Assembly (NCBI GenBank): GCA_964036045.1
Contig: OZ038378.1
Location: 97,774,001 to 97,838,000, forward strand
Origin: Eutreptiella sp. 'Long Island Sound 2002'
Lineage: Eukaryota > Protista > Euglenida
Direction of reading: 5' to 3'
Length of the DNA: 64,000 nucleotides
Shown here: one piece after another, positions 1-64,000 of the stretch
How positions within the stretch are numbered: the stretch's first letter is position 1
How the letters are laid out: the number at the start of each line of letters is the position of its first letter
Made by a program: the position numbers and the translations under genes
Notes under the pieces: model-generated
Told to the model about the DNA's origin: nothing
Database searches by the model: none
The model's input: only the letters and a program-made list of their open reading frames with translations

Positions 1-153
1 AGTGCCCGCAACACCCAGAGCTCCGTCTCCGAGCTCGCCACCGTCATGCCATGCAAGCAAGCTAGCCTGCATACCTCTGCCTCAAGTCCCCCGAACGTTG
101 GTGAGCGCCGTCACTCCTCTGCTATTTATGAGGTGGACCCTGATGCGGTCTGA
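1..153 (+). CDS. Possible 3' end of an unidentified coding exon entering from the left edge
   Basis: Frame 1 is open from base 1 to TGA at 151-153 (SARNTQSSVSELATVMP...SSAIYEVDPDAV*). No recognisable domain. Confidence 0.2.
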   Translation, partial: SARNTQSSVSELATVMPCKQASLHTSASSPPNVGERRHSSAIYEVDPDAV

Positions 154-2093
154 AGGTCGCAATCCCATTTGGCTCAGAGCGTTAGTGCCTCTTTGTGACG
201 GTGGTTCTCCCTCTTCCGCGGAATCACGACCTCTGTGTTGTGTTAGTCAGGGTACCGCCATATTGGATGTGCCGTGCCTCGAAATGAAAAGCTGTTTTGG
301 TACAATATCCTCTGCATCCATCTCCTCTAGCCCCTGTGGCACAGTTGCCGGGGGGGGGGGGGATGATGCATTGGGTCTCGTGCGCATGGGGCAGGGAGGA
401 GTGGGTTGACAATGTGGTGATCTTTGTACGACTTATAGTGGCTGTGCTAGCCTCCAGAGGCGTGGTTTTTTGTGTGGTGCATGAATGTGTGATGAAAGCA
501 TGCGCTTGCAATGTGCGGGGACGGGGGTTCACACATGGTGATGGCCCCTTGGCACAGCGAGGGCAGGGGGGAGGCTAGTGCGCCTCACATAGCTATGAGT
601 GGGTCCTGTGCTAGACGTTACCCGCTGCATGGTGGCGAGGGCAGAACACGTGCTAGCTGAATTTCGTAGTCGCTTGCATGTGGTACAAGCAAGCGGGTTA
701 TGTGTACTGGGGTGTGGTTGTACTACCTACGGCGCTAACAGCATCACTCTGGGCGCGTGCATGGGCTTGCGGACGTCTGCGAACGGGTGCTCTAATACAC
801 GCCAATCCCTGATCAGCGGCGGAAAGATCCGGCGCAAAAGAGGTGCCTACACTTCCCCCTTTGGCTGGTTTTAGGTGGCCGGAGGCTAGAGCTATCCCTG
901 TGTGTAAATTCCCCTGCAAGGCCCTTTGCAGCCTACGTGCCTCGACTTCTGAGGCTGTTTTGCGTGGTCGGCACTCATAGGGGCACGTAGGGTGCGTTAT
1001 GTGGAAACCTACTTTGAGGGACCATGTGTGCTTGCAGTACTCTGCGAGCTGGCGGACTTGTGAAAGCATGGCTGCGCGGCATGCAAAGTACGGGCACCGA
1101 TTGACCCAGCAAATGGCCCGACCACCCAGAGGGTTCAAAGAGCACTGATTTACCAAGTGCGCACGATGCAGGTGTCCTTTGGTCACCAGGCTGTGTGGTT
1201 GTCATCGTGAGTGTCAATACCCTACCCCTTTCTTGTAGCGATAGGGTGACACCCGCCGGGGGGACGTAGCAACGGGCCATACGCCGACTCCCTCCCACTT
1301 TCCAGCCAATCTCAGGGTGGGGGGGGGGGGGGGGGGGGGCTCGGTCTTGGGGGGGGGAGGGGGCCGTCTGAAGGGGAGCGGGCCGGCCGGACCCCAACAT
1401 ATATGGATTAAAATGACCCCCTCATCGCGGTAGACATTTTTGCGGTAGGTATGTTGGCAAAAAAAAATTGCAACAGGGGGGGGGGGGGGGCATGGTAGGT
1501 GGTACTTGTGTTTAAGGGCACAGCACCCCCGAGTCAATTCCCGGCCACTGTTGCCAGTGGCGCCCCACCCAGGCCGAACCATGCATGTTGTGAAGAAGGA
1601 GTTGATATATGTTTCGAAACCCTTCGGAGGAGAGGGGGGGAAGGGTTTGCAAGGCGCGCAATACATTTTTTTAAAAAAAAGTTCTCTCCGCGCACTACCT
1701 GCCCACAACGTGTGCACGTACTATGCCCGCACACCGGTTGTACATTGTGTGCACCAACGCGCCGCGTGCCCGTCATGGGGTTCTCCTCCTTGGGGCCTCA
1801 AAACATGGGTGATTGGACTGGTGGAGTTGAGGAAGGTGATGGAAGGGGCGCTAAGAGCGCTTATCCACCGGACGATCAAAGTAGTCCTCGTCGTCACTAG
1901 ACGAATCGGTTGCTTCCCGGGTTCTCTTCTTGTTGGCCTCGAGAAGTGCGTCAAGGCGCTTCTTGTCTCTTGCCCGCTTCCCGGTGGACTTCAATGGGCG
2001 TGTCCGACAATCCCCCTCTGTAGTGGCCTCCGATTCAGAGGGTGGCAAGGGTGGAGTATGAGATGTCGTTGGTGGCATCGGGGGAGTTGCAGT

Positions 2094-2158
2094 GGAGGAG
2101 GAGGAGGAGGACGACGACAAGGACGAGGACGAGGAGGAGGAGGAGCTGTTGTTGTTGG
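2094..2158 (+). repeat. (GAG/GAC)n then (GTT)n trinucleotide tract
   Basis: gaggaggaggag...gacgacgac...gaggaggaggag ctgttgttgttg seen directly. It explains the poly-E, poly-S and poly-R ORFs here. Confidence 0.9.
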
Positions 2159-2171
2159 CTGTGGCAAAGGG

Positions 2172-2450
2172 GGCCCACAAGTGGGCGGAAATGCTACATC
2201 ACCCCTGCATTCTCGGTGATCCCCAAAGAACGGGGGACAAAATCACAATCGGATGCCTAACCCCTGCCTTTTGGGAGGCCCACAAGTGGGCGGAAATGCT
2301 ACATCACCCCTGCATTCTCGGGGATCCCCAAAGAAAGGGGGACAAAATCAGAATTGGATGCCTAACCCCTGCCTTTTGGGAGGCCCACAAGTGGGCGGAA
2401 ATGCTACATCACCCCTGCATTCTCGGGGATCCCCAACAAAGGGGACAAAG
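2172..2450 (+). repeat. 105-bp minisatellite, ~2.6 copies, with hairpin core GCCCACAAGTGGGC
   Basis: ggcccacaagtgggcggaaatgctacatcacccctgcattctc starts at 2172, 2277 and 2382, followed by an A-rich tract. Confidence 0.9.
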
Positions 2451-2537
2451 TCAAAGCAAAAAAAAGGCAAAAAAACAAAACAAAAAAAAAAAGCTGTCCC
2501 ATGGTGTCCCTGATCCTACCTACAGCCCTGCAGATTA

Positions 2538-2605
2538 CCCCCACTAGGGTTTGAACCCAGGACCTCCAATTGCAGAGGCACTGCTTTACCACTAGGGTAT
2601 GGCCC
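2538..2605 (-). pseudogene. Degenerate tRNA-like sequence or SINE head
   Basis: Minus strand reads GGGCCATACCCTAGTGGTAAAGC...CTGGGTTCAAACCCTAG, with an A-box-like motif, a B box and an intact T-arm. Acceptor and anticodon stems do not pair. A T-run follows ~45 bp downstream. Confidence 0.55.
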
Positions 2606-3249
2606 AAATCTGACATACCTCTGCATAGGGGTGGTATTCATATTTTGTCCAATTTGGTTTTCATCCACTATTGGGTTCTTCTCCAAAAACTGAGCATGTT
2701 GAGTATAGACACATGGGGTGGAAACCCATTTTTTCACCCTGTACTAAGTCAAGCAAAATTTCCTTAGGGCGCCTTCGGCACCCATGGTCCAGCACTTTAC
2801 AGCCAATTTCCAGGGGGGGGGGGAGTCGGCGTAAAGGGTCCGGTGCCGGCGTCCCCCCCGTGGTGACACCTTCAAATTTTGGGGCATGGGGGACTGTGTG
2901 TTGTGTGTTTTCCTCAAAATCTAGGGCTAGTTTGAGAAAGGTTACTTTGCCTTGTTCTGCTGTCTAGGTGAGCTGTCAGGTGAGCGCCCTGAGTGATTGC
3001 AGCAAGTCTGCAGAAAAGGGCATCTCCCATGGCCACTCTTGCTTTTGGGGGGTGCGCAACAGCAGGGTACCCTGCTGCCCCGTGCGGCAGGGGGCATTTT
3101 AGCTGGTAGTAAGGAGCTTGCCTGAGCTGTTGTGAGAGCTGGTACCCTTCAAAAAGGGACGGGTTCTAGGCGTCCCGAAGATTCCTGGACTGGTGTATGC
3201 TTACATACTATGCAGCGCCTGCATGAAAGAGGGAGCCCTACCTAACTTG

Positions 3250-3641
3250 ATGCATTCATCGGACAACTGGCGCGCTGGTCCACAACGCCCCAAACATGGG
3301 AGCCATTGATGACCGGATGGGAGGTCGTCTATGTGTGTTGCCTCGTCTGCCACGCATTGTAATTGTGCCTCGTGTGTGGCACTCCAAGCAGTGCAGTGCT
3401 AAAATGCGTGTTCCTCATCTTCGGGGTCGTGATTGCAGAATGGACATATGGGCGACGTGCGCATGCCATTGTGGTATGCCCTTAGAGCAGTCCAGGTGGT
3501 CCCCAAGAGCAGACCTCTTAAAAGTGAGCGTTCAGTCACATTATCAAAATAGTTTACGCTCTGCAGCGACAACTGCCTGTAGGTGGCGTAATGCACTCCT
3601 ATGAAGAGCCGGGGTATGTGCTGCATTAGCGAGCCTAGCAA
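3250..3641 (-). mobile_element. Non-LTR retrotransposon (LINE) C-terminal zinc-finger fragment
   Basis: RSLLRGLLLGTTWT...SPICPFCNHDPEDEEHAF*HC matches the CxxC...ExxxHxFWxC motif found downstream of LINE RT. The W codon is TAG. Confidence 0.7.
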
Positions 3642-3704
3642 TTGCGAGCAACGTTGTTCACACCCCTTATTATTTGCCGTGGCCTTGTCCCCATACGGTA
3701 AAAG

Positions 3705-3995
3705 GGAGAAGGTCTCGTAGTTCAGCGGTCATGCACATGACGCCTGAACTAAAGGTGCTCGGTTCGAATCCCGGTGGGGGCCGAACGCAGTGTCCTAGGC
3801 GCTAGGGTGTCGGTGACCCCGCGAGCCGGAAGGGATGCTGCGCTCGGTTCGAACCCCGGTGGGGGAGGAACGCAGCGTCCTAGGCGCTAGGGTGTCGGTG
3901 ACCCCGCGAGCCGGAAGGGATGCTGCGAGGGACAGGTAGGGATCACTGATACGCTGGAGTTCGGAGATCGCCCGAGCAACTTACCTTTACCTTTA
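3705..3995 (+). mobile_element. tRNA-derived SINE with 15-bp TSD
   Basis: A box TAGTTCAGCGG (~3718), B box GGTTCGAATCCC (~3761) and 3' tail TTACCTTTACCTTTA. Flanked by the direct repeat CCCATACGGTAAAAG at 3690-3704 and 3996-4010. Internal 85-bp duplication. Confidence 0.85.
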
Positions 3996-4479
3996 CCCAT
4001 ACGGTAAAAGCGGATCGTCTCTACTCGGTATTTTACAGCTCCACTAGCAATGTGTGGCCGTCCACCCACATTCTTTTGCCATGTGCACAAAACGTGCAAA
4101 AGGCCCGTGCTCCTGTTAGTAACTAACAGTTTCCCCAATGGCCTTGCGGTGATTTGGTGGGCGCCGCGATTGCGGCATAACTGAGCCAGCCATAAGATGT
4201 GATGAGACTTTAGTGTGAGGACACTGGGGTGCCCTTTCTACAAAACAGTAAAAAAAAATTTCTTTGGCTCTGCCCGGTCGGGAGTGTTCCCAATGGTCTT
4301 CATACCCTTGGCTTCAAAAGGCAGTAGGTCCTTGGGTTGCAGCCAACAATCTCCGCTGCATGCAGCCATGTTGCCGTGATCATCATAGAGACCACCTCAA
4401 AGCGTTGTTCAAAATTTCCTTGCACACCGTGCACTCTGTCAAGCAACCCAGACACCCTGAGATTCGCTTGAGTATTTAT

Positions 4480-5560
4480 CCACAAGGGACAACGAATGCA
4501 GACAGCCCCACTATAGGAAGCTGCCTGGCAAAACCGTTACGAAAAATGGGTGTTCACACTGCCACCGGCGTGGATGGTTGGTGTGTTGCGAACTTACTCC
4601 TCCTCCTAGCGAAGCTACTTGACATGCTACCGCAGCTCCCGCACATCGTCGAACAGACCGGGCGCTAGCCTGACGTCCTTCCCTTATCCCTAACGGTGAG
4701 GGCATGTTGCCTAGGCAGCAAAGGCCTCTTTCATTTATCACAGATTAATCAGGTGTGGGCAGGACTCCGCTTGGAGGAATGCATGGGATCGCAGGGGCAA
4801 TGGATATATCCACATACTTTTGGTTTCCGGAAAAAAGGGGTGCCATGGACACGGCGGCCCTATTTTCCATGCATTGAGCTGCACAAGATTCAGCGCAAGC
4901 GACTGCATGGCTTTGGCCTGTATTACATCAAATGTTTTGATTTAATCCCACAGGCGATTGTAATGCACATCGCTCTAGAACAGGGCATGGACCCTTGCAC
5001 ACACAAAGCAATGTCTGGCATGTACAACACACTCACGCGCTATTTTGAAATTCTAGGATGCTGCGCAAGTTTTTTTGCAGCCACAAATGGCATCGTACAG
5101 GGGTGCCCACGGAGTGTCAGCTTAATAAACCTGATGAATAGTGTATGGAAGCTAGTGCTCGATGCACAGCCCCGCGGCATCACAGTCTTAGCCAATATGC
5201 CGCCGCCCAGCAACCAGCCGGCGTACGCTCTATAATTCATTTGGACCGCACTAGGATATGCGGATGATACCTATGGCTTTGCAACAGGGGGGTAACACTT
5301 TGACCCTGCTCCTTCCATGTACCAGGGAGTGGTTGGATGACACAGGGTAGGGCGTCAATGCCAAAAAATCAGTAGGCTTTTTGTCACATTAGCGTCACCC
5401 AGTGCAGGTAGAACTGCAAGGGGTGCCCTTCCCGGTGTCCACGGAATTTCGTTCACTGGGAGTAGGTGTCACGACCACGGACGCTACTTGTTCGGGTCCC
5501 TTGTCCCTAGTCATATTTCCGTGCAAAAAAATGCACATTTGGCTCTGGTGTGTGGGCATA
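4480..5560 (+). mobile_element. LINE reverse transcriptase pseudogene
   Basis: TATGVDGW...L, GFRKK, YIKCFDLIP, TNGIVQGCP.S and, after a frameshift, LGYADDTYG at ~5252-5278. Multiple stops and frameshifts. Confidence 0.85.
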
Positions 5561-6004
5561 CTTTCTCATGACCTAGTCCCATGAAGCATGCAAAATCTCG
5601 TCCTTCCGGCTGATGTTGGATTTTGGGAGTTGTGTGTCACGGTCCAAAAGCATGACCAAGGGGGGCTGGTATTCATTTTGGATCTTGGATCTTGGATTTT
5701 GCATTTGTGTGCCTCTTTGGGCTTGTCCAGCCAGGCACAATCCATTTTGGCTTTCCATTTGTTGAAACGGTTGTGTTCCTCCTGTCGTGCCTACTTCTTG
5801 TCCGGCAGGCAGAGTCTGTCGTACTCCGCCATGGGATCTACTAATGCCGGCATCGGCCCCTCCGGAGGGAGGGAGATGTGTGTGTGTGCCTGTGTCCGTG
5901 TGTGCATGCATGTTTGTGTGGGTGGATGATTCTTTTCATACTTAGAGGTTTCTTAACAAAAGCAAGAACAAAATCGGGTCCACTACAAAACACCCTGTTG
6001 CTCC

Positions 6005-6315
6005 TCAAGAATGGTAGTCATTTTTCATGTCATCAAGCCTCTTGATGATTTGAGCTATGCATGGACGCTTAGCAGGATGACCACTCCAGCAGTCCTGGAT
6101 GAGGTCGACCATCTTTGAAGGGGTGGTCTTTGCGTTGATGACCGGCCGTTGATTTTGCACTGTGAGGTCCATGACCACTGCAGTCCATTGGTCAATGGGC
6201 AGTGGCTGCCCATCTTCATCCAAAAGCTCCCTTGAAAAGGGGAAGGATTGATGTGTGAGTTCATAAAGCAGTGACCCATAACTCCAGATGTCGCACCGGT
6301 GATCGTAGCCGTCCC
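6005..6315 (-). CDS. Protein kinase, last exon (subdomains IX-XI)
   Basis: Acceptor gttgtcttag|GG, then DGYDHRCDIWSYGSLLYELTHQSFPF...LIQDCWSGHPAKRPCIAQII, stop TGA at 6007-6005. The C-lobe resembles TKL-type kinases. Confidence 0.9.
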
Positions 6316-6524
6316 CTAAGACAACAGAGGCATGGTGCACCACGGATCCCTGTCCCCACGCCCAAGCCCTCTCCAGCTGGCTGGTATAACATCGTTCCCA
6401 CCCCACTACATCCCCTGCCACTGACTGTCACTGTCCCAGCCAGTATCCCCGCAATATTGCTGACTGCCACCACCCCTGCACACCTCCATACCCCTGCTGC
6501 TCACTAATACCAGGTGGGGGGTAC

Positions 6525-6725
6525 CATATGGGGGGTCCCCAACGCTTTAGAGCGGGGGACAAAATCAGCAGTGGCCCACACATGGGTAGATTGGCAACAT
6601 CACGCCTGCCGTCTGGGGTCCCCAATGCTTTAGAGCGGGGGACAAAATCAGCACTGGCCCACAAGTGGCCGGGTTGGCTAGGTCACCCCTGCCGAATGGG
6701 GGGTCCCCAACGCTTCAAAGCAGGG
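6525..6725 (+). repeat. ~83-bp minisatellite of the same family as 2172-2450, followed by a phased A/T-tract array to ~7020
   Basis: ggggtccccaacgctttagagcgggggacaaaatcagcagtggcccac occurs ~2.4 times. Confidence 0.8.
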
Positions 6726-6887
6726 GAGAGTTTTTTGTGTGCTTTTTGGCGGAAATTGCGAATTTGTCTGCAAAAAAAAAAGGACCGCCACGTGTTTTTT
6801 GAAAGCAACTTGGCTTTTTTTTTTTGCCGTAATTTGCGTAACAAAAAAAGTGTAGGTCATGCAACGAAAAAAGCAGAAATCCTGTAA

Positions 6888-9800
6888 TTTTGTTCAAAAA
6901 AGCGTAAGTCACGTATTTTTTTCTAAAAGCGTAAATCGCGTGACTTTGTTTTTGGGCGTAGGTCGCGTCACAAAAAAGGATAAGTCGCCTAAAAAAAAAC
7001 GCGACTTGCGGTGGGGAAAAAAAAAGCAACTTACACCTGTCACACCATCACCTGCCCATACCCACACACCTCCGCCGCTAAGGGGCGCAGCACAGTGGGT
7101 GACGGGCAACACAGCACACAAACAGCGCCCTTACTTTGGGGCTTCCTCATCCAGACCATTGCTGAGCCTTTCAAGAGCCCTGTTTGTGCCCAATGCGGCA
7201 AAATGGCTTGACAAACTGGCGCCGGACACGTTCAATGACTATTTTGTATGGTCATCCGTTGCGGTCACTTGCGGTGAGATTTTCGACCTCCCATGCACAG
7301 TGTATGCAATGCGACTGGGATACCAGTGATACATCCTCTACACTACACCCCTCTCCGCACCACACTACTCTACAAAGATGGCTCCCTGATGAGGCTTATG
7401 AGCTTCCCTTGCCGCACAGGTCCCAAACAGGGCAAAACAGGCTGGGAATGGGCTAATGCCACGTTGGAGCATCCCAAATGGTCAATGGCCAATGGGATCA
7501 CTGTCCGAAAACCATAGTTTGTGCAGTAAAATATTGTTGCCTACGCCCCTCACACCCATAACCCATACCTTTCCATTTCCAAGGTTTGCCGGAAAGGCAT
7601 CACAAGGGGGGCAGGGGGTACGGAAGGATGTCTTTGCGAAAACACCCGGAAAAAAAATCTTAAATTTAGGGCAGACAGACCCCCCACCTTTTTCAGCCCT
7701 ATGTCTAGGGGCTTTCTTCAGGGGGGGGGGGGTCTTTCTGCCGGGGAGGGGGAGGGTCAACCAGGCTGTTTTGATGCGCACAGAGGCCCCTTTTCACGAA
7801 ATTGGGTTTTTGATCGGATGTTGTAGCTCTCAGGCGCAATGTTTTGTGCCCTCCCTAGTTTGGACGCAGAGAATTAATAATGACAACTTTTAGAGCTGGT
7901 TGACTGTGTGCGCGCATAATAGAGGTAGCAGAGATTGTACATACGCACATGCACATTCATACATGTGCAGATGCCAGGATGTACAAATATACATTGGTAC
8001 TTGAGATGGCGGTGAGGGTGTGCGATGAGTCAGGTTAGCACCTTTTACTTGTTTTTCTGCCTGCCGTCTGCATACTGCTTGCAGCAATAATAGTGCATTG
8101 TAAACAGTGCCGGGACCAGAGTACCAACACATCTTCACTTCAAACGCAGTTGGGGGGATTTGCCTATTCCGACGTGTTGCATACAAATATACAAGAGATC
8201 GGGCTCTACGGTATGATGTGTTGGATAATTTCAGCAAAAGCCCCACCGACAGCCCCCCCCTCCCCCCCGGGTCTGCAACATACTTTGTGTTGAACTCAGC
8301 ACATACAAAATGAGGGTGCTGAGCTACCATCCGTGTGATTCCAAAAATGCTACTGGGGTTCATTAGATGCTCTAACAAGCGGTTTTAGCCCCCCCTCCCA
8401 TGGGGATCTCCCCCATAGGTGATGGCCTTGGCGGGACGCGAACCCTTGAACAAGTACCTGACAACATCTCTGGTGCAATGTACCCTGGAGTGCCACACAT
8501 TCCCGTCACAACGCAGCCCGTTTTGTTCAAAAAAGCGTAAGTCACGTATTTTTTTCTAAAAGCGTAAATCGCGTGACTTTGTTTTTGGGCGTAGGTCGCG
8601 TCACAAAAAAGGATAAGTCGCCTAAAAAAAAACGCGACTTGCGGTGGAAAAAAAAAAGCAACTTACACCTGTCACACCATCACCTGCCCATACCCACACA
8701 CCTCCGCCGCTAAGGGGTGCAGCACAGTGGGTGACGGGCAACACAGCACACAAACAGCGCCCTTACTTTGGGGCTTCCTCATCCAGACCATTGCTGAGCC
8801 TTTCAAGAGCCCGGTTTGTGCCCAATGCGGCAAAATGGCTTGACAAACTGGCGCCGGACACGTTCAATGACTATTTTGTATGGTCATCCGTTGCGGTCAC
8901 TTGCGGTGAGATTTTCGACCTCCCATGCACAGTGTATGCAATGCGACTGGGATACCAGTGATACATCCTCTACACTACACCCCTCTCCGCACCACACTAC
9001 TCTACAAAGATGGCTCCCTGATGAGGCTTATGAGCTTCCCTTGCCGCACAGGTCCCAAACAGGGCAAAACAGGCTCAGAATGGGCTAATGCCACGTTGGA
9101 GCATCCCAAATGGTCAATGGCCAATGGGATCACTGTCCGAAAACCACAGTTTGTGCAGTAAAATATTGTTGCCTACGCCCCTCACACCCATAACCCATAC
9201 CTTTCCATTTCCAAGGTTTGCCGGAAAGGCATCACAAGGGGGGCAGGGGGTACGGAGGGATGTCTTTGCGAAAACACCCGGAAAAAAAATATCTTAAATT
9301 TAGGGCAGACAGACCCCCCCACCTTTTTCAGCCCTATGTCTAGGGGCTTTCTTCAGGGGGGGGGGGTCTTTCTGCCGGGGAGGGGGAGGGTCAACCAGGC
9401 TGTTTTGATGCGCACAGAGGCCCCTTTTCACGAAATTGGGTTTTTGATCGGATGTTGTAGCTCTCAGGCGCAATGTTTTGTGCCCTCCCTAGTTTGGACG
9501 CAGAGAATTAATAATGACAACTTTTAGAGCTGGTTGACTGTGTGCGCGCATAATAGAGGTAGCAGAGATTGTACATACGCACATGCACATTCATACATGT
9601 GCAGATGCCAGGATGTACAAATATACATTGGTACTTGAGATGGCGGTGAGGGTGTGCGATGAGTCAGGTTAGCACCTTTTACTTGTTTTTCTGCCTGCCG
9701 TCTGCATACTGCTTGCAGCAATAATAGTGCATTGTAAACAGTGCCGGGACCAGAGCACCAACACATCTTCACTTCAAACGCAGTTGGGGGGATTTGCCTA

Positions 9801-12800
9801 TTCCGACGTGTTGCATACAAATATACAAGAGATCGGGCTCTACGGTATGATGTGTTGGATAATTTCAGCAAAAGCCCCACCGACATCCCCCCCCTCCCCC
9901 CCGGGTCTGCAACATACTTTGTGTTGAACTCAGCACATACAAAATGAGGGTGCTGAGCTACCATCCGTGTGATTCCAAAAATGCTACTGGGGTTCATTAG
10001 ATGCTCTAACAAGCGGTTTTAGCCCCCCCTCCCATGGGGATCTCCCCCATAGGTGATGGCCTTGGCGGGACGCGAACCCTTGAACAAGTACCTGACAACA
10101 TCTCTGGTGCAATGTACCCTGGAGTGCCACACATTCCCGTCACAACGCAGCCCGTTTTGTTCAAAAAAGCGTAAGTCACGTATTTTTTTCTAAAAGCGTA
10201 AATCGCGTGACTTTGTTTTTGGGCGTAGGTCGCGTCACAAAAAAGGATAAGTCGCCTAAAAAAAAACGCGACTTGTGGTGGAAAAAAAAAAGCAACTTAC
10301 ACCTGTCACACCATCACCTGCCCATACCCACACACCTCCGCCGCTAAGGGGTGCAGCACAGTGGGTGACGGGCAACACAGCACACAAACAGCGCCCTTAC
10401 TTTGGGGCTTCCTCATCCAGACCATTGCTGAGCCTTTCAAGAGCCCTGTTTGTGCCCAATGCGGCAAAATGGCTTGACAAACTGGCGCCGGACACGTTCA
10501 ATGACTGTTTTGTATGGTCATCCGTTGCGGTCACTTGCGGTGAGATTTTCGACCTCCCATGCACAGTGTATGCAATGCGACTGGGATACCAGTGATACAT
10601 CCTCTACACTACACCCCTCTCCGCACCACACTACTCTACAAAGATGGCTCCCTGATGAGGCTTATGAGCTTCCCTTGCCGCACAGGTCCCAAACAGGGCA
10701 AAACAGGCTCGGAATGGGCTAATGCCACGTTGGAGCATCCCAAATGGTCAATGGCCAATGGGATCACTGTCCGAAAACCACAGTTTGTGCAGTAAAATAT
10801 TGTTGCCTACGCCCCTCACACCCATAACCCATACCTTTCCATTTCCAAGGTTTGCCGGAAAGGCATCACAAGGGGGGCAGGGGGTACGGAGGGATGTCTT
10901 TGCGAAAACACCCGGAAAAAAATATCTTAAATTTAGGGCAGACAGACCCCCCCACCTTTTTCAGCCCTATGTCTAGGGGCTTTCTTCAGGGGAGGGGGGG
11001 GGGTCTTTCTGCCGGGGAGGGGGAGGGTCAACCAGGCTGTTTTGATGCGCACAGAGGCCCCTTTTCACGAAATTGGGTTTTTGATCGGATGTTGTAGCTC
11101 TCAGGCGCAATGTTTTGTGCCCTCCCTAGTTTGGACGCAGAGAATTAATAATGACAACTTTTAGAGCTGGTTGACTGTGTACGCGCATAATAGAGGTAGC
11201 AGAGATTGTACATACGCACATGCACATTCATACATGTGCAGATGCCAGGATGTACAAATATACATTGGTACTTGAGATGGCGGTGAGGGTGTGCGATGAG
11301 TCAGGTTAGCACCTTTTACTTGTTTTTCTGCCTGCCGTCTGCATACTGCTTGCAGCAATAATAGTGCATTGTAAACAGTGCCGGGACCAGAGTACCAACA
11401 CATCTTCACTTCAAACGCAGTTGGGGGGATTTGCCTATTCCGACGTGTTGCATACAAATATACAAGAGATAGGGCTCTACGGTATGATGTGTTGGATAAT
11501 TTCAGCAAAAGCCCCACCGACAGCCCCCCCCTCCCCCCCGGGTCTGCAACATACTTTGTGTTGAACTCAGCACATACAAAATGAGGGTGCTGAGCTACCA
11601 TCCGTGTGATTCCAAAAATGCTACTGGGGTTCATTAGATGCTCTAACAAGCGGTTTTAGCCCCCCCTCCCATGGGGATCTCCCCCATAGGTGATGGCCTT
11701 GGCGGGACGCGAACCCTTGAACAAGTACCTGACAACATCTCTGGTGCAATGTACCCTGGAGTGCCACACATTCCCGTCACAACGCAGCCCGTTTTGTTCA
11801 AAAAAGCGTAAGTCACGTATTTTTTTCTAAAAGCGTAAATCGCGTGACTTTGTTTTTGGGCGTAGGTCGCGTCACAAAAAAGGATAAGTCGCCTAAAAAA
11901 AAACGCGACTTGTGGTGGAAAAAAAAAAAGCAACTTACACCTGTCACACCATCACCTGCCCATACCCACACACCTCCGCCGCTAAGGGGTGCAGCACAGT
12001 GGGTGACGGGCAACACAGCACACAAACAGCGCCCTTACTTTGGGGCTTCCTCATCCAGACCATTGCTGAGCCTTTCAAGAGCCCTGTTTGTGCCCAATGC
12101 GGCAAAATGGCTTGACAAACTGGCGCCGGACACGTTCAATGACTGTTTTGTATGGTCATCCGTTGCGGTCACTTGCGGTGAGATTTTCGACCTCCCATGC
12201 ACAGTGTATGCAATGCGACTGGGATACCAGTGATACATCCTCTACACTACACCCCTCTCCGCACCACACTACTCTACAAAGATGGCTCCCTGATGAGGCT
12301 TATGAGCTTCCCTTGCCGCACAGGTCCCAAACAGGTCAAAACAGGCTCGGAATGGGCTAATGCCACGTTGGAGCATCCCAAATGGTCAATGGCCAATGGG
12401 ATCACTGTCCGAAAACCACAGTTTGTGCAGTAAAATATTGTTGCCTACGCCCCTCACACCCATAACCCATACCTTTCCATTTCCAAGGTTTGCCGGAAAG
12501 GCATCACAAGGGGCAGGGGGTACGGAAGGATGTCTTTGCGAAAACACCCGGAAAAAAAAATCTTAAATTTAGGGCAGACAGACCCCCCCACCTTTTTCAG
12601 CCCTATGTCTAGGGGCTTTCTTCAGGGGGGGGGGGGGTCTTTCTGCCGGGGAGGGGGAGGGTCAACCAGGCTGTTTTGATGCGCACAGAGGCCCCTTTTC
12701 ACGAAATTGGGTTTTTGATCGGATGTTGTAGCTCTCAGGCGCAATGTTTTGTGCCCTCCCTAGTTTGGACGCAGAGAATTAATAATGACAACTTTTAGAG

Positions 12801-13425
12801 CTGGTTGACTGTGTGCGCGCATAATAGAGGTAGCAGAGATTGTACATACGCACATGCACATTCATACATGTGCAGATGCCAGGATGTACAAATATACATT
12901 GGTACTTGAGATGGCGGTGAGGGTGTGCGATGAGTCAGGTTAGCACCTTTTACTTGTTTTTCTGCCTGCCGTCTGCATACTGCTTGCAGCAATAATAGTG
13001 CATTGTAAACAGTGCCGGGACCAGAGCACCAACACATCTTCACTTCAAACGCAGTTGGGGGGATTTGCCTATTCCGACGTGTTGCATACAAATATACAAG
13101 AGATAGGGCTCTACGGTATGATGTGTTGGATAATTTCAGCAAAAGCCCCACCGACAGCCCCCCCCTCCCCCCCGGGTCTGCAACATACTTTGTGTTGAAC
13201 TCAGCACATACAGAATGAGGGTGCTGAGCTACCATCCGTGTGATTCCAAAAATGCTACTGGGGTTCATTAGATGCTCTAACAAGCGGTTTTAGCCCCCCC
13301 TCCCATGGGGATCTCCCCCATAGGTGATGGCCTTGGCGGGACGCGAACCCTTGAACAAGTACCTGACAACATCTCTGGTGCAATGTACCCTGGAGTGCCA
13401 CACATTCCCGTCACAACGCAGCCCG
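6888..13425. repeat. Four-copy tandem array of a ~1.63-kb unit
   Basis: Units are 6888-8520, 8521-10154, 10155-11791 and 11792-13425, near-identical. The junction cagcccg|ttttgttc has TT microhomology. Confidence 0.97.
7110..7480 (+). mobile_element. Decayed LINE zinc-finger/RNase H-like remnant, present in each tandem unit
   Basis: LLWGFLIQT...SPVCAQCGKMA*QTGAGHVQ*LFC, followed by TTLLYKDGS (YTDGS-like). Confidence 0.4.
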
Positions 13426-13633
13426 TTGGGATCTCTATCAGAAAATCAAAATCCGCCAGTTTGCCATGGATATCCTTTGTCAGGAATACATTCATGCCTT
13501 TGATGTCTCGGTGAGCGTAGGGGAATGGTTCATATTCGTGAAGCACCTGCAAGGCCACTGCCACTTCTCCGCACAAGCGCCACTGCGTGGGCTGGTCCAC
13601 TTCCCCACAGAAAAGGTCACTGACGTCTCCACC
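13363..13633 (-). CDS. Protein kinase, internal exon (subdomains V-VIII)
   Basis: Acceptor ctgcaatag|GGT, then GGDVSDLF...YAHRDIKGMNVFL...KLADFDF...GTPGYIAPEMLS, donor G|GTACTT. The 271-nt exon ends in phase 1 and joins the 6315 exon in frame (PEMLS-G-DGY). Upstream exons were not found. Confidence 0.9.
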
Positions 13634-14639
13634 CTATTGCAGGGCGACGTGTGAGGGACACAGTGGGTTGGAGGGCGAGGCAGGTGCCATAGACAACCTA
13701 CTTTGGAGGTGAGGCAGGTGTAGGTGTGCACACACTAGAAGAGGAGGCAGGGGGAGGGAAGGAATTTTTTTTGGTGGGGGCAGGGAGGGGTTATCCGGCC
13801 TGAACCCCCATCCTCCTATGATTGTCATTACTCACACTCCAAATTATATGTGCACCAACAAGCATCAACAAAACAAAGACCACGGCTATCAGAAAAACGT
13901 GCAGCACCTATGGTTTACCCACAGGGTCCAAGTGCATGCGATTATTGCTGAGAAATTGGTTCAGTGGGGAGAATCCTTGCACTGCGCAACTTTCAGACTA
14001 CCCCCCCCCCCACCGAAGAGCCCGAAACACATGCATTCCAAAACTCATACTCAAAAACCTGAAAAAAAAGGATCCGTCCCATGCTGCTTTCCCGTCAAGA
14101 ATTCATAGAAATGATGGATGAGGTTTTTGATGGATGATGCAGTAACACTTACGATTTAGTGTGAAAGGAGTCGAGCACCTCGAGTTCAGCCACTTGAAAT
14201 GGTGAACCAGCTCATACTTCACCGTGCAACATTATGCCTCATGGACCATTGGATCCCGAGTGTGTGCTACTGCCCCACAAGATCAGCAGCAACAAAGTTG
14301 TGATATGGTAGCCTTATGCGCCTTAGTAAAAGGGGTTGCTTTGGTTTTGTGATTGTTATCTATCCTTGAGAAAAAGAATATGTGCGGCCACCAACCGTGA
14401 GGGAAATGTTTCGTGCTCACAACATTTCTGACCCAAATTGTGTATCACAAGAGCAGCAACGTTGGATAGAGGAGGGTCCAAGGGGAGGGGGTATGCATGG
14501 TATGGAAGCAGTGCACAATTACGGCCACGTCCCCCTCTCCTACTCAAAGGAACACATGGTGCTGGAACGCACAGCATAGAAGGTAAAAAATGGCAGGAAA
14601 ATGCAGAGCATATTGCTCAGGATATTGGCGGATGCTCGG

Positions 14640-15195
14640 CATTTATCAGGGGGGGGGGGTAGAAAAAAAATTCCTGGTACCGGCGTACAACTTTTTTTTC
14701 GGGGGGTACCCCCGGAGGGGGAGGGGGGTACGAAAAAAAAATTCGCGCGAAAATTTTTTCCGGACCCGAAAACCTGAAATTTCCTAGTCTACCCCACGTG
14801 TGTGGGTTTGGAAGGTGCAAGGAGGGTATTTCTCAAGGTAACAAGGTAACCATGGATATCCGATATGGGTGGTATTTGTGTTTAAGGGCACAAAGACCCC
14901 CGGTCTGTTCCGGCTACAGTGCAGCGCCCCACCGCGGCCTCTTATCGGCAGGAAAGAGTCCCCAGATAAGGCAATACACCCTATCTGGGGCGAGAAACCG
15001 AACCCCCAGCATTGAAGGACAAGGGTGATTGATGTCCATTCTGGCCGTTCTGCAGGTTGCCCAAGCCTACAGTGGACCCCACAATGTCATGGCCCCATTG
15101 CCTTCTCGCATGCTGGTTGATGACCGCTACACCACACTAGCTTGCCAACAAAGATTGGTTCTCAGTGAGGGTACGGTTTGTGTGTTGGTGTGTTA
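14640..15195 (+). repeat. Diverged, internally deleted copy of the repeat family found at ~39580-40460 and ~42290-43170
   Basis: Shared blocks ctggtaccggcgtaca...cctgaaattt and gtgtttaagggcacaaagacccccggtc...cccattgccttctcgcatgctgg. Confidence 0.85.
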
Positions 15196-15229
15196 GTATG
15201 TTCGCTTTCATGTGCTTATTCTTCTTCGG

Positions 15230-15420
15230 AATTTGCTTCTTCTTCCGCTTCACGGCCCGCGTGTTGCTGCTGCTACTGCTCTGTTTGCTGCTGCTACCGC
15301 TGATGTTGCTGTTGTTGTTGCTGCTGCTATCATCGCTCCTTCGGCTACTGCTGTTGCTGCTGCTACTACTACTCTGACTGTTGTTGTCCTCGTCCTCGTC
15401 AAGGTCATCATCTGCATCAT
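15230..15420 (+). repeat. (GCT/GTT/ACT)n trinucleotide tract
   Basis: Seen directly. It explains the poly-L, poly-A and poly-S ORFs. Confidence 0.85.
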
Positions 15421-18400
15421 GTTGTTCCCAAACCGCCATGCGGCTGCTTTGTCTCCTGCCTTGAGGGCCTTCGCTGCCGCTGCTTGCTCTGCCACATTGT
15501 TTACATTGGCGAGAATGTCACGTTGCAACCTGGGCTGACGATTGCATTTAACAAGCGCTGTGGGAAGCCCGGCCCGCCCACCCGCGACAAGACCCGGCGG
15601 TAGGGTGGTACTTAGTGTTAGTCACTTCCATGTCACATGCCCAAAGCCATCGATACAAGTGTACCCTTGGCGTCTTCATTAGAAGCACCATGGATATAGT
15701 TTAATCAAATCATACCCTACTGTGTCATTAACAATAATCATCAAAATGGACAGCAACTGTTCCTTGTGATGCAGATTGTGTTAGATCATATTTTTCATCC
15801 ACATATTGATTTTTGTACACATTAGATTCTTTTTCAGAATCCAAAAATAAAATGACAAAAAGAAGGGAGCAACCAACATCACCACGTGCTACTATACCTG
15901 CTAAAGAAAAAAAAGTTTCTGTGTTTGTGCGATCTATCATTAACACAATACAAACTATGGAAACATAATATATATTGCAGCGACACTTTACCTATTTTCC
16001 AAATAAACACCAAATACAATCGGAAAGACATTTAAAAAAAAAAGACAACATAAAGGAATCCGTGGCATTAGGCTTGTGACTAGGCTTGGGAAGGACTCGC
16101 TATGCTCCTCCTTCCCAAGCCTAGAAACGCCTGAAGTCTCCAAAGTGACCGCTGCAGCTTTCGATGCAAACTTGACACCACCGACGAAAAAAAGTTGGGT
16201 GTTTCTTCTGCCAAAGCACGCAAAGAACAAAACTCACCTGCAATGCATGTCGGAGACATAGATCATGTTTGTTCCACTGCTTGAGGCTCGAGGATAGAAC
16301 GTTGCTGCTTGTAGAAAGGTGCACGTTTAATTAGCACGGTTTCGTTCAAAATGGATAGTTACAAAAATTGAGCCTGAACTGATTTTTTTACAAGAACAAC
16401 AAGCGCCCCTTTCTTCTCTACTATAACAATTGTTGAAGACCTGAGTCCACTATTTCTATTGGTTTTCGTTTCGTGCCTCAGGGAACCATTGGTTTGTTGC
16501 ACCGTCGTTCAGTCCCAGTCCCATGATTTTCGGTAGGTGACTGCTACCAACACACGTGCAAAACCTCCAACTTACAAAATACCCTAATTCCCTACTTTAG
16601 GTACATTGGGGGCTACATTGAATCATGGTCTTCCTTGCTATCTGCTATTGAATGGTTGCGGGACGTTGGTTTCATCGTGACATTGATGTGTTTGCTTCTG
16701 CAAGCGGTGGCTGGAGTCCGCTTGGCCTTTTGTTGGCCAATCACGGGGCGTGAGCCTCAAAACGTGCACACTATTGGACAGGCGGGATAGCGTTGTGCGT
16801 CGACAAAGATGTGGCCCACTCAAGTGGCGGGACCGGCTTCAAGTATTTTCCCGTGCCTCATAGGTGGTCGGGCGCGTTGTACAATTGTTCAGATTAGAAA
16901 GTTGAGAACTTACAACTGTTGAAAAAAGACCGACCTATGGAAGGTCTTAGATTTCATTTAAAAAAAATTCACATTTGATTATCAAAACCCGAACATTGTT
17001 CTGAAGATTCTCAAGGACATGTGCAACACCGCTCGCTTTCCTTGTGCTAGGGTGTACTTCCATGATGGCGGAAGCTTGTAGCATGGTGGTGAGTCACAGA
17101 GCCCTTGCTCCCCATGACTTGGGAGCACATTTTCATCTTCTTCTTGCACTACATTATGGCCCTCGGGCGTGTTATAGTTCAATCGTCATAGGGCCTTGGC
17201 ACCGAACGACGCAGCGTGCTACGGGTGCGGGCTCAAAAGGTCTTGGATGCCGCACGGCCTGGTGTTTCATTGGGGCGGTCCTTTTGCGTGGTGAAACTAG
17301 GAGTGAAAACGCCCACAGTTGAGACATAGTCATTCTAGTGGAAGAGGTTTTCCTGTTTTCAGTGGCACGGTCGGTAGGGCCAACTGCCCACAGGCCGGCA
17401 CCATGGGGCGCCCCCTCTTACTTCTTGATTGTGAGGCCTCGCGTTCCAAAATGTCGGTATTTCTCGTAAATTACCAATTTTGTATTGCGAGGCCTCTTAA
17501 TCGGCATGACAGTACTCCGCGTCTGCAAATAGGGAACACATGTCACACTCATGCAGCCGTTGAAATAAATGAGAGATGCCGCCTGCATAGAGCCAACAAT
17601 TGGCTATTGGGGCCATATTGGACATCCGCCATTTGCTCTGGGAACCATACCACACATTCCATTGTACGTCTGCGCCACAATTTTGTGGGCTTGCAAGGTG
17701 CTTCCGCGAACACATGGTTCCTCAATGGGTGCACACTACCACCTCTTCTCGGAGGAGGATTGCTGCCACGTCTTAGAGGCCCTCACCATGGGAGGAGGGA
17801 TACAACTAGCCAGAATATTGTGTAGTTCGTCAATCCGATCGTGAACATTGGGTACAATGTCACAACGCCCGTGGGGTTAGGGGTGCGGCCACGGGCGGAC
17901 CCATGGCGGCGCAAGGCCAATGTTCGGGCCATAGTGTGAGATCGTTGTATTATACAATTTTGCGGGCCCATCTCAAAAACACTTGGAACGGTTGAAAGAA
18001 TGGCCCTCCCTCCATTCCATCGGAATCACCTTGTCACAAGTGTGTGTCTCAATGCAATCAAAACACATAACACCTGACAATTGTCACAATAGTGCAATAT
18101 GCCAATGCTCGCCTCGTTGCAACGCAAAAAACAAATAATTCAAGGGCACCATCAGCCCCCACTGTGTAAATGACCATCACTCACTATAGGTGCATCCCAT
18201 GCATGTGCAAGCTATGTGGCAGCTTCCATACTTGCGGGTACATCAAGAGTGATTGCAACTGCACAAGCACTTGCACCCCTTCATTCAATGTAGTAGTGGT
18301 TTCCTCCGTTTGCTCGTTATTAGGCCCGGCGATTAATTAGGGTCTTTCAGCCAACAAAGAGCACAAACTATATGAAGGTCTCCCTTATACTGAGCCCACA

Positions 18401-21400
18401 CAAGCTTTGCACCCTTCGAGGAGCCTACCTCTCGCAGTAGCAGCAAGCACCCTAGCCGAGGTCAGCTTCGTCTTGGGGTTACGAAACCTGCAATTTCGGG
18501 CACTCCCTTGCAAGGCTATAGTTTCCTTCTAAAACGGTGGGTCCGCATTTCGTTTTCCGTGTTTGTTGCATCCACACGGCTGGCCATACTTGGTGATGTC
18601 GACATCCCGAAATGCAAAAAGGAAGGGAGGCGCATTTCACTCATGTTAGGTAAATCATTCGTCAATCACCATGTAGCGAAGTGCATTAAAGTTGCACCAA
18701 TCCCTGTTCAGCCCAAACACGTGCCACACAATGAGGTGTAAAGAATTCTTAGCTGTAACACGGTTATTCGCGTCAACCGTTCAACTGTGGGCAACAGTAG
18801 GGTCCATGGTTGCGAACGACACAAATGGGCAAAGTGCAGAGGCATATCGATGCTCGGGTAAGTGTGTGGGCAAACAATCAATTTTTTCGAAGCAAGAGCT
18901 TTGGCCGGCGGCTTTTGGCAAGAAGATGCGAAAACCATGGCACTCCGACAAAGGAGACCGGGCCGGTTGCTCTTAAAAGATATTAGTGGTTATGGCCTTT
19001 TGCTTGTACGAAAAAGAGCCACAAGAAATTGCCACGCCCGCCGTGATGTTTTTTTGGGAGGATGCATAAAGCCCACATTGTTGGTGGTCGTCCCCTTTCG
19101 CCCATATGAACTTGGTTCATGGCAATCGCCATGCCTCGTTGCCACGCTCCGTTTTGGTGTGTGTGCCGTACCCCATTAGCACGCCAATGACTAGCCACCA
19201 TGAGGAAACCAAGGCATGATAACTTTTGTGATGGTCGGCTAGCCAGGTGCACAAGGAACCGTCCGCCTGCCCGCCTTTTGGTCCTTCTCTTTTGCCCCCT
19301 TTTCGTTTACCCTCGCCTTCCCCTTGCCTTGTCACAGCAAGGTTTGTTGGCGCCTTCTTGGGGGACCACTTCTCTGTTTTCCTTCCCCCCCCCTCCGTGC
19401 TAGGGCAACGGCTGTTGTTGGTGTTGATGCCGTTGTTGTTGCTATTGTTGCGCCCACTAAAGCTGCTGAACATCTTGCTCCGTATCCTTGTCCGCTTGTA
19501 CGAGCTCACTTGCCCCCCAACGTCGGACCAAAACTTTAGGTGAGCCCCCGCATCAGGTTGCGGGCCCCCGCCGGAGCTGGCGGAAGGTGCACGTGCCGGC
19601 AAGGCTGCATCCGCTACGAAGCTTCCCCCCGGCTCTCCCACGAACTCCACGGGCATTTGGCCAAATGTAGGCGCAACTACTAGTGTGGGTGTGGTGCACG
19701 TTTGTATCAAGGCGCAACAACTTGCTTTGGCCCTGTGCACTAAAGCACAAAGGTTTGGCCATTCAATGGTGATGATAGCGCGCCGCATCGTGACAAAGTC
19801 TAAGGTCTTGTGTTGTGGTCAGGAGATGGTTCACAATGACGATGGAAAGGGGTATTCCTCGGATACCGCTGGTGGCTTGCGGTCACTCACTCATTGAACG
19901 CGCGATGTGAAACCGGTGCAAGAGATGGCGGTTTGTGGTGACGAGCGTCTTTGGGCGATGGGTAGGACCACCATGTCGGGGAACAGGTCAAAGTCCATGA
20001 CATCATCAAGGCACGGCCCATCAGCGCCCCGGGCATTCATGTGTGCTAGCTGCAGCAGGACTAGCATGGTTGTGGTCGTACGCATGGCCTCTTGCGCCAT
20101 GCTGAAGCTAGGAGTGCCAAGGCGGTCGCACCAGTGCTGCAAACGTATCACCTCCCACGATTGGGCCACGCAAGCAGCCACAAGCGCATGGATAGCATGG
20201 TGAACGGGGACGTGCCAAATAATTCTTTCTCCCCTAGGCTTGGGGATGAGGCATTTCTTGCCCTAAACCACCACGTGCGGCAACACCCCGATACTACAAG
20301 CTACAAACGTCCAAGCTTTGCGACTTACCAGGCTCTAAGTCCAAAACTGCGGCTGAGGGCCATTACATAGGCACCGGTGCTAGTACTCTTGCGTGGGCAG
20401 CTTGGTGAGCATCGGCACTCTTTGAAGCACATGCCCATAGGTTTAAAGGCCTCCGGGCTTTTTGGGCTCCCACATATTTGTGGTTGCGGGCGCCCTAGGC
20501 TAGCCATAGAGCTTTATGCATTTCTTGGACTTTGGGGCGTCCCGTAGGGCCGCCAAAGGACCACCACTAGCAATGAGAAGTGCTCCTCCTTTGGCTAGTA
20601 GTTCACGGCACCCGTTTGTGTACCCCATTGGCCACCAAGCCGAGCCTTTAGTAGTTACCTGTCTAGCGCCACCATCCCCACTACCGGCCGCATGTTACGA
20701 GATGCCACCATCCCCCGGTCCAGTGAGAAGTAATGCAGCCACAGCAAGGCCTAACGCTGTGGCCCTACACACAAGGCGTGAGCAAGTGGGTGGGGATCGA
20801 TCTAGTGAAGGGCCTTGACACAAATGGGTGCGGTTTACCCCTAAGGAGGCGTCCTACCGGGTGGAAGCACATTGGTGCTTCACCGTGGACAATGCGGCCG
20901 TCGCTAGACGACCAAAGGTTCCGGGGTTTCCGGGGGGAAGGGGGGGGGGGGCAAACCCAAAAGGGGCCCCCACACAGAATGATGGGGTAGCCAACCAAGT
21001 AGGCCGGAAGAAAGGAATAAATGACCCCCTGCTCCCAAAGACAACAACTCCACAATGGAGCTGTCACTGTGTCCACACGTGCGTAGAACCTATGGAGCAT
21101 TGCAATTGATTTGCCGACTGGACACACAAGCAATTTGGGTCTCTCAACCCCCCCCCCCCCTGGCTTGGATTGCCCCTTTGGGTGTCTAATGGGACATTTA
21201 GGTGAGACTTAGCCGTTTCGCGGACATGGACATGGGCGATCAAAGTCAGGCTCGGCACATCCCATGATGACTTAGAAAACACATAAAACCACCATGCCAA
21301 AGGGTTGCATGATTAGCTTGAAACACCAAAAAATATTGAAAGTAACTTTCACAGGTCAAAAAAAAGCCTGGTTTCTCTGGAGGCCATAAAGATTATTTTG

Positions 21401-21849
21401 GGTGCCTACGCAAAGCCCGAAGCTAGCAATCGTGCCGGAGAGGTTTCATGCAATAGGCCAATGAAAATCCTCTATCCAAGTTGTTTCATTTGCATGTAGC
21501 CGCTGACGTCAGTTCCACTTTTCTAAACGTTGTTTCTAGATTTTGCGTGTTCTTCTTAGAACGACTCTTCCTTCTACATGGGAGCACGTAGCGAACACAA
21601 GCCAACCTGCTTGGCATAACTTTCAGCCACTACCGCTATGTTTTTCGCATCCACCATGGCTTCCACATTTTTTTTGTCCATTACACGGGAAAAATTGTGG
21701 TGGCGGTAGGGAGCGAAGAATGGAAGGGGCGGCTGTGGGAGGAGCAATGAATTTGAATAGGTGATCATGCAAGAAAAAGCCGCGCATTGTATGTACCTTT
21801 TAGGCGAAATGAGTAAAATCACGGTGTTATTCTTGTTGTCCATCTCGCA

Positions 21850-23630
21850 TGTTCCTTTGGCATGAGGGAAGGTTGGGGGCAACTTTCATTGAAGGCTTGT
21901 GGGTGCGGTTAATTGCAAGGGGGTCCATTTGGAGGTTTTCCCAGATAGTGCGTCTTAAGAGCAGTGTGCCATGCAAGGAGTGTCCATGCCCGTTGAGGCA
22001 CGAACATTTTACAACTGGTGTTGGCCCTACGTGCCGATCCCGCAGAGGGACCATGAGGGGTTTGTGCGTCAATGCACAAACCCGAACCGAATGGTGCTAC
22101 CCAGGTGCCTGTATGTACAGCCTCCTCACCCGGTGTTTCATGTGTGCATGCCATGTGCGTGTGTGCACAGGACCCAGGCTAGTGGCCGTACCAACCTACC
22201 TCGCCCGAGGCCCCTCGGTGGTCATACACTTGTGCCTTCGTACACGGAGCCCATGCTAGTTTTCGTTGACTTGTGCCTCAAAGAACACGGCCCACGCTGG
22301 TTGTCACTTGGCTGCATCTTGTCACACAAGGCCCAAAACAAGTGCCATTTCCCTGTGTCTCTATACACAAGACCCACACTAGTTGTCATGCCCCAATGCC
22401 TTAATGTGCAAGGGCAACACAAGTCGCCATAGACCTTTGCCTATGTACCCAAGCCCACACCATTTGGTACGCCTCTTTACAATCACGGACCCACGAGATA
22501 TGTCATGCGTTCATGCCTCCATGCGCTTCGCCGCACAAGTTGCACTTGTACCGCCCATTTGCCTGTGTCAATTGGGCCTATGGCAATAGTGATGCCCCCA
22601 TGCCGTAGTTGACGGCATGACAATTAGGGAGGACTGTTTGAACAAAGGCACAACGGCACAAAAACCCACAAAAATGGCGTACGGGCATGACAATTGGCAC
22701 TGGCCATACACATTGCACCACACAGGCACAATCATTGATGTTTGGCGAGTGTGGGCACAAAACCGGCATAGCTGTGCACACAAGGCTACAACCCCTAATG
22801 AGGTATGAGGTCACAAAGGCATCAGGGCATGGCAAGAAGTGCATGTGCAAAGAGGCACTCGCGCACAACCATGCAAGCCCCAGGCACAGAGCACAAGAAA
22901 AAAAGTGCGGGCCCTATTTGTTAGGGCACATGGATGTGACACCACGTTTGGGGCCTTCGCATTGTAACATACTAGCATGGGCCCCATGCATGGTGGCACC
23001 AGGGCACAACACCTAAGCCCCATCCACACATGCATAGGGGCACAACCGGTAAGGTACACGGGTACAGGAGCACAACAATTCCACCCTGTGCACAGAGGCA
23101 CAATGGCACATTAAATGGGGTCAACACTGCGCATAGTGGCACAAAGTTGCAAGCATTGATCTGGGCATTGGGGCATGACATCTATCATGCGCTTTGTGTG
23201 CTAAGGCAGGGGGGCCAGCAATGGGCATGGGCCCTATGGATGGAATCATAGGGACATGGCAATGGGCTGCCCTATGAACTAAGGCATAGGGGCACGACAA
23301 TTGGCGGGGCCTTGTGCACCGAGGCATGGGTAGGGCACCTGGCCTAGGGAATGCTTGAAGGCATGGGTGCACAACGGCCATCTTTGGCCTTGTGAGCAGG
23401 GGTGCAAGATGTACGCCTAGTGCATAAAGGCGCGTTGGGATGATCACTTATGTGGGCCCAATGTACGGAGGCATGGGGGCATGGCATTGGTACCTACGGA
23501 CACCTATGCACCCCTATGCACATAGGCACGGGCGTAGGGCCACTGGCATGGGCTTAATGCCCGAAGGTATAGAAGCACGGAGACTAGTGTGCAGGGACAT
23601 TGGTCTGGTTCTTGATGTAGGCACACTATA
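21850..23630. repeat. Degenerate low-complexity tract rich in GCAC/CATG/GGCA words
   Basis: Dense recurrence of ggcac, gcatg and cacaa words. Only short H/C/M-rich ORFs. Confidence 0.5.
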
Positions 23631-23795
23631 GGGTTTGCGGTTGCCGCGGCTTGCTCAAATCCTCCACATGGTCTCACATGTACCACCGGTGCCCCGCATA
23701 GAACATTGGAAGAGAGACCAATATTGTCTCGTTACCGGTGGCAATTTTAGCAAATTTGTACCGCCGTGCATGCGATATGCTTCGGTCCGCCGCTT

Positions 23796-23935
23796 GGAAG
23801 TTTTCAAAAACCCTTGGAAAGATGCCCGGAAGTTTTGGCAGCCAGATCGGTCCCCCAAAACACAACCGATATCGGTAGGAATGTTCCATGGACTTCCCAG
23901 CCGACCGTGCCAGGGGAGCTCGGAAGAAATTTTTT
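23796..23935 (+). repeat. Left arm of a ~140-bp inverted repeat pair (partner 26940-27076)
   Basis: ggaagttttggcagccagatcgg...ggaatgttccatggacttcccagccgaccgtgc...gagctcggaagaaatttt is the reverse complement of 26940-27076. Confidence 0.9.
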
Positions 23936-24243
23936 AGCCCGAACCGAGTGGAACTTTGGTTGGATGCTTGGTGCCTACCTTGCCTGCCAGATGCCATGGA
24001 GAACAATACGTTGAAGCTAATGGTTGTCTACCCTTTGTCTGCTTCGCCTACGAAATTGCATGGAGAACACTGTGCTCAAGCTTATGATTGATTCCCCTTT
24101 GAGCTCCTTTGTGAATTTGCACTTTTAGTTTCGACATGCACAATGCCAGTTTGATCCTTGGTGCTTGCTTTGCCTACAAGCTTGCATGGAGAACATCGTA
24201 CTCAAGCTTATGATTGTTTGCCCTTTGTGCCTTGTGAAGCTTT

Positions 24244-25285
24244 GTGCCTGCTTTTGTGGTTTTCTTTTTGCATGTGTGGGGGGGGCAGGGGGTGAAGACT
24301 AGGGAGGGAAAGCTGCGGGCAGCAACTACTGCCCAGCAGAAAAGGGCAGAGGTGTTGCTGGGGCACATGCGGGGGCTTTCGGAGGAGGCAAAAAAATGCC
24401 GCCTCCTTAAGGCCCCCCTCCCCAAGATGCCCCCCAGCAGCCCCCCCCCTTTGGGAAATGGGAGGTGACAGGGGGACACCAGGAGGAGCTCTTGCATGGT
24501 GTGGTTTTTGAGGGGCATCCTGGTGGGTGGGAGATGTACGACCTGGCTGCCACGGCGGTTTCAAAGTCGTGCACCCAGAAGTTGAAGGAGGGTGGTATTT
24601 CAGTGAGGAAGCACACCGCCCCCGAGTCCTGCAATCGCCGCAACGGTCTGTATGTGGCTGTCCGGGTGCTCCTGTGGCACATGAGCCACCTTGTGAGTTT
24701 GTGGGGCAACCCACCTGCTCTCAAAATTTTTTCCATTCGGGGGCGCCAGTGCCGTGAGTTGATGGACCAAACCCTGGCATAGGCCGAGGTGAAAGGGAAC
24801 TGGAAGTGCCGCCGCACTGGTTGGGGCCCTGAGGCCCTGAAGGAGATGAAAAACGTCTCCGAGAAGTTGGCCCCGGTTTGTGGGGGGGCAAGGGGCCTGT
24901 CCCCTTTGCCCCCCTCTCGGGCAACATGGGGCCCATTGTGGTACTTTATGGCATCGCGAATCCTGATTCTGGCCCTGTTATCCCTGGGGCGGGTAAGGGG
25001 AAGGGGAAGGGGGGTGGGTGACCGGGGGGGGGCGATTCAAACTCTTCAGACTCTGACCCAGAGACTGCAGTGGGGAAGGGGAAGGGGAAGGGGAAGGAGA
25101 AGGGGAAGGGGAAGGGGAAGGGGAAGGGGGGGGGCGATTCACACTCTTCAGACTTTGACCCAGAGATTGTAGTGGGGAAGGGGAAGGGCAAGGAGAAGGG
25201 GAAGGGGAAGGGGAAGGGGGTGTGGGATTCAAACTCTGAGTCATCTGACTTAGAGTCCCAGTACAGCATTCACAGTCCAAGCTGA
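24244..25285 (+). pseudogene. Decayed gene, possibly Ulp1/C48-peptidase-like, with a (KG)n/acidic repeat tail
   Basis: HGVV...WEMYDLA...HTAPESCNRRNGLYVAVRVL is reminiscent of the H..D..QxNxxCG order. The tail has three GKGKGK...DSxSSDxDPE units encoded by (GGGGAA)n. Confidence 0.35.
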
Positions 25286-26609
25286 AATGAAAAGGCAACG
25301 TGCTTTTTTTTATAGCACTTGACGAAGCAAACCACCACCCATTGTGAGGTCTGTGGGTACGCTGTACACAACCATACCCGCTTTCGTTCGTGATGAATTC
25401 ATACCTAACCACAGTAATGCTTTGTTGAAGAGTCACTTCAAAAATTCTCAAGAGGGTCGCTCATAGCGGCGCAAAAAAAGTACCTTTTGGCGCAATTTTT
25501 GCGCCGAATGTTTGTAGCCCCCAAATACCACCCCCCGGTCAGTCTCTTCTACATCTCTCAACGATCGTAATGAGCTACTTTTCGGGGCCTAACTCAACGA
25601 CATGTCCAAATGCCGCCCAAAATACGCGACCGCGCAAATTGAAAAGAGCGCCAAATGTCAAACCACCGAAGCACGAAACGGTTGCATTTTATAACCTCGC
25701 GGACCCAAATACCAACCCAACAGGTGCTACACACCACGAAGGACCTTGATAAAAAAGGTTTGACGCAAAGTGTATCCGGAGCTCCTCGCAGTACCACTTG
25801 GGGGGAGACACATGATGCCTGAAAAACGCACCCTGCTTTTAGCGCTGCCAGCATGCTCCAAAACCCTCCACTTGACGCCCCCCGTTCTATGACCATACGA
25901 ACACAGGCCCTAAGCCACATGGTACATATCGAAGGGCAACATTAGGGCTTTCATTTGGTCGGGGGGCGGCTGCGTAACTCAAGGTTGTGTTTGCGCAGCG
26001 CCAAATTCCGTACGGACCACGATCGAAAAAAGCGATTTTTCGCCCAAATTGGTCTAACTGAGAAAGCCGTATCTTAGCGCCACCGGGTCGTTTGGAGCTA
26101 AATTTTTTTTCCGCGACCCCGGGAGCTGTCCGGAGATGATGATGCTTAGATTAGGGCCCGATGAGCCACAGGCGCGGCGCTACACTTGCCGCTAGATGAC
26201 CCGCGTTTCGAAAATTGACGTTTTTTGACAACTTGAACCCTTCGCCAAACTGCAAAATCAGATCCGTTTTTCGAAATTCCAAATGCCATATGGATCGTTT
26301 TCCAATGCCGTTCACAAAAATGCAGTCGAAATCGGATTTCGTGAAATTTCATTTTTCGCGATTTTTTAACGGATCGACGGATTTTGGCCAAGAAACAAAA
26401 AAGCCCAACTATGGTTTTGTAGGGACCGACCTACCATCCACAAATGTGTCTTCGGGTCGTCCGGAACTTCGTCCGTTGCCACCTGTACGGGAAGGCAAAT
26501 CCGGCGGGATAATCATTGGGGTCAGCTTTACAGCTGAGCGTCGCTGGCGGCCGCGGAGCCCCTCCCCCGCGGCCGGACAGCTTTAGGAGGGCCTCACGGC
26601 CCAGGGGCA

Positions 26610-26880
26610 ACAAGTGTCCCCCGCTACTGGAGAGAAATCAATGGCGCCATGCACAAAAAACTCCACTTACTTATATCTCAGCAGTAGTTGATGTGCCAAT
26701 GTCATACAATGTGGCAAAGTGAAGGTGCATTGCAAGTTCAAGTAGCACAGAGTAAAAAAATTCCTCCTGGCGAAAAAAAAATCCTACATGGGGTGCCAGA
26801 TTTTTTTTCGGGGGCTACCCCGGAGGGGGAGGGGGTAGGAAAAAAAAGTCGCGCGAATTTTTTTCCACCCCCCCCCCTCT
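26610..26880 (+). repeat. Dispersed ~270-bp repeat, with an inverted copy at ~43915-44190
   Basis: aacaagtgt.cccgcta...caatggcgccatgc...tgtggcaaagtgaaggt...aagttcaagtagcac...gcgcgaattttttt is shared in reverse orientation. Confidence 0.85.
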
Positions 26881-26939
26881 GGCATTCATGCTCAGCAAAT
26901 GGGACTCATATTGCAGGGTTGATTTCGAAAGTCCCAGTC

Positions 26940-27076
26940 AAAATTTCTTCCGAGCTCCCCCAGCACGGTCGGCTGGGAAGTCCATGGAACATTCCTACTG
27001 ATATCGGTTGCGTTTTGGGACCCGATCTGGCTGCCAAAACTTCCTAGCATCTTTCCCGGGGATTTCAAAAACTTCC
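26940..27076 (-). repeat. Right arm of the ~140-bp inverted repeat pair
   Basis: Reverse complement of 23796-23935. Confidence 0.9.
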
Positions 27077-27649
27077 GGGTGTTTTTCCATTGGTTTTTTG
27101 TACAATGAACTGCACCGTTCTTGGTTCCCAAATCCCACACCTCAGCAAAGAAACACACAAAAAGACAAGCATGACTGTTCACTTAAGCTTGAAATGTGAA
27201 TGTTCAGTGGGCAAGACAACGCCCTGTAAACATGAAACTTCTTACGGTGTACAATACAAGTCCACTACTTGTATCCATTCGCGAGTTAAAGTGGACCCGG
27301 AGCCACATAGTGACTTGTTGAAAGAGGCCAAAGTGAAAAGGCCATTCGATGTCTTGAGCCTCATTAAAAAAGATGCGTTCCGTGAAGCCCCTAATCCCGG
27401 GGGGGGGGGGGCGCCCTAAAAAAAGCAGGGCGGGTATGCTATCCGGGGGGGCGAGTTGGAGTGAATGCCTTCCACTCCGCCTCAAAGCCAAACTCCATGG
27501 TGGTTTTGCCCCATTGAGACTTGCGATGCGGCAAGAACAAGGACCATTAGGCTCACAAGTGGCTCATAGCGGCCCCTTTTAGGCCAACCAAGCAATATAG
27601 CAAAGGTCCATGGTAGACAATTGGGCACGTGCTGGTATGGATAGTTTTG

Positions 27650-30600
27650 GAAGTGCTTTAAATTAAGCATCGCCAATGCGAGGATCATCCATCATCATCA
27701 TCCACCATGCCACCCCGAACACAGACTCCATTTTGGATTCCATACCAAAAAAACTAGCTTTCACAGCACACGATTGTCAAAATAGGCCAGTGTTAGACTA
27801 TAGTTGATGCAATGGTGTCAGCAACGTTGAAATTGCTTATAATTCAGTATCACCAATTGGAGGATCCATCATCATCATGATCTACCATCCCATTCCCAAG
27901 CACATGCACAATTGTATGGGCTCTAGCAAGTCCACCTGCCAAAAATCTGCGCACCCAATCCCAAAAAAAACTACCCTGAGCAAAGGAGAACCAGTTCTAG
28001 GCAAGGTTGGAGGTTGCCAAAAAACGTGCTTCCGGATCCTAGTAGATGGGCACTGTGACTAGGTCCCCGGTTGTAGGCCTCAAAGTGGGTGGCACGGGGC
28101 CATTTGGGTCGCCAAAAAACCTAGAGAGTAAAAAAGCACAAACAAATGCATAAGCTGCACTAGCACGTATCCAAATGGGGTGCACACAATTAGTATGGAG
28201 TTGCGACCCAAAAACAGGTTTTCGGCTCAAAATGCAGAAAAGCACAAAAAGCAGAAAATATTGACAATTTGACTTTCAGAAAAGTGGGACCCTTGCTGGC
28301 AATATTTTCTTTAGTGTCACCCGCGACCCCACCCCCTTCAAAAAAGCAGATGTCATGTTGGGGGCGTTGTACGGGCCTAGCCCAAATACCCCTTGGATAA
28401 CCTGTTACTTGGACAAAGGAATGGCTGTACAATTGGTTACATAAACAATGCAACCCCTTGGAAAACGGTACCTGAGGAGTCCCCAAAAGGTCCGGGTATG
28501 TGGCGCTTTCCCCGATATACAAACTTGCCCAGCTTTGATCTAACGACCTTTGCGAGGTGATTTGCCTTCACACCAAAGCAACGTCACAATAGGTCTGCTC
28601 TGCCGTATTGGGCACATATTGGTATAGACAGTTCTTCGAATGTGTTTGGATTCAACATCACCAATATGAGGATCCTTCATCAGCATGATCTAACATCCCG
28701 TCTCCCATCAGGGTCACATTTTTGGATTCTCGCTAAATAACTTACTTTAACACCATACCAATGTTGGAGGAGGTCCATATTACACTACTTCAGATAAATA
28801 CCTTTTGCAATTGCTTTGGATGCCGCATCTCCAATATGGAAACCTGACTGGTCATCGTCATCTACGATCCCTCCCCCAACGAGGCTCAAGTGTTCGAATC
28901 TCAACTAAAAACGTACTTTCACGCCAAAGAAAAGTTGGAATCCGTCCCCTCTTGTCCACCTGGCATGCACCGGTGTGGCTGCTTTTGGCAGTGCTTCAGA
29001 ATAACCATCACCGATTGGACGCTCATTCATCATCACCATCCACCATCACATTCCCAAACATGGTCGCCGTTTTAGATTATGAATCGAAAAGATTACTGTC
29101 ATAGTAAACCAACATTGGAATGGGCACGGGCTACAAAATTGCAAAAATATGTGTAGAAGCAATTTTTTGAAATTGCTTCCGATTCACTGTCTCCGTAGGT
29201 TTGTGAACATCGAAATGGCCTCGGTGCAGTTCGTGCAATTTTTCCTTGCCATTTTTGCTATGTGAAGATTTTTGTAGCGACGATACAGACCCCTATGGTC
29301 CCAATTTTCGAGGGGTGCAAGTGGGGATACAGTCAAAGTATACACTTACGCGGAGCGAAAAGGACGTTTTTTGCCGCCTCTAGCCGGACTTTGGGCTAGT
29401 TGTAGTTTGTGTGAAAGAAGGGAAATGACCGTTTCCACTGAGAAGCGCCTACGGTCTGTAGTCCTAATCCCCATATTGCCCTTTCTGGTGAGGTTATTGA
29501 CCCCATGGTACCCACATTAAGGGGTGCCATTGCTGATGAGGCAACTTGCAAAATTTCGCAACATCGTCATTTTTCTAAGGCCTTGGATCGCCACTCGTGT
29601 GGGTTTCGATGATCCCATGGTGACAATTTAGGTCCTAGGGCGCCCTGCGGGACCCATGTCATCACCGCTAGGCCCATGTAGCGCGGGCCATGGACCCCCG
29701 AAAGACCCGAGTTCGCCGTCACACGTGGGTGTTTACTTTTTTGTTGGCATGCAACGGTGGGGGATATATACCATAATGAGCACAAGCAATGTTTTGCCCT
29801 TTGGCTGTGCACAAGTGCACAATGCATCAAAATCGAATTGTGCATGGCCGGCCTTGGCTAGTAAAGACATGATGCCAAGTTGTAGGACACACCTCGGGTA
29901 CGGGTGAGCGTAACGATGCGTGCTCGCTCGCGTGTAAAGACGCCATGAAGAAGCCGGTATATATGTAGGGGAGATTGCGCCGCAGAGTGCTCATAGAGGG
30001 CCGAAGTGGCCCGCGGTTAGCGGCCTGGAGGAGTAAGGAAAAATTCATACTCCCGAAAATGTTTGTTTATAAGCACAATTACCAGCCATGTAAAGCATGT
30101 TTCACGCAAAAAATATGCGGGTTTTCCCCGATTTGTGTGTGCATTGTTGTCAGTAGTTGTTTTGCGCAATCACTTGCTGAAGGCAATACAATTGTGAATG
30201 GGACGGTAAATGATACTGAGGGAGGTCCTCCTATTGCCAATATTGAATTAGAACGAATTTAAAAACTGCGAATACCAGGGCCGTAACCTATAACAATGGG
30301 TAGCCTGGATGCTTTTTATTGTGGCGGGGTGCGTTGTCAAAAAACCTTGCCCGATACACATGCAATGTGCTACCGTGGGCCTAGTTAGATGTTCGTTTGC
30401 TATCAAAGTAATTTTTCTCTTTTTCATTCGAGATCTGTGACCACATTTGGCAAAAGGATGGTGCATGATGACGATGGATGAGCCTCAAAGTGGCCATGCT
30501 TAATTCAGGGCACTTCACAAAAAAAGTGCCCAAACGAAAAATGTTCCCAGCAGGTCAGGGTGCACCTATTCTCACGTTGTTTCGGTGTGATAGCAAACAA

Positions 30601-33330
30601 CCTCACACACCTAGTTAGATCAAAGCCAAGCAGCCTTGAATATAGCAGAATGCGTCACATACCCCCCTCCACAACGCCCCTCCAGCCGGGACCGGTTTGC
30701 CCGCCGTCCCCCGCTCGCCCCACCCAGCCAGCCCCGCCCTACGCGCCCGCCCCTCCCGCCCCGCCCCACCTTCCCCCCCCCCCCCCCGCCCGCCCCGCCA
30801 AGCCTACCCCTCCCGCCCCGCTCTGCCGCCCCGCCGACCGCCAGCCCCGCCCCGCCCCAGCTCGCCCCGCCCACTTGTTTGCATACCCTTCGTTAAGGGG
30901 TTGAATTGTTTATTCAACCCTTGTAAAATCATTGTTTTCCCTGATAACCCCATCACCCAAAGCCTTTTTGGTCACGACTCGGCGAATGAAAATGCACGTT
31001 TTCGAGGCCGGTAGAACGTGACGGGGGGTGCGTGGTCATAAATTTCGAAAAGAACCAACTCGTGTTTCTTTAAGGCACGTCACGAACCTTTGTTGCTATT
31101 TGACTGTGACAAAAAAAAAGAGTTTGGTGTCCCTACTCCCTACTTTTATTGCTATCTCCGGCTTTTCGTGAGTTTAGTGACCCCTAATTTCCGTCCCGAA
31201 CGCCTTGCTAGCCAGTTCACGGTGCGTCGCCCGGGGTAGATTGTGTACGCGGTGGACTTGCTGGAGGTAATAAATTTTCGGTCCGAGACCTCAAAATGGT
31301 GACCTTGATACGGGATAGCATAATGTATGATGGACACGGTTACTCTTAATCTTGGAGTTGCCGATTCTGAGCTATTTGCAAAGTTTGCTGACAACATCAC
31401 ATCCCTAGTAGGCGTAAATGGGAATTTTGTCCACTTGGTTGTAAGCGAAAGTAAGGTCTCCATTGAGAGGCTAAAATTGCACTGTTGATTGGGTATGGGA
31501 ATGTGAATGATGATGATGATCTAGCTCAAAATTGCAGCTGTTGATTCTAAAGTAATTTGAAAAAGTGTTCATACCAATGTAGCCCAGTTGGGCTAAACTG
31601 GTCGTATTCTCACGTTGGTGTGGTTTGAAACTACGTTTTTTGGTTCCGAATGCAAACTTGTCACCGTTATCGGTCATGTTTTGATGAATGATCCAAATGA
31701 GATATCCTCAATTTGGTGCTGCTAAATGTGAGGCATTTGTAAAGACTGCTTATATCAATACATCTATAATTGTGTGGCATAGACCTCTCTTATTGTTAAT
31801 GTGCTTCAAAAGATCGTTTTTGGTTGACTATCCAAGATCCTGCCCAGAATTGAGGATGGGATGATGCATGCTGAGGTTGGAGGATCCTCAAATTGTAGAC
31901 ACTCAATCTCAAGCCATATCAACTAGTGCCTATACCCATATGCACGCAATAGTCCAAAGTGGCTCTTTTTGAGCTTCCTTTGGTGTGAAGAAAGTCTTTT
32001 GGACGATAATCTAACGTCTCAACCCTATTTGGGGAGGGGATGTTGGATGATGATGGAGGATTCTGGGATTGCAGATGTTGATTTTGAATGGTGATGAGTG
32101 TTTGCTAAAAGGCTCCCACTTAATTATGGAGTGCCAACCACCACCCGTATCCATTTTGAAGTGGCTTTGGTGAAACAAAATTTCTTGTCGCCCCGGGAAT
32201 AGAGACAATGGTCACGGACCCGTTGGGGAATTGAGTGTGCATTGCGAGGTGGACTTGCCGAGGGCGATAGATTGTGGCAAATTTTGACTTTTTTCCGAAA
32301 CCCCCATATCCACCCTTGCAATGCATTCAGGTGATCATTTGGTGACAATGCACGTACTTGAGAACCAATTGAGACCCACCCATTGGCCGCTAAGAAAGCG
32401 TCAAAATAAACTTGTGGACGTGGTGACATCAACGCTACGGGGGCCTCCGTATGGGGCAAAGCGCCACATACTTTACTGGCCTATTCACGTATCCCATGTC
32501 AAGGGTTGACTTCTTTGTGCACCCCCTTGTAAATTCTTCTTCTTTTTTTTCTTTTTTGCTATTCACACATCACCCAATGAGCTTTTGGCCCACACCTCTC
32601 TCGTGAGACCCCCTCCACTTGAAACCACAGTTTTTTGACAGTGTTTGTGAGCTTGTTGACTCAGCTCTGACCACCATAGCAAATAAAAGATTGCCATCTC
32701 TGGAAGAGAAACTTGGTGGCAAGAGTGTCAACAAGCTGATAGCTTCAAAAAAGTTGTTCGGCGTGAGGGAAAAAATTGCCAATGTCATTGACAAACGCAA
32801 TTATGAAGGGTCCTTGTTTGAAGAACGCTTTTTTGTGTTGAGCTCGTAGTGCTAATATGTACGGTACTACGTCGGTTTGATCGCGGATACCCCATGGTTG
32901 TACGGCATCCTTGCAGAGTAGTGAACAACGTGCCGCTCAGAAATGTCGCCGGACATGAAGAAGTAGCAGACAATCCTAGTTGTTTGGCATATTTTGGTCA
33001 TGGGATGAATACCGACAAAGTTACTATTAAACAAAACTATGCAACGTTGTTGAGGTTTGTGTGATGTTCACCGGATTTTGCCTTTGTGTCGGAAGATGAC
33101 GGATTGTGCAAGGGAGGGGGGGGGTTGGAAGTTGGGGGGGATCAAAAATGTGGAACAAAAAGATGGCCCCTTTATTTTGGTGCAAAATCATGAACCCTTG
33201 GGTTCGGATTTGGTTTCAAGCCAAAAACCTATTTGCCCGTACGTTGTCAATTGGAGGTTCCTGCATCATCATCATCCACATAGCATTCCCCCTTATGGCC
33301 ATAATTTTGGTGCCTTCTGCAAGTCCACCG
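27650..33330. repeat. Region seeded with ~10 diverged copies of a (CAT)n-core repeat in both orientations
   Basis: (g)gatc..tcatcatcat..tc.accat...attccc variants at ~27685, 27862, 28670, 28855, 29025 and 33262 (+), and ~30465, 31500, 31858 and 32040 (-). Confidence 0.6.
30690..30875 (+). repeat. C-rich (CCGCC)n low-complexity tract
   Basis: Seen directly. G-runs on the minus strand could form G-quadruplexes. Confidence 0.85.
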
Positions 33331-33699
33331 AGCCAAGCGCACACCCGAATCGGGTAAAAAAACACGGAATTGTTTCTTCAAACATGTTTTACATAGCTTA
33401 GATGGTAATTGTTAAGTAAAACAAAAAGCACAGAACTGTTGTTTTTCACCAACCCATGCTGAAAAGCTGCATGCGCAGATTGCGAGCCAATCCCTTTGGA
33501 GATCCCCACCTTCCCCGCCGCACCAAATGCCGAAAAAATCTACCCCGAGCAAAGCACACACGCAAGAGACTAAAACGCACCTAAAGATTCCCTAAAACAT
33601 TGTTGACATCTCTTGGATGGCTATTGGGGGAGTATCGGTGCCACTTGCGCATTGCACGCAACTTTTCGAATCCATTTACCCGTAAGGGGAGGTCTCTCT

Positions 33700-34733
33700 T
33701 AGAAACCAACCATCGAACCCTGCTCCCATGGGTGGAAAAGTATATTGTGCGCGACGTGCACGCCCTCTCTACGGATCGAATGGCTGTAGGATGCAAACAA
33801 TTTGGTGTTACGTTGACCCATGCCATTCACATCCTTGTGTGACGCATTCGACACACGGATCGTGTCTCTAGGCCCCACGTTCGAGTCAACACTGTACACG
33901 CGCACAGCATGTGCCATGTGTTGTACGTGTGCTACAGCACTAGCACCTGCATCCCACTGTGCAAGTACAATAATTTCGTTATGTGCTTGGGAATGGTACG
34001 TCCCATGCAGGTAGACGGCAAATGGGACAAGAGCCACCTTGCATACACCAAGTATATGGTGTCACTACTAACCCGGGAAATCTACTACCGTCTACAAGGG
34101 TTATCTTGGACCGATGTGACGGATTTGGTTGAGGAGTACAACGCCACATGGAGAGCTTCATGGGAAAATTGGTGCGATGGTTTGTGGGGACAAGGTTGTC
34201 GTCCTCCACACGGATGGCCGGTGCTTGGGGCTGCGATAATACATTGCCCGTAAGCCGCATTCTACGGGCATCAAACTATACATCCATGCGGACAATGGTG
34301 GGTTGCGTCTTCGACGACTACCTCTACACCGGGATTCCCAGCAAGCTCCGCCGCTTTGGGTGTTGTTTCGCCAAGTATTACGCTATGGTACTCATGCGCC
34401 TATGGGGGAAGATAATCCCTCATCCATGGTCCCTTGTGCGGGCAACTTATTCTGAAGTCATGGGCTTGCCGAGCAATTCGCGGCCCAAAGTCGGATGTTT
34501 CTCATGCTCTCAAAGCGTGGTAAGCGAGATGCCGGCCTACCAAGGGCGGCCGCCCTTACCCGGGAGGGCGCCGTGGCGCGGGCACTTGTAGCCGGCAAGA
34601 ACTATGAACTTTCCGTGTACAAGAACCCAAAGGTGGGGAAAAATCCCCCCGTGTGGTACTATGGGGAGGAGGTGCCCAAAGACCGGAGATGGAGCCCTCT
34701 CCCTCCTGTGGTAGCACGCTACCAGGAGTTCTC
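33700..34733 (+). mobile_element. 5'- and 3'-truncated copy of the piggyBac-like transposase
   Basis: Near-identical to 36415-37448. Starts at the TA of tagaaacc and ends at gagttctc. Confidence 0.85.
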
Positions 34734-36227
34734 CCAGGAGTCCTCCTTTGTTCGTTTTTGTGGTTCAGAACCCCATATTGGTCAGTATTGTTGCGCCCTT
34801 TGAGTTGGGGTTAGGGACTCGCAATCCACGCTTTGTTGCTTGCATGGTTGTGGAGAACCGCAATCGGGCAAAATGTTGGCAAGCCAATGAAGGTTGGTAG
34901 GACATGGGGCTACGGTTGGGGGGGGTCACGACGAATGATGTGCATGCGGTGCAGTGATAAACACGCGTTTAACTATACATTTTTTGTAGTCAGATAAAAC
35001 CATAGGAGAAAAGAAAATTTTGCCATGTGCGCGCAAGAACGGCGTAAGGCCAGAATTTGCACCATTCACACACATACGAAGACGTATGAACACACCAACA
35101 CACACACCGTAGCCTCATTGAGAACCAATCTTTGTTGTCAAGCCATTGTGGCGTAGCGATCATCGACCAGCATGCGAGAAGGCAATGGGGACATGACATT
35201 GTGGGGTCCACTGTAGGCTTGGGCAACTTGCAGAACGGCCAGAATGGACATCAATCACCATTGTCCTTCAATGCTGCTGCTTTTGTTTCTCGCCCCAGAT
35301 AGGGTGTATTGCCTTATCTGGGGACTCTATCCTGCCGATAAGAGGGCCGGGTGGGGCGCTGCACTACAGCCGAAACAGACCGGGGGTCTTTGTGCCCTTA
35401 AACACAAACACCACCCATATTGGCTGAAATATCCATGCCCCAACGAAGGCACCGTCAACTATGACCCCCAACATGTACCCATTGTGGCCACCCGCTTGGT
35501 GGATGTTGGCGCCTCCCCCCACATCTACCTCATCCGACCCCTTGGGGACCTTGAGGACACCCCCCTCCTTTTCAAACCCCCGTGCAGAGGCCAACTGATT
35601 GCCCTGCGGAATGTGAGACGGTATCTTTATGCCAATTTTCTGGACGCCCACAAGGAGCCAGACGTCGGGGACAGGGCAGCGGTTTTGGCCATCCCTAGCC
35701 CACAAGCAACCCCCACCCCCCGTGAGGATACCACCCCCTCCCACAAGTTGCCGCACCTGCAGCCCTTTGCCCAAGAAGTTGTTAACCCTCTGACCCCACC
35801 CTTGAACCTCCTTGCACCTTCCAAAGCCAAACACGGGGGGTAGACTTAAGAAAATTTCAGGTTTAGGGGTCGGGAAAAAATTCTCGCGCCAATTTTTTTT
35901 CCTACCCCCCTCCTCCTCCGGGGGTACCCCCCAAAAAAAAAGCTGTACGCTGCTACCAATTTTTTTTTACCCCCCCCCCCAACCCCTGTCCGGACTGTCA
36001 CATTCAACTTGTTGCAAGCAAGATGTGGTGTCCCCGCGTTCTTCGTGCTCTGCGTGTTACGCACGTTGGCTCCCATTGTGATTCGGGCGTTAGGCGTCAA
36101 GTCATTTTGCGCGTGTAGAGCGATATGGGTGCTATCTTTGTTGAGGGCTTTTGGAATTTTTTAGTGTCCCACGCATTCTGTATGCTGTACAGCTAACCTA
36201 ATCCAACAGCTAAGCACCCCCTTCCTG

Positions 36228-37830
36228 GTATGCACAGCTCAACAACATGCCGTCACCGGAGAACCTCAAATCTGGACCCCTGCTGTGTGTAGACTGTGGC
36301 ACAATCTGGAACATGGTGTTGGACCAGGCAGATCAAAACTATGGGCCTTTTCCCTAGATAAGATCTTGGTGTACATGCTGCGTCCCATATGTGGCTTGCA
36401 GCGCGCAATCCCACTAGAAACCAACCATCGAACCCTGCTCCCATGGCTGGAAAAGTATATTGTGCGCGACGTGCGCGCCCTCTCTACGGATCGAATGGCT
36501 GTAGGATGCAAACAATGTGGTGTTACGTTGACCCGTGCCATTCACATCCTTGTGTGACGCATTCGACACACGGATCGTGTCTCTAGGCCCCACGTTCGAG
36601 TCAACACTGTACACGCGCACAGCATGTGCCATGTGTTGTACGTGTGCTACAGCACTAGCACCTGCATCCCACTGTGCAAGTACAATAATTTCGTTATGTG
36701 CTTGGGAATGGTACGTCCCATGCAGGTAGACGGCAAATGGGACAAGAGCCACCTTGCATACACCAAGTATATGGCGTCACTACTAACCCGGGAAATCTAC
36801 TACCGTCTACAAGGGTTATCTTGGACCGATGTGACGGATTTGGTTGAGGAGTACAACGCCACATGGAGAGCTTCATGGGAAAATTGGTGCGATGGTTTAT
36901 GGGGACAAGGTTGTCGTCCTCCACACGGATGGCCGGTGCTTGGGGCTGCGATAATACATTGCCCGTAAGCCGCATTCTACGGGCATCAAACTATACATCC
37001 ATGCGGACAATGGTGGGTTGCGTCTTCGACGACTACCTCTACACCGGGATTCCCAGCAAGCTCCGCCGCTTTGGGTGTTGTGTCGGCAAGTATTACGCTA
37101 CGGTACTCATGCGCCTATGGGGGAAGATAATCCCTTATCCACGGTCCCTTGTGCGGGCAACTTTTTCCGAAGTCATGGGCTTGGCGAGCAATTCGCGGGC
37201 CAAAGTCGGATGTTTCTCATGCTCTCAAAGCGTGGTAAGCGAGATGCCGGCCTACCAAGGGCGGCCGCCCTTACGCAGGAGGGCGCCGTGGCGCGGGCAC
37301 TTGTAGCCGGCAAGAACTATGAACTTTCCGTGTACAAGAACCCAAAGGTGGGAAAAAATCCCCCCGTGTGGTACTATGGGGAGGAGGTGCCCAAAGACCG
37401 GAGATGGAGCCCTCTCCCTCTTGTGGTAGCACGCTACCAGGAGTTCTCACCTGTTGTAGATGGTGCCAACCAAATGGCGCTGCACATGCGCCAACTGGGC
37501 AAGCAAACGACGTGGAGCCACGTCGTGCGTGCCTTCATTGTGCGGTACACGGCTAGGAATGCCTTTGCCACCGCCACGGCATCACGGTTGGTGGACGCCA
37601 CGACCACCATTTGGGAATTCCAATAGGACATCCGCAAGTAGCGGTACTTTGGCGGCGGAGATTCAACAACACAACGCCAACCGCTGCGGTCCCTACGGTG
37701 CATGCACGGAAGCGCTTTGCGAGCCGCCTCTGTGTACGCATTGCGTGCAGCAGGACTACGTGTTGGGCGTGCGGGGCATGCGGAAAGCACATGTACATCA
37801 AGTGGTTTGGGGCTGCCCACGACGTGTAGC
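36228..37830 (+). mobile_element. piggyBac-like (DDE_Tnp_1_7-type) transposase pseudogene, most complete copy
   Basis: Motifs occur in piggyBac order across frameshifts: CLGMV...W...TREIYYRL, GLR*YIARKPHSTGIKLYIHADNG, GCVFDDYLYTG, CAGNFFRS (ADNFF-like), VVARYQEFSPVVDGANQ...W...NAF, and C-terminal CVRIACSRTTCWACGACGKH. Confidence 0.85.
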
Positions 37831-39029
37831 CTGTCACTGGCGTGACTGGGCGGAAAGAGACGGTCAAGGCGGCAGAGGCCTCTGCCATCCCTACCCATGG
37901 GACTGGTACCAACCCTGGTGGAACTACTGTGTAGGCTGGGTACCCAAATGTGACCCCCCCCCCGACAGTTGACTTATTGCATGGAACTTTGTTGCACAAA
38001 CTGTTGTAAGCGTCGCGCATGTATTTCATTTGCGTCTGTAAGTGTGTCCCCAGAGCCCTACCAATCGTTCTGCCCGTTGATGACGTCATGCGCGTCGTGA
38101 AACGTTTTTTGAAATTTGTCCCCAACGCGTGCAACATTTCGTGTGTCTCTTGTCACAACTGATGTCTCCATGGCCAAAGGAATATGAACACGAAAATGTA
38201 CACTACAAACCTGCAACGCCTAAGCCAAAATTTGGCCCGGGGCAACCATATCTTTGTCCCCCGTGACGACCATGCCGGCGACCCTCAGGAAGGCAAGTGT
38301 TCTCGCCTTTACCCCATGGTTCAATATACCAATCGATAGCTGCGAGCAACCGCCACCGGTGCACGGATACCTGTCGCCTCCGACCACACAGCTGAGGGGA
38401 CATGCTCAGTCAATGGTTTGGAACAGGGATGGCCGCCATTGCACATATTGTGCCCACGACCGTGGCGGTCAACAGCGACCCGACGCCGTGAGGTCGGCAG
38501 ATTCCAATTGGGGGGGCGGGGGGACAACGCAAGCGGGGCGGTCAACGACTTCCAGTTCGCATCAAATTGGTCCAGTGTTAGGATCGGGCCTGGGAAGGGC
38601 CGCCCAGTGCAAGCGGTGTAGCGGTCGCCCGACGGGTGATGTACTTAGACAATACACGGAAGCCAGACTGGGGTGCAGCCAACTCCAAAAGGAGCGCTAT
38701 CAAATAGGGTGCCGGAAAGAGGGCCTCCGCATACGTACGGATGGCGTGCACCTTTCTTTTGTGGACCGCCGGGAGGGAAGCATGGTCCATTGTCTCCGAG
38801 AAACAGGCCGGGATGATGGGGGAGGATGACATCCATTAGCGCAACAGGTCGTAACACGTGCTGTCCCGAAGACTGGTGGCACCACTGAGCCGAGCCGTAA
38901 AGGTAGGACATAACATGCCGGCCGGGTGCAATCCGTTGGCGCATCGTCACTGCCCCATGAAGACATTGTCCCCCCAAACGTCCACACGGGTGCACATGTG
39001 AGGATGAAATGGTGGCCCACGCAAAGTAG

Positions 39030-39138
39030 AACGGCAACTCTAATTATTGCTCTTGTTACTGTAGCACCGGCGCATGTGTGCACAAGTCTGCTACGAAAGG
39101 GAATTGTCTACTTTGGGGGCATGGTTGGGGTGTGTGTA
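39030..39138 (+). pseudogene. SWIM zinc-finger remnant that continues at 33701-33581 (minus) across the inversion
   Basis: NSNYCSCYCSTGACVHKSAT is CxCx(n)CxH. Un-inverting gives WGVC|KRDLPLRVNGFEKLRAMRKW in one frame. Confidence 0.5.
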
Positions 39139-39328
39139 GTGGGATTGCGCGCTGCAAGCCACATATGGGACGCAGCATGTACACCAAGATCTTATCTAGG
39201 GAAAAGGCCCATAGTTTTGATCTGCCTGGTCCAACACCATGTTCCAGATTGTGCCACGGTCTACACACAGCAGGGGTCCAGATTTGAGGTTCTCCGGTGA
39301 CGGCATGTTGTTGAGCTGTGCATACCAG
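39137..39328 (-). mobile_element. 5' stub of the piggyBac-like transposase, cut at an inversion breakpoint
   Basis: Reverse complement of ~36228-36416, ending at cccacTA. Confidence 0.8.
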
Positions 39329-40820
39329 GAAGGGGGTGCTTAGCTGTTGGACTAGGTTAGCTGTACAGCATACAGAATGCGTGGGACACTAAAAAATTCC
39401 AAAAGCCCTCAACAAAGATAGCACCCATATCGCTGTACACGCGCAAAATGACTTGACGCCTAACGCCCGAAACACAATGGGAGCCAACGTGCGTAACACG
39501 CAGAGCACGAAGAACGCGGGGACACCACATCTTGCTTGCAACAAGTTGAATGTGACAGTCCGGACAGGGGTGGGGAGGGGGGTAGAAAAAAAATCCTGGT
39601 ACCGGCGTACAGCTTTTTTTGGGGGGGGTACCCCCGGAGGAGGAGGGGGGTAAAAAAACAAATTGGCGCGAGAATTTTTTCCCGACCCCTAAACCTGAAA
39701 TTTTCTTAAGTCTACCCCCCGTGTTTGGCTTTGGAAGGTGCAATGAGGTTCAAGGGTGGGGTCAGAGGGTTAACAACTTCTTGGGCAAAGGGCTGCAGGT
39801 GCGGCAACTTGTGGGAGGGGGTGGTATCCTCACGGGGGGTGGGGGTTGCTTGTGGGCTAGGGATGGCCAAAACCGCTGCCCTGTCCCCGACGTCTGGCTC
39901 CCTGTGGGCGTCCAGAAAATTGGCATAAAGATACCGTCTCACATTCCGCAGGGCAATCAGTTGGCCTCTGCACGGGGGTTTGAAAAGGAGGGGGGTGACC
40001 TCAAGGTCCCCAAGGGGTCGGATGAGGTAGATGTGGGGGGAGGCGCCAACATCCACCAAGCGGGTGGCCACAATGGGTACATGTTGGGGGTCATAGTTGA
40101 CGGTGCCTTCGTTGGGGCATGGATATTTCAGCCAATATGGGTGGTGTTTGTGTTTAAGGGCACAAAGACCCCCGGTCTGTTTCGGCTGTAGTGCAGCGCC
40201 CCACCCGGCCCTCTTATCGGCAGGATAGAGTCCCCAGATAAGGCAATACACCCTATCTGGGGCGAGAAACAAAAGCAGCAGCATTGAAGGACAATGGTGA
40301 TTGATGTCCATTTTGGCCGTTCTGCAAGTTGCCCAAGCCTACAGTGGACCCCACAATGTCATGTCCCCATTGCCTTCTCGCATGCTGGTCGATGATCGCT
40401 ACGCCACAATGGCTTGACAACAAAGATTGGTTCTCAATGAGGCTACGGTGTGTGTGTTGGTGTGTTCGTACGTCTTCGTATGTGTGTGAATGGTGCAAAT
40501 TCCGGCCTTACGCCGTTCTTGCGCGCACATGGCAAAATTTTCTTTTCTCCTATGGTTTTATCTGACTACAAAAAATGTATAGTGAAACGCGTGTTTATCA
40601 CTGCACCGCATGCACATCATTCGTCGTGACCCCCCCAACCGTAGCCCCATGTCCTACCAACCTTCATTGGCTTGCCAACATTTCGTCCGATTGCGGTTCT
40701 CCACAACCATGCAAGCAACAAAGCGTGGATTGCGAGTCCCTAACCCCAACTCAAAGGGCGCAACAATACTGACCAATATGGGGTTCTGAACCACAAAAAC
40801 GAACAAAGGAGGACTCCTGG

Positions 40821-42044
40821 GAGAACTCCTGGTAGCGTGCTACCACAGGAGGGAGAGGGCTCCATCTCCGGTCTTTGGGCACCTCCTCCCCATAGTACCA
40901 CAGGGGGGGGGTTTTCCCCACCTTTGGGTTCTTGTACACGGAAAGTTCATAGTTCTTGCCGGCTACAAGTGCCCGCGCCACGGCGCCCTCCTGGGTAAGG
41001 GCGGCCGCCCTTGGTAGGCCGGCATCTCGCTTACCACGCTTTGAGAGCATGAGAAACATCCGGCTTTGGGCCGCGAATTGCTCGGCAAGCCCATGACTTC
41101 AGAACAAGTTGCCCGCACAAGGGACCATGGATAAGGGATTATCTTCCCCCATAGGCGCATGAGTACCGTAGCGTAATACTTGGCGAAACAACACCCAAAG
41201 CGGCGGAGCTTGCTGGGAATCCCGGTGTAGAGGTAGTCGTCGAAGACGCAACCCACCATTGTCCGCATGGATGTATAGTTTGATGCCCGTAGAATGCGGC
41301 TTACGGGCAATGTATTATCGCAGCCCCAAGCACCGGCCATCCGTGTGGAGGACGACAACCTTGTCCCCACAAACCATCGCACCAATTTTCCCATGAAGCT
41401 CTCCATGTGGCGTTGTACTCCTCAACCAAATCCGTCACATCGGTCCAAGATAACCCTTGTAGACGGTAGTAGATTTCCCGGGTTAGTAGTGACGCCATAT
41501 ACTTGGTGTATGCAAGGTGGCTCTTGTCCCATTTGCCGTCTACCTGCATGGGACGTACCATTCCCAAGCACATAACGAAATTATTGTACTTGCACAGTGG
41601 GATGCAGGTGCTAGTGCTGTAGCACACGTACAACACATGGCACATGCTGTACGTGTGTACAGTGTTGACTCGAACGTGGGGCCTAGAGACACGATCCGTG
41701 TGTCGAATGCGTCCCACATGGATGTGAATGGCACGGGTCAACGTAACACCAAATTGATTGCATCCTACAGCCATTCGATCCGTAGAGAGGGCGCGCACGT
41801 CGCGCACAATATACTTTTCCACCCATGGGAGCAGGGTTCGATGGTTGGTTTCTAGTGGGATTGCGCGCTGCAAGCCACATATGGGACGCAGCATGTACAC
41901 CAAGATCTTATCTAGGGAAAAGGCCCATAGTTTTGATCTGCCTGGTCCAACACCATGTTCCAGATTGTGCCACAGTCTACACACAGCAGGGGTCCAGATC
42001 TGAGGTTCTCCGGTGACGGCATGTTGTTGAGCTGTGCATACCAA
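40821..42044 (-). mobile_element. 3'-truncated copy of the piggyBac-like transposase
   Basis: Reverse complement of ~36228-37448. Includes the 247-aa ORF at 41301-42044. Confidence 0.85.
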
Positions 42045-43914
42045 GAAGGGGGTGCTTAGCAGTTGGACTAGGTTGGCTGTACAGCATACAGAATGCGTGG
42101 GACACTAAAAAATTCCAAAAGCCCTCAACAAAGATAGCACCCATATCGCTCTACACGCGCAAAATGACTTGACGCCTAACGCCCGAGACACAATGGGAGC
42201 CAACGTGCGTAACACGCAAAGCACGAAGAACGCGGGGACACCACATCTTGCTTGCAACAAGTTGAATGTGACAGTCCGGACAGGGGTGGGGGGAGGCAGG
42301 GTAAAAAAATCTTGGTACCGGCGTACAGCTTTTTTTTGGGGGGTACCCCCGGAGGAGGAGGGGGGTAGGAAAAAAAATTGGCGCGAGAATTTTTTCCCGA
42401 CCCCTAAACCTGAAATTTTCTTAAGTCGACCCCCCATGTTTGGCTTTGGAAGGTGCAAGGAGGTTCAAAGGTGGGGTCAGAGGGTTAACAACTTCTTCGG
42501 CAAAGGGCTGCAGGTGCGGCAACTTGTGGGAGGGGGTGGTATCCTCACGGGGGGTGGGGGTTGCTTGTGGGCTAGGGATGGCCAAAACCGCTGCCCTGTC
42601 CCCGACGTCTGGCTCCCTGTGGGCGCCCAGAAAATTGGCATAAAGATACCGTCTCACACTCCGCAGGGCAATCAGTTGGCCTCTGCACGGGGGTTTGAAA
42701 AGGAGGGGGGTGACCTCAAGGTCCCCAAGGGGTCGGATGAGGTAGATGTGGGGGGAGGCGCCAACATCCACCAAGCGGGTGGCCACAATGGGTACATGTT
42801 GGGGGTCATAGTTGACGGTGCCTTCGTTGGGGCATGGATATTTCAGCCAATATGGGTGGTGTTTGTGTTTAAGGGCACAAAGACCCCCGGTCTGTTTCGG
42901 CTGTAGTGCAGCGCCCCACCCGGCCCTCTTATCGGCAGGATAGAGTCCCCAGATAAGGCAATACACCCTATCTGGGGCGAGAAACAAAAGCAGCAGCATG
43001 GAAGGACAACGGTGATTGATGTCCATTCTGGCCGTTCTGCAAGTTGCCCAAGCCTACAGTGGACCCCACAATGTCATGTCCCCATTGCCTTCTCGCATGC
43101 TGGTCGATGATCGCTACGCCACAATGGCTTGACAACAAAGATTGGTTCTCAATGAGGCTACGGTGTGTGTGTTGGTGTGTTCGTACGTCTTCGTATGTGT
43201 GTGAATGGTGCAAATTCCGGCCTTACGCCGTTCTTGCGCGCACATGGCAAAATTTTCTTTTCTCCTACGGTTTTATCTGACTACAAAAAATGTATAGTTA
43301 AACGCGTGTTTATCACTGCACCGCATGCACATCATTCGTCGTGACCCCCCCAACCGTAGCCCCATGTCCTACCAACCTTCATTGGCTGGCCAACATTTCG
43401 CCCGATTGCGGTTGTCCACAACCATGCAAGCAACAAAGCGTGGATTGCGAGTCCCTAACCCCAACTCAAAGGGCGCAACAATACTGACCAATATGGGGTT
43501 CTGAAACACACAAACGAACAAGTGGAACACCCCGCTTTTCACATTGTGTACCGCTATTCCACTGCCGGGTTGCCACACGGCCACCAAACGTTTGCGGTGA
43601 CGCGGTTCCACGCTTCGCCCACACTCATTGCTGAGTGGGGCACCGCTAGCGTAGCAATGGTCATGTAAACGAAGTTCTCCGAAGGGAAGGGAAGTGCTAG
43701 CCGGACCCAAATGAGGCACGTGGATGGCAGCTGTTCCAGGCATTGTTTTTCCACACCCACAGCGCACCATCACCGTCACTGCATGCGTTCACACAGCACA
43801 CGCCACAGTGGTGGAGGCGCCGACATAATTCATGGCAATTGCAGCCTAATATCTTATGGCCCGTGTGGGCCCACTTTTTCGACAATGGCTGCCACTGAGG
43901 CATCGGGACTCAGG

Positions 43915-44190
43915 GCGGGGAGGGGGGGGGTGGAAAAAAATTCACGCGAAATTTTTTTGTACCCCCCCCCCTCCGGGGGTACCCCCGAAAAAAGAGGTGG
44001 CACCCCATGTAAGAAACTTTTTTCGCCAAGAAGAATTTTTCTACTGGGTGCTACTTGAACTTGCATGCCACCTTCACTTTGCCACATTGTAGGACATTTG
44101 CACATGAACTACTTGTGGGATAAAAGTAAGTGCGTTTTTTTTTGCATGGCGCCATTGGTTTCTCCCCATTAGCGGGGCACACTTGTTAAA
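43915..44190 (-). repeat. Inverted copy of 26610-26880
   Basis: Reverse complement similarity across the block. Confidence 0.85.
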
Positions 44191-44599
44191 TGCAATCGCC
44201 AGCCCGCGGACAAGGGGCCCCTGGCGCGGGGCGCTGCCACCCACATTGAGCATTGTGTCCGATCCATCTACTCTCCAAGCGGAGCTGCTAGCTACTCAAA
44301 GACGCTGTCCTTGTCCACATCCCCAACTCATTCATCATCACAATGAGGTTCAGCAGCTGTGCAGAATGCGCAGGACATGTAAGCAATCACCAGGGACGTA
44401 AGGAGAGGCAGCACGCAGAACGGGCAAAGTGCTTCGCACACGAGACATCGGCGCCGGGACCTCAATGAGAGATGACGCGGACAAGGCGTGAAACGAGCGG
44501 CAAATGTTCCGCACGCACCTGTGACCTAGATCGCCAGTAGCGTCCGCGGATTCATGTTTCTTCAGTTAGTCCCCGGCTGGGAAGCGGCAGGAGTTCCAA

Positions 44600-45826
44600 C
44601 AGTGGCATCAGCAACAACAGCACGAGTAGCAACAGTGCCAGCTCAAGCAGCAGCAGCGAGAGCAAGGACATTGCTCTCAAGAGCGCAGTGCATTACAAGG
44701 GGGCCTTGAGCGCGGCAAAGATGGAGGCGCCGAAGGAGGGGAAGGAGAAGGCGAAGCCCCATTTCCTAGTGAAGAACCATGGCCACCCACCAAGCAAGCG
44801 CCCCGCTGGCTAGACAAGGCGGGAGAAGTTCACAGGATCGGCACAATATCCGGGATCCATCGATATCCTCAAGAGCTTCTTCAGTAACGAGTACGCTTAC
44901 TTGCTTGGTACTTTCGTCCACCACTACAAGAAGTGCTGCGGGCACCTTAAGTCAGCAACTGCGGGTGAAGGCATGTGTGTGCACTACGTTCGCCGTGGTG
45001 TTCATGTCTCTCGTTGTGTCCCCACGGCTAGTCGGTCGTGTTCTCCGCGAAGAAACCGTTGCGCATGGCGTCTCTGTATGTGTGAAGTTCACAGGATCGG
45101 CACAATATGTGGGATCCATCAATATCCTCAAGAGCTTCTTCAGTAACGAGTACGCTTACTTGCTGGGTACTTTCGTCGACCATTACAAGAAGTGCTGCGG
45201 GCACCTTAAGTTAGCAACTGCGGGTGAAGGCATGTGCGTGCACTACTTTCGCCGTGGTGTGCATGTCTCTCATTGTGTCCCCACGGTTAGTCGGTCGTGT
45301 TCTGCGCGAAGAAATCCTTGCGCATGGCGTCACTGTATGTGAGCTTGAAGACCTTCGTGTCTTCCAACACGTATCTCGTGTCCTATGGTGCATCAAGATC
45401 TCAGCCTTGCCGCCACGATGCTCCGCCGCGCTGAGCCCCGTACGATCCAAGCCGTGCTGTCCTGAGGCACGAAGAATTGCATTTCGGTCATGAACGAGGG
45501 CAAAAAAGAATTTCCATATGATGTACCCAACCGGTGGGGCACACGGCACCGCCAAGATTATTCTTTGTCCAGTTGGCGATTGCGTCAGTGGGTGCGCGGC
45601 GACCGGGGAGTTGGAGACGAAGGACCCCAAGTCCAAACCCGAGGGTATCCCGCTGGCAAGCCTTTCTAGACGCGAAGCCTGGGGTGTACTCGGTATTGGG
45701 AGCGGGTGGCGGGGGCCGAGGTCGGAGATTTCGTACGTCTCAGCCTTGAACGTCAAGGATGTGTTGAGCATGAATCTAAACGAGTTGATCCGGACGTACA
45801 ACCGCCCGCAGGCTGCGTGCACCTGA
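44600..45826 (+). pseudogene. Decayed protein-coding sequence of unknown function with a 261-bp internal tandem duplication
   Basis: Long protein-like frames broken by stops. gaagttcacaggatcggcacaatat occurs at ~44824 and ~45085. Confidence 0.45.
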
Positions 45827-46971
45827 GGTGTGGAGGTACATGCTCGAGGCCGACCACGGCGTAACTGAGGAGGAGTGCTGCTCGTGGCTTGCTTGTTGCT
45901 TCCTTACTTGCTTGTTAGCTAGCTCCTCCTCTTTGATCAACGGATCTTGACCCTCTGGCGGGGGGGTTCCTAGAAGTGTGGCTGCAGCGGGTATTGTTGC
46001 GGCGGTGGGTGGGGTACCGCTGGGGCGGTCCCATTCGAGGGTCCCAGATCAGTCCTAGAAAACCGTGTGCGTCTTCATGCGGTAATCCCACAGCCCCGCC
46101 TCGCGGTCCCAAGCCTCATGCGGCTGCTGCTGCTGCTGCTACTCATGTGCGTACGGCGGATATTCCTCGTGCAGCGGGTACTGTGGCGGGGACTGCGGCG
46201 AGTATTGCGGCAGGTACTGCGGAGGATAGGGCGGCACTAGCGGCCGCTGCAAGGGCATAGCTTGTGACATAGAATACATAGTAGATGCGGTGAACACGGT
46301 TGTTGTCCCCGGAGCCAAAACGAGAGACAGTGCCTAGAACGTCTAGAACGCGCACAACAATTAAGGAGGGCGCCAGGGACAGTCGAAGAAACAACGTGTA
46401 TGACCTGCGTAGCACATAAAGCAGCACACCTTGTGGCGCTTGCATGCTTGAAACTCTTGGAAATTGAACCGCCGCACCAGCCTCCACGTCTTCTGCTTGG
46501 GCTGGTGCTCTCGGTTTCGGGCATCACTTCGTTGCGGCGCTCTACTCTACTCCTGTTATCCTAGAGCCTAGGTGCCAGCCTTGTGAAATCAAACTTTCGA
46601 GCCAAAAACTCACCGGTGGCGCCCACGGGCGGGGGCGCCAAGTCCGGAGGTGCCCGGCCAAAACTGGGCCTTTTGTGCCCCAAACCAGCCTTTCGTGGCC
46701 CAAAATTGCCGCGCAACCCGGGCAAAACAGACAAAGAGGGGAAACAGTGGCTACACGCCACGTGCGCCACAATATGTCTGTGAAACGTCCAAAAATGGCC
46801 AAAAATAACCCCAATGGAGGGCCGTTGGTGTTGAACTACCCCGAAACCAAGAACGGGCCGTATCTTGCCCTGCTTGCCTCGAAACCTGATGCGGAGGGCA
46901 CCTAGTCCACCCGCAACCCCCCACTTTTTGTGGTTTTCAAGCCTCACCATCGCCCAACGAACCGCCTAGAC

Positions 46972-46999
46972 CTTAGGAGGCCCATAGTGCCCCCTATCG
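46972..46999 (+). repeat. Left terminal inverted repeat
   Basis: One mismatch to the reverse complement of 58342-58369, with weaker A/T-tract similarity extending inward. Confidence 0.9.
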
Positions 47000-47873
47000 C
47001 TTTTTCAAAAAAAAATTCATGTCGTGCACAGAGCCTAGCCTCTCTGCTGCATAGCCAAGCGTAACGGGGGGGTGCTTCCCAGCGTGGGTGTATGGGGAGG
47101 AGGAACGACACGCAATTTAGGGGTGCGAAGCAGCCAAAAGGCACCATTTTGGGCACCCACAGCATGCAAGCGCAACCACTGCTTTTTCCAATTTTGGAGG
47201 TCTGAGATACCGAAAATGGACCAATCGCACCATAAAACTATGTTTCACAGTCTGATATCACAAATGGAGCACGTAGTTGGCAACGGCACGTGCTGCGGTT
47301 CTTCTAGCACCCGTGGTATTGTAACGGCAATCATGACCTTACATGCACTGAGTGTGAAGAAGGTGTCCCCTATCACAACAGAGGCACAGCACCTGTACAA
47401 AAGGAGGGTGCAAGGCAGCATTTCTGAAAGGCTGGGCTCTGCGGAGCCCACAAACATGAAATTCACCAAAAACAGGGGAAACAGTACAGGGTTGTACACC
47501 AACACAACAATGTACCGGCAAACAGGTAGTAACAGGGCGGTAAATAGGGAATTCCTACTGGCTGGGCTCTGCAGAGCCCAGCTCAATACAAACACCACAA
47601 AGCACCCATGAATTACGCTATTGATAAACAAGCCAGACCACCAGTGTAGTAATGGCTACAATAGGCATCGGACTATACCCCCCCCCCCCCGCCCTCCCCC
47701 CCCCCAGGGGAAAAATATCCCGGTCCAATAAGCGATAGACCACTAGAGCACCGGTCATACACAAGGCATGGAAGCTGTACACACTAGTTGACGAGTCTAA
47801 GGCACGAACACACACAAAACAAGGCACAGAAGTTGTAAAAACCGTTATGTGCGCTGTGGGAGGTCCGCCAGAG

Positions 47874-48370
47874 CAACAAAATTGGATGCTGTATTGACTG
47901 CAGACTGATGTGTCCCCGGATGTGGTTCACAAGCACCAACTAACACCTGGCCACACAAAGACTGGTACCCCTTCTAAATTCCGAGCAAATGTTGAACTAT
48001 CGATAAATGGTTCACACCAACAAAAACCAGCCACAAATCGCATCAAAAAATTAAGCATCGCACAGTCGACAGTGTCAGGCCACTGTCCAACATACGCACT
48101 GTCAACCGCTGCAGAAATGGCCAGAACAACAAAATTGGATGCTGTATTGACTGCAGACTGATGTGTCCCCAGATGTGGTTCACAAGCACCCACTAACACC
48201 TGGCCACACAAAGACTGTTCCCCCTTCTAAATTCCGAGCAAATGTTGAACTATCGATAAATGGTTCACACCAACAAAAATCAGCCACAAATCGCATCAAA
48301 AAATTAAGCATCGCACAGTCGACAGTGTCAGGCCACTGTCCAACATACGCACTGTCAACCGCTGCAGAAA
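47874..48370 (+). repeat. ~250-bp tandem duplication inside the transposon
   Basis: acaacaaaattggatgctgtattgactgcagactgatgtgtcccc occurs at ~47874 and ~48125. Confidence 0.9.
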
Positions 48371-49180
48371 TGAAAAGACACAGGCCCAACAGATCAATGC
48401 AATTGAGCATAGATGACAGCGAGGAATAAAATGTGGCTCAGCGATAAAAAGCAAACCTGTGCCCAAACTACTGACTTGAAATTGGACTAAGGGCATACCT
48501 GGTAAACTCGAAATGACAGACACGTTCAGCTGAGCTCTGCAGGGCCCAGGAACGGGCAACAGATAATGTCAGGACCAAATCAGGGTTACAAAGGGCATCT
48601 GGACTTTGCAGTGCATGGACTGGTGAAAAAATAGCAAGAATTAAAGGATCTGGGGGTCATAGACACAAACCTGGCACCGTATGTGGACCACAATTGTGAG
48701 AAAACTCGACAGTTGGCACACTGTGTCAACGAGGTACGTACCAAAAGAAATGCCAGAGCACAATGTTGTGCTTATACAACCAAATTCACACAGGGACAAT
48801 ACTGCACTGTTGAGATGAAAGCAGCACTGCGTACCACCAGGAGGCATGCAAATTGGCCCGAAACAGCATTCTGGGCTCTGCAGAGCCCATCAGTACAAAA
48901 TTCTTCATATTCGGGGGCAAATCAAGCAAATCTGGCAAGCTGGGCTTTGCAGAGCCCAGCTCAATGCAAATTAAAAAATGAGCGCCAAATTCAGCCACAA
49001 ACACGTACAGCGTCAAACAGGCACATCACTCACTGTCCCACAACCATTTGGGACTGCACAGGACAGGCCCAGTCCCATCAGGCGCTCAGAAAACCAGCAC
49101 AGTAACACGGTTGCGTCTGTGGTTGTATGTCCAGTACGGTCCAGCGACAGTCATGATCCAGCGGTATGTGGGGCCTCCAG

Positions 49181-50529
49181 TCACTTGCCGTTGCTCTTGC
49201 CGTTGCTCTTGGACAAGCCAACCCGGACACCACGTTGCAGGGTGGCCTGCAGGCCCTCCGCTGCCCTGTTTTTCTGCGATGGGGACGCCCCAGCGGCTGC
49301 CGTTGCCAACTTATCCTCCTCTTCTTTCCTCTTGCGATTTGCTCGTTCGTCCTCTTTTGCCTTTTTCTCCTTCTCCTTCTCCTCCTTTTTACGTTGCTTC
49401 TCCCGTGCCTCCTCTTGCTTCCGCAACTCGCGCTCAGCCTTCCCATGCTCTTTTTGCCGCTGCTTTTCGGTGTTTCTCCCCTTTGGCTTGGGAGTTTGCG
49501 GATCCGGCACCTCCTCGACTTCTGACTCACTCGTGTCCGCGTCTGCTGCCTGATCAGGGGACTCTTGCTGGAACAGCGGCTGCCCGGTGCTTGCCCAGTG
49601 CGTGACACTCCGCCACTCAACATCCTCCTCCGTGTCCCCTTTCCGGACGATCGTCTTCAGCAGGTTCACCACATCAGCTGCATTGTAGGGACCATCAGAT
49701 AGTACACCCCATGCACAATTCAACGGGACAGGAAAGTGAATACAGCCCAAACTGATCAGGTCGGGGCGGCGGCCATAGTACAGTGCCCACAGGCGGCGCG
49801 ATGCATCACCATCCATGTGCGTGTCGTCAGAGTCGTCGTTGGGGTCCTCCAGCAAATTCACCAACCACCACAAAATAGCCAGACCCAGCCACAGACCTTC
49901 AGTGAACGACTTTTGTGTGAGGAAGTGCGGCACTGCAGGGCCCAGCCCATGGGTCTTCACAAGGAACAAGGTTGACTGCTCAAACAAATCTGGCTCTTCT
50001 CGGCGCCCCAGGTGGTACAGAGCCATGCGCAAAGCCGTTGGGTACAAATCTTCCAATTGCGAGCGCAAGTGTTGTTCCACAGCGACCAAATCCCCATGGT
50101 GTCCATGAAAGGCGCCAAGTACCCCTTGAGACAGCACACGCACGATCTGCGCACCAGGGATCCACCCTCCAAGCCGCGGGACTTCAACAATGACGACATT
50201 GTACTTCAGCATTTTGATCTCATTTGGCACTGCGGTCACCGATCCATCGTACGCCCAAATTTCTCCAGATTCTGACCCCTTGCCAACATTGACCTTTGCC
50301 ACCTCGCCACCAGACACCTCAACAGCTGGGTGCAACACTAGTCTCACAAGCAGTCTGCGATGGGCTTCGACATCTTCTCGATCGCTGACCCATAGACCTG
50401 CCTTCAACGGCGCCTCGAGCGGTGGCCAGGGCGTGCTCTCGCTGTACTCCCAGCTCCCTTGCCATGCACCGAAATTCGCCAGACGGTGACTAAACTTCTT
50501 TGAGATGCGAGCCACTTCAGTCTTTGTGC
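49181..50529 (-). CDS. Cargo gene, last exon (~449 aa: unknown globular region plus acidic and K/E/R-rich tail)
   Basis: Uninterrupted ORF. A strong polypyrimidine acceptor (cttccctcctgccctcctctatggctcctgtacacacag|GC) is phase-compatible with the donor at 51761. Confidence 0.7.
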
Positions 50530-51761
50530 CTGTGTGTACAGGAGCCATAGAGGAGGGCAGGAGGGAAGCGATCCACCAAGTCACAGCGATCTGGCAAAGC
50601 GTAAATTTGCATTTTGTTGGATCCTGGGCTCTGCAGAGGCCAGTAATGTCAAATTGGTAACATGAAGGCCAAAATTGGTCACTGTGGTTCATCTTGGCAC
50701 TGCATTGCCCAGCATGACTAAATTGGCAACTTAAGGGGGTGGCGTGGGGGGGGGGGGGTCGTGGGACATCAATAGGCCAGGCCGGAGTGGTCAACAGGTC
50801 CAGCGTCCAGGAAGCTTCAACAGGTCTAGCGTCTCTGTACATGCAGTCAATTGGCATCCCAGGGGATCCTGGGCTCTGCAGAGCCCAGAACTCTCTAAAT
50901 GGTAATATGGCGTCTGAAATTTGGTCAACTCCCTCGATCTGGGCTCTGCAGAGCCTAGCATGACGAAAACGGTGATACAGGGGGTGTCCCGGGGGGGGGG
51001 GGGGGGGCTTGGACATCATTAGGCAACAGTGCACCGGTAATCGGGAGTGAAGTTGCGGAAGTTCGGACAATCCAACAGATCCAGTGTCTCTGTACATGCA
51101 GTCAATTGGCATCCCAGGGGATCCTGGGCTCTGCACAGCCCAGAACTGTCCAGATGGTAATATGGCGTCTGAAATTGGTCACCTCCCTTCATCTGGGCTC
51201 TGCAGAGACTAGCATGACCAAATTGGTGATTTAGGGGGTGTTCCGGGGGGGGGGGGGGTTGGGCATCATTAGGCAAGAGTGCACCGGTCATCAAGACTGA
51301 AGTGGCGGAAGTTCGGACAATCCAACAGATCAAGCGTCCCTGTACATGCAGTCAATTGGCATCCCAGAGGATCCTGGGCTCTGCAGAGCCCAGAACTCTC
51401 CAAATGGTAATATGGCGTCTGAAATTGGTCAACTCCCTCCATCTGGGCTCTGCAGAGCCTAGCATCACCAAAATGGTAAATTAGGGGTTGTCCCGGGGGG
51501 GGGGGGGGGGCTTGGACATCATTAGGCAAGAGTGCACCGGTCATCATGAGTGAAGTTGCGGAAGTTCGAACAATCCAACAGATCCAGCGTCTCTTTGCAA
51601 GCTTGCATGCAGTCAATTGGCAACCCACGGGATCCTGGGCTCTGCAGAGCCCAACAGACCCAAACAGTCACACTGAAATTGGTCATTACACTTCATCCAA
51701 GCTCGCCGTCGCAACGGCCCAATCACAACAAAAGGCAGGGGCTTACAAAGCAATAGCATAC
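50530..51761 (-). other. Predicted 1232-nt intron built from ~250-bp palindrome-doublet units with poly-G/C runs
   Basis: C|GTATGC donor and CAG acceptor, both phase 1. Unit periods are 245-261 bp. Confidence 0.6.
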
Positions 51762-52868
51762 GTCGTGAAGGGTGGATGCGCTCAACCGGCATGCCGGGAT
51801 GACCAAAGTGATACAGCCACAACTCCCCAGCGCGGAGCTCCTTTGCCAGCTTCTGGAAGCCCGGTACTGTACTCTTCGGCGAGGCCATGTAGTTGCATAC
51901 GCGCCACAAATTGTCGGGTTGCATTCCAGCAAAGCATCGCATTGTGTAAAGGGCAATCACCTGCTTGCGTTCCACCATCTTCCCGAGTGCGTCCGTGAAG
52001 GTGGCACCACAGGTCAGGGCCATATGGGCAGCTGGCCTCATTTGCTTGACGATTGTCTCCGTGTTCCTGGACTTTGCAGTCAGCCCGCCTCCACGATTGC
52101 CTCACACATCAAGGTGACAACTGTCTTCTTGCATTGTGTGTCCTCCGCCGCCAGTTGTAGGAAATTGTTCAACAGTTGGGGTACACTGCTCTCACGCCCA
52201 CTGTGCTGCGCCCTATTGTGTTGTCCGGCCAGCTTTCGCCTGATCTCGACGGATGTATCAAACTTGATGATGCGCACGTCAAAGTTAGTCATCCAGTCCT
52301 CGACCTCGCCCATCCTTGCTGTCACATCCTTGCAGATTTCATCACACGCCGCAACGCCGTGTTGGCCTCCAATCACCCACAGGGCTCCCACTGAATACAG
52401 CAGCATGGCACGTCACACAGGGCAGGCCACGTAGCCAATTACGCTGATCGAGTTGCGTCGCAACAATCCCATACCTTTGTCTTCCCAAACCAGAAGCTGC
52501 AGTCGGCCATCGGGGGGGTTTGCTAGTAGGTCCTCCTTCACCTCCGCCACGTGGTCCCAATCAATGAGCCTGGATTGGCCATACTCCATGCACCTGTCAA
52601 TCTTCAGTTCCTTGCGCGGCACCTTCGCTCTCCGCACCTACACGTAGTTTTGAATGGCCAGTACGGTTGTGGAGTCCTTGATACTGCCCATCTTCCTGGC
52701 GACACGACCGTTGTTCACCACTTGCGAGGGAGATTGACTGGCCTGGCTGGCCCCAGCAATAGTGCTGCCCTGTACAGCATCCTCTATGGAGGGCTCTGAC
52801 TGCAGTGCGTCCACTTTCTCGGCTTCCAGTGTGTCCATCGCTGGTGTCTCAGCGGTGTTGCCATCCAT
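51762..52868 (-). pseudogene. Cargo gene, 5' exons: ParB/Srx (DGQHR-like) domain protein with one in-frame TAG and one frameshift
   Basis: ATG at 52868, TAG at 52640-52638, then YGQSRLIDWDHVAEVKEDLLANPPDGRLQLLVWEDK. An 84-nt GT-AG intron (52474-52391) follows, then VGALWVIGGQHGVAACDEI...KLAGQHNRAQ. A 1-nt frameshift lies near 52083. Confidence 0.65.
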
Positions 52869-53379
52869 GGCAACGTCGTTTGGTATGTCACACATGGTCC
52901 AAAAACACACGGACTTTACAGGACAAATCAAGTCACCAAAAACAGCACAACAATCACACAGTTCAGAGCATCAATGGTGGCAAATGGCAGATTTGGACAG
53001 CAAATTAGTCGGATCAAAGCAAGCAAATTGGCACCCACATGGGTTGAAATAGCCAAAACTGTCTTCAAAACAGCAAATCACTGCAGAGGCACCTCAAGTA
53101 CAATGTCCAGGGCACATTGATGGTCACAGCATCAAACAGGCCCACTAAAACGTCACTCGTTGACACAGGTATGAAGCAGCTGGAAAATTGGGCCTGTGCA
53201 AATGGCCTGCAACACCACAGCCAAACCTGCTTGTGGCAATTTAACTCCAATAATCATAACAGTGAGTACAACAGTGCCAGGCACACCTCTTCGAGGGTCA
53301 CACAGGCTGACGCAGCGGGTGCACACTATAATACGAAAGAATGGAGATGTGTGCACAGATCAAAGCACGAAGATGGCAT

Positions 53380-53870
53380 GGTCCAGGACTGGCCCAGCCC
53401 TAAGAAAGGAACAGCAAATGACCAGATGGGAGTACATATCGGGCAGTGGCGACAGGCTCGGCTCTGCAGAGCCCAGAGTAACCACAACCGGTAATACGAC
53501 CCCTTAAAACTCAGTGTCAGGCAAAGGTGGGCTCTGCAGAGGTACAGTGATAGCAGGGGTGTAAACATCAAATTTGCCTGTCGGGGGGGGGGTTGCATTG
53601 CCACCCCCCTCGATGAGCAGTCTGAGTCTATGAAAGCAACAAGAAAGCGACTGAAAATGACCAGATACGGGTACATATCAGACAGTGGAGACCGGCTGGG
53701 CTCTGCAGAGCCTAGAGTGTCAAAAACCAGTATTACAACCCCTGAAAACTCAGTGGCGGAGAAAGCTGGGCTCTGCAGAGCCCAGACTCTTGGGCAACAA
53801 TAACGGGCCTATACACAGCAGATTGGGCTTTCTTGGGGGGGGGGGGTCTGCATTGCCACCCCCCCCCGGT
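53380..53870 (+). repeat. 239-bp tandem duplication, each copy with a palindrome doublet and a G-run/C-run hairpin
   Basis: aaatgaccagat...tacatatc...ggctctgcagagcc occurs twice. ggggggggg ttgcattgcca cccccc lies at ~53583 and ~53835. Confidence 0.85.
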
Positions 53871-53871
53871 A

Positions 53872-56006
53872 TTAGTCCGAATCTATCAGGTCAAATTCAC
53901 GCAACCCCTCACTGAGCACAACAGGTACAGGGCCATCAGACAGGGCATCAACATCTACAGCATCCCTCGCCCGGATCACAGGTACGCCATCCTCAGGGGG
54001 GGCACGCACATGATCAATGAATATTGCATTTGGCACTGGGGGAACAATGTGCTCCATTGCAATTGGTATGAGCCCAACTCTTTCTACAGCTGCCCGGGCC
54101 TCGCGGCGGTTCACAGGTGGCCTAAGTGGGATATGTTGACGTATGTAAGCCATGGCATCATCGCGGAGCCCTTGTCCACCTACTAGGGTGCGCAGAAAGC
54201 GCTTTAGAATAGATTTCATGAACACAACTGTTAGGGTACCCCCGGTTCCCTTTTCGGGGAACACGTACGTTGTGTCTCTTTCTGCCTCAACCACACTAAC
54301 TGGACCCGAGGACCATCGCACAGTTGGATGCTCCTCCCGTCTTGCACCACGCATGAGTGCCCATACCCTGTCGCGCACCTCAACACACACACTTTCGGAG
54401 AGGGACTCCGTTGCACGTGCCACTGACGGGGGGGCATGGTGCGGAGTAGGGCACCAGCCTCATCAGCCGTGTGCTTGTCGGGGTGTTGCTGGCACCGTGC
54501 CCGCAATTTTGCAAGCAGGGCCTCACAACATTCCTCCACATGGGCAGCACCAAGCGTGTCGTCGTGCCATTGTGTATTGTACAGAAGTGCACAGCATATG
54601 GTACGGACATAGTTCATTTTTGCTGCAGCTGGACGAGCTAGGTCAACAAGCAGACCCACGCGGCGTTGGAGTACGCACGTGGCCACTATACCAGTCCCGT
54701 CGGCGCGCCTAGTCCAAGTGCAATTGGGCACTAAGTGTCCTACTACAAAGATGGCTGGGAGGTAATAATTCAGGAGGGATTCAAGGCCCCGAAGGGTGCG
54801 CAACCCATCTTGTGTGTTTAGGGCTGCTTGGTTGGCGCGTCCCTCAAACAGGGTAATTTTCTGCCGAAGTTGTGCCCGTATGTCCGGGGCTGAGAGAAGG
54901 AGGGCAGCGATGGTTTTCTCTATTACAATGAGTTTGGGATGGTTATATATGCGCGCACCGGCCCCAAACACGGGAGCGGTGATGTACGAAAACCGAGGAA
55001 AGAATTTACGCCAAATGATATTGCAAACATGTTTGTAGGGGTGCCAGAGGCCGTAAATCAACGAGATACCCCGCAACCAATCCGGAAAATTCCAATCAAT
55101 GGTTGCTCTACAGTACAAAAATTTGAGCACCCGGTCGTGGATGTTGCAATCAACGAGCAATGCCATAGCTTTTTGACAACGCCGTTGGGTAGTGCGTAGC
55201 ATATCGAGGAGATCCAAGAGCTCTTGGTTCTGACCTGTACGGGACTCATATATGCCGAATGGCTTCCAAACGAGTTGCTGTCTACCAGCCTCCCGGGCAA
55301 CATCGAGGGGGGCACGGATGGTTCTCCGAGAAATGGGTGTATTGCACATATCAGTGCACACCTTCAACATTTCTCTGTGTTGTTGAACAGCTGCCATGGC
55401 CACTGTGTCCACCCGGTCCACTAGGTCACGCAGACTCGGGTGGCCAAGAAAATGAGGAAGGGGGGTTGTGTGCAACACCGCTATGGCGGTCACATCTAGA
55501 CAGACATTGGGTTTCACCGGATTGGCCCGAAACTGGGCATGCCACCAGTTGTCCACCCACACCACAATATCACGGCGAACAATAATACGCCACAGTTTCC
55601 GGAACTGCAATGCCCCCTGGTGTGCAATAGACAACCGGGATGGTTTGGTGAGACCAGCGTGCACCAGCTTGCGGCTGTCTGCCCGCATTACAGCAATGGT
55701 GCTCTCACCACTGGGGACGGCCGCTTGTGGCAACGCCATGCGACACATCCCCAGCCATACATAATAGGCCTCCTTGGAAAAATTAAGTAGCCAACGCGGC
55801 CATTGTTTTCGTGCCAACACCTTGCGAATGCGGTCGAGCGTAATGCGGGTCCGCTTGTTGACACGTAGACCCGCACAGAATTTTATGAATTCCTTCGCCA
55901 CACCATGGCGCACAGCCGACAATATCATGTGGCGACCAGTGCGCCATTGTGTCGTACAAAGAGACCGCATGTAGCTGACATGCAACGACATAGAAATCGG
56001 TGCCAT
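53872..56006 (-). CDS. Putative DDE transposase (DUF6589/Academ-like or KDZ-like), with a 1-nt frameshift in a homopolymer at 54428-54434
   Basis: 591-aa ORF with WVDN (~55550), LLVD (~55150), YGLWHPYKH (~55045) and HVEECCEALLAKL (~54535). It continues in another frame as the 183-aa ORF 53872-54423 and lies inside TIRs with a TSD. Confidence 0.65.
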
Positions 56007-56295
56007 AGTTATAAGACAGTCCGGGTGGCAAAACAGGAAAAGGTGGTGACCAGAACAGGTAACTAGAGGCGTAGACTAGCACACAAAAGGGGGCATAATG
56101 GGAAGTGGTGAAGGTCTGGGCTCTGCAGAGCCCAGCGTCCCGTAATCAGTAATGGCGGGCTTTGTAATAGACAAAGGAAAAACGGGGAGGGACGTGCCAC
56201 GAGAAAGTAATCGAGAAGGGGTAAAAGTAGCATTTGGCGCAAGCTGGGCTCTGCAGAGCCTAGGGTCCCGAGAAATGATAGTTGGGGGTTCATAC

Positions 56296-57041
56296 CACCC
56301 ATTTGGGGAGTAGACCAACCACTTCATGCATCACAGAGTTTTCCGGTATTTGGCCGGGGGCATATCAGGTAGTAATGACCACCGTGACCGATACCGACCA
56401 TCCTTCTTAACCGGGATAGTAGATGGTTGTGCGGGGGCAGATGAAGCCACATCCGGCGACAATCCTACATGCGCATGTGGCAAAAGTGAGTACCTGGGGG
56501 TATGTCGGTTGTCCGCATAAGCGGCAGTGGGCAACAGAGAAGTGCGCGGGGGTTGATGCAGGAGGGAACTCCTTGGGGGTAGTGCATTATCAGCCAGGGG
56601 CAGCGGGGCCCTAACTGACCGCCTACCACTGGAGGTGACGGAGCTGTGCCTCAGGGCGGGGGGGGTGCCTCGATGTGGTACAGTCACTGGTGGCAACAGG
56701 CTGTATTTTGACTGCCCACCGGTGCGGTCTGCTTCCACGGGTAATGGAAGGGACCTTACGTGCTGGCGATGGGAGGGGTGCCGATCAATCTGTGTAAGTG
56801 TGGGTTGGTCGGCATCCGGGGGAGGAAGTGGCCGAGGAGGTGGGATACGGGGATGGGGAGACAACTCAACAGGGGGACGTGATTGTGGATTCAGTGTGTC
56901 CAGGATCAATGCAGCTCGCTCCTCGCTGCGTGACAGAAAATGGGATCGGCATATCCGATCCCCTTGTTGCCATGTGACGAGGGGTTTGCGCATTGGGTTC
57001 CGCAATGCAAAACGGAATCGTGCACGAAGCCCCCAAATGTA
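56296..57041 (-). CDS. Pro/Arg-rich upstream exon, probably part of the transposase gene
   Basis: Acceptor gtgcag|TAC, in the same frame as the 591-aa ORF. Donor TG|GTATGA at 56295 and acceptor gcatgtcag|C at 55975 give a 321-nt in-frame intron. One TGA lies at 56333-56331. Confidence 0.4.
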
Positions 57042-58341
57042 CTGCACGAATCAATGTGGCTGGTCACCACTGTTGTCCCTCAGCAACTCCATTGTCTTTG
57101 GAGTCAATGGGTCATTGAGGGAGGCCTTTGGTGGGGTTGGCTGGTCCTTGGGGACAAGCTTTGGTGGCCGCGGTGGGGATGGGGGTGCTGACCCGGTAAA
57201 CATAATCGCCTCTTACCCGGCGAGCGTAGCTGTAGCACGAGCTGCTGTTCCACTGGTTGATGGGACCGGTAAGGGTACAGGTCCTACAGCCTCATCTCCC
57301 TCAGTATCCTGGCCGGAACCCGGTACATCCACCTCCGTACGTCTAGCATGTGGGAAATCAGCCATGGCTGCTGTAAAAGGAAGATAGCATGTTACATGTA
57401 CTTAATATACGGGACGTATGACCAGATAGTAAATGTACGAGCACTGCACAGTATGCAAAAAAACCAACTGCAATAGATTAGGGTATATTGCAAACAATGT
57501 GTCCTCAAACTCCCATAGCATCGGACGCACCACAACAATAGAAACACTACCCCACTGGACCCTGTTGGACTACACTGCGTGCAAACAGTCCAAGGCTTGT
57601 TGCAGCTCACTCCTGAATGGCGACTGTCATACTTACACAATGCCACGGGTGCACCATTGTAATACACGATACAACAGCAACGCGGCAGAAACGCATAGAA
57701 AAAAATACTACCAGACCACATGTTGAATACGTTTCGAAGTGTCATAGCGCTATTATGTCACAGAAAAGGGGGCAAAATGGGAAGTTGTGAAGATCTGGGC
57801 TCTGCAGAGCCCAGCAAACAGGGAGACCCTAATAAGCACCCCTCAAGCACCAAATTTGTGAACTCTGGGCTCTGCAGAGCCCAGGTTGTTAAAAAATCCT
57901 AATATAAGCCTTGTTTAGGCAGTTCCATCTAGATTATGTGATGCCTTGTGTGGTAAGCGTCTTGGATCATTGCCCACTGGTAGTGTATGTAGGAGTTGTA
58001 TCCTTGTATACTGTTACTATTGACCTATCCGGGGACAATGTTTAGGTTGAATATGTTACAATGTCAACGAGAGTATACCACTTAACCCAGCGCCATATTG
58101 CGTGGCCAATTGACCACTGTATACATGTGCCGATTGTTGTACCGGGGGTAGGTACAGAGGGTATAACTTGTAACCTGGGCTCTGAAGAGCCCAGATATCT
58201 AAGATGTGTAATATTGGGGCCAGAAATGACTTACACAGCTGGTCTGGGCTCTGCAGAGCCCACCCTGATTAAAAAATGCAAATTTGAACCCCCATTTTAC
58301 CATACGCAAAACATCACCCATCACCCCTTTTTTCGCTAAAA

Positions 58342-58369
58342 CGATAGGGTGCACTATGGGCCTCCTAAG
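58342..58369 (-). repeat. Right terminal inverted repeat
   Basis: Partner of 46972-46999. Confidence 0.9.
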
Positions 58370-58599
58370 TAGACCCCTGCACCATTGGTCCCTTGGTGGA
58401 GCTGGAGGGCAGCACGGCCCGCGGACGATGGGGGCCAACGGTGGGTCTGCCAGGGTCCCCGTGGCGAAAAAAAATCATTTTTTCCAAAGTTGTTCCTAGA
58501 CCAATTGGGATGCTCAAACAAGTGCTTTTAGGCCGTTTTGAGCCCGTGGTGACGCGGTGTGTGCCATGCAAAATCCCAAAAAGCCTTGAAAATGTGCCG

Positions 58600-59840
58600 T
58601 TTTATGTAGGCAGGTGGAGTACAGGGCGGCTATAGCAGAAGCTACAATGCCAAACTCACCCAAAAACTTGTCCCACCTCTTCTGCGGCCTTGCCTCAATG
58701 CCTTCTCGTTCGGCAATGAGGTTTAATATTGCCAACTCCTCGGTGTTTACACCCGCCATGTAAGGCTTGTTACACAGCGGATCAAACACGAGGCACAAGA
58801 AAGTGCGTGTCGGGGAAACCATCAACAAGCGCAACACCCAATGTTCATTGCGGAATTATATATTTGCGCCGCAAGCAAGGGGGGAGCATAGACCATATCA
58901 ATAGACGCTGCTTTCAAAGTACGCAGCACCCATGACTCGGCCAACACAAACCTACGACCCAACGGCATAGGTGGCCAATTCCACAATGAGTCACGCACAA
59001 CCCACGCCAGACCCATAACATCGGAGTCCGCACTCAAAGCTGTCCGAGTGAGCCACCAGTAATACACAACAATCTGGGCACTATCTATGACATAAGATTT
59101 TGAATAAACATCCCTCAAATGGCCTGCCTCCAGCGCATATTGCTGAGACCCGGAAGTTGGAACGATCAAGTCAAATGGTCATTCCCATTTGTCACGGAGC
59201 AATGACTCAACATGTTGCAATTGGGCAGTAGGGCTGCTTGGGCCATTAGTCACGGTATGGCACGGTGCGGCCTAGACGTCATCTCCACAAACAGGCCTCG
59301 TATTAACCATTCTAGTCTGTGACGGCTGGGTGATATTAGAGCATGGGAGTGGGGGGACAGTCTCCATCGGAGCATTGGGATGGTCGTGGAATTTCTCCAT
59401 GGCTAGTGGCGGGCTAGTAGGAGACACATTTGCGGACGTAATCGCGAGGACGCTGCTGTCACCATCCGGGTGTCGAGAGGGAGGGGGGAAAAAAACACGG
59501 GGAGGAGGGGGTAGTTTCGGGGTGGGATTGCGTGGGATGCAAGATCTTTCCAACCACAACCTCCTCCTCTGACATTTGCAAGACCCAGCGCGACTCATCT
59601 CTGTCTTGAAACTTGCGAGCAACACACTCCTCACCTTCCAAACACCACATGCACCCCTCGCAATAGACGCACCATAAGAAAACTTTCCGATGGCACTGCC
59701 CACAAGTGAAGGGAGGGCGGTACAGGTGCATGGAATGCGACCGCTTGCTTCCACGGTCGAATTCCCGCTTCACAAGGGGCGCAGCGGCCAAGGACTCACC
59801 GTCACAGCTACCATCCTATGAGGTATTGGAATCTGAATCA
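58600..59840 (-). pseudogene. Decayed Ulp1/C48-peptidase-like gene with an N-terminal Cys-rich segment
   Basis: Across frameshifts: CGQC...CVYCEGC, YVIDSAQIVVYYWW, RFVLAESWVL, IDMVYAPPL, FLCLVFDPL and RPQKRWDKFLGEFG. Confidence 0.45.
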
Positions 59841-60019
59841 GAATTGGGGTTTAGCATTTCTTGGCACCTCTTGGTGGTTGTCTTTTTGCTGGGGCCTCCT
59901 TGTGACTTCGGAGCATGCACATGAGGCACTTCAACGCGGGTTACAACGATGCGTCTCACACGACCAAACTTGAAAGGACGGGATCAAACAAACTTCCGGG
60001 AGTGGCGCAAAGGCACCCT

Positions 60020-60180
60020 GAAGCCGTGGTCCCCACTGCTTCAGAGCGGGGGGCAGAATCAAAAGTGGCCCACAAGTGGGCAAGGTGGCTACATAACCCC
60101 TGCCGCCTAGGGGCTCCCCACCGCTTCAGAGCGGGGGCTTGAATCAGCAGTGGCCCACAAGTGGGCAACGTGGCTACCTA
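60020..60180 (+). repeat. ~83-bp minisatellite, two copies, GCCCACAAGTGGGC family
   Basis: gcttcagagcggggg...gtggcccacaagtgggcaa.gtggctac occurs twice. Confidence 0.85.
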
Positions 60181-60184
60181 GTGA

Positions 60185-60430
60185 CTTAGTGAAAAAAAAT
60201 TTGTCATTAAGTTCCGAAACCTACTAAACAAAAATTTTTTTACTAGCTTCCGAAACCCAGTAAAATTTTTTTTCCGGGTTCCAAAACCTGGTGAAAAATT
60301 TTTTTCACTAGCATCCAAAACGGAATAAAAGATTTTTTTATTACGTTCCCAATACCTGCTAAAAGCTTGTGCAACTGCTAAACTGTTACCTAGTAAAACA
60401 ATTTTCTTTAAATTTTTTTTTCACTAGGTT
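60185..60430 (+). repeat. ~33-bp degenerate tandem array of A-tract/T-tract hairpins
   Basis: ttcc(g/a)aaacc...(g)tgaaaaa ttttt tcactag units recur. Confidence 0.7.
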
Positions 60431-63400
60431 TCACTGGAGACCCCTCCTCGTAGCCCCGGTACAACGGCTAAAAAAATGAATTGCATCACCACCCGCGCTT
60501 GCCTCATCGAAGAATGCCTCTTTTGAATCATAGGGCTCACTCCGTAGAAAGCTACTGAAAAACACTGGATCCATGAGATCATAAAAAACAAAGTAACAAT
60601 GGGCAATGTGGAAGGTAAACTGGTATCTCCGTCAAAGTGGACACGGGACTGCAATGCACCGCACGATGTGGGCAAGGCCATGATCTCCTCTAAAAATCTT
60701 AAGATCCTTGATGGTGAGTCCTATAACGTTGATGGGCTGAATGTGGAACGGAAGAACCAACAATCAAATAATGGTTCCTTATAGTTGAGAAGTTGCACTG
60801 AGAAACTTGACAACTCCAGTTTGACGCTCAGCAGGTTGAGAGATAGGTAAAAAAAAAGGAATGTCAACCGGAAAATCCAAAAAAAAGCGCGCCAAAGCTC
60901 CGTCAAGCGCAAGAATGTTGTATAACGTATCATAAATTTTGTAAATGTATAATGCCATACACAAGAGTAATGACAGAGATCCAAACAAAGAACAATGTGC
61001 TGCAATACATATAGAATAAAATGTCAATGCGAAGTCATAGAGAAAGATATTCATTAAAGTGATCTAAAGAGCGCCAAAGATCGGTCCAAGTATAATCATC
61101 CACATATGCCCACTCACAAACGAAAAGGTCGAAGAAAGCGCGCCAAAGATTGGTACAGGGAAAAAATTCCATATAGGGTACATCTTGTATTGCATTCCAC
61201 CCTTCAGCGATCTTTGGCGCGCTTTTTTGACAAAAAACAATATACAAAAACTATACAATCGCAATTCACATAATTCAACACGACACCATTTGCTGCAAGC
61301 GGTGCAAGATTAGTTACATAGGACATACACATGGCAGTAATGCAACTACAAGCCCATCCCACATAATGGCAGAACATGAATACAACACCACCGGTGTATG
61401 TTGAGTATTGCACAATGCACTCACCCGGCTACATCCGAAACTAGTCTTCAACCATGACAGGGAGAATTCAAAAACCACGAGGGTGTATAATGAGTTTTCG
61501 ACACACACCCCCCTGTCCAAACTTTGACTACCGTAAGTGCATGCGAAAGAAGCAATCTAAGGCACTTGCACTTTGTAGCCGATGTGTATAGATACTCAGG
61601 TAAAGACAAAAACAATGCAATTGCCTACCGGCAAGACATGCTTACAGGACGGAACCAGCGCTGTCGCGCATCATCGTTTCTCTCTATTGCGTGTGCTTTA
61701 AGAATGTACACAAGGCACCTCCCTTGTGGCGCCAACAGTGCGTGCCGCACGATTGTGTCGCATGTCAAGAAAAAGTTCCAACAACACACAAGATGAGTAA
61801 TTCCCGACGTAGACCGCAAATTTTTGCAGACACCCAGCCAACTGCATTGTGCAATATATTCTCTGAGCAATCTTTTATATTGGATCACCCACCCTTTTTA
61901 GCAACGTGTGTCATAACTCCCCAAGCGATATATATATAGTGCCCTTTCCGGTGTGGGGTATGTTGTGGTCTCGGGTTGTAGCTCAATGATATGTTGAAGA
62001 TGCGCAAAAATCTTTGTACATCCCGGTTCCTAAGCATTCAATGAACAAAATCTATGGCGGCATGTAAGAGTGCTTTGAGAGCGACGTCGGGGGTGCGCTA
62101 GAGAAACATCGTTTGTTGCGCATTGAGAACCCGCCCTGAAGCGGGGGGCGTGGTCTCTCCATTGTACAGAGTGGTGGTGCCCCGGATAGCCCCGGAACCC
62201 CGTCAACCAGACGCAACCCCCCCCCCCCCCACAACCTAGTGGGTTCTGTACAGGCAAGTACTCTAGGTGGTCATGGAATTGTGGTTTTCCGTTGTGTTAC
62301 ATCATGGAAGTTTCTGCACCTTTAGAGGAGTTTTTGTGCCCTGCCGCACCTAAGGTGCCTATGGCATACCATGCGATGCGCTTGCGGCGTGCAAGTGTAC
62401 CTCTCATAGCTCTACAAACGACAACCCACACCCCTCCCTACTCCGCAAAGTGGTGGGACGTGAAGTAAGCTCTTGTGCTCTCTCTTTCTTTGTTTTAGCG
62501 TGTCGCCGCGCCACAATGGCCTCCGCAAAAAAAAATGAATTCACAGAGTCCTAGTGGTGTGACTTCCCCTTCGGATGCCGGTGGAGATGAGCAATGCGCG
62601 GAACTAGGTGGCTTGTCTGGCACATGGACGAGACTCGCTTTTTAATGGACAAAAAACCGATCTTACTTCCGGGGTCAACACTGTTGTTTCGCTTCGTACA
62701 TGATGAATTTGTCAATTATGGCCGCTCGTCTACGTGCATTTGGTTAAATTGCGCAGATGTGGACTATCCGGCAAAGAATCACTTGTCAGCTATGTAGACT
62801 CTCCAACAAGCAATCATTGGAAAAGGGTGCACACTACCCGCGCAATAAAAACTGAGATTCCGTGTAAACTCTCCACCGGACTATGAATTGGAATGCAACG
62901 TTTGTAGAGTTTAGAAATATGTGCGCACGAATAGGCCCATATGGGCACGGAAAGCGGAAATTGAAGCTTCAATATACAACATTCACGTGAACAACGGCAC
63001 TTGACGGGGAAAAAAAGTGTTCCGTGACACTGATTTCCCGAAAAAGCCTCCGGGCACTCTCTCTGTTCAATCATGCCTGGTGGCGGTTGGCGGTTGTAGG
63101 GAGCCATTCGCAGCTGGAGTCACCCGGTGCATCTGTAGGGGGTGGGGGGCCCACTAGGCGGTATGGCTACCCGGCCGGGAGCCATCCCCAGTCGGGATCA
63201 TCTGTATCCGTTTGACATGGGATGCGATCTACAACTGGGTATCGTTGTCGTTGGACATCTCCACACTACGGAACCGGAACTTGCGGCCCACGATTGGTCG
63301 TCGGATGTTGGTCCATGTGGCAGCCGACGTGGACCTGAAAGGGGTGTGCAGCCCGTGGTCTCTTGGGTTGTGGGGAGTCCGGCGGTGGCGGTTCGCGTTG

Positions 63401-63659
63401 TGCACACCCAATCAGAAAGGAGGTAGTGTCTGATGAACGGGCGGATGACGATGCTGCTTCTTGCGCGCCAATTTGGACATCGAGGCCCGGTACCGGTGCC
63501 GGTGCGATCCCTTCATGGACGCCGAGACCCCAGAGGTGGTGGCCACATGTGCTGCAGCATAGTGAATAGAAGTCTCCGATGCCGCATCGTGAACACTGGA
63601 TGTCTAAACCTCATGTGGGGGTCATCGGTGACCCGGGGCTGTGAACCTCGGTGATGTCC

Positions 63660-63895
63660 GTCTTTGGGCTAGCCGGGGGGCTAGGGGCAGTTTTGCTGTC
63701 TCTGGCGGTTGGTGGCAGTTGGTGGTCGTTGGTGGCGGTTGGTGGTTCGTGATTGGTGACTAGTGGCGGTTGGTAGTGGTTGGCAGCTGGCAATTGGTCG
63801 CCGCTTGCGGTTGGTCGTCGCTTGCGGTCAGCGGCGGCTGGTGGCATTTGGGGGCGGTGGGCGGTTGGCGGGAGTTGGTGGTTGCCGGTTGATAC
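63660..63895 (+). repeat. G-rich minisatellite (GGTGGCGGTT-like, ~12-13-bp period)
   Basis: Seen directly. Confidence 0.85.
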
Positions 63896-64000
63896 TGCTT
63901 TGGGGAGGTCCTTAAGCGCAGTCCTCAACAAAAAAAAAAACATGGTTCCTTAAGGACCGCCCCGCTCAGCTACTACGAACCTGCCGAGCACCAAGTAGAA

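Follow-up and report, generated by a model that had tools for sequence, protein, structure and literature searches.

P elements, a superfamily that includes the Drosophila P transposase and THAP9, carry a single gene and generate target site duplications (TSDs) of 7–8 bp. In their transposase, an all-helical insertion domain interrupts the RNase H-like core after strand 5, ahead of the helix bearing the catalytic glutamate; the first and second aspartates (D1–D2) are 73 residues apart, and about 33–36 residues separate the second from a conserved x(2)H motif directly after strand 5 (PMC8230255). In hAT elements (Hermes, Ac), the first aspartate lies in a D-x-W-type motif, and an invariant tryptophan is found close to where the insertion domain begins. 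A 5-bp TSD is made by the hAT5 group, and TSDs of 7–8 bp are made by Kyakuja-Dileera-Zisupton (KDZ) elements (PMC12730594). Transib and RAG-like elements, of the CACTA-Mirage-Chapaev-Transib (CMCT) group, have CAC... termini and combine a 5-bp TSD with a DDE core containing an insertion domain. Multigene elements with terminal inverted repeats (TIRs) and DDE transposases occur in protists and fungi among the KDZ, Academ and Kolobok groups, the TSD being 3–4 bp in Academ and TTAA in Kolobok. The large autonomous En/Spm (CACTA) element, which has CACTA ends and a 3-bp TSD, encodes a transposase and a separate accessory DNA-binding protein (TnpA/TnpD), and the short motif of the accessory protein recurs many times sub-terminally, partly as inverted pairs.

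The locus described here lies in a window of 64,000 nucleotides (the whole stretch of DNA analysed) on contig OZ038378.1 of Eutreptiella sp. ‘Long Island Sound 2002’. It is very probable that positions 46972–58369 are a decayed copy of a 10–12-kb cut-and-paste class II DDE transposon that could be placed in none of the named superfamilies compared. The first-pass annotation had noted that the TIR match ends at TAGAC on both sides; the arms and the flanking pentamers were confirmed, delimiting an insert of 11,398 bp (Table 1). The first 28 nt of the two arms, CTTAGGAGGCCCATAGTGC[C/A]CCCTATCG, match at 27 of 28 positions, and the window contains only these two sites, where none is expected from shuffled sequence.

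Four further complete copies were taken from the same ENA assembly. Their termini, including CTTAG, are identical to those of the window copy, their flanks are unrelated, and each has its own perfect 5-bp duplication; they are collinear with the window copy over the whole length at 91–97% identity. Since a random 5-bp flank match is expected at a rate of 1/1024 per copy, the TSDs seen in 5/5 copies are not due to chance. A tandem duplication of 253 bp is private to the window copy and absent from the other four. Transposase (gene B) sequences fall into clusters of 83 and 25, with singletons besides; gene C has a cluster of 99, with about 60 more matches outside it. All twelve loci retrieved lie on Mb-scale contigs of one assembly, and the counts suggest on the order of a hundred copies or more in a single eukaryotic genome. 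The empty insertion site that the first-pass annotation had proposed looking for was not found, nor was an excision footprint or a polymorphic insertion; it is the copies and their TSDs that point to mobility.

Table 1. Features of the element in the window and complete copies elsewhere in the assembly.
Feature	Position	Strand	Remarks
TSD, left copy, TAGAC	46967-46971	.	identical pentamer at 58370-58374
TIR, downstream end relative to genes	46972-47013	+	starts CTTAG; 42 nt, 88% complementary to 58328-58369
Sub-terminal pair, 20-bp palindrome CTGGGCTCTGCAGAGCCCAG	47432-47581	.	sites 47432, 47562
Tandem duplication, 253 bp	47867-48372	.	TRF: 2.0 copies, 97% identity
Palindromes downstream of gene D	48530-48959	.	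sites 48530, 48871, 48940
Gene D, ~429-aa ORF, K/E-rich C-terminal tail	49181-50474	-	ORFs in window, L001, L010, L011
Palindrome array between genes C and D	50624-51654	.	eight palindrome sites in all
Gene C exon 2	51613-52390	-	holds conserved core GALWVIGGQHG ... LAGQHNRAQHSGRE
Gene C intron, 84 nt, GT...AG	52391-52474	-	read in L002:13416-13499, mapped to window
Gene C exon 1	52475-52931	-	ORF extent only; start not fixed
Palindromes downstream of transposase gene	53457-53785	.	53457; pair 53696 + 53766
Gene B, DDE transposase (predicted)	53872-56006	-	single 706-aa ORF in intact copies P0023, P0027, P0035
Palindrome pair between genes A and B	56116-56263	.	sites 56116, 56244
Gene A, 344-aa proline-rich ORF	56331-57365	-	ORF mapped in window
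Two sub-terminal palindrome pairs upstream of gene A	57795-58263	.	57795/57865, 58175/58244
TIR, upstream end relative to genes	58328-58369	-	pairs with 46972-47013
TSD, right copy, TAGAC	58370-58374	.	abuts right arm
Complete copy	L001:7483-18716		TSD ATGTA
Complete copy	L002:7442-19265		TSD AGAAG
Complete copy	L010:8215-18528		TSD ATCAG
Complete copy	L011:7607-18787		TSD TTTAT

The element contains four gene-sized ORF blocks, all on the minus strand, as had been noted from the window. Gene B belongs to a family of 1,452 representative clusters at E ≤ 1e-3 (274 at E ≤ 1e-30). Among 153 representatives, D147 (125/125), D281 (142/142), E487 and E490 (81/81 each) are invariant and W316 (139/140) and H317 (136/138) nearly so; the motif DN..D..GxWH..E recognised earlier corresponds to conserved D147-N148, D281, G314/W316/H317 and E486/E487/E490. 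The AlphaFold model (pLDDT 84.5, pTM 0.79) has the RNase H-like order strand-strand-strand-helix-strand-helix-strand, with D147 in strand 1, D281 immediately after strand 4 and the glutamates on a helix that follows an all-helical insert of ~130 residues. As modelled, gene B is a DDE transposase with a predicted RNase H-like core and an all-helical insertion domain before the glutamate helix, and its helical N-terminal domain probably reads the DNA ends. A fold search placed the P element transposase first (6p5a; E 5.9e-3, probability 1.00) and Hermes, a hAT transposase, second (probability at most 0.91), with ISCth4 and RAG1 ranking lower; the best viral match was a Pandoravirus hAT-family protein. 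No match reached E ≤ 0.001 and TM-scores were low (0.28/0.41), so the link to P and hAT is one of ranking and topology only. A Pfam search with 37 diverse members gave no match, including to the hAT dimerisation, BED, THAP, P-element, MULE and KDZ models, and none was found in NCBIfam or PHROGs. Relaxing the threshold to E ≤ 10 still gave the family profile no match among PDB sequences, which include the solved structures of Hermes, P, RAG1, Transib, piggyBac and others.

That the element is a very divergent branch of a named superfamily, most plausibly P or hAT, or is already catalogued in Repbase or Dfam, appears rather unlikely. The fold ranking favours such a placement, and gene B shares with P transposases the core topology, the x(2)H motif after strand 5 and the spacing between the second aspartate and this motif; with hAT it shares the context of the first aspartate (WxDNW), the tryptophan near the start of the insertion domain and, for hAT5, the length of the TSD. 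Absence from Pfam is weak evidence of novelty, since Pfam lacks a model for several of the named superfamilies. Against P stand the lack of any sequence-level match or THAP domain, the helical N-terminus, a D1–D2 spacing of 134 residues instead of 73, an almost invariant G (134/141) in place of the motif's C/D, the 5-bp TSD, and four genes rather than one. Against hAT, neither a C-terminal dimerisation domain nor a BED finger was detected by Pfam in the 37 members, no PDB sequence matched, and the element carries several genes, a conserved companion among them. The CTTAG ends differ from those of P and from both the CAG/TAG and the YARNG types of hAT. The TSDs of KDZ, Academ and Kolobok elements likewise differ from the 5 bp found here, in addition to the unmatched Pfam KDZ model.

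Membership of the CMCT group as a sister of Transib is very unlikely. The 5-bp TSD, RAG1 chains among the fold matches (ranks 28, 35 and 37) and an H317-x3-H321 arrangement in the gene B family are consistent with it; however, the termini are CTTAG, not CAC..., the RAG1 fold probability is only 0.07–0.25, below P and Hermes, no Transib transposase structure is among the top 50 fold matches, H321 is kept in only 60/138 representatives, and PDB RAG1 or Transib chains give no sequence match. The size of 11.4 kb and the presence of several genes without known function might also suggest viral or virus-like DNA integrated into the genome, or else a segmental duplication, but this reading is contradicted by at least five copies at unrelated sites, with homology ending at the TIRs and a separate 5-bp TSD each, and is extremely improbable; moreover, no gene for capsid, polymerase or packaging functions was detected, IMG/VR gave no transposase relatives in two peptide-pattern scans, and BFVD yielded no convincing match.

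A transposon lineage of its own, the preferred reading, is further delineated by a second family in the same genome (L012:5606-12798), which has CTTAG ends and the TSD TTGTG and whose transposase is only 33% identical to that of the first. The TIRs of the two families can be aligned, with CTTAG and seven further positions in common, and a perfect 5-bp TSD is present in 6/6 copies examined (five of the first family, one of the second). Because CTTAG and the 5-bp TSD recur in so divergent a family, they are lineage features rather than an accident of one family.

Genes A and D may be family-specific passengers or accessories: no homologue of either was found in related families, gene A had no match in any library searched (Pfam, PHROGs, NCBIfam and PDB among them), and gene D gave only low-complexity matches in Pfam, PHROGs, NCBIfam and PDB. 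The gene D ORF is readable upstream to 51136, through palindrome repeats, but this extension is probably non-coding. The window copy is decayed, with private frameshifts and stops in three genes: gene A has two premature stops (57215, 57053), a 1-nt deletion near 54424 breaks gene B into ORFs 54231-56006 and 53872-54423, and gene C has a premature stop in exon 1 (52640-52638) and a 1-nt deletion near 52087 in exon 2. In the L010 copy, 632 bp of gene A are lost. The impression that the genes are spliced holds for gene C only, whose frame is restored by removing the single GT-AG intron, a segment missing from the intron-less L013 homologue; gene B is one uninterrupted ORF in intact copies, its apparent split in the window reflecting the deletion rather than an intron.

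Every palindrome-bearing family has its own palindrome of 18–20 bp, present many times and inside elements only. In the window, the array between genes C and D includes 3.3 copies of a 250-bp tandem unit (50818-51653); every unit contains a long G run and two palindromes 69–70 bp apart, and the number of units varies among copies of the element. The palindrome at 53457 lies ~90 nt past the gene B stop codon, an arrangement also found in the L005 relative. Palindromes are absent from two short relatives, L008 and L013, and may not be universal to the lineage. They are most likely candidate sites for a dimeric element-encoded binder or hairpin signals for element transcripts. En/Spm offers a working analogy only: it too is a large autonomous element with a transposase and an accessory protein, whereas its transposase belongs to a different family, its TSD and ends differ, and the motifs here, perfect palindromes, occur in every intergenic stretch in addition to the regions close to the termini.

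Of the companion genes, gene C alone is retained across families, adjoining the transposase gene in two further families; for this reason it probably acts as an accessory to transposition or in controlling it. It had first been described as ParB-like cargo, and a ParB/Srx-fold DNA-binding or nuclease protein recognising the palindromes as ParB does parS would provide the element with a partition-like or silencing module. The order of a hydrophobic strand, G-G-Q-H-x-x-x-A and a conserved ...LAGxHNR... resembles the ParB N-terminal domain as a pattern only, the multi-copy, family-specific palindromes would fit a co-evolving dimeric binder, and gene C is the sole companion conserved beside the transposase. 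This identity is nevertheless unlikely: no ParB-clan match was found in Pfam at E ≤ 10 or in PHROGs, NCBIfam, PADLOC or PDB profile searches, a tblastn search of 72,556 plasmids gave no ParB-type match, hhalign against P1 ParB returned a probability of 0.4%, gene C lacks the arginine that ParB has in its GxxR motif, and L013 has gene C yet no repeated palindrome. The AlphaFold model of gene C (pLDDT 34) is too low in confidence to read a fold.

In the proposed mechanism, the gene B transposase would bind the ~42-nt inverted repeats starting with CTTAG and excise the element, which would insert at staggered cuts 5 bp apart to yield the 5-bp duplication. Gene C may assist or control these steps, and either a dimeric element-encoded protein would bind the palindromes or these would act as transcript hairpins. 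With genes A, B and C broken, the window copy would need enzyme supplied by intact copies in order to move. For none of the four element proteins did Pfam, NCBIfam, PHROGs, PADLOC or PDB give a match to a named family, consistent with the earlier suggestion of a new lineage. CTTAG ends, the 5-bp duplication, the gene B transposase family and gene C together define the lineage, which is probably new at the level of a superfamily and is unnamed in those libraries and in the papers searched.

The inserted DNA is bounded in the window by inverted arms of 42 nt that are 88% complementary, and the first 28 nt of the terminal inverted repeat (TIR), CTTAGGAGGCCCATAGTGC[C/A]CCCTATCG, agree between the arms at 27/28 positions; in the window this 28-mer is present at the two arms only, against a chance expectation of 0. 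TAGAC lies directly outside each arm, which confirms the TIR, the 5-bp target-site duplication (TSD) and the 11,398-bp insert described in the first-pass annotation. The longest ORF of the window has many matches, 75–92% identical, on Mb-scale contigs of ENA assembly ERZ25074135. The four further full copies that were fetched (L001, L002, L010 and L011) all end at the identical CTTAG...CTAAG termini within unrelated flanks, each with its own perfect 5-bp TSD, so that the recurrence of ends and duplication is borne out at independent sites. A perfect 5-bp TSD was seen at every copy examined, 5/5 in this family and 1/1 in a second one, and all the pentamers differ. The five copies are collinear from end to end at 91–97% identity, and most of the variation among them lies in how many internal tandem units they carry and in a few deletions; at two other loci (L003 and L004) the left end is present, but the loci are rearranged or truncated. 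A virus or a segmental duplication was rejected as an explanation of the element, the copies lying at unrelated sites, the homology ending at the TIRs and each copy having its own 5-bp TSD. Judged from the sizes of sequence clusters (two clusters of enzyme pieces, with 83 and 25 members, and one of gene C, with 99 members plus approximately 60 further matches), the data point to a copy number of about a hundred or more. Neither the joined-flank sequence of the empty site nor the TIR sequence had a match in JGI metagenome contigs.

All four genes of the element, A to D, map to one strand, which in the window is the minus strand, as had been annotated. The general claim that they are spliced was not borne out, since only gene C carries an intron and the enzyme gene (gene B) is an uninterrupted ORF in intact copies. 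The gene C intron was read in L002, where its removal restores the frame, and the intron-less gene C homologue in L013, a locus of a third family from another sample, lacks exactly the intron segment. In the window, gene B is split into two ORFs by the loss of a single G that all four other copies retain, and genes A and C carry private stops and, in gene C, a 1-nt deletion. None of these defects is shared by the four other copies, L010 having a deletion in gene A that spans both stop positions; with these defects the window copy can no longer act as an autonomous element. The enzyme gene is intact in L010 and L011. A tandem duplication with a 253-bp unit occurs in the window copy only, and a second tandem array, with a 250-bp unit, varies in unit number (605 bp longer in L002 and 259 bp shorter in L010); each 250-bp unit contains one palindrome pair and a run of at least 13 G. 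Searches of the proteins of genes A, B, C and D against Pfam, PHROGs, NCBIfam and PADLOC returned low-complexity noise at most, and searches of PDB sequences with single sequences and profiles gave no match for the transposase, gene C, gene D or gene A.

Coordinates of the element, its copies and relatives, and positions in the enzyme protein (fractions, conservation across 153 representatives)
Sequence	Feature	Position	Strand	Remarks
Window	Inverted arm	46972-47013		
Window	Inverted arm	58328-58369		
Window	Gene A	57365-56331	minus	344 aa, proline-rich
Window	Private stops, gene A	57215 and 57053		
Window	Gene B (enzyme)	56006-53872	minus	706 aa; single ORF in intact proteins P0023, P0027, P0035
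Window	Longest ORF	54231-56006	minus	
Window	Missing G, gene B	near 54424		
Window	Gene C	52931-51613	minus	two exons
Window	Intron, gene C	52474-52391	minus	84 nt, GT...AG
Window	Private stop, gene C	52640-52638		
Window	1-nt deletion, gene C	near 52087		
Window	Gene D	about 50474-49181	minus	about 429 aa, K/E-rich tail
Window	253-bp tandem duplication	47867-48372		97% identity
Window	250-bp tandem array	50818-51653		3.3 units, between genes C and D
Window	Palindrome sites	47432-58263		22 sites (<=2 mismatches)
L001	Full copy	7483-18716		11,234 bp; TSD ATGTA
L001	LINE-like ORF	1-4302		
L002	Full copy	7442-19265		11,824 bp; TSD AGAAG
L002	Intron, gene C	13416-13499		
L005	Second palindromic motif	663, 1192, 1212, 3612		
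L007	Gene C homologue	6226-7416		P0280
L007	TIR at end of copy	3704		
L010	Full copy	8215-18528		10,314 bp; TSD ATCAG
L010	LINE-like ORF	18513-19457		
L011	Full copy	7607-18787		11,181 bp; TSD TTTAT
L012	Full copy, second family	5606-12798		7,193 bp; TSD TTGTG
L012	Palindrome in apparent intron	around 9559-9896		
L013	Gene C homologue	3861-5045	minus	divergent from enzyme gene
Enzyme	Helical N-terminal region	1-136		
Enzyme	Strand 1	142-151		holds D147 (WxDNW, 125/125)
Enzyme	Strand 2	165-174		then helical insert
Enzyme	RxPLDxxR motif	R226, D230		133/134, 133/135
Enzyme	Strand 3	243-248		then helix
Enzyme	Strand 4	276-280		D281 (LLVDxN, 142/142) directly after, then helix
Enzyme	Strand 5	309-313		W316-H317 (GVWHxYK; 139/140, 136/138) directly after
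Enzyme	All-helical block	about 354-471		
Enzyme	E358	358		131/132
Enzyme	R422	422		99/99
Enzyme	E486	486		81/83
Enzyme	Helix with invariant glutamates	487-502		E487 81/81, E490 81/81

No Pfam match was obtained for the enzyme or for 37 diverse relatives, no NCBIfam or PHROGs family for the enzyme, and no hit even at E ≤ 10 when the family profile was compared with PDB sequences. Run against 1.84 billion cluster representatives, a profile nevertheless recovered 1,452 relatives at E ≤ 1e-3, each a cluster at 50% identity, of which 899 remain at E ≤ 1e-10 and 274 at E ≤ 1e-30. The ten that were looked up are all unnamed metagenome proteins, and some relatives come from lake metagenomes, going by their record names; two peptide patterns found none in IMG/VR or in GTDB prokaryote genomes. 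The enzyme family is thus large, and its invariant D, D, E set falls on the appropriate elements of a confident AlphaFold model with a predicted RNase H-like fold (pLDDT 84.5, pTM 0.79), which was built on a 37-sequence alignment. The predicted layout is that of DDE transposases in which an insertion domain separates strand 5 from the catalytic helix. Transposases rank first when the model is compared with the PDB by Foldseek, none of them at E ≤ 0.001: the Drosophila P element transposase (6p5a; probability 1.00, E 5.9e-3, TM 0.28/0.41) is followed by Hermes, a hAT enzyme (4d1q, 6dww and 8sjd; probability up to 0.91), ISCth4 (6xg8_B; probability 0.25) and RAG1 (6dbo_A and others; probability ≤ 0.25). 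Among viral models, a Pandoravirus protein of the hAT family matches best.

In the P element transposase, the catalytic signature comprises D230, D303, a [C/D](2)H motif at D339, an insertion domain at 339–528 and E531, and the P / hAT / MULE / Kolobok group is marked by [C/D](2)H immediately following strand 5 (PMC8230255). Like P and hAT, the modelled enzyme combines an RNase H core with a helical insertion domain and bears a histidine motif directly after strand 5, and by fold and topology it would work like an enzyme of this class. H317 stands at the place expected for the group (136/138), but the residue two positions before W316 is G (134/141) and never C or D. The enzyme further differs from P in having no sequence match to it (Pfam, PDB) and no THAP domain, in a D–D spacing of 134 residues as against 73, and in a TSD of 5 bp as against 7–8 bp. 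It differs from hAT in having no sequence match, no dimerisation domain and no BED finger among the 37 members searched with Pfam, and in its ends, which are CTTAG rather than of the YARNG type; its 5-bp TSD departs from the 8 bp of hAT and fits hAT5 only. TSDs of 5 bp occur in hAT5 families and TSDs of 7–8 bp in KDZ elements (PMC12730594). With Transib, of the CMCT group, the 5-bp TSD is the sole trait in common: the termini are CTTAG instead of CAC..., there is no sequence match in the PDB, and no Transib chain was among the top 50 fold matches, with RAG1 at the low probability stated. The earlier suggestion that CTTAG ends combined with a 5-bp TSD fall outside known signatures, and may mark a new lineage, is consistent with these results: Pfam, NCBIfam, PHROGs, PADLOC and the PDB supply no name and the literature searched no description matching this element. 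A 5-bp TSD is also made by Transib and hAT5.

The ends are themselves a feature of the lineage, together with the 5-bp duplication. The enzyme of a second family in the same genome is 33% identical to that of the window family over 483 residues, and the complete second-family copy at L012 has a 24-nt TIR, CTTAGACGAACCAAGTGTCCACCC, that is 96% complementary. Between the two families the TIRs can be aligned gap-free, with CTTAG and seven more positions in common. In the L012 copy the 697-aa transposase ORF is intact and a homologue of gene C is present; L007 is a rearranged copy of the second family, inverted internally, with the same TIR at its end.

Gene C is a conserved companion of the transposase: apart from the enzyme, it alone is found again in related families, with homologues in the second family (L007 and L012) and in the third (L013; hhalign probability 93%). 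Its conserved core comprises ...G(A/C)LWV(I/L)GGQH... and ...LAG(Q/H)HNR(A/S)(Q/S)H.G.E. The first-pass annotation had called the cargo ParB-like, and the order of the conserved blocks does recall the ParB N-terminal domain; the motif, however, reads GGQH(G/A/F), without the arginine of the ParB/Srx GxxR motif. Pfam returned nothing at thresholds of E 10 (proteins of the window family) and E 1 (homologues from the two other families), nor did PHROGs, NCBIfam or PADLOC; two PDB profile searches gave no ParB, and tblastn against 72,556 plasmids gave no match. Alignment to P1 ParB by hhalign yielded a probability of 0.4%, a comparison with little power, as it drew on a single ParB sequence. Every test being negative, the ParB reading is unsupported, although it keeps a low probability. 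The AlphaFold model of gene C, made from a read-through copy with a shallow alignment, has a pLDDT of 34, too low for the model to be of use. In the second family, at L007 and L012, the family's palindrome lies inside an apparent intron of the gene C homologue, and the ORF continues through the palindrome as ...CPIEISIRL....

Each family has its own perfect palindrome of 18–20 bp, present in many copies and inside the elements only. In the window family this is the 20-bp CTGGGCTCTGCAGAGCCCAG, all sites of which in the window lie inside the element, with 0 in 52.6 kb of flank; L001, L002, L010 and L011 have 21–23 sites each, all between the TIRs. The sites are located in the intergenic stretches and close to either end, the majority in pairs 69–70 bp apart whose spacer is not conserved from unit to unit; taken over all the families, paired sites are often 68–70 bp apart. 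Among the relatives, L005 and L006 carry CTGGGCGCGATCGCGCCCAG, a pair of which follows the enzyme stop codon by about 100 nt, as in the window, L012 and L007 carry CTATCGAAATTTCGATAG at 18–20 sites, and L009 carries GTCCGCGAAAGTTCGCGGAC; no such palindromes were found in the short relatives L008 and L013. The outer CTGGGC...GCCCAG is common to two families, and the centre differs yet stays palindromic. In L005, a second palindromic motif, GGTGTTTYTCAACACC, occurs just after stop codons and upstream of the main palindrome, and may be a separate 3′-end signal.

The palindromes could be sites for a dimeric protein encoded by the element, or else hairpin signals marking the termini of element transcripts. 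The two sites of a pair can base-pair in a transcript, but this is a trivial consequence of their being identical. A half-site of the palindrome might be present in the TIR, a resemblance too short to judge from two families, and the TIR positions common to both families speak for recognition of most of the TIR without regard to the palindrome. In the mechanism that we propose, the enzyme would bind the CTTAG inverted repeats, probably via its helical N-terminal domain, excise the element and insert it through staggered cuts 5 bp apart; gene C would help or regulate transposition, and the palindromes would act as protein-binding sites or transcript signals.

The contigs that bear copies are Mb-sized and of low coding density, with LINE-like reverse transcriptase ORFs and at least one spliceosomal-type intron. 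LINE-like ORFs with endonuclease/exonuclease/phosphatase and RVT_1 domains adjoin the element copies in L001 and L010. No Pfam match was obtained for 18 long ORFs outside the elements, no Rfam match for the window, and no relic of a dinoflagellate spliced leader was found. The CpG observed/expected ratio is 0.60–0.73 (whole window, L001, L010 and L012; 0.60 in the element itself) and TpG/CpA is in excess, at about 1.3 in the same sequences, a pattern suggestive of methylated cytosines in the host.

The first-pass identification of a real multigene TIR transposon with a DDE enzyme was right, given the TIRs, the TSDs, the collinear copies and the invariant D/D/E set, and the transposon belongs to a lineage that could be placed in no named superfamily by means of Pfam, NCBIfam, PHROGs, PADLOC, the PDB and the literature searched. 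Judged by these same resources, it most likely constitutes a new superfamily-level lineage of DDE cut-and-paste elements. A fuller reading, which we hold tentatively and judge somewhat less probable than its negation, is that of a first-described eukaryotic DDE superfamily, widespread in poorly sampled freshwater protists, with CTTAG termini, 5-bp TSDs, a P/hAT-like but sequence-unrelated transposase, a conserved companion, and palindrome arrays that co-evolve in each family with an element-encoded binder. If this is true, the palindromes and their binder would form a self-contained recognition system controlling transposition or the expression of element genes.

Eukaryotic cut-and-paste superfamilies are few, and each new one is an independent case of an RNase H-like enzyme adapted to DNA cutting and joining. 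The family is large, nameless in the libraries searched and so far seen in metagenome assemblies only, and therefore represents a blind spot in the annotation of protist repeats. A predicted fold between those of P and hAT, together with a 5-bp duplication like that of Transib, is informative about the relationships among these enzymes. Intact copies at 91–97% identity (L010 and L011) make activity testable, and an active transposon with an 11-kb cargo could serve as a tool; co-evolution of an element-encoded protein with its sites could be tested directly on the conserved companion gene and the palindromes specific to each family.

Follow-up and report, generated by a model that had tools for sequence, protein, structure and literature searches.

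Paired palindromes throughout the non-coding DNA of a euglenid transposon as candidate sites of a self-recognition module

Introduction

What are the paired palindromes that occupy the non-coding DNA of a mobile element in Eutreptiella sp. 'Long Island Sound 2002', and what would read them? The window analysed here (the whole 64,000-nucleotide stretch, positions 97,774,001 to 97,838,000 of contig OZ038378.1, assembly GCA_964036045.1) had received a first-pass annotation made from the letters, in which a short palindrome, GGGCTCTGCAGAGCCC, was described as doublets at a fixed spacing and, together with a ParB-like domain ascribed to the same element, was read as a possible parS-like array. In this work we delimit the element and its sites, compare them with related copies and lineages, and weigh the explanations that the sites allow.

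Results

The element and its genes

The palindromes belong to a genuine, high-copy and previously undescribed eukaryotic DNA transposon with terminal inverted repeats (TIRs), 11,398 bp long (46972..58369, minus strand), whose four genes all lie on the minus strand. Its left TIR (46972..47013, plus strand; 42 nt) starts CTTAGGAGGCCCATAGTGC, and a repeat search finds the right TIR (58328..58369, minus strand; 42 nt) to be 88% complementary to it. The alignments to the copies L001 (7442-19265, ~94% identity, end to end) and L005 (2366-12830, 76-85% identity) break off exactly at the element boundaries, 46972/58369, and the termini of L001, L003 and L005 are the same as those of the window element. 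Target duplications of 5 bp are seen at three insertions: TAGAC in the window (46967..46971 and 58370-58374, unstranded), AGAAG on both sides of L001, and GTTGT/GTTTT around L005. In one assembly, over 50 separate contigs of Mb scale carry homologues of the element proteins.

ORF B (54231..56006, minus strand; 591 aa) is a DDE transposase with P-element/hAT-like fold neighbours. Its invariant residues D152, D286 and E363 are carried by an RNase H-like core that is interrupted by an alpha-helical insertion domain, and it has a conserved, helical N-terminal region of ~140 aa; the best PDB fold matches of the AlphaFold model (pLDDT 84.8) are the P element, Hermes, ISCth4, Transib and RAG1. It has no match in Pfam and belongs to a large transposase family (1,405 cluster representatives) without a Pfam entry. 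ORF D (51616..52970, minus strand) is a conserved accessory gene, broken in the window copy and better preserved in L001 (12959-13477 and 13484-14278), with two conserved blocks, ELxID..GQxR..LLVW and then (G/S)xQH..A..VxIIK..LAGxHNR; the split between them is itself conserved and is probably an intron. The gene occurs together with the transposase in four lineages (the window family, L004, L029 and L031) and together with ORF A in L008. The remaining two genes gave no domain in Pfam searches: ORF A (49181..50545, minus strand; 454 aa), which has a K/E-rich C-terminus and whose homologues come after ORF D in L008 and L029, and the proline-rich ORF C (56331..57365, minus strand), truncated to 238 aa in the window (344 aa in L001:8443-9477). 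Profile searches recognised no DNA-binding domain in any of the element proteins.

Number and placement of the sites

The sequence first noted, with 10 exact copies in the window against 0.00 expected, is part of a 20-bp palindrome, CTGGGCTCTGCAGAGCCCAG, which constitutes the full repeat unit; each site consists of two inverted CTGGGC half-sites with centres 14 bp apart. The palindrome contains no CpG. The original count of 23 copies of this sequence is incorrect as given and holds only for a degenerate set of 22-26 (20, 22 and 24 copies of the shorter form at up to one, two and three mismatches), in which only the 10 are exact and the others are variants with 1-3 mismatches. All lie inside the TIRs, as had been stated (47434-58261), and the motif does not appear to be common genome-wide, since it was not found in ~110 kb of this genome outside the element (flanks of the window, L001, L003, L004 and L005). 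Their reported absence from exons is true of 24 of the 26 sites, which fall in 5,867 bp of non-coding DNA, the other two lying within 5,531 bp of ORFs (binomial P ~1e-5).

Every non-coding interval is indeed occupied, the two subterminal regions as well as each of the three gaps between genes (all positions unstranded). The left subterminal region holds one pair (47432..47581; 20-mers at 47432 and 47562, 130 bp apart), and two doublets, both of 69 bp, lie downstream of ORF A (48530..48959; 48530 with a decayed partner at 48599, and 48871/48940). The gap between ORF D and ORF A is filled by a tandem array of ~250-bp super-units (50573..51700; period 250, 3.3 copies and 88% match by TRF) with nine palindromes (50624 to 51635), each unit containing a 69-70-bp doublet followed by a run of G13-G17, and the gap between ORF B and ORF D holds two super-units of ~239-255 bp (53402..53886), each with a G-run and one 70-bp doublet (53457/53527 and 53696/53766). 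In the gap between ORF C and ORF B there is a pair 128 bp apart (56116..56263), the nearer member of which ends 110 nt upstream of the transposase ATG, and the right subterminal region, upstream of ORF C, contains two doublets (57795..58263; 57795/57865, 70 bp, and 58175/58244, 69 bp). Six lineages have at least one site 45-120 nt upstream of the transposase start codon; sites are also found directly downstream of stop codons (L030, L031, L002 and ORF C of the window), an arrangement that operators at promoters alone would leave unexplained.

Tandem origin of the doublets

The spacings first described were confirmed: eight pairs at 69-70 bp (seven at up to two mismatches, plus 53459/53529 at three), two decayed partners (48601 and 50695) and two wider pairs (47434/47564, 130 bp, and 56118/56246, 128 bp). 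The spacers, by contrast, are not unrelated, as they had seemed: independent spacers are 36.7% identical (shuffled null 26.2 +/- 1.3%), they carry common oriented submotifs without indels between them, seven flank columns exceed 0.6 bit (null 0.015), and many doublets lie within tandem super-units of 239-255 bp. Homology of the spacers, which had been named among the possible refutations of the original hypothesis, is present in part, as the distant homology of diverged tandem copies. Judged by these similarities, the doublets arose from a ~70-bp unit that was copied in tandem and then diverged, and multiplication of the sites by tandem duplication (of this unit and of 240-250-bp super-units) accounts both for the 69-70-bp doublets and for copy-number differences between copies, such as the one additional ~70-bp unit of L001, relative to the window, in the gap between ORF C and ORF B. 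The fixed spacing is a property of the window element and not a general requirement, since other lineages show 20-100 bp; spacings of 68-78 bp correspond to non-integral helical turns and vary among lineages.

Constraint and change across lineages

Motif and spacing are kept far better than the intervening sequence, which makes cooperative protein-binding sites likely, and this early inference is strengthened by the slower divergence of the palindromes, the retention of their arms and the presence of an own palindrome in each lineage. Where the window and L001 have the same base, the palindromes differ from these two copies by 12.4% in L005 (flanks 21.1%, p=6e-4) and by 7.1% in L003 (flanks 17.3%, p=4e-5), about half the flank rate, a comparison that carries some ascertainment bias because the sites were defined in the window copy, and in which mutational bias could make part of the signal, as the copies are partly dead and the palindrome is free of CpG. 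Two distant lineages from other samples, L002 and L008, retain the arms CTGGGC-N8-GCCCAG with a pair at 68-78 bp (shuffle expectation 0.00-0.03). In L002, with a transposase ~34% identical, four CTGGKCGCGATCGCGCCCAG-type sites flank the transposase gene on both sides, two of them 68 bp apart; in L008, which has ORF D and ORF A homologues, CTGGGCGAGAAAGCGCCCAG occurs twice in the D-A gap, 78 bp apart.

Seven lineages of the transposase family each have their own multi-copy palindrome of 16-20 bp around the genes; the survey covered the family lineages examined with enough flanking DNA, and all were positive. The gene-flanking palindromes are TATCGAAATTTCGATA in L004 (22 copies), TTTCGTAACNGTTACGAAA in L030 (21), CAACGGGATCGATCCCGTTG in L031 (nine) and GTGCTGGCACCAGCAC in L029 (three), with ~0 in shuffles. 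The window family shares its assembly, ERZ25074135, with L004 and L029, so that a single genome contains three different palindromes, which argues against a common host factor, and an own palindrome in each distant relative points to an element-encoded self-recognition system. On these sequence comparisons, the paired 20-bp palindromes are real, and they are probably functional as DNA sites.

Discussion

The explanation towards which we lean, with slightly more belief than doubt, is that the palindromes are cis-acting recognition sites for an element-encoded, sequence-specific and probably dimeric factor, forming a self-recognition and regulatory module and not a partition site of the chromosomal kind. 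The reader would co-evolve with its site, so that each family would act on its own copies only. By analogy with VANC on VANDAL elements and KorB on RK2 operators, the likely effect would be autoregulation or anti-silencing of the element genes, and binding might additionally help in the assembly of a transposition complex. The leading candidate for the predicted binder is the ORF D protein, followed by the N-terminal helical domain of the transposase.

That the transposase N-terminal domain itself is the reader, with the palindromes serving transpososome assembly or stimulation as subterminal repeats do in En/Spm (TnpA), Ac and Hermes, we consider unlikely. The P/hAT-like fold class does use multiple subterminal sites (the fold matches include the Hermes complexes 4d1q and 8sjd), pairs are present in both subterminal regions of the window element, the N-terminal region is conserved, and the motif co-diverges with the transposase. 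Nevertheless, for 16 of the 26 sites both ends are over 1.5 kb away, the densest cluster is mid-element, the nearest site is 460 bp from the left TIR, the TIRs contain no palindrome and, on the short contigs available for relatives, sites stand on either side of single genes.

The symmetry of the palindromes and the symmetric changes of their inner bases across lineages (TCTG/CAGA vs GCGA/TCGC) suit a hairpin (of RNA or of single-strand DNA) no less than the binding site of a dimer. The sites could then be structural signals read by shape: RNA hairpins in 5'/3'-UTRs, at transcript ends or in the processing of a multi-gene transcript, cruciforms, or single-strand DNA. The predicted hairpin is stable (-14.1 kcal/mol, 8-bp stem, 4-nt loop), the centre in L008 is loop-like (6 nt, non-complementary), sites stand directly 5' of start codons and 3' of stop codons, and the genes are co-oriented. 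We nonetheless hold this reading to be rather improbable: a search of Rfam gave no match, beyond the palindromes no structure is supported by covariation (the covariation term being unfavourable), the hairpin of L004 is weak (-6.6 kcal/mol), and the outer-arm sequence is strictly kept over deep divergence, which is unusual for a purely structural stem. Besides, three hairpins for three families in one host are left unexplained unless an element-encoded reader exists anyway.

More improbable still is the proposal that ORF D is a CTP-dependent clamp of the ParB family which, once loaded at the palindromes, would spread from them and condense, pair or segregate the element or an excised copy. In five of five lineages, ORF D shows by eye the motif order of a ParB N-domain (hydrophobic strand, GQxR, acidic helix, hhhW strand, (G/S)xQH..A, VxIIK, LAGxHNR), multi-copy palindromes of 16-20 bp and tandem arrays recall parS, sopC and OB, and the array at 50573-51700 adjoins the gene; the red-algal precedent, PAG3, was published on a comparably weak HHpred E=0.29 (10.1101/2025.02.11.637652). 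The ParB-like domain of the first-pass annotation was recovered by none of the tools: ORF D has zero ParB, Srx or DndB matches at E<=10 in Pfam, NCBIfam, PHROGs and PADLOC, two PDB profile searches gave no match, and its AlphaFold model is unusable (pLDDT 34.5). In the CTP-binding GxxRxxA box other residues stand in place of the arginines (GGQHG, GGQHA, SGQHI, SSQHI), the element has no gene for a ParA-like ATPase, partition is of no obvious use to a chromosomally integrated transposon, and the palindromes, as was already remarked, do not resemble the parS consensus, so that the parS/ParB reading is unsupported as it was stated.

The least probable and already disfavoured view, that the motifs are a functionless by-product of a ~70/250-bp minisatellite which was repeatedly duplicated in tandem and gene-converted within the element, agrees with the distantly homologous spacers, with doublets in super-units of variable copy number and with palindrome pairs at 64-100 bp in unrelated tandem arrays of a metagenome scan, but leaves unexplained the dispersal over six separate non-coding intervals, near-perfect palindromes next to indel-free spacers of ~37% identity and less diverged than their flanks, arms kept across lineages of ~34% identity, and the independent occurrence of other multi-copy palindromes in every related lineage.

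Comparison with known systems

In En/Spm, Ac and Hermes, subterminal repeats bound by the transposase or TnpA are gathered in the outermost few hundred bp. The window element shares with them several short repeated sites inside a TIR transposon, a related transposase fold class and, as proposed here, an element protein that reads the sites, which in its case are mostly internal and bracket each gene. OB sites on RK2 are several and dispersed, and sopC has a tandem repeat structure. As in KorB-OB, ParB and SopB-sopC (palindromes of 13-16 bp), a mobile element carries a multi-copy palindrome, in part at promoters and in part as tandem repeats. KorB belongs to the ParB family and, from palindromic OB sites, silences genes of RK2 (PMC11790492); the proposed element-encoded dimer would likewise read its sites and regulate the element's own genes. 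Those systems come from bacteria and have a ParA/IncC partner and a ParB CTPase domain that can be demonstrated, whereas the window element is eukaryotic and chromosome-integrated, no ParB domain is detectable in its proteins, the CTP-box arginines are missing and there is no ParA.

Giant Plavaka transposons of red algae have a ParB-like gene, PAG3, adjoining tandem inverted-repeat arrays, and its product was proposed to bind its own transposon (10.1101/2025.02.11.637652). Both are eukaryotic multi-gene DNA transposons in which an accessory gene with a weakly ParB-like N-terminus adjoins inverted-repeat arrays. They differ in that Plavaka is of EnSpm/CACTA type, 17-19 kb long, with PAG1-3, while the window element has 11.4 kb, a 5-bp target duplication and a transposase P/hAT-like in fold and of no Pfam family; PAG3 has a 2OG-oxygenase domain, none being detectable in ORF D, and the palindromes fill all non-coding gaps instead of one gene-adjacent array.

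In Arabidopsis, the anti-silencing protein VANC of the Mutator-like VANDAL elements binds family-specific motifs in their non-coding regions, which are rapidly diverging tandem repeats, and both binding and hypomethylation have been demonstrated (PMC5735166, PMC10398659). The VANC motifs are ~9 bp and non-palindromic, VANC has DUF1985/DUF287, which no protein of the window element matches, the transposase family differs, and binding is demonstrated for VANC and predicted here. The two systems are alike in that the non-coding DNA of the element itself is where its short, family-specific motifs concentrate (upstream of genes and in introns in VANDAL), the motif regions are tandem repeats whose copy number varies between copies, related families within one genome have different motifs, and a conserved accessory gene accompanies the transposase.

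The element and its transposase

The reading that we favour, with slightly better than even confidence, is that the palindromes of this element are binding sites for a dimeric, lineage-specific factor encoded by the element itself and serve a role in self-recognition. Two 42-nt inverted repeats (46972-47013 and 58328-58369) bound the 11,398-bp element, which aligns over its full extent (46972-58369, first to last base) with the further copy L001 at about 94% identity, with the copy L005 at 76-85%, and partially with a third copy, L003. The three full insertions are flanked by 5-bp target-site duplications or TSDs (TAGAC in the window, AGAAG in L001 and GTTGT/GTTTT in L005), and in one ENA assembly >50 contigs of Mb scale encode the element proteins, which form clusters of 83-118 near-identical members. 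The element is a successful and recently active cut-and-paste transposon of a eukaryote. It carries four minus-strand genes, ordered ORF C, ORF B, ORF D, ORF A; the window copy has broken versions of ORF C and ORF D.

ORF B (54231-56006, minus strand; relatives P0001-P0202) is a member of a very large family, with 1,405 representatives at 50% clustering (260 at E<=1e-30), in which none of 38 diverse members matched Pfam and the PDB sequence search was likewise without a match. The AlphaFold model of this protein (pLDDT 84.8, pTM 0.78) has the strand and helix order of an RNase H-like core, with D, D and E and an alpha-helical insertion before the E; D152, D286 and E363 are invariant across the 38 family sequences. 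The nearest PDB folds are the P element, Hermes, ISCth4, Transib and RAG1 transposases, a consistent list with marginal E-values (4.5e-3 and above), the top eight matches being P element, Hermes and ISCth4 (probabilities 0.57-1.00, E-values 4.5e-3 to 6e-2). Given the invariant D/D/E on a confident RNase H-like model and these fold neighbours, ORF B is the transposase, of the DDE type with an insertion domain, and matches no named superfamily by Pfam or PDB sequence. Within the P/hAT/Mutator/Transib group, a 5-bp TSD is known for Transib only, but the terminal inverted repeat (TIR) starts CTTAGG. The ORF B family, the TSD length and these CTTAGG... ends may define a eukaryotic DNA-transposon superfamily that has so far been left undescribed or unmodelled. 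The transposase family itself (1,405 cluster representatives, no Pfam model, 5-bp TSD) merits description.

The C-terminus of ORF A (49181-49400, minus strand) is a strongly K/E-rich low-complexity tail, with weak CAF1A-acidic-like matches only; such tails are characteristic of proteins of the nucleus or of chromatin. ORF A adjoins ORF D also in L008 and L029, two contigs of distant relatives. Among the long ORFs outside the element Pfam gave no matches other than RVT_1 and DnaJ fragments.

Number, spacing and placement of the palindromes

The motif GGGCTCTGCAGAGCCC occurs in 10 exact copies, against 0.00 expected from dinucleotide shuffles, and in 20, 22 and 24 copies when up to one, two or three mismatches are allowed, all of them within 47434-58261. 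The first-pass annotation had counted 23 copies of the exact 16-mer, which is an overstatement, because the exact copies number 10 and the rest are mismatch variants; the pattern is real, and the true repeating unit is a 20-bp perfect palindrome, CTGGGCTCTGCAGAGCCCAG. The pair spacings were as described there, with eight pairs at 69-70 bp (including one with a three-mismatch partner), two decayed partners at +69 (48601 and 50695) and two wider pairs at 130 and 128 bp. The observation as a whole is confirmed in part. Per copy of the element, there are 25 sites in L001, 22 in the window and 12 in L005.

Palindromes are present in both subterminal regions and in all three intergenic gaps: 24 of the 26 sites fall in non-coding DNA (5,867 bp) and two in ORFs (5,531 bp; binomial P about 1e-5). 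The three-mismatch site within ORF A is probably a chance match, and the other ORF-located site is on the 3' border of ORF D. The palindrome was not found in the remaining 52.6 kb of the window, nor in the non-element parts of L001, L003, L005 and L004 (a distant relative from the same assembly), and the exact 20-mer gave zero matches in IMG/VR viral contigs, JGI metagenome contigs and the text of 8.4 million papers.

This placement bears on whether the palindromes are bound by the transposase, which we regard as unlikely. Sites of the En/Spm, Ac and Hermes type cluster close to both ends, at distances of a few hundred bp at most, whereas here 16/26 sites lie >1.5 kb from either end of the element and the left-most site is 460 bp from the TIR.

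Spacers, tandem units and constraint

The spacers of seven independent doublets (two sites about 70 bp apart) share 36.7% identity in ungapped register, against 26.2 +/- 1.3% in shuffles. With recent tandem copies collapsed first, seven flank columns exceed 0.6 bit (null 0.015), and oriented A-rich submotifs accompany the palindrome on the plus strand (AAAnTGG about 20 nt before it and AAAnnGGTAAT about 8 nt after it). The spacers had been described as unrelated, a description that fails on their mutual identity, but it correctly caught the difference in conservation, since the palindromes are near-perfect, the distance drifts by at most 1 bp and the spacers are only about 37% identical. Tandem super-units of 239-255 bp, each made of one doublet and a G13-G17 run, are found at 50573-51700 (4-5 units) and 53402-53886 (two units), and L001 has one additional 70-bp unit adjoining the 56118 site. 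Given the relatedness of the spacers, the super-units and this additional unit, the doublets are diverged tandem duplicates of a unit of about 70 bp.

The palindromes also appear to be under constraint. In a divergence test confined to positions identical in the window and L001, with flanks of 40 bp, palindrome positions diverged by 12.4% and flanks by 21.1% in L005 (p=6e-4), and by 7.1% and 17.3% in L003 (p=4e-5). Some ascertainment bias is left in these values, as it was the window copy that supplied the site definitions.

Paired palindromes of this kind could act as RNA or single-strand hairpins, a reading that we find distinctly improbable: in RNAalifold predictions on nine doublets only the two identical palindromes pair together, with no covariation, and Rfam returned no match.

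Two other origins were ruled out. Nested MITE insertions are inconsistent with sites that hold the same positions in all copies and are absent outside the element, in units without TSDs or TIRs of their own. A CRISPR array, an idea suggested by the period of about 70 bp, does not agree with the presence of doublets only, with related spacers, with a eukaryotic TIR element with TSDs and with the lack of cas domains.

In each 250-bp super-unit, the second palindrome is followed by a homopolymer run of G10-G17 (50746-50758, 50991-51007, 51245-51258, 51495-51510, 53583-53592 and 53835-53846). C-runs are present at 47678-47705, and G-runs are common beyond the super-units (19 runs of >=10 in the window, and others in L004); they might have to do with G-quadruplex formation or replication slippage, or be a feature of the assembly. 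A further tandem duplication inside the element (47867-48372; 253-bp units, 97-98% identical) is peculiar to the window copy, L001 having a single 253-bp unit, with both BLAST segments reusing L001 18122-18374.

In the window, a different palindrome, GCCCACAAGTGGGC, is found with conserved flanks at 2173, 2278, 2383, 6657, 60068 and 60153, which includes a tandem triplet with a 105-bp step and, 1.7 kb beyond the right end of the element, a pair 85 bp apart; it probably belongs to another repeat family with paired palindromes. The region 33700-43521 is a complex of direct and inverted repeats of about 2.7 kb at 98% identity (33700-36416 against 41854-39137; 34748-37448 against 43521-40821), within which GGGGGTACCCCC and AAGGGCGGCCGCCCTT are recurrent palindromes; it probably represents a further mobile element, nested or duplicated. 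On L029, positions 263-3143 hold a satellite-like array of TGAATTATTTCA (24 copies in steps of 41/61/82/103/123 bp, flanks conserved), 7 kb upstream of the transposase of that contig.

Palindromes of related lineages

Elements with related transposases have palindromes of their own. L002 (from another sample; transposase 34% identical) has four palindromes of 20 bp, all of the type CTGGKCGCGATCGCGCCCAG: a pair 68 bp apart just past the stop of the transposase gene, and two on the upstream side of this gene, one of which is 74 nt from the ATG. L008, from a brackish surface-slick metagenome (the sample SRR20314591 being, according to a paper, a brackish sea-surface slick metagenome), has homologues of ORF D and ORF A in the gene order of the window, with two copies of CTGGGCGAGAAAGCGCCCAG, 78 bp apart, between them. 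Since both contigs carry such sites and shuffles give an expectation of 0.00-0.03, the arms CTGGGC...GCCCAG and the pair at about 70 bp are conserved over deep divergence, with the inner 8 bp varying.

The other lineages use different palindromes. In the assembly of the window family, L004 (transposase 31%) has 22 copies of TATCGAAATTTCGATA at spacings of 25-100 bp together with an ORF D homologue, and L029 (also 31%) has three copies of GTGCTGGCACCAGCAC and the order transposase, ORF D, ORF A. L030 (29%) has 21 copies of TTTCGTAACNGTTACGAAA, five in tandem immediately upstream of the transposase ATG and five immediately past its stop; L031 (26%) has nine copies of CAACGGGATCGATCCCGTTG in the same layout and an ORF D homologue. 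Altogether, the seven lineages present five unrelated palindromes and, in addition, three variants with CTGGGC arms. In six lineages, the transposase start codon has a palindrome 45-120 nt upstream of it, and the fixed pair at 68-78 bp is confined to the CTGGGC clade. One host assembly (ERZ25074135, which holds the window family, L004 and L029) contains three different palindromes side by side, which speaks for a reading factor that comes from the elements and not from the host. The short contigs L006, L007 and L009, which have little flanking DNA, showed no recurrent palindrome.

By eye, flank submotifs recur across lineages (TTACCATTT upstream and CCAATTT 14 nt downstream, on the gene strand), a conservation that is tentative, with alignment scores near shuffle level. 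A scan of metagenome contigs for the generalised doublet (CTGGGC-N8-GCCCAG...N44-62...CTGGGC-N8-GCCCAG) returned 18 loci (L011-L028) with pairs at 64-100 bp, in which tblastn found no homologue of any element protein. These loci are mostly GC-rich, with repeats that are usually identical (L020 has three copies at 71 bp), and may be unrelated arrays, CRISPR-like or otherwise tandem.

ORF D and the ParB question

The ParB-like domain that the first-pass annotation assigned to the element must be ORF D, which by eye follows the motif order of the ParB N-domain in all five lineages (ELxID..GQxR, an acidic helix, LLVW, (G/S)xQH..A, VxIIK and LAGxHNR). The searches did not bear this assignment out. 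The homologues from the five lineages gave no ParB/Srx/DndB match at E<=10 in four HMM libraries (Pfam, NCBIfam, PHROGs and PADLOC), nor a PDB match with two profiles, and the box equivalent to the CTP-binding GxxRxxA (GGQHGVAA, GGQHAFE, SGQHIVEA, SSQHICKA) has no arginine. The AlphaFold model of the ORF D protein, P0237, built on a shallow 9-row alignment, has a pLDDT of 34.5, too low for a judgement on the fold. A ParA-type ATPase was not found either, Pfam at E<=0.1 on all frames >=60 aa of 46900-58450 giving chance-level matches only.

The window sites are palindromic and multi-copy, and have no sequence similarity to the parS consensus. The earlier interpretation is partly supported, as cooperative protein-binding sites but not in its specific form of a parS-like array read by a ParB-like protein. 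That the palindromes and ORF D form a true ParB/parS module is very doubtful: the motif order in five lineages speaks for it, but, with negative profile searches, no CTP-box arginines and no ParA-like partner, we do not class the system as ParB/parS and treat the resemblance, seen by eye, as a lead only.

ORF D is split between its conserved halves at the same place in five lineages (L001 13477/13484; L008 618/739; L029 13180/13211; L031 3190; and L004, with an in-frame read-through across the split at 6226-7416). The split is probably an intron, and its shared place suggests that this intron is ancient and conserved. In L004, three copies of its own palindrome (6902-6960) lie inside the putative intron, which recalls the VANC-target repeats in VANDAL introns.

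A bolder proposal, which we regard as conceivable though rather doubtful, is that of an undescribed large superfamily of eukaryotic cut-and-paste transposons, in which a conserved but extremely diverged ParB/Srx-like ORF D would read lineage-specific parS-like palindromes, dispersed along the element, as a private 'address' that each family uses to regulate, shield from silencing or pair only its own copies. If true, eukaryotes would have a counterpart of the plasmid ParB/KorB systems, and VANC-like self-recognition would have been invented a second time, independently.

Discussion

The analysis establishes the exclusivity of the palindromes, their placement and constraint, the deep conservation of the half-sites, the switching of specificity between lineages and the tandem-repeat dynamics, and it shows that ORF D and ORF A are inherited along with the transposase. 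A neutral minisatellite is the least probable of the readings that we considered. Under the favoured reading of binding sites for an element-encoded factor, tandem duplication would have amplified the palindromes, which would then be maintained across all non-coding parts of the element and bound by a dimeric, lineage-specific protein of the element; the binding, the protein responsible and the effect are all inferred. The likeliest effect would be autoregulation of the element genes or their protection from silencing, and the palindromes may have a further role in transpososome assembly.

Sequence-specific self-recognition by transposons has been experimentally established essentially only for the Arabidopsis VANDALs, and proposed for the red-algal Plavaka. 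The present system, from aquatic microbial eukaryotes and with a transposase unrelated to both, would be the third. Its signature is unusually clean, in that the 16-20-bp palindromes switch sequence between lineages against an unchanging architecture and two constant accessory genes, with three specificities within one genome. These natural cognate and non-cognate sites make two questions accessible to binding assays, namely how transposon families avoid cross-talk and whether folds of the ParB type are at work in the mobile DNA of eukaryotes.

Comparison with known systems

Functionally, the nearest analogue is VANDAL/VANC, in which family-specific motifs lie in the non-coding regions of the element as copy-variable tandem repeats and differ among related families (PMC5735166, PMC10398659). 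Similarly, the window motifs are family-specific and concentrated in the element's own non-coding DNA (24/26), their regions are tandem repeats (250-bp and 239-255-bp arrays) that differ among copies, and related families bear different motifs. Unlike VANDAL, the element has neither VANC (DUF1985/DUF287) nor a MULE transposase, none of its proteins having a Pfam match. The closest structural precedent is the red-algal Plavaka/PAG3, where a ParB-like accessory gene stands beside inverted-repeat arrays and where the ParB resemblance of PAG3 is comparably weak (HHpred E=0.29, no InterPro domain; 10.1101/2025.02.11.637652). Plavaka is set apart by its description as an EnSpm/CACTA element with PAG2 (methylase and SET) and PAG3 (ParB-like and 2OG oxygenase), since no frame of our element has a Transposase_21/KDZ, N6-methylase, SET or 2OG-oxygenase match in Pfam. 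Among bacterial systems, KorB of RK2, which acts at palindromic OB operators, is the closest analogue (PMC11790492). From VANDAL, Plavaka and KorB alike, the present system differs in its accessory proteins without a recognisable domain, in a transposase family of its own and in palindromic 16-20-bp sites that bracket every gene.
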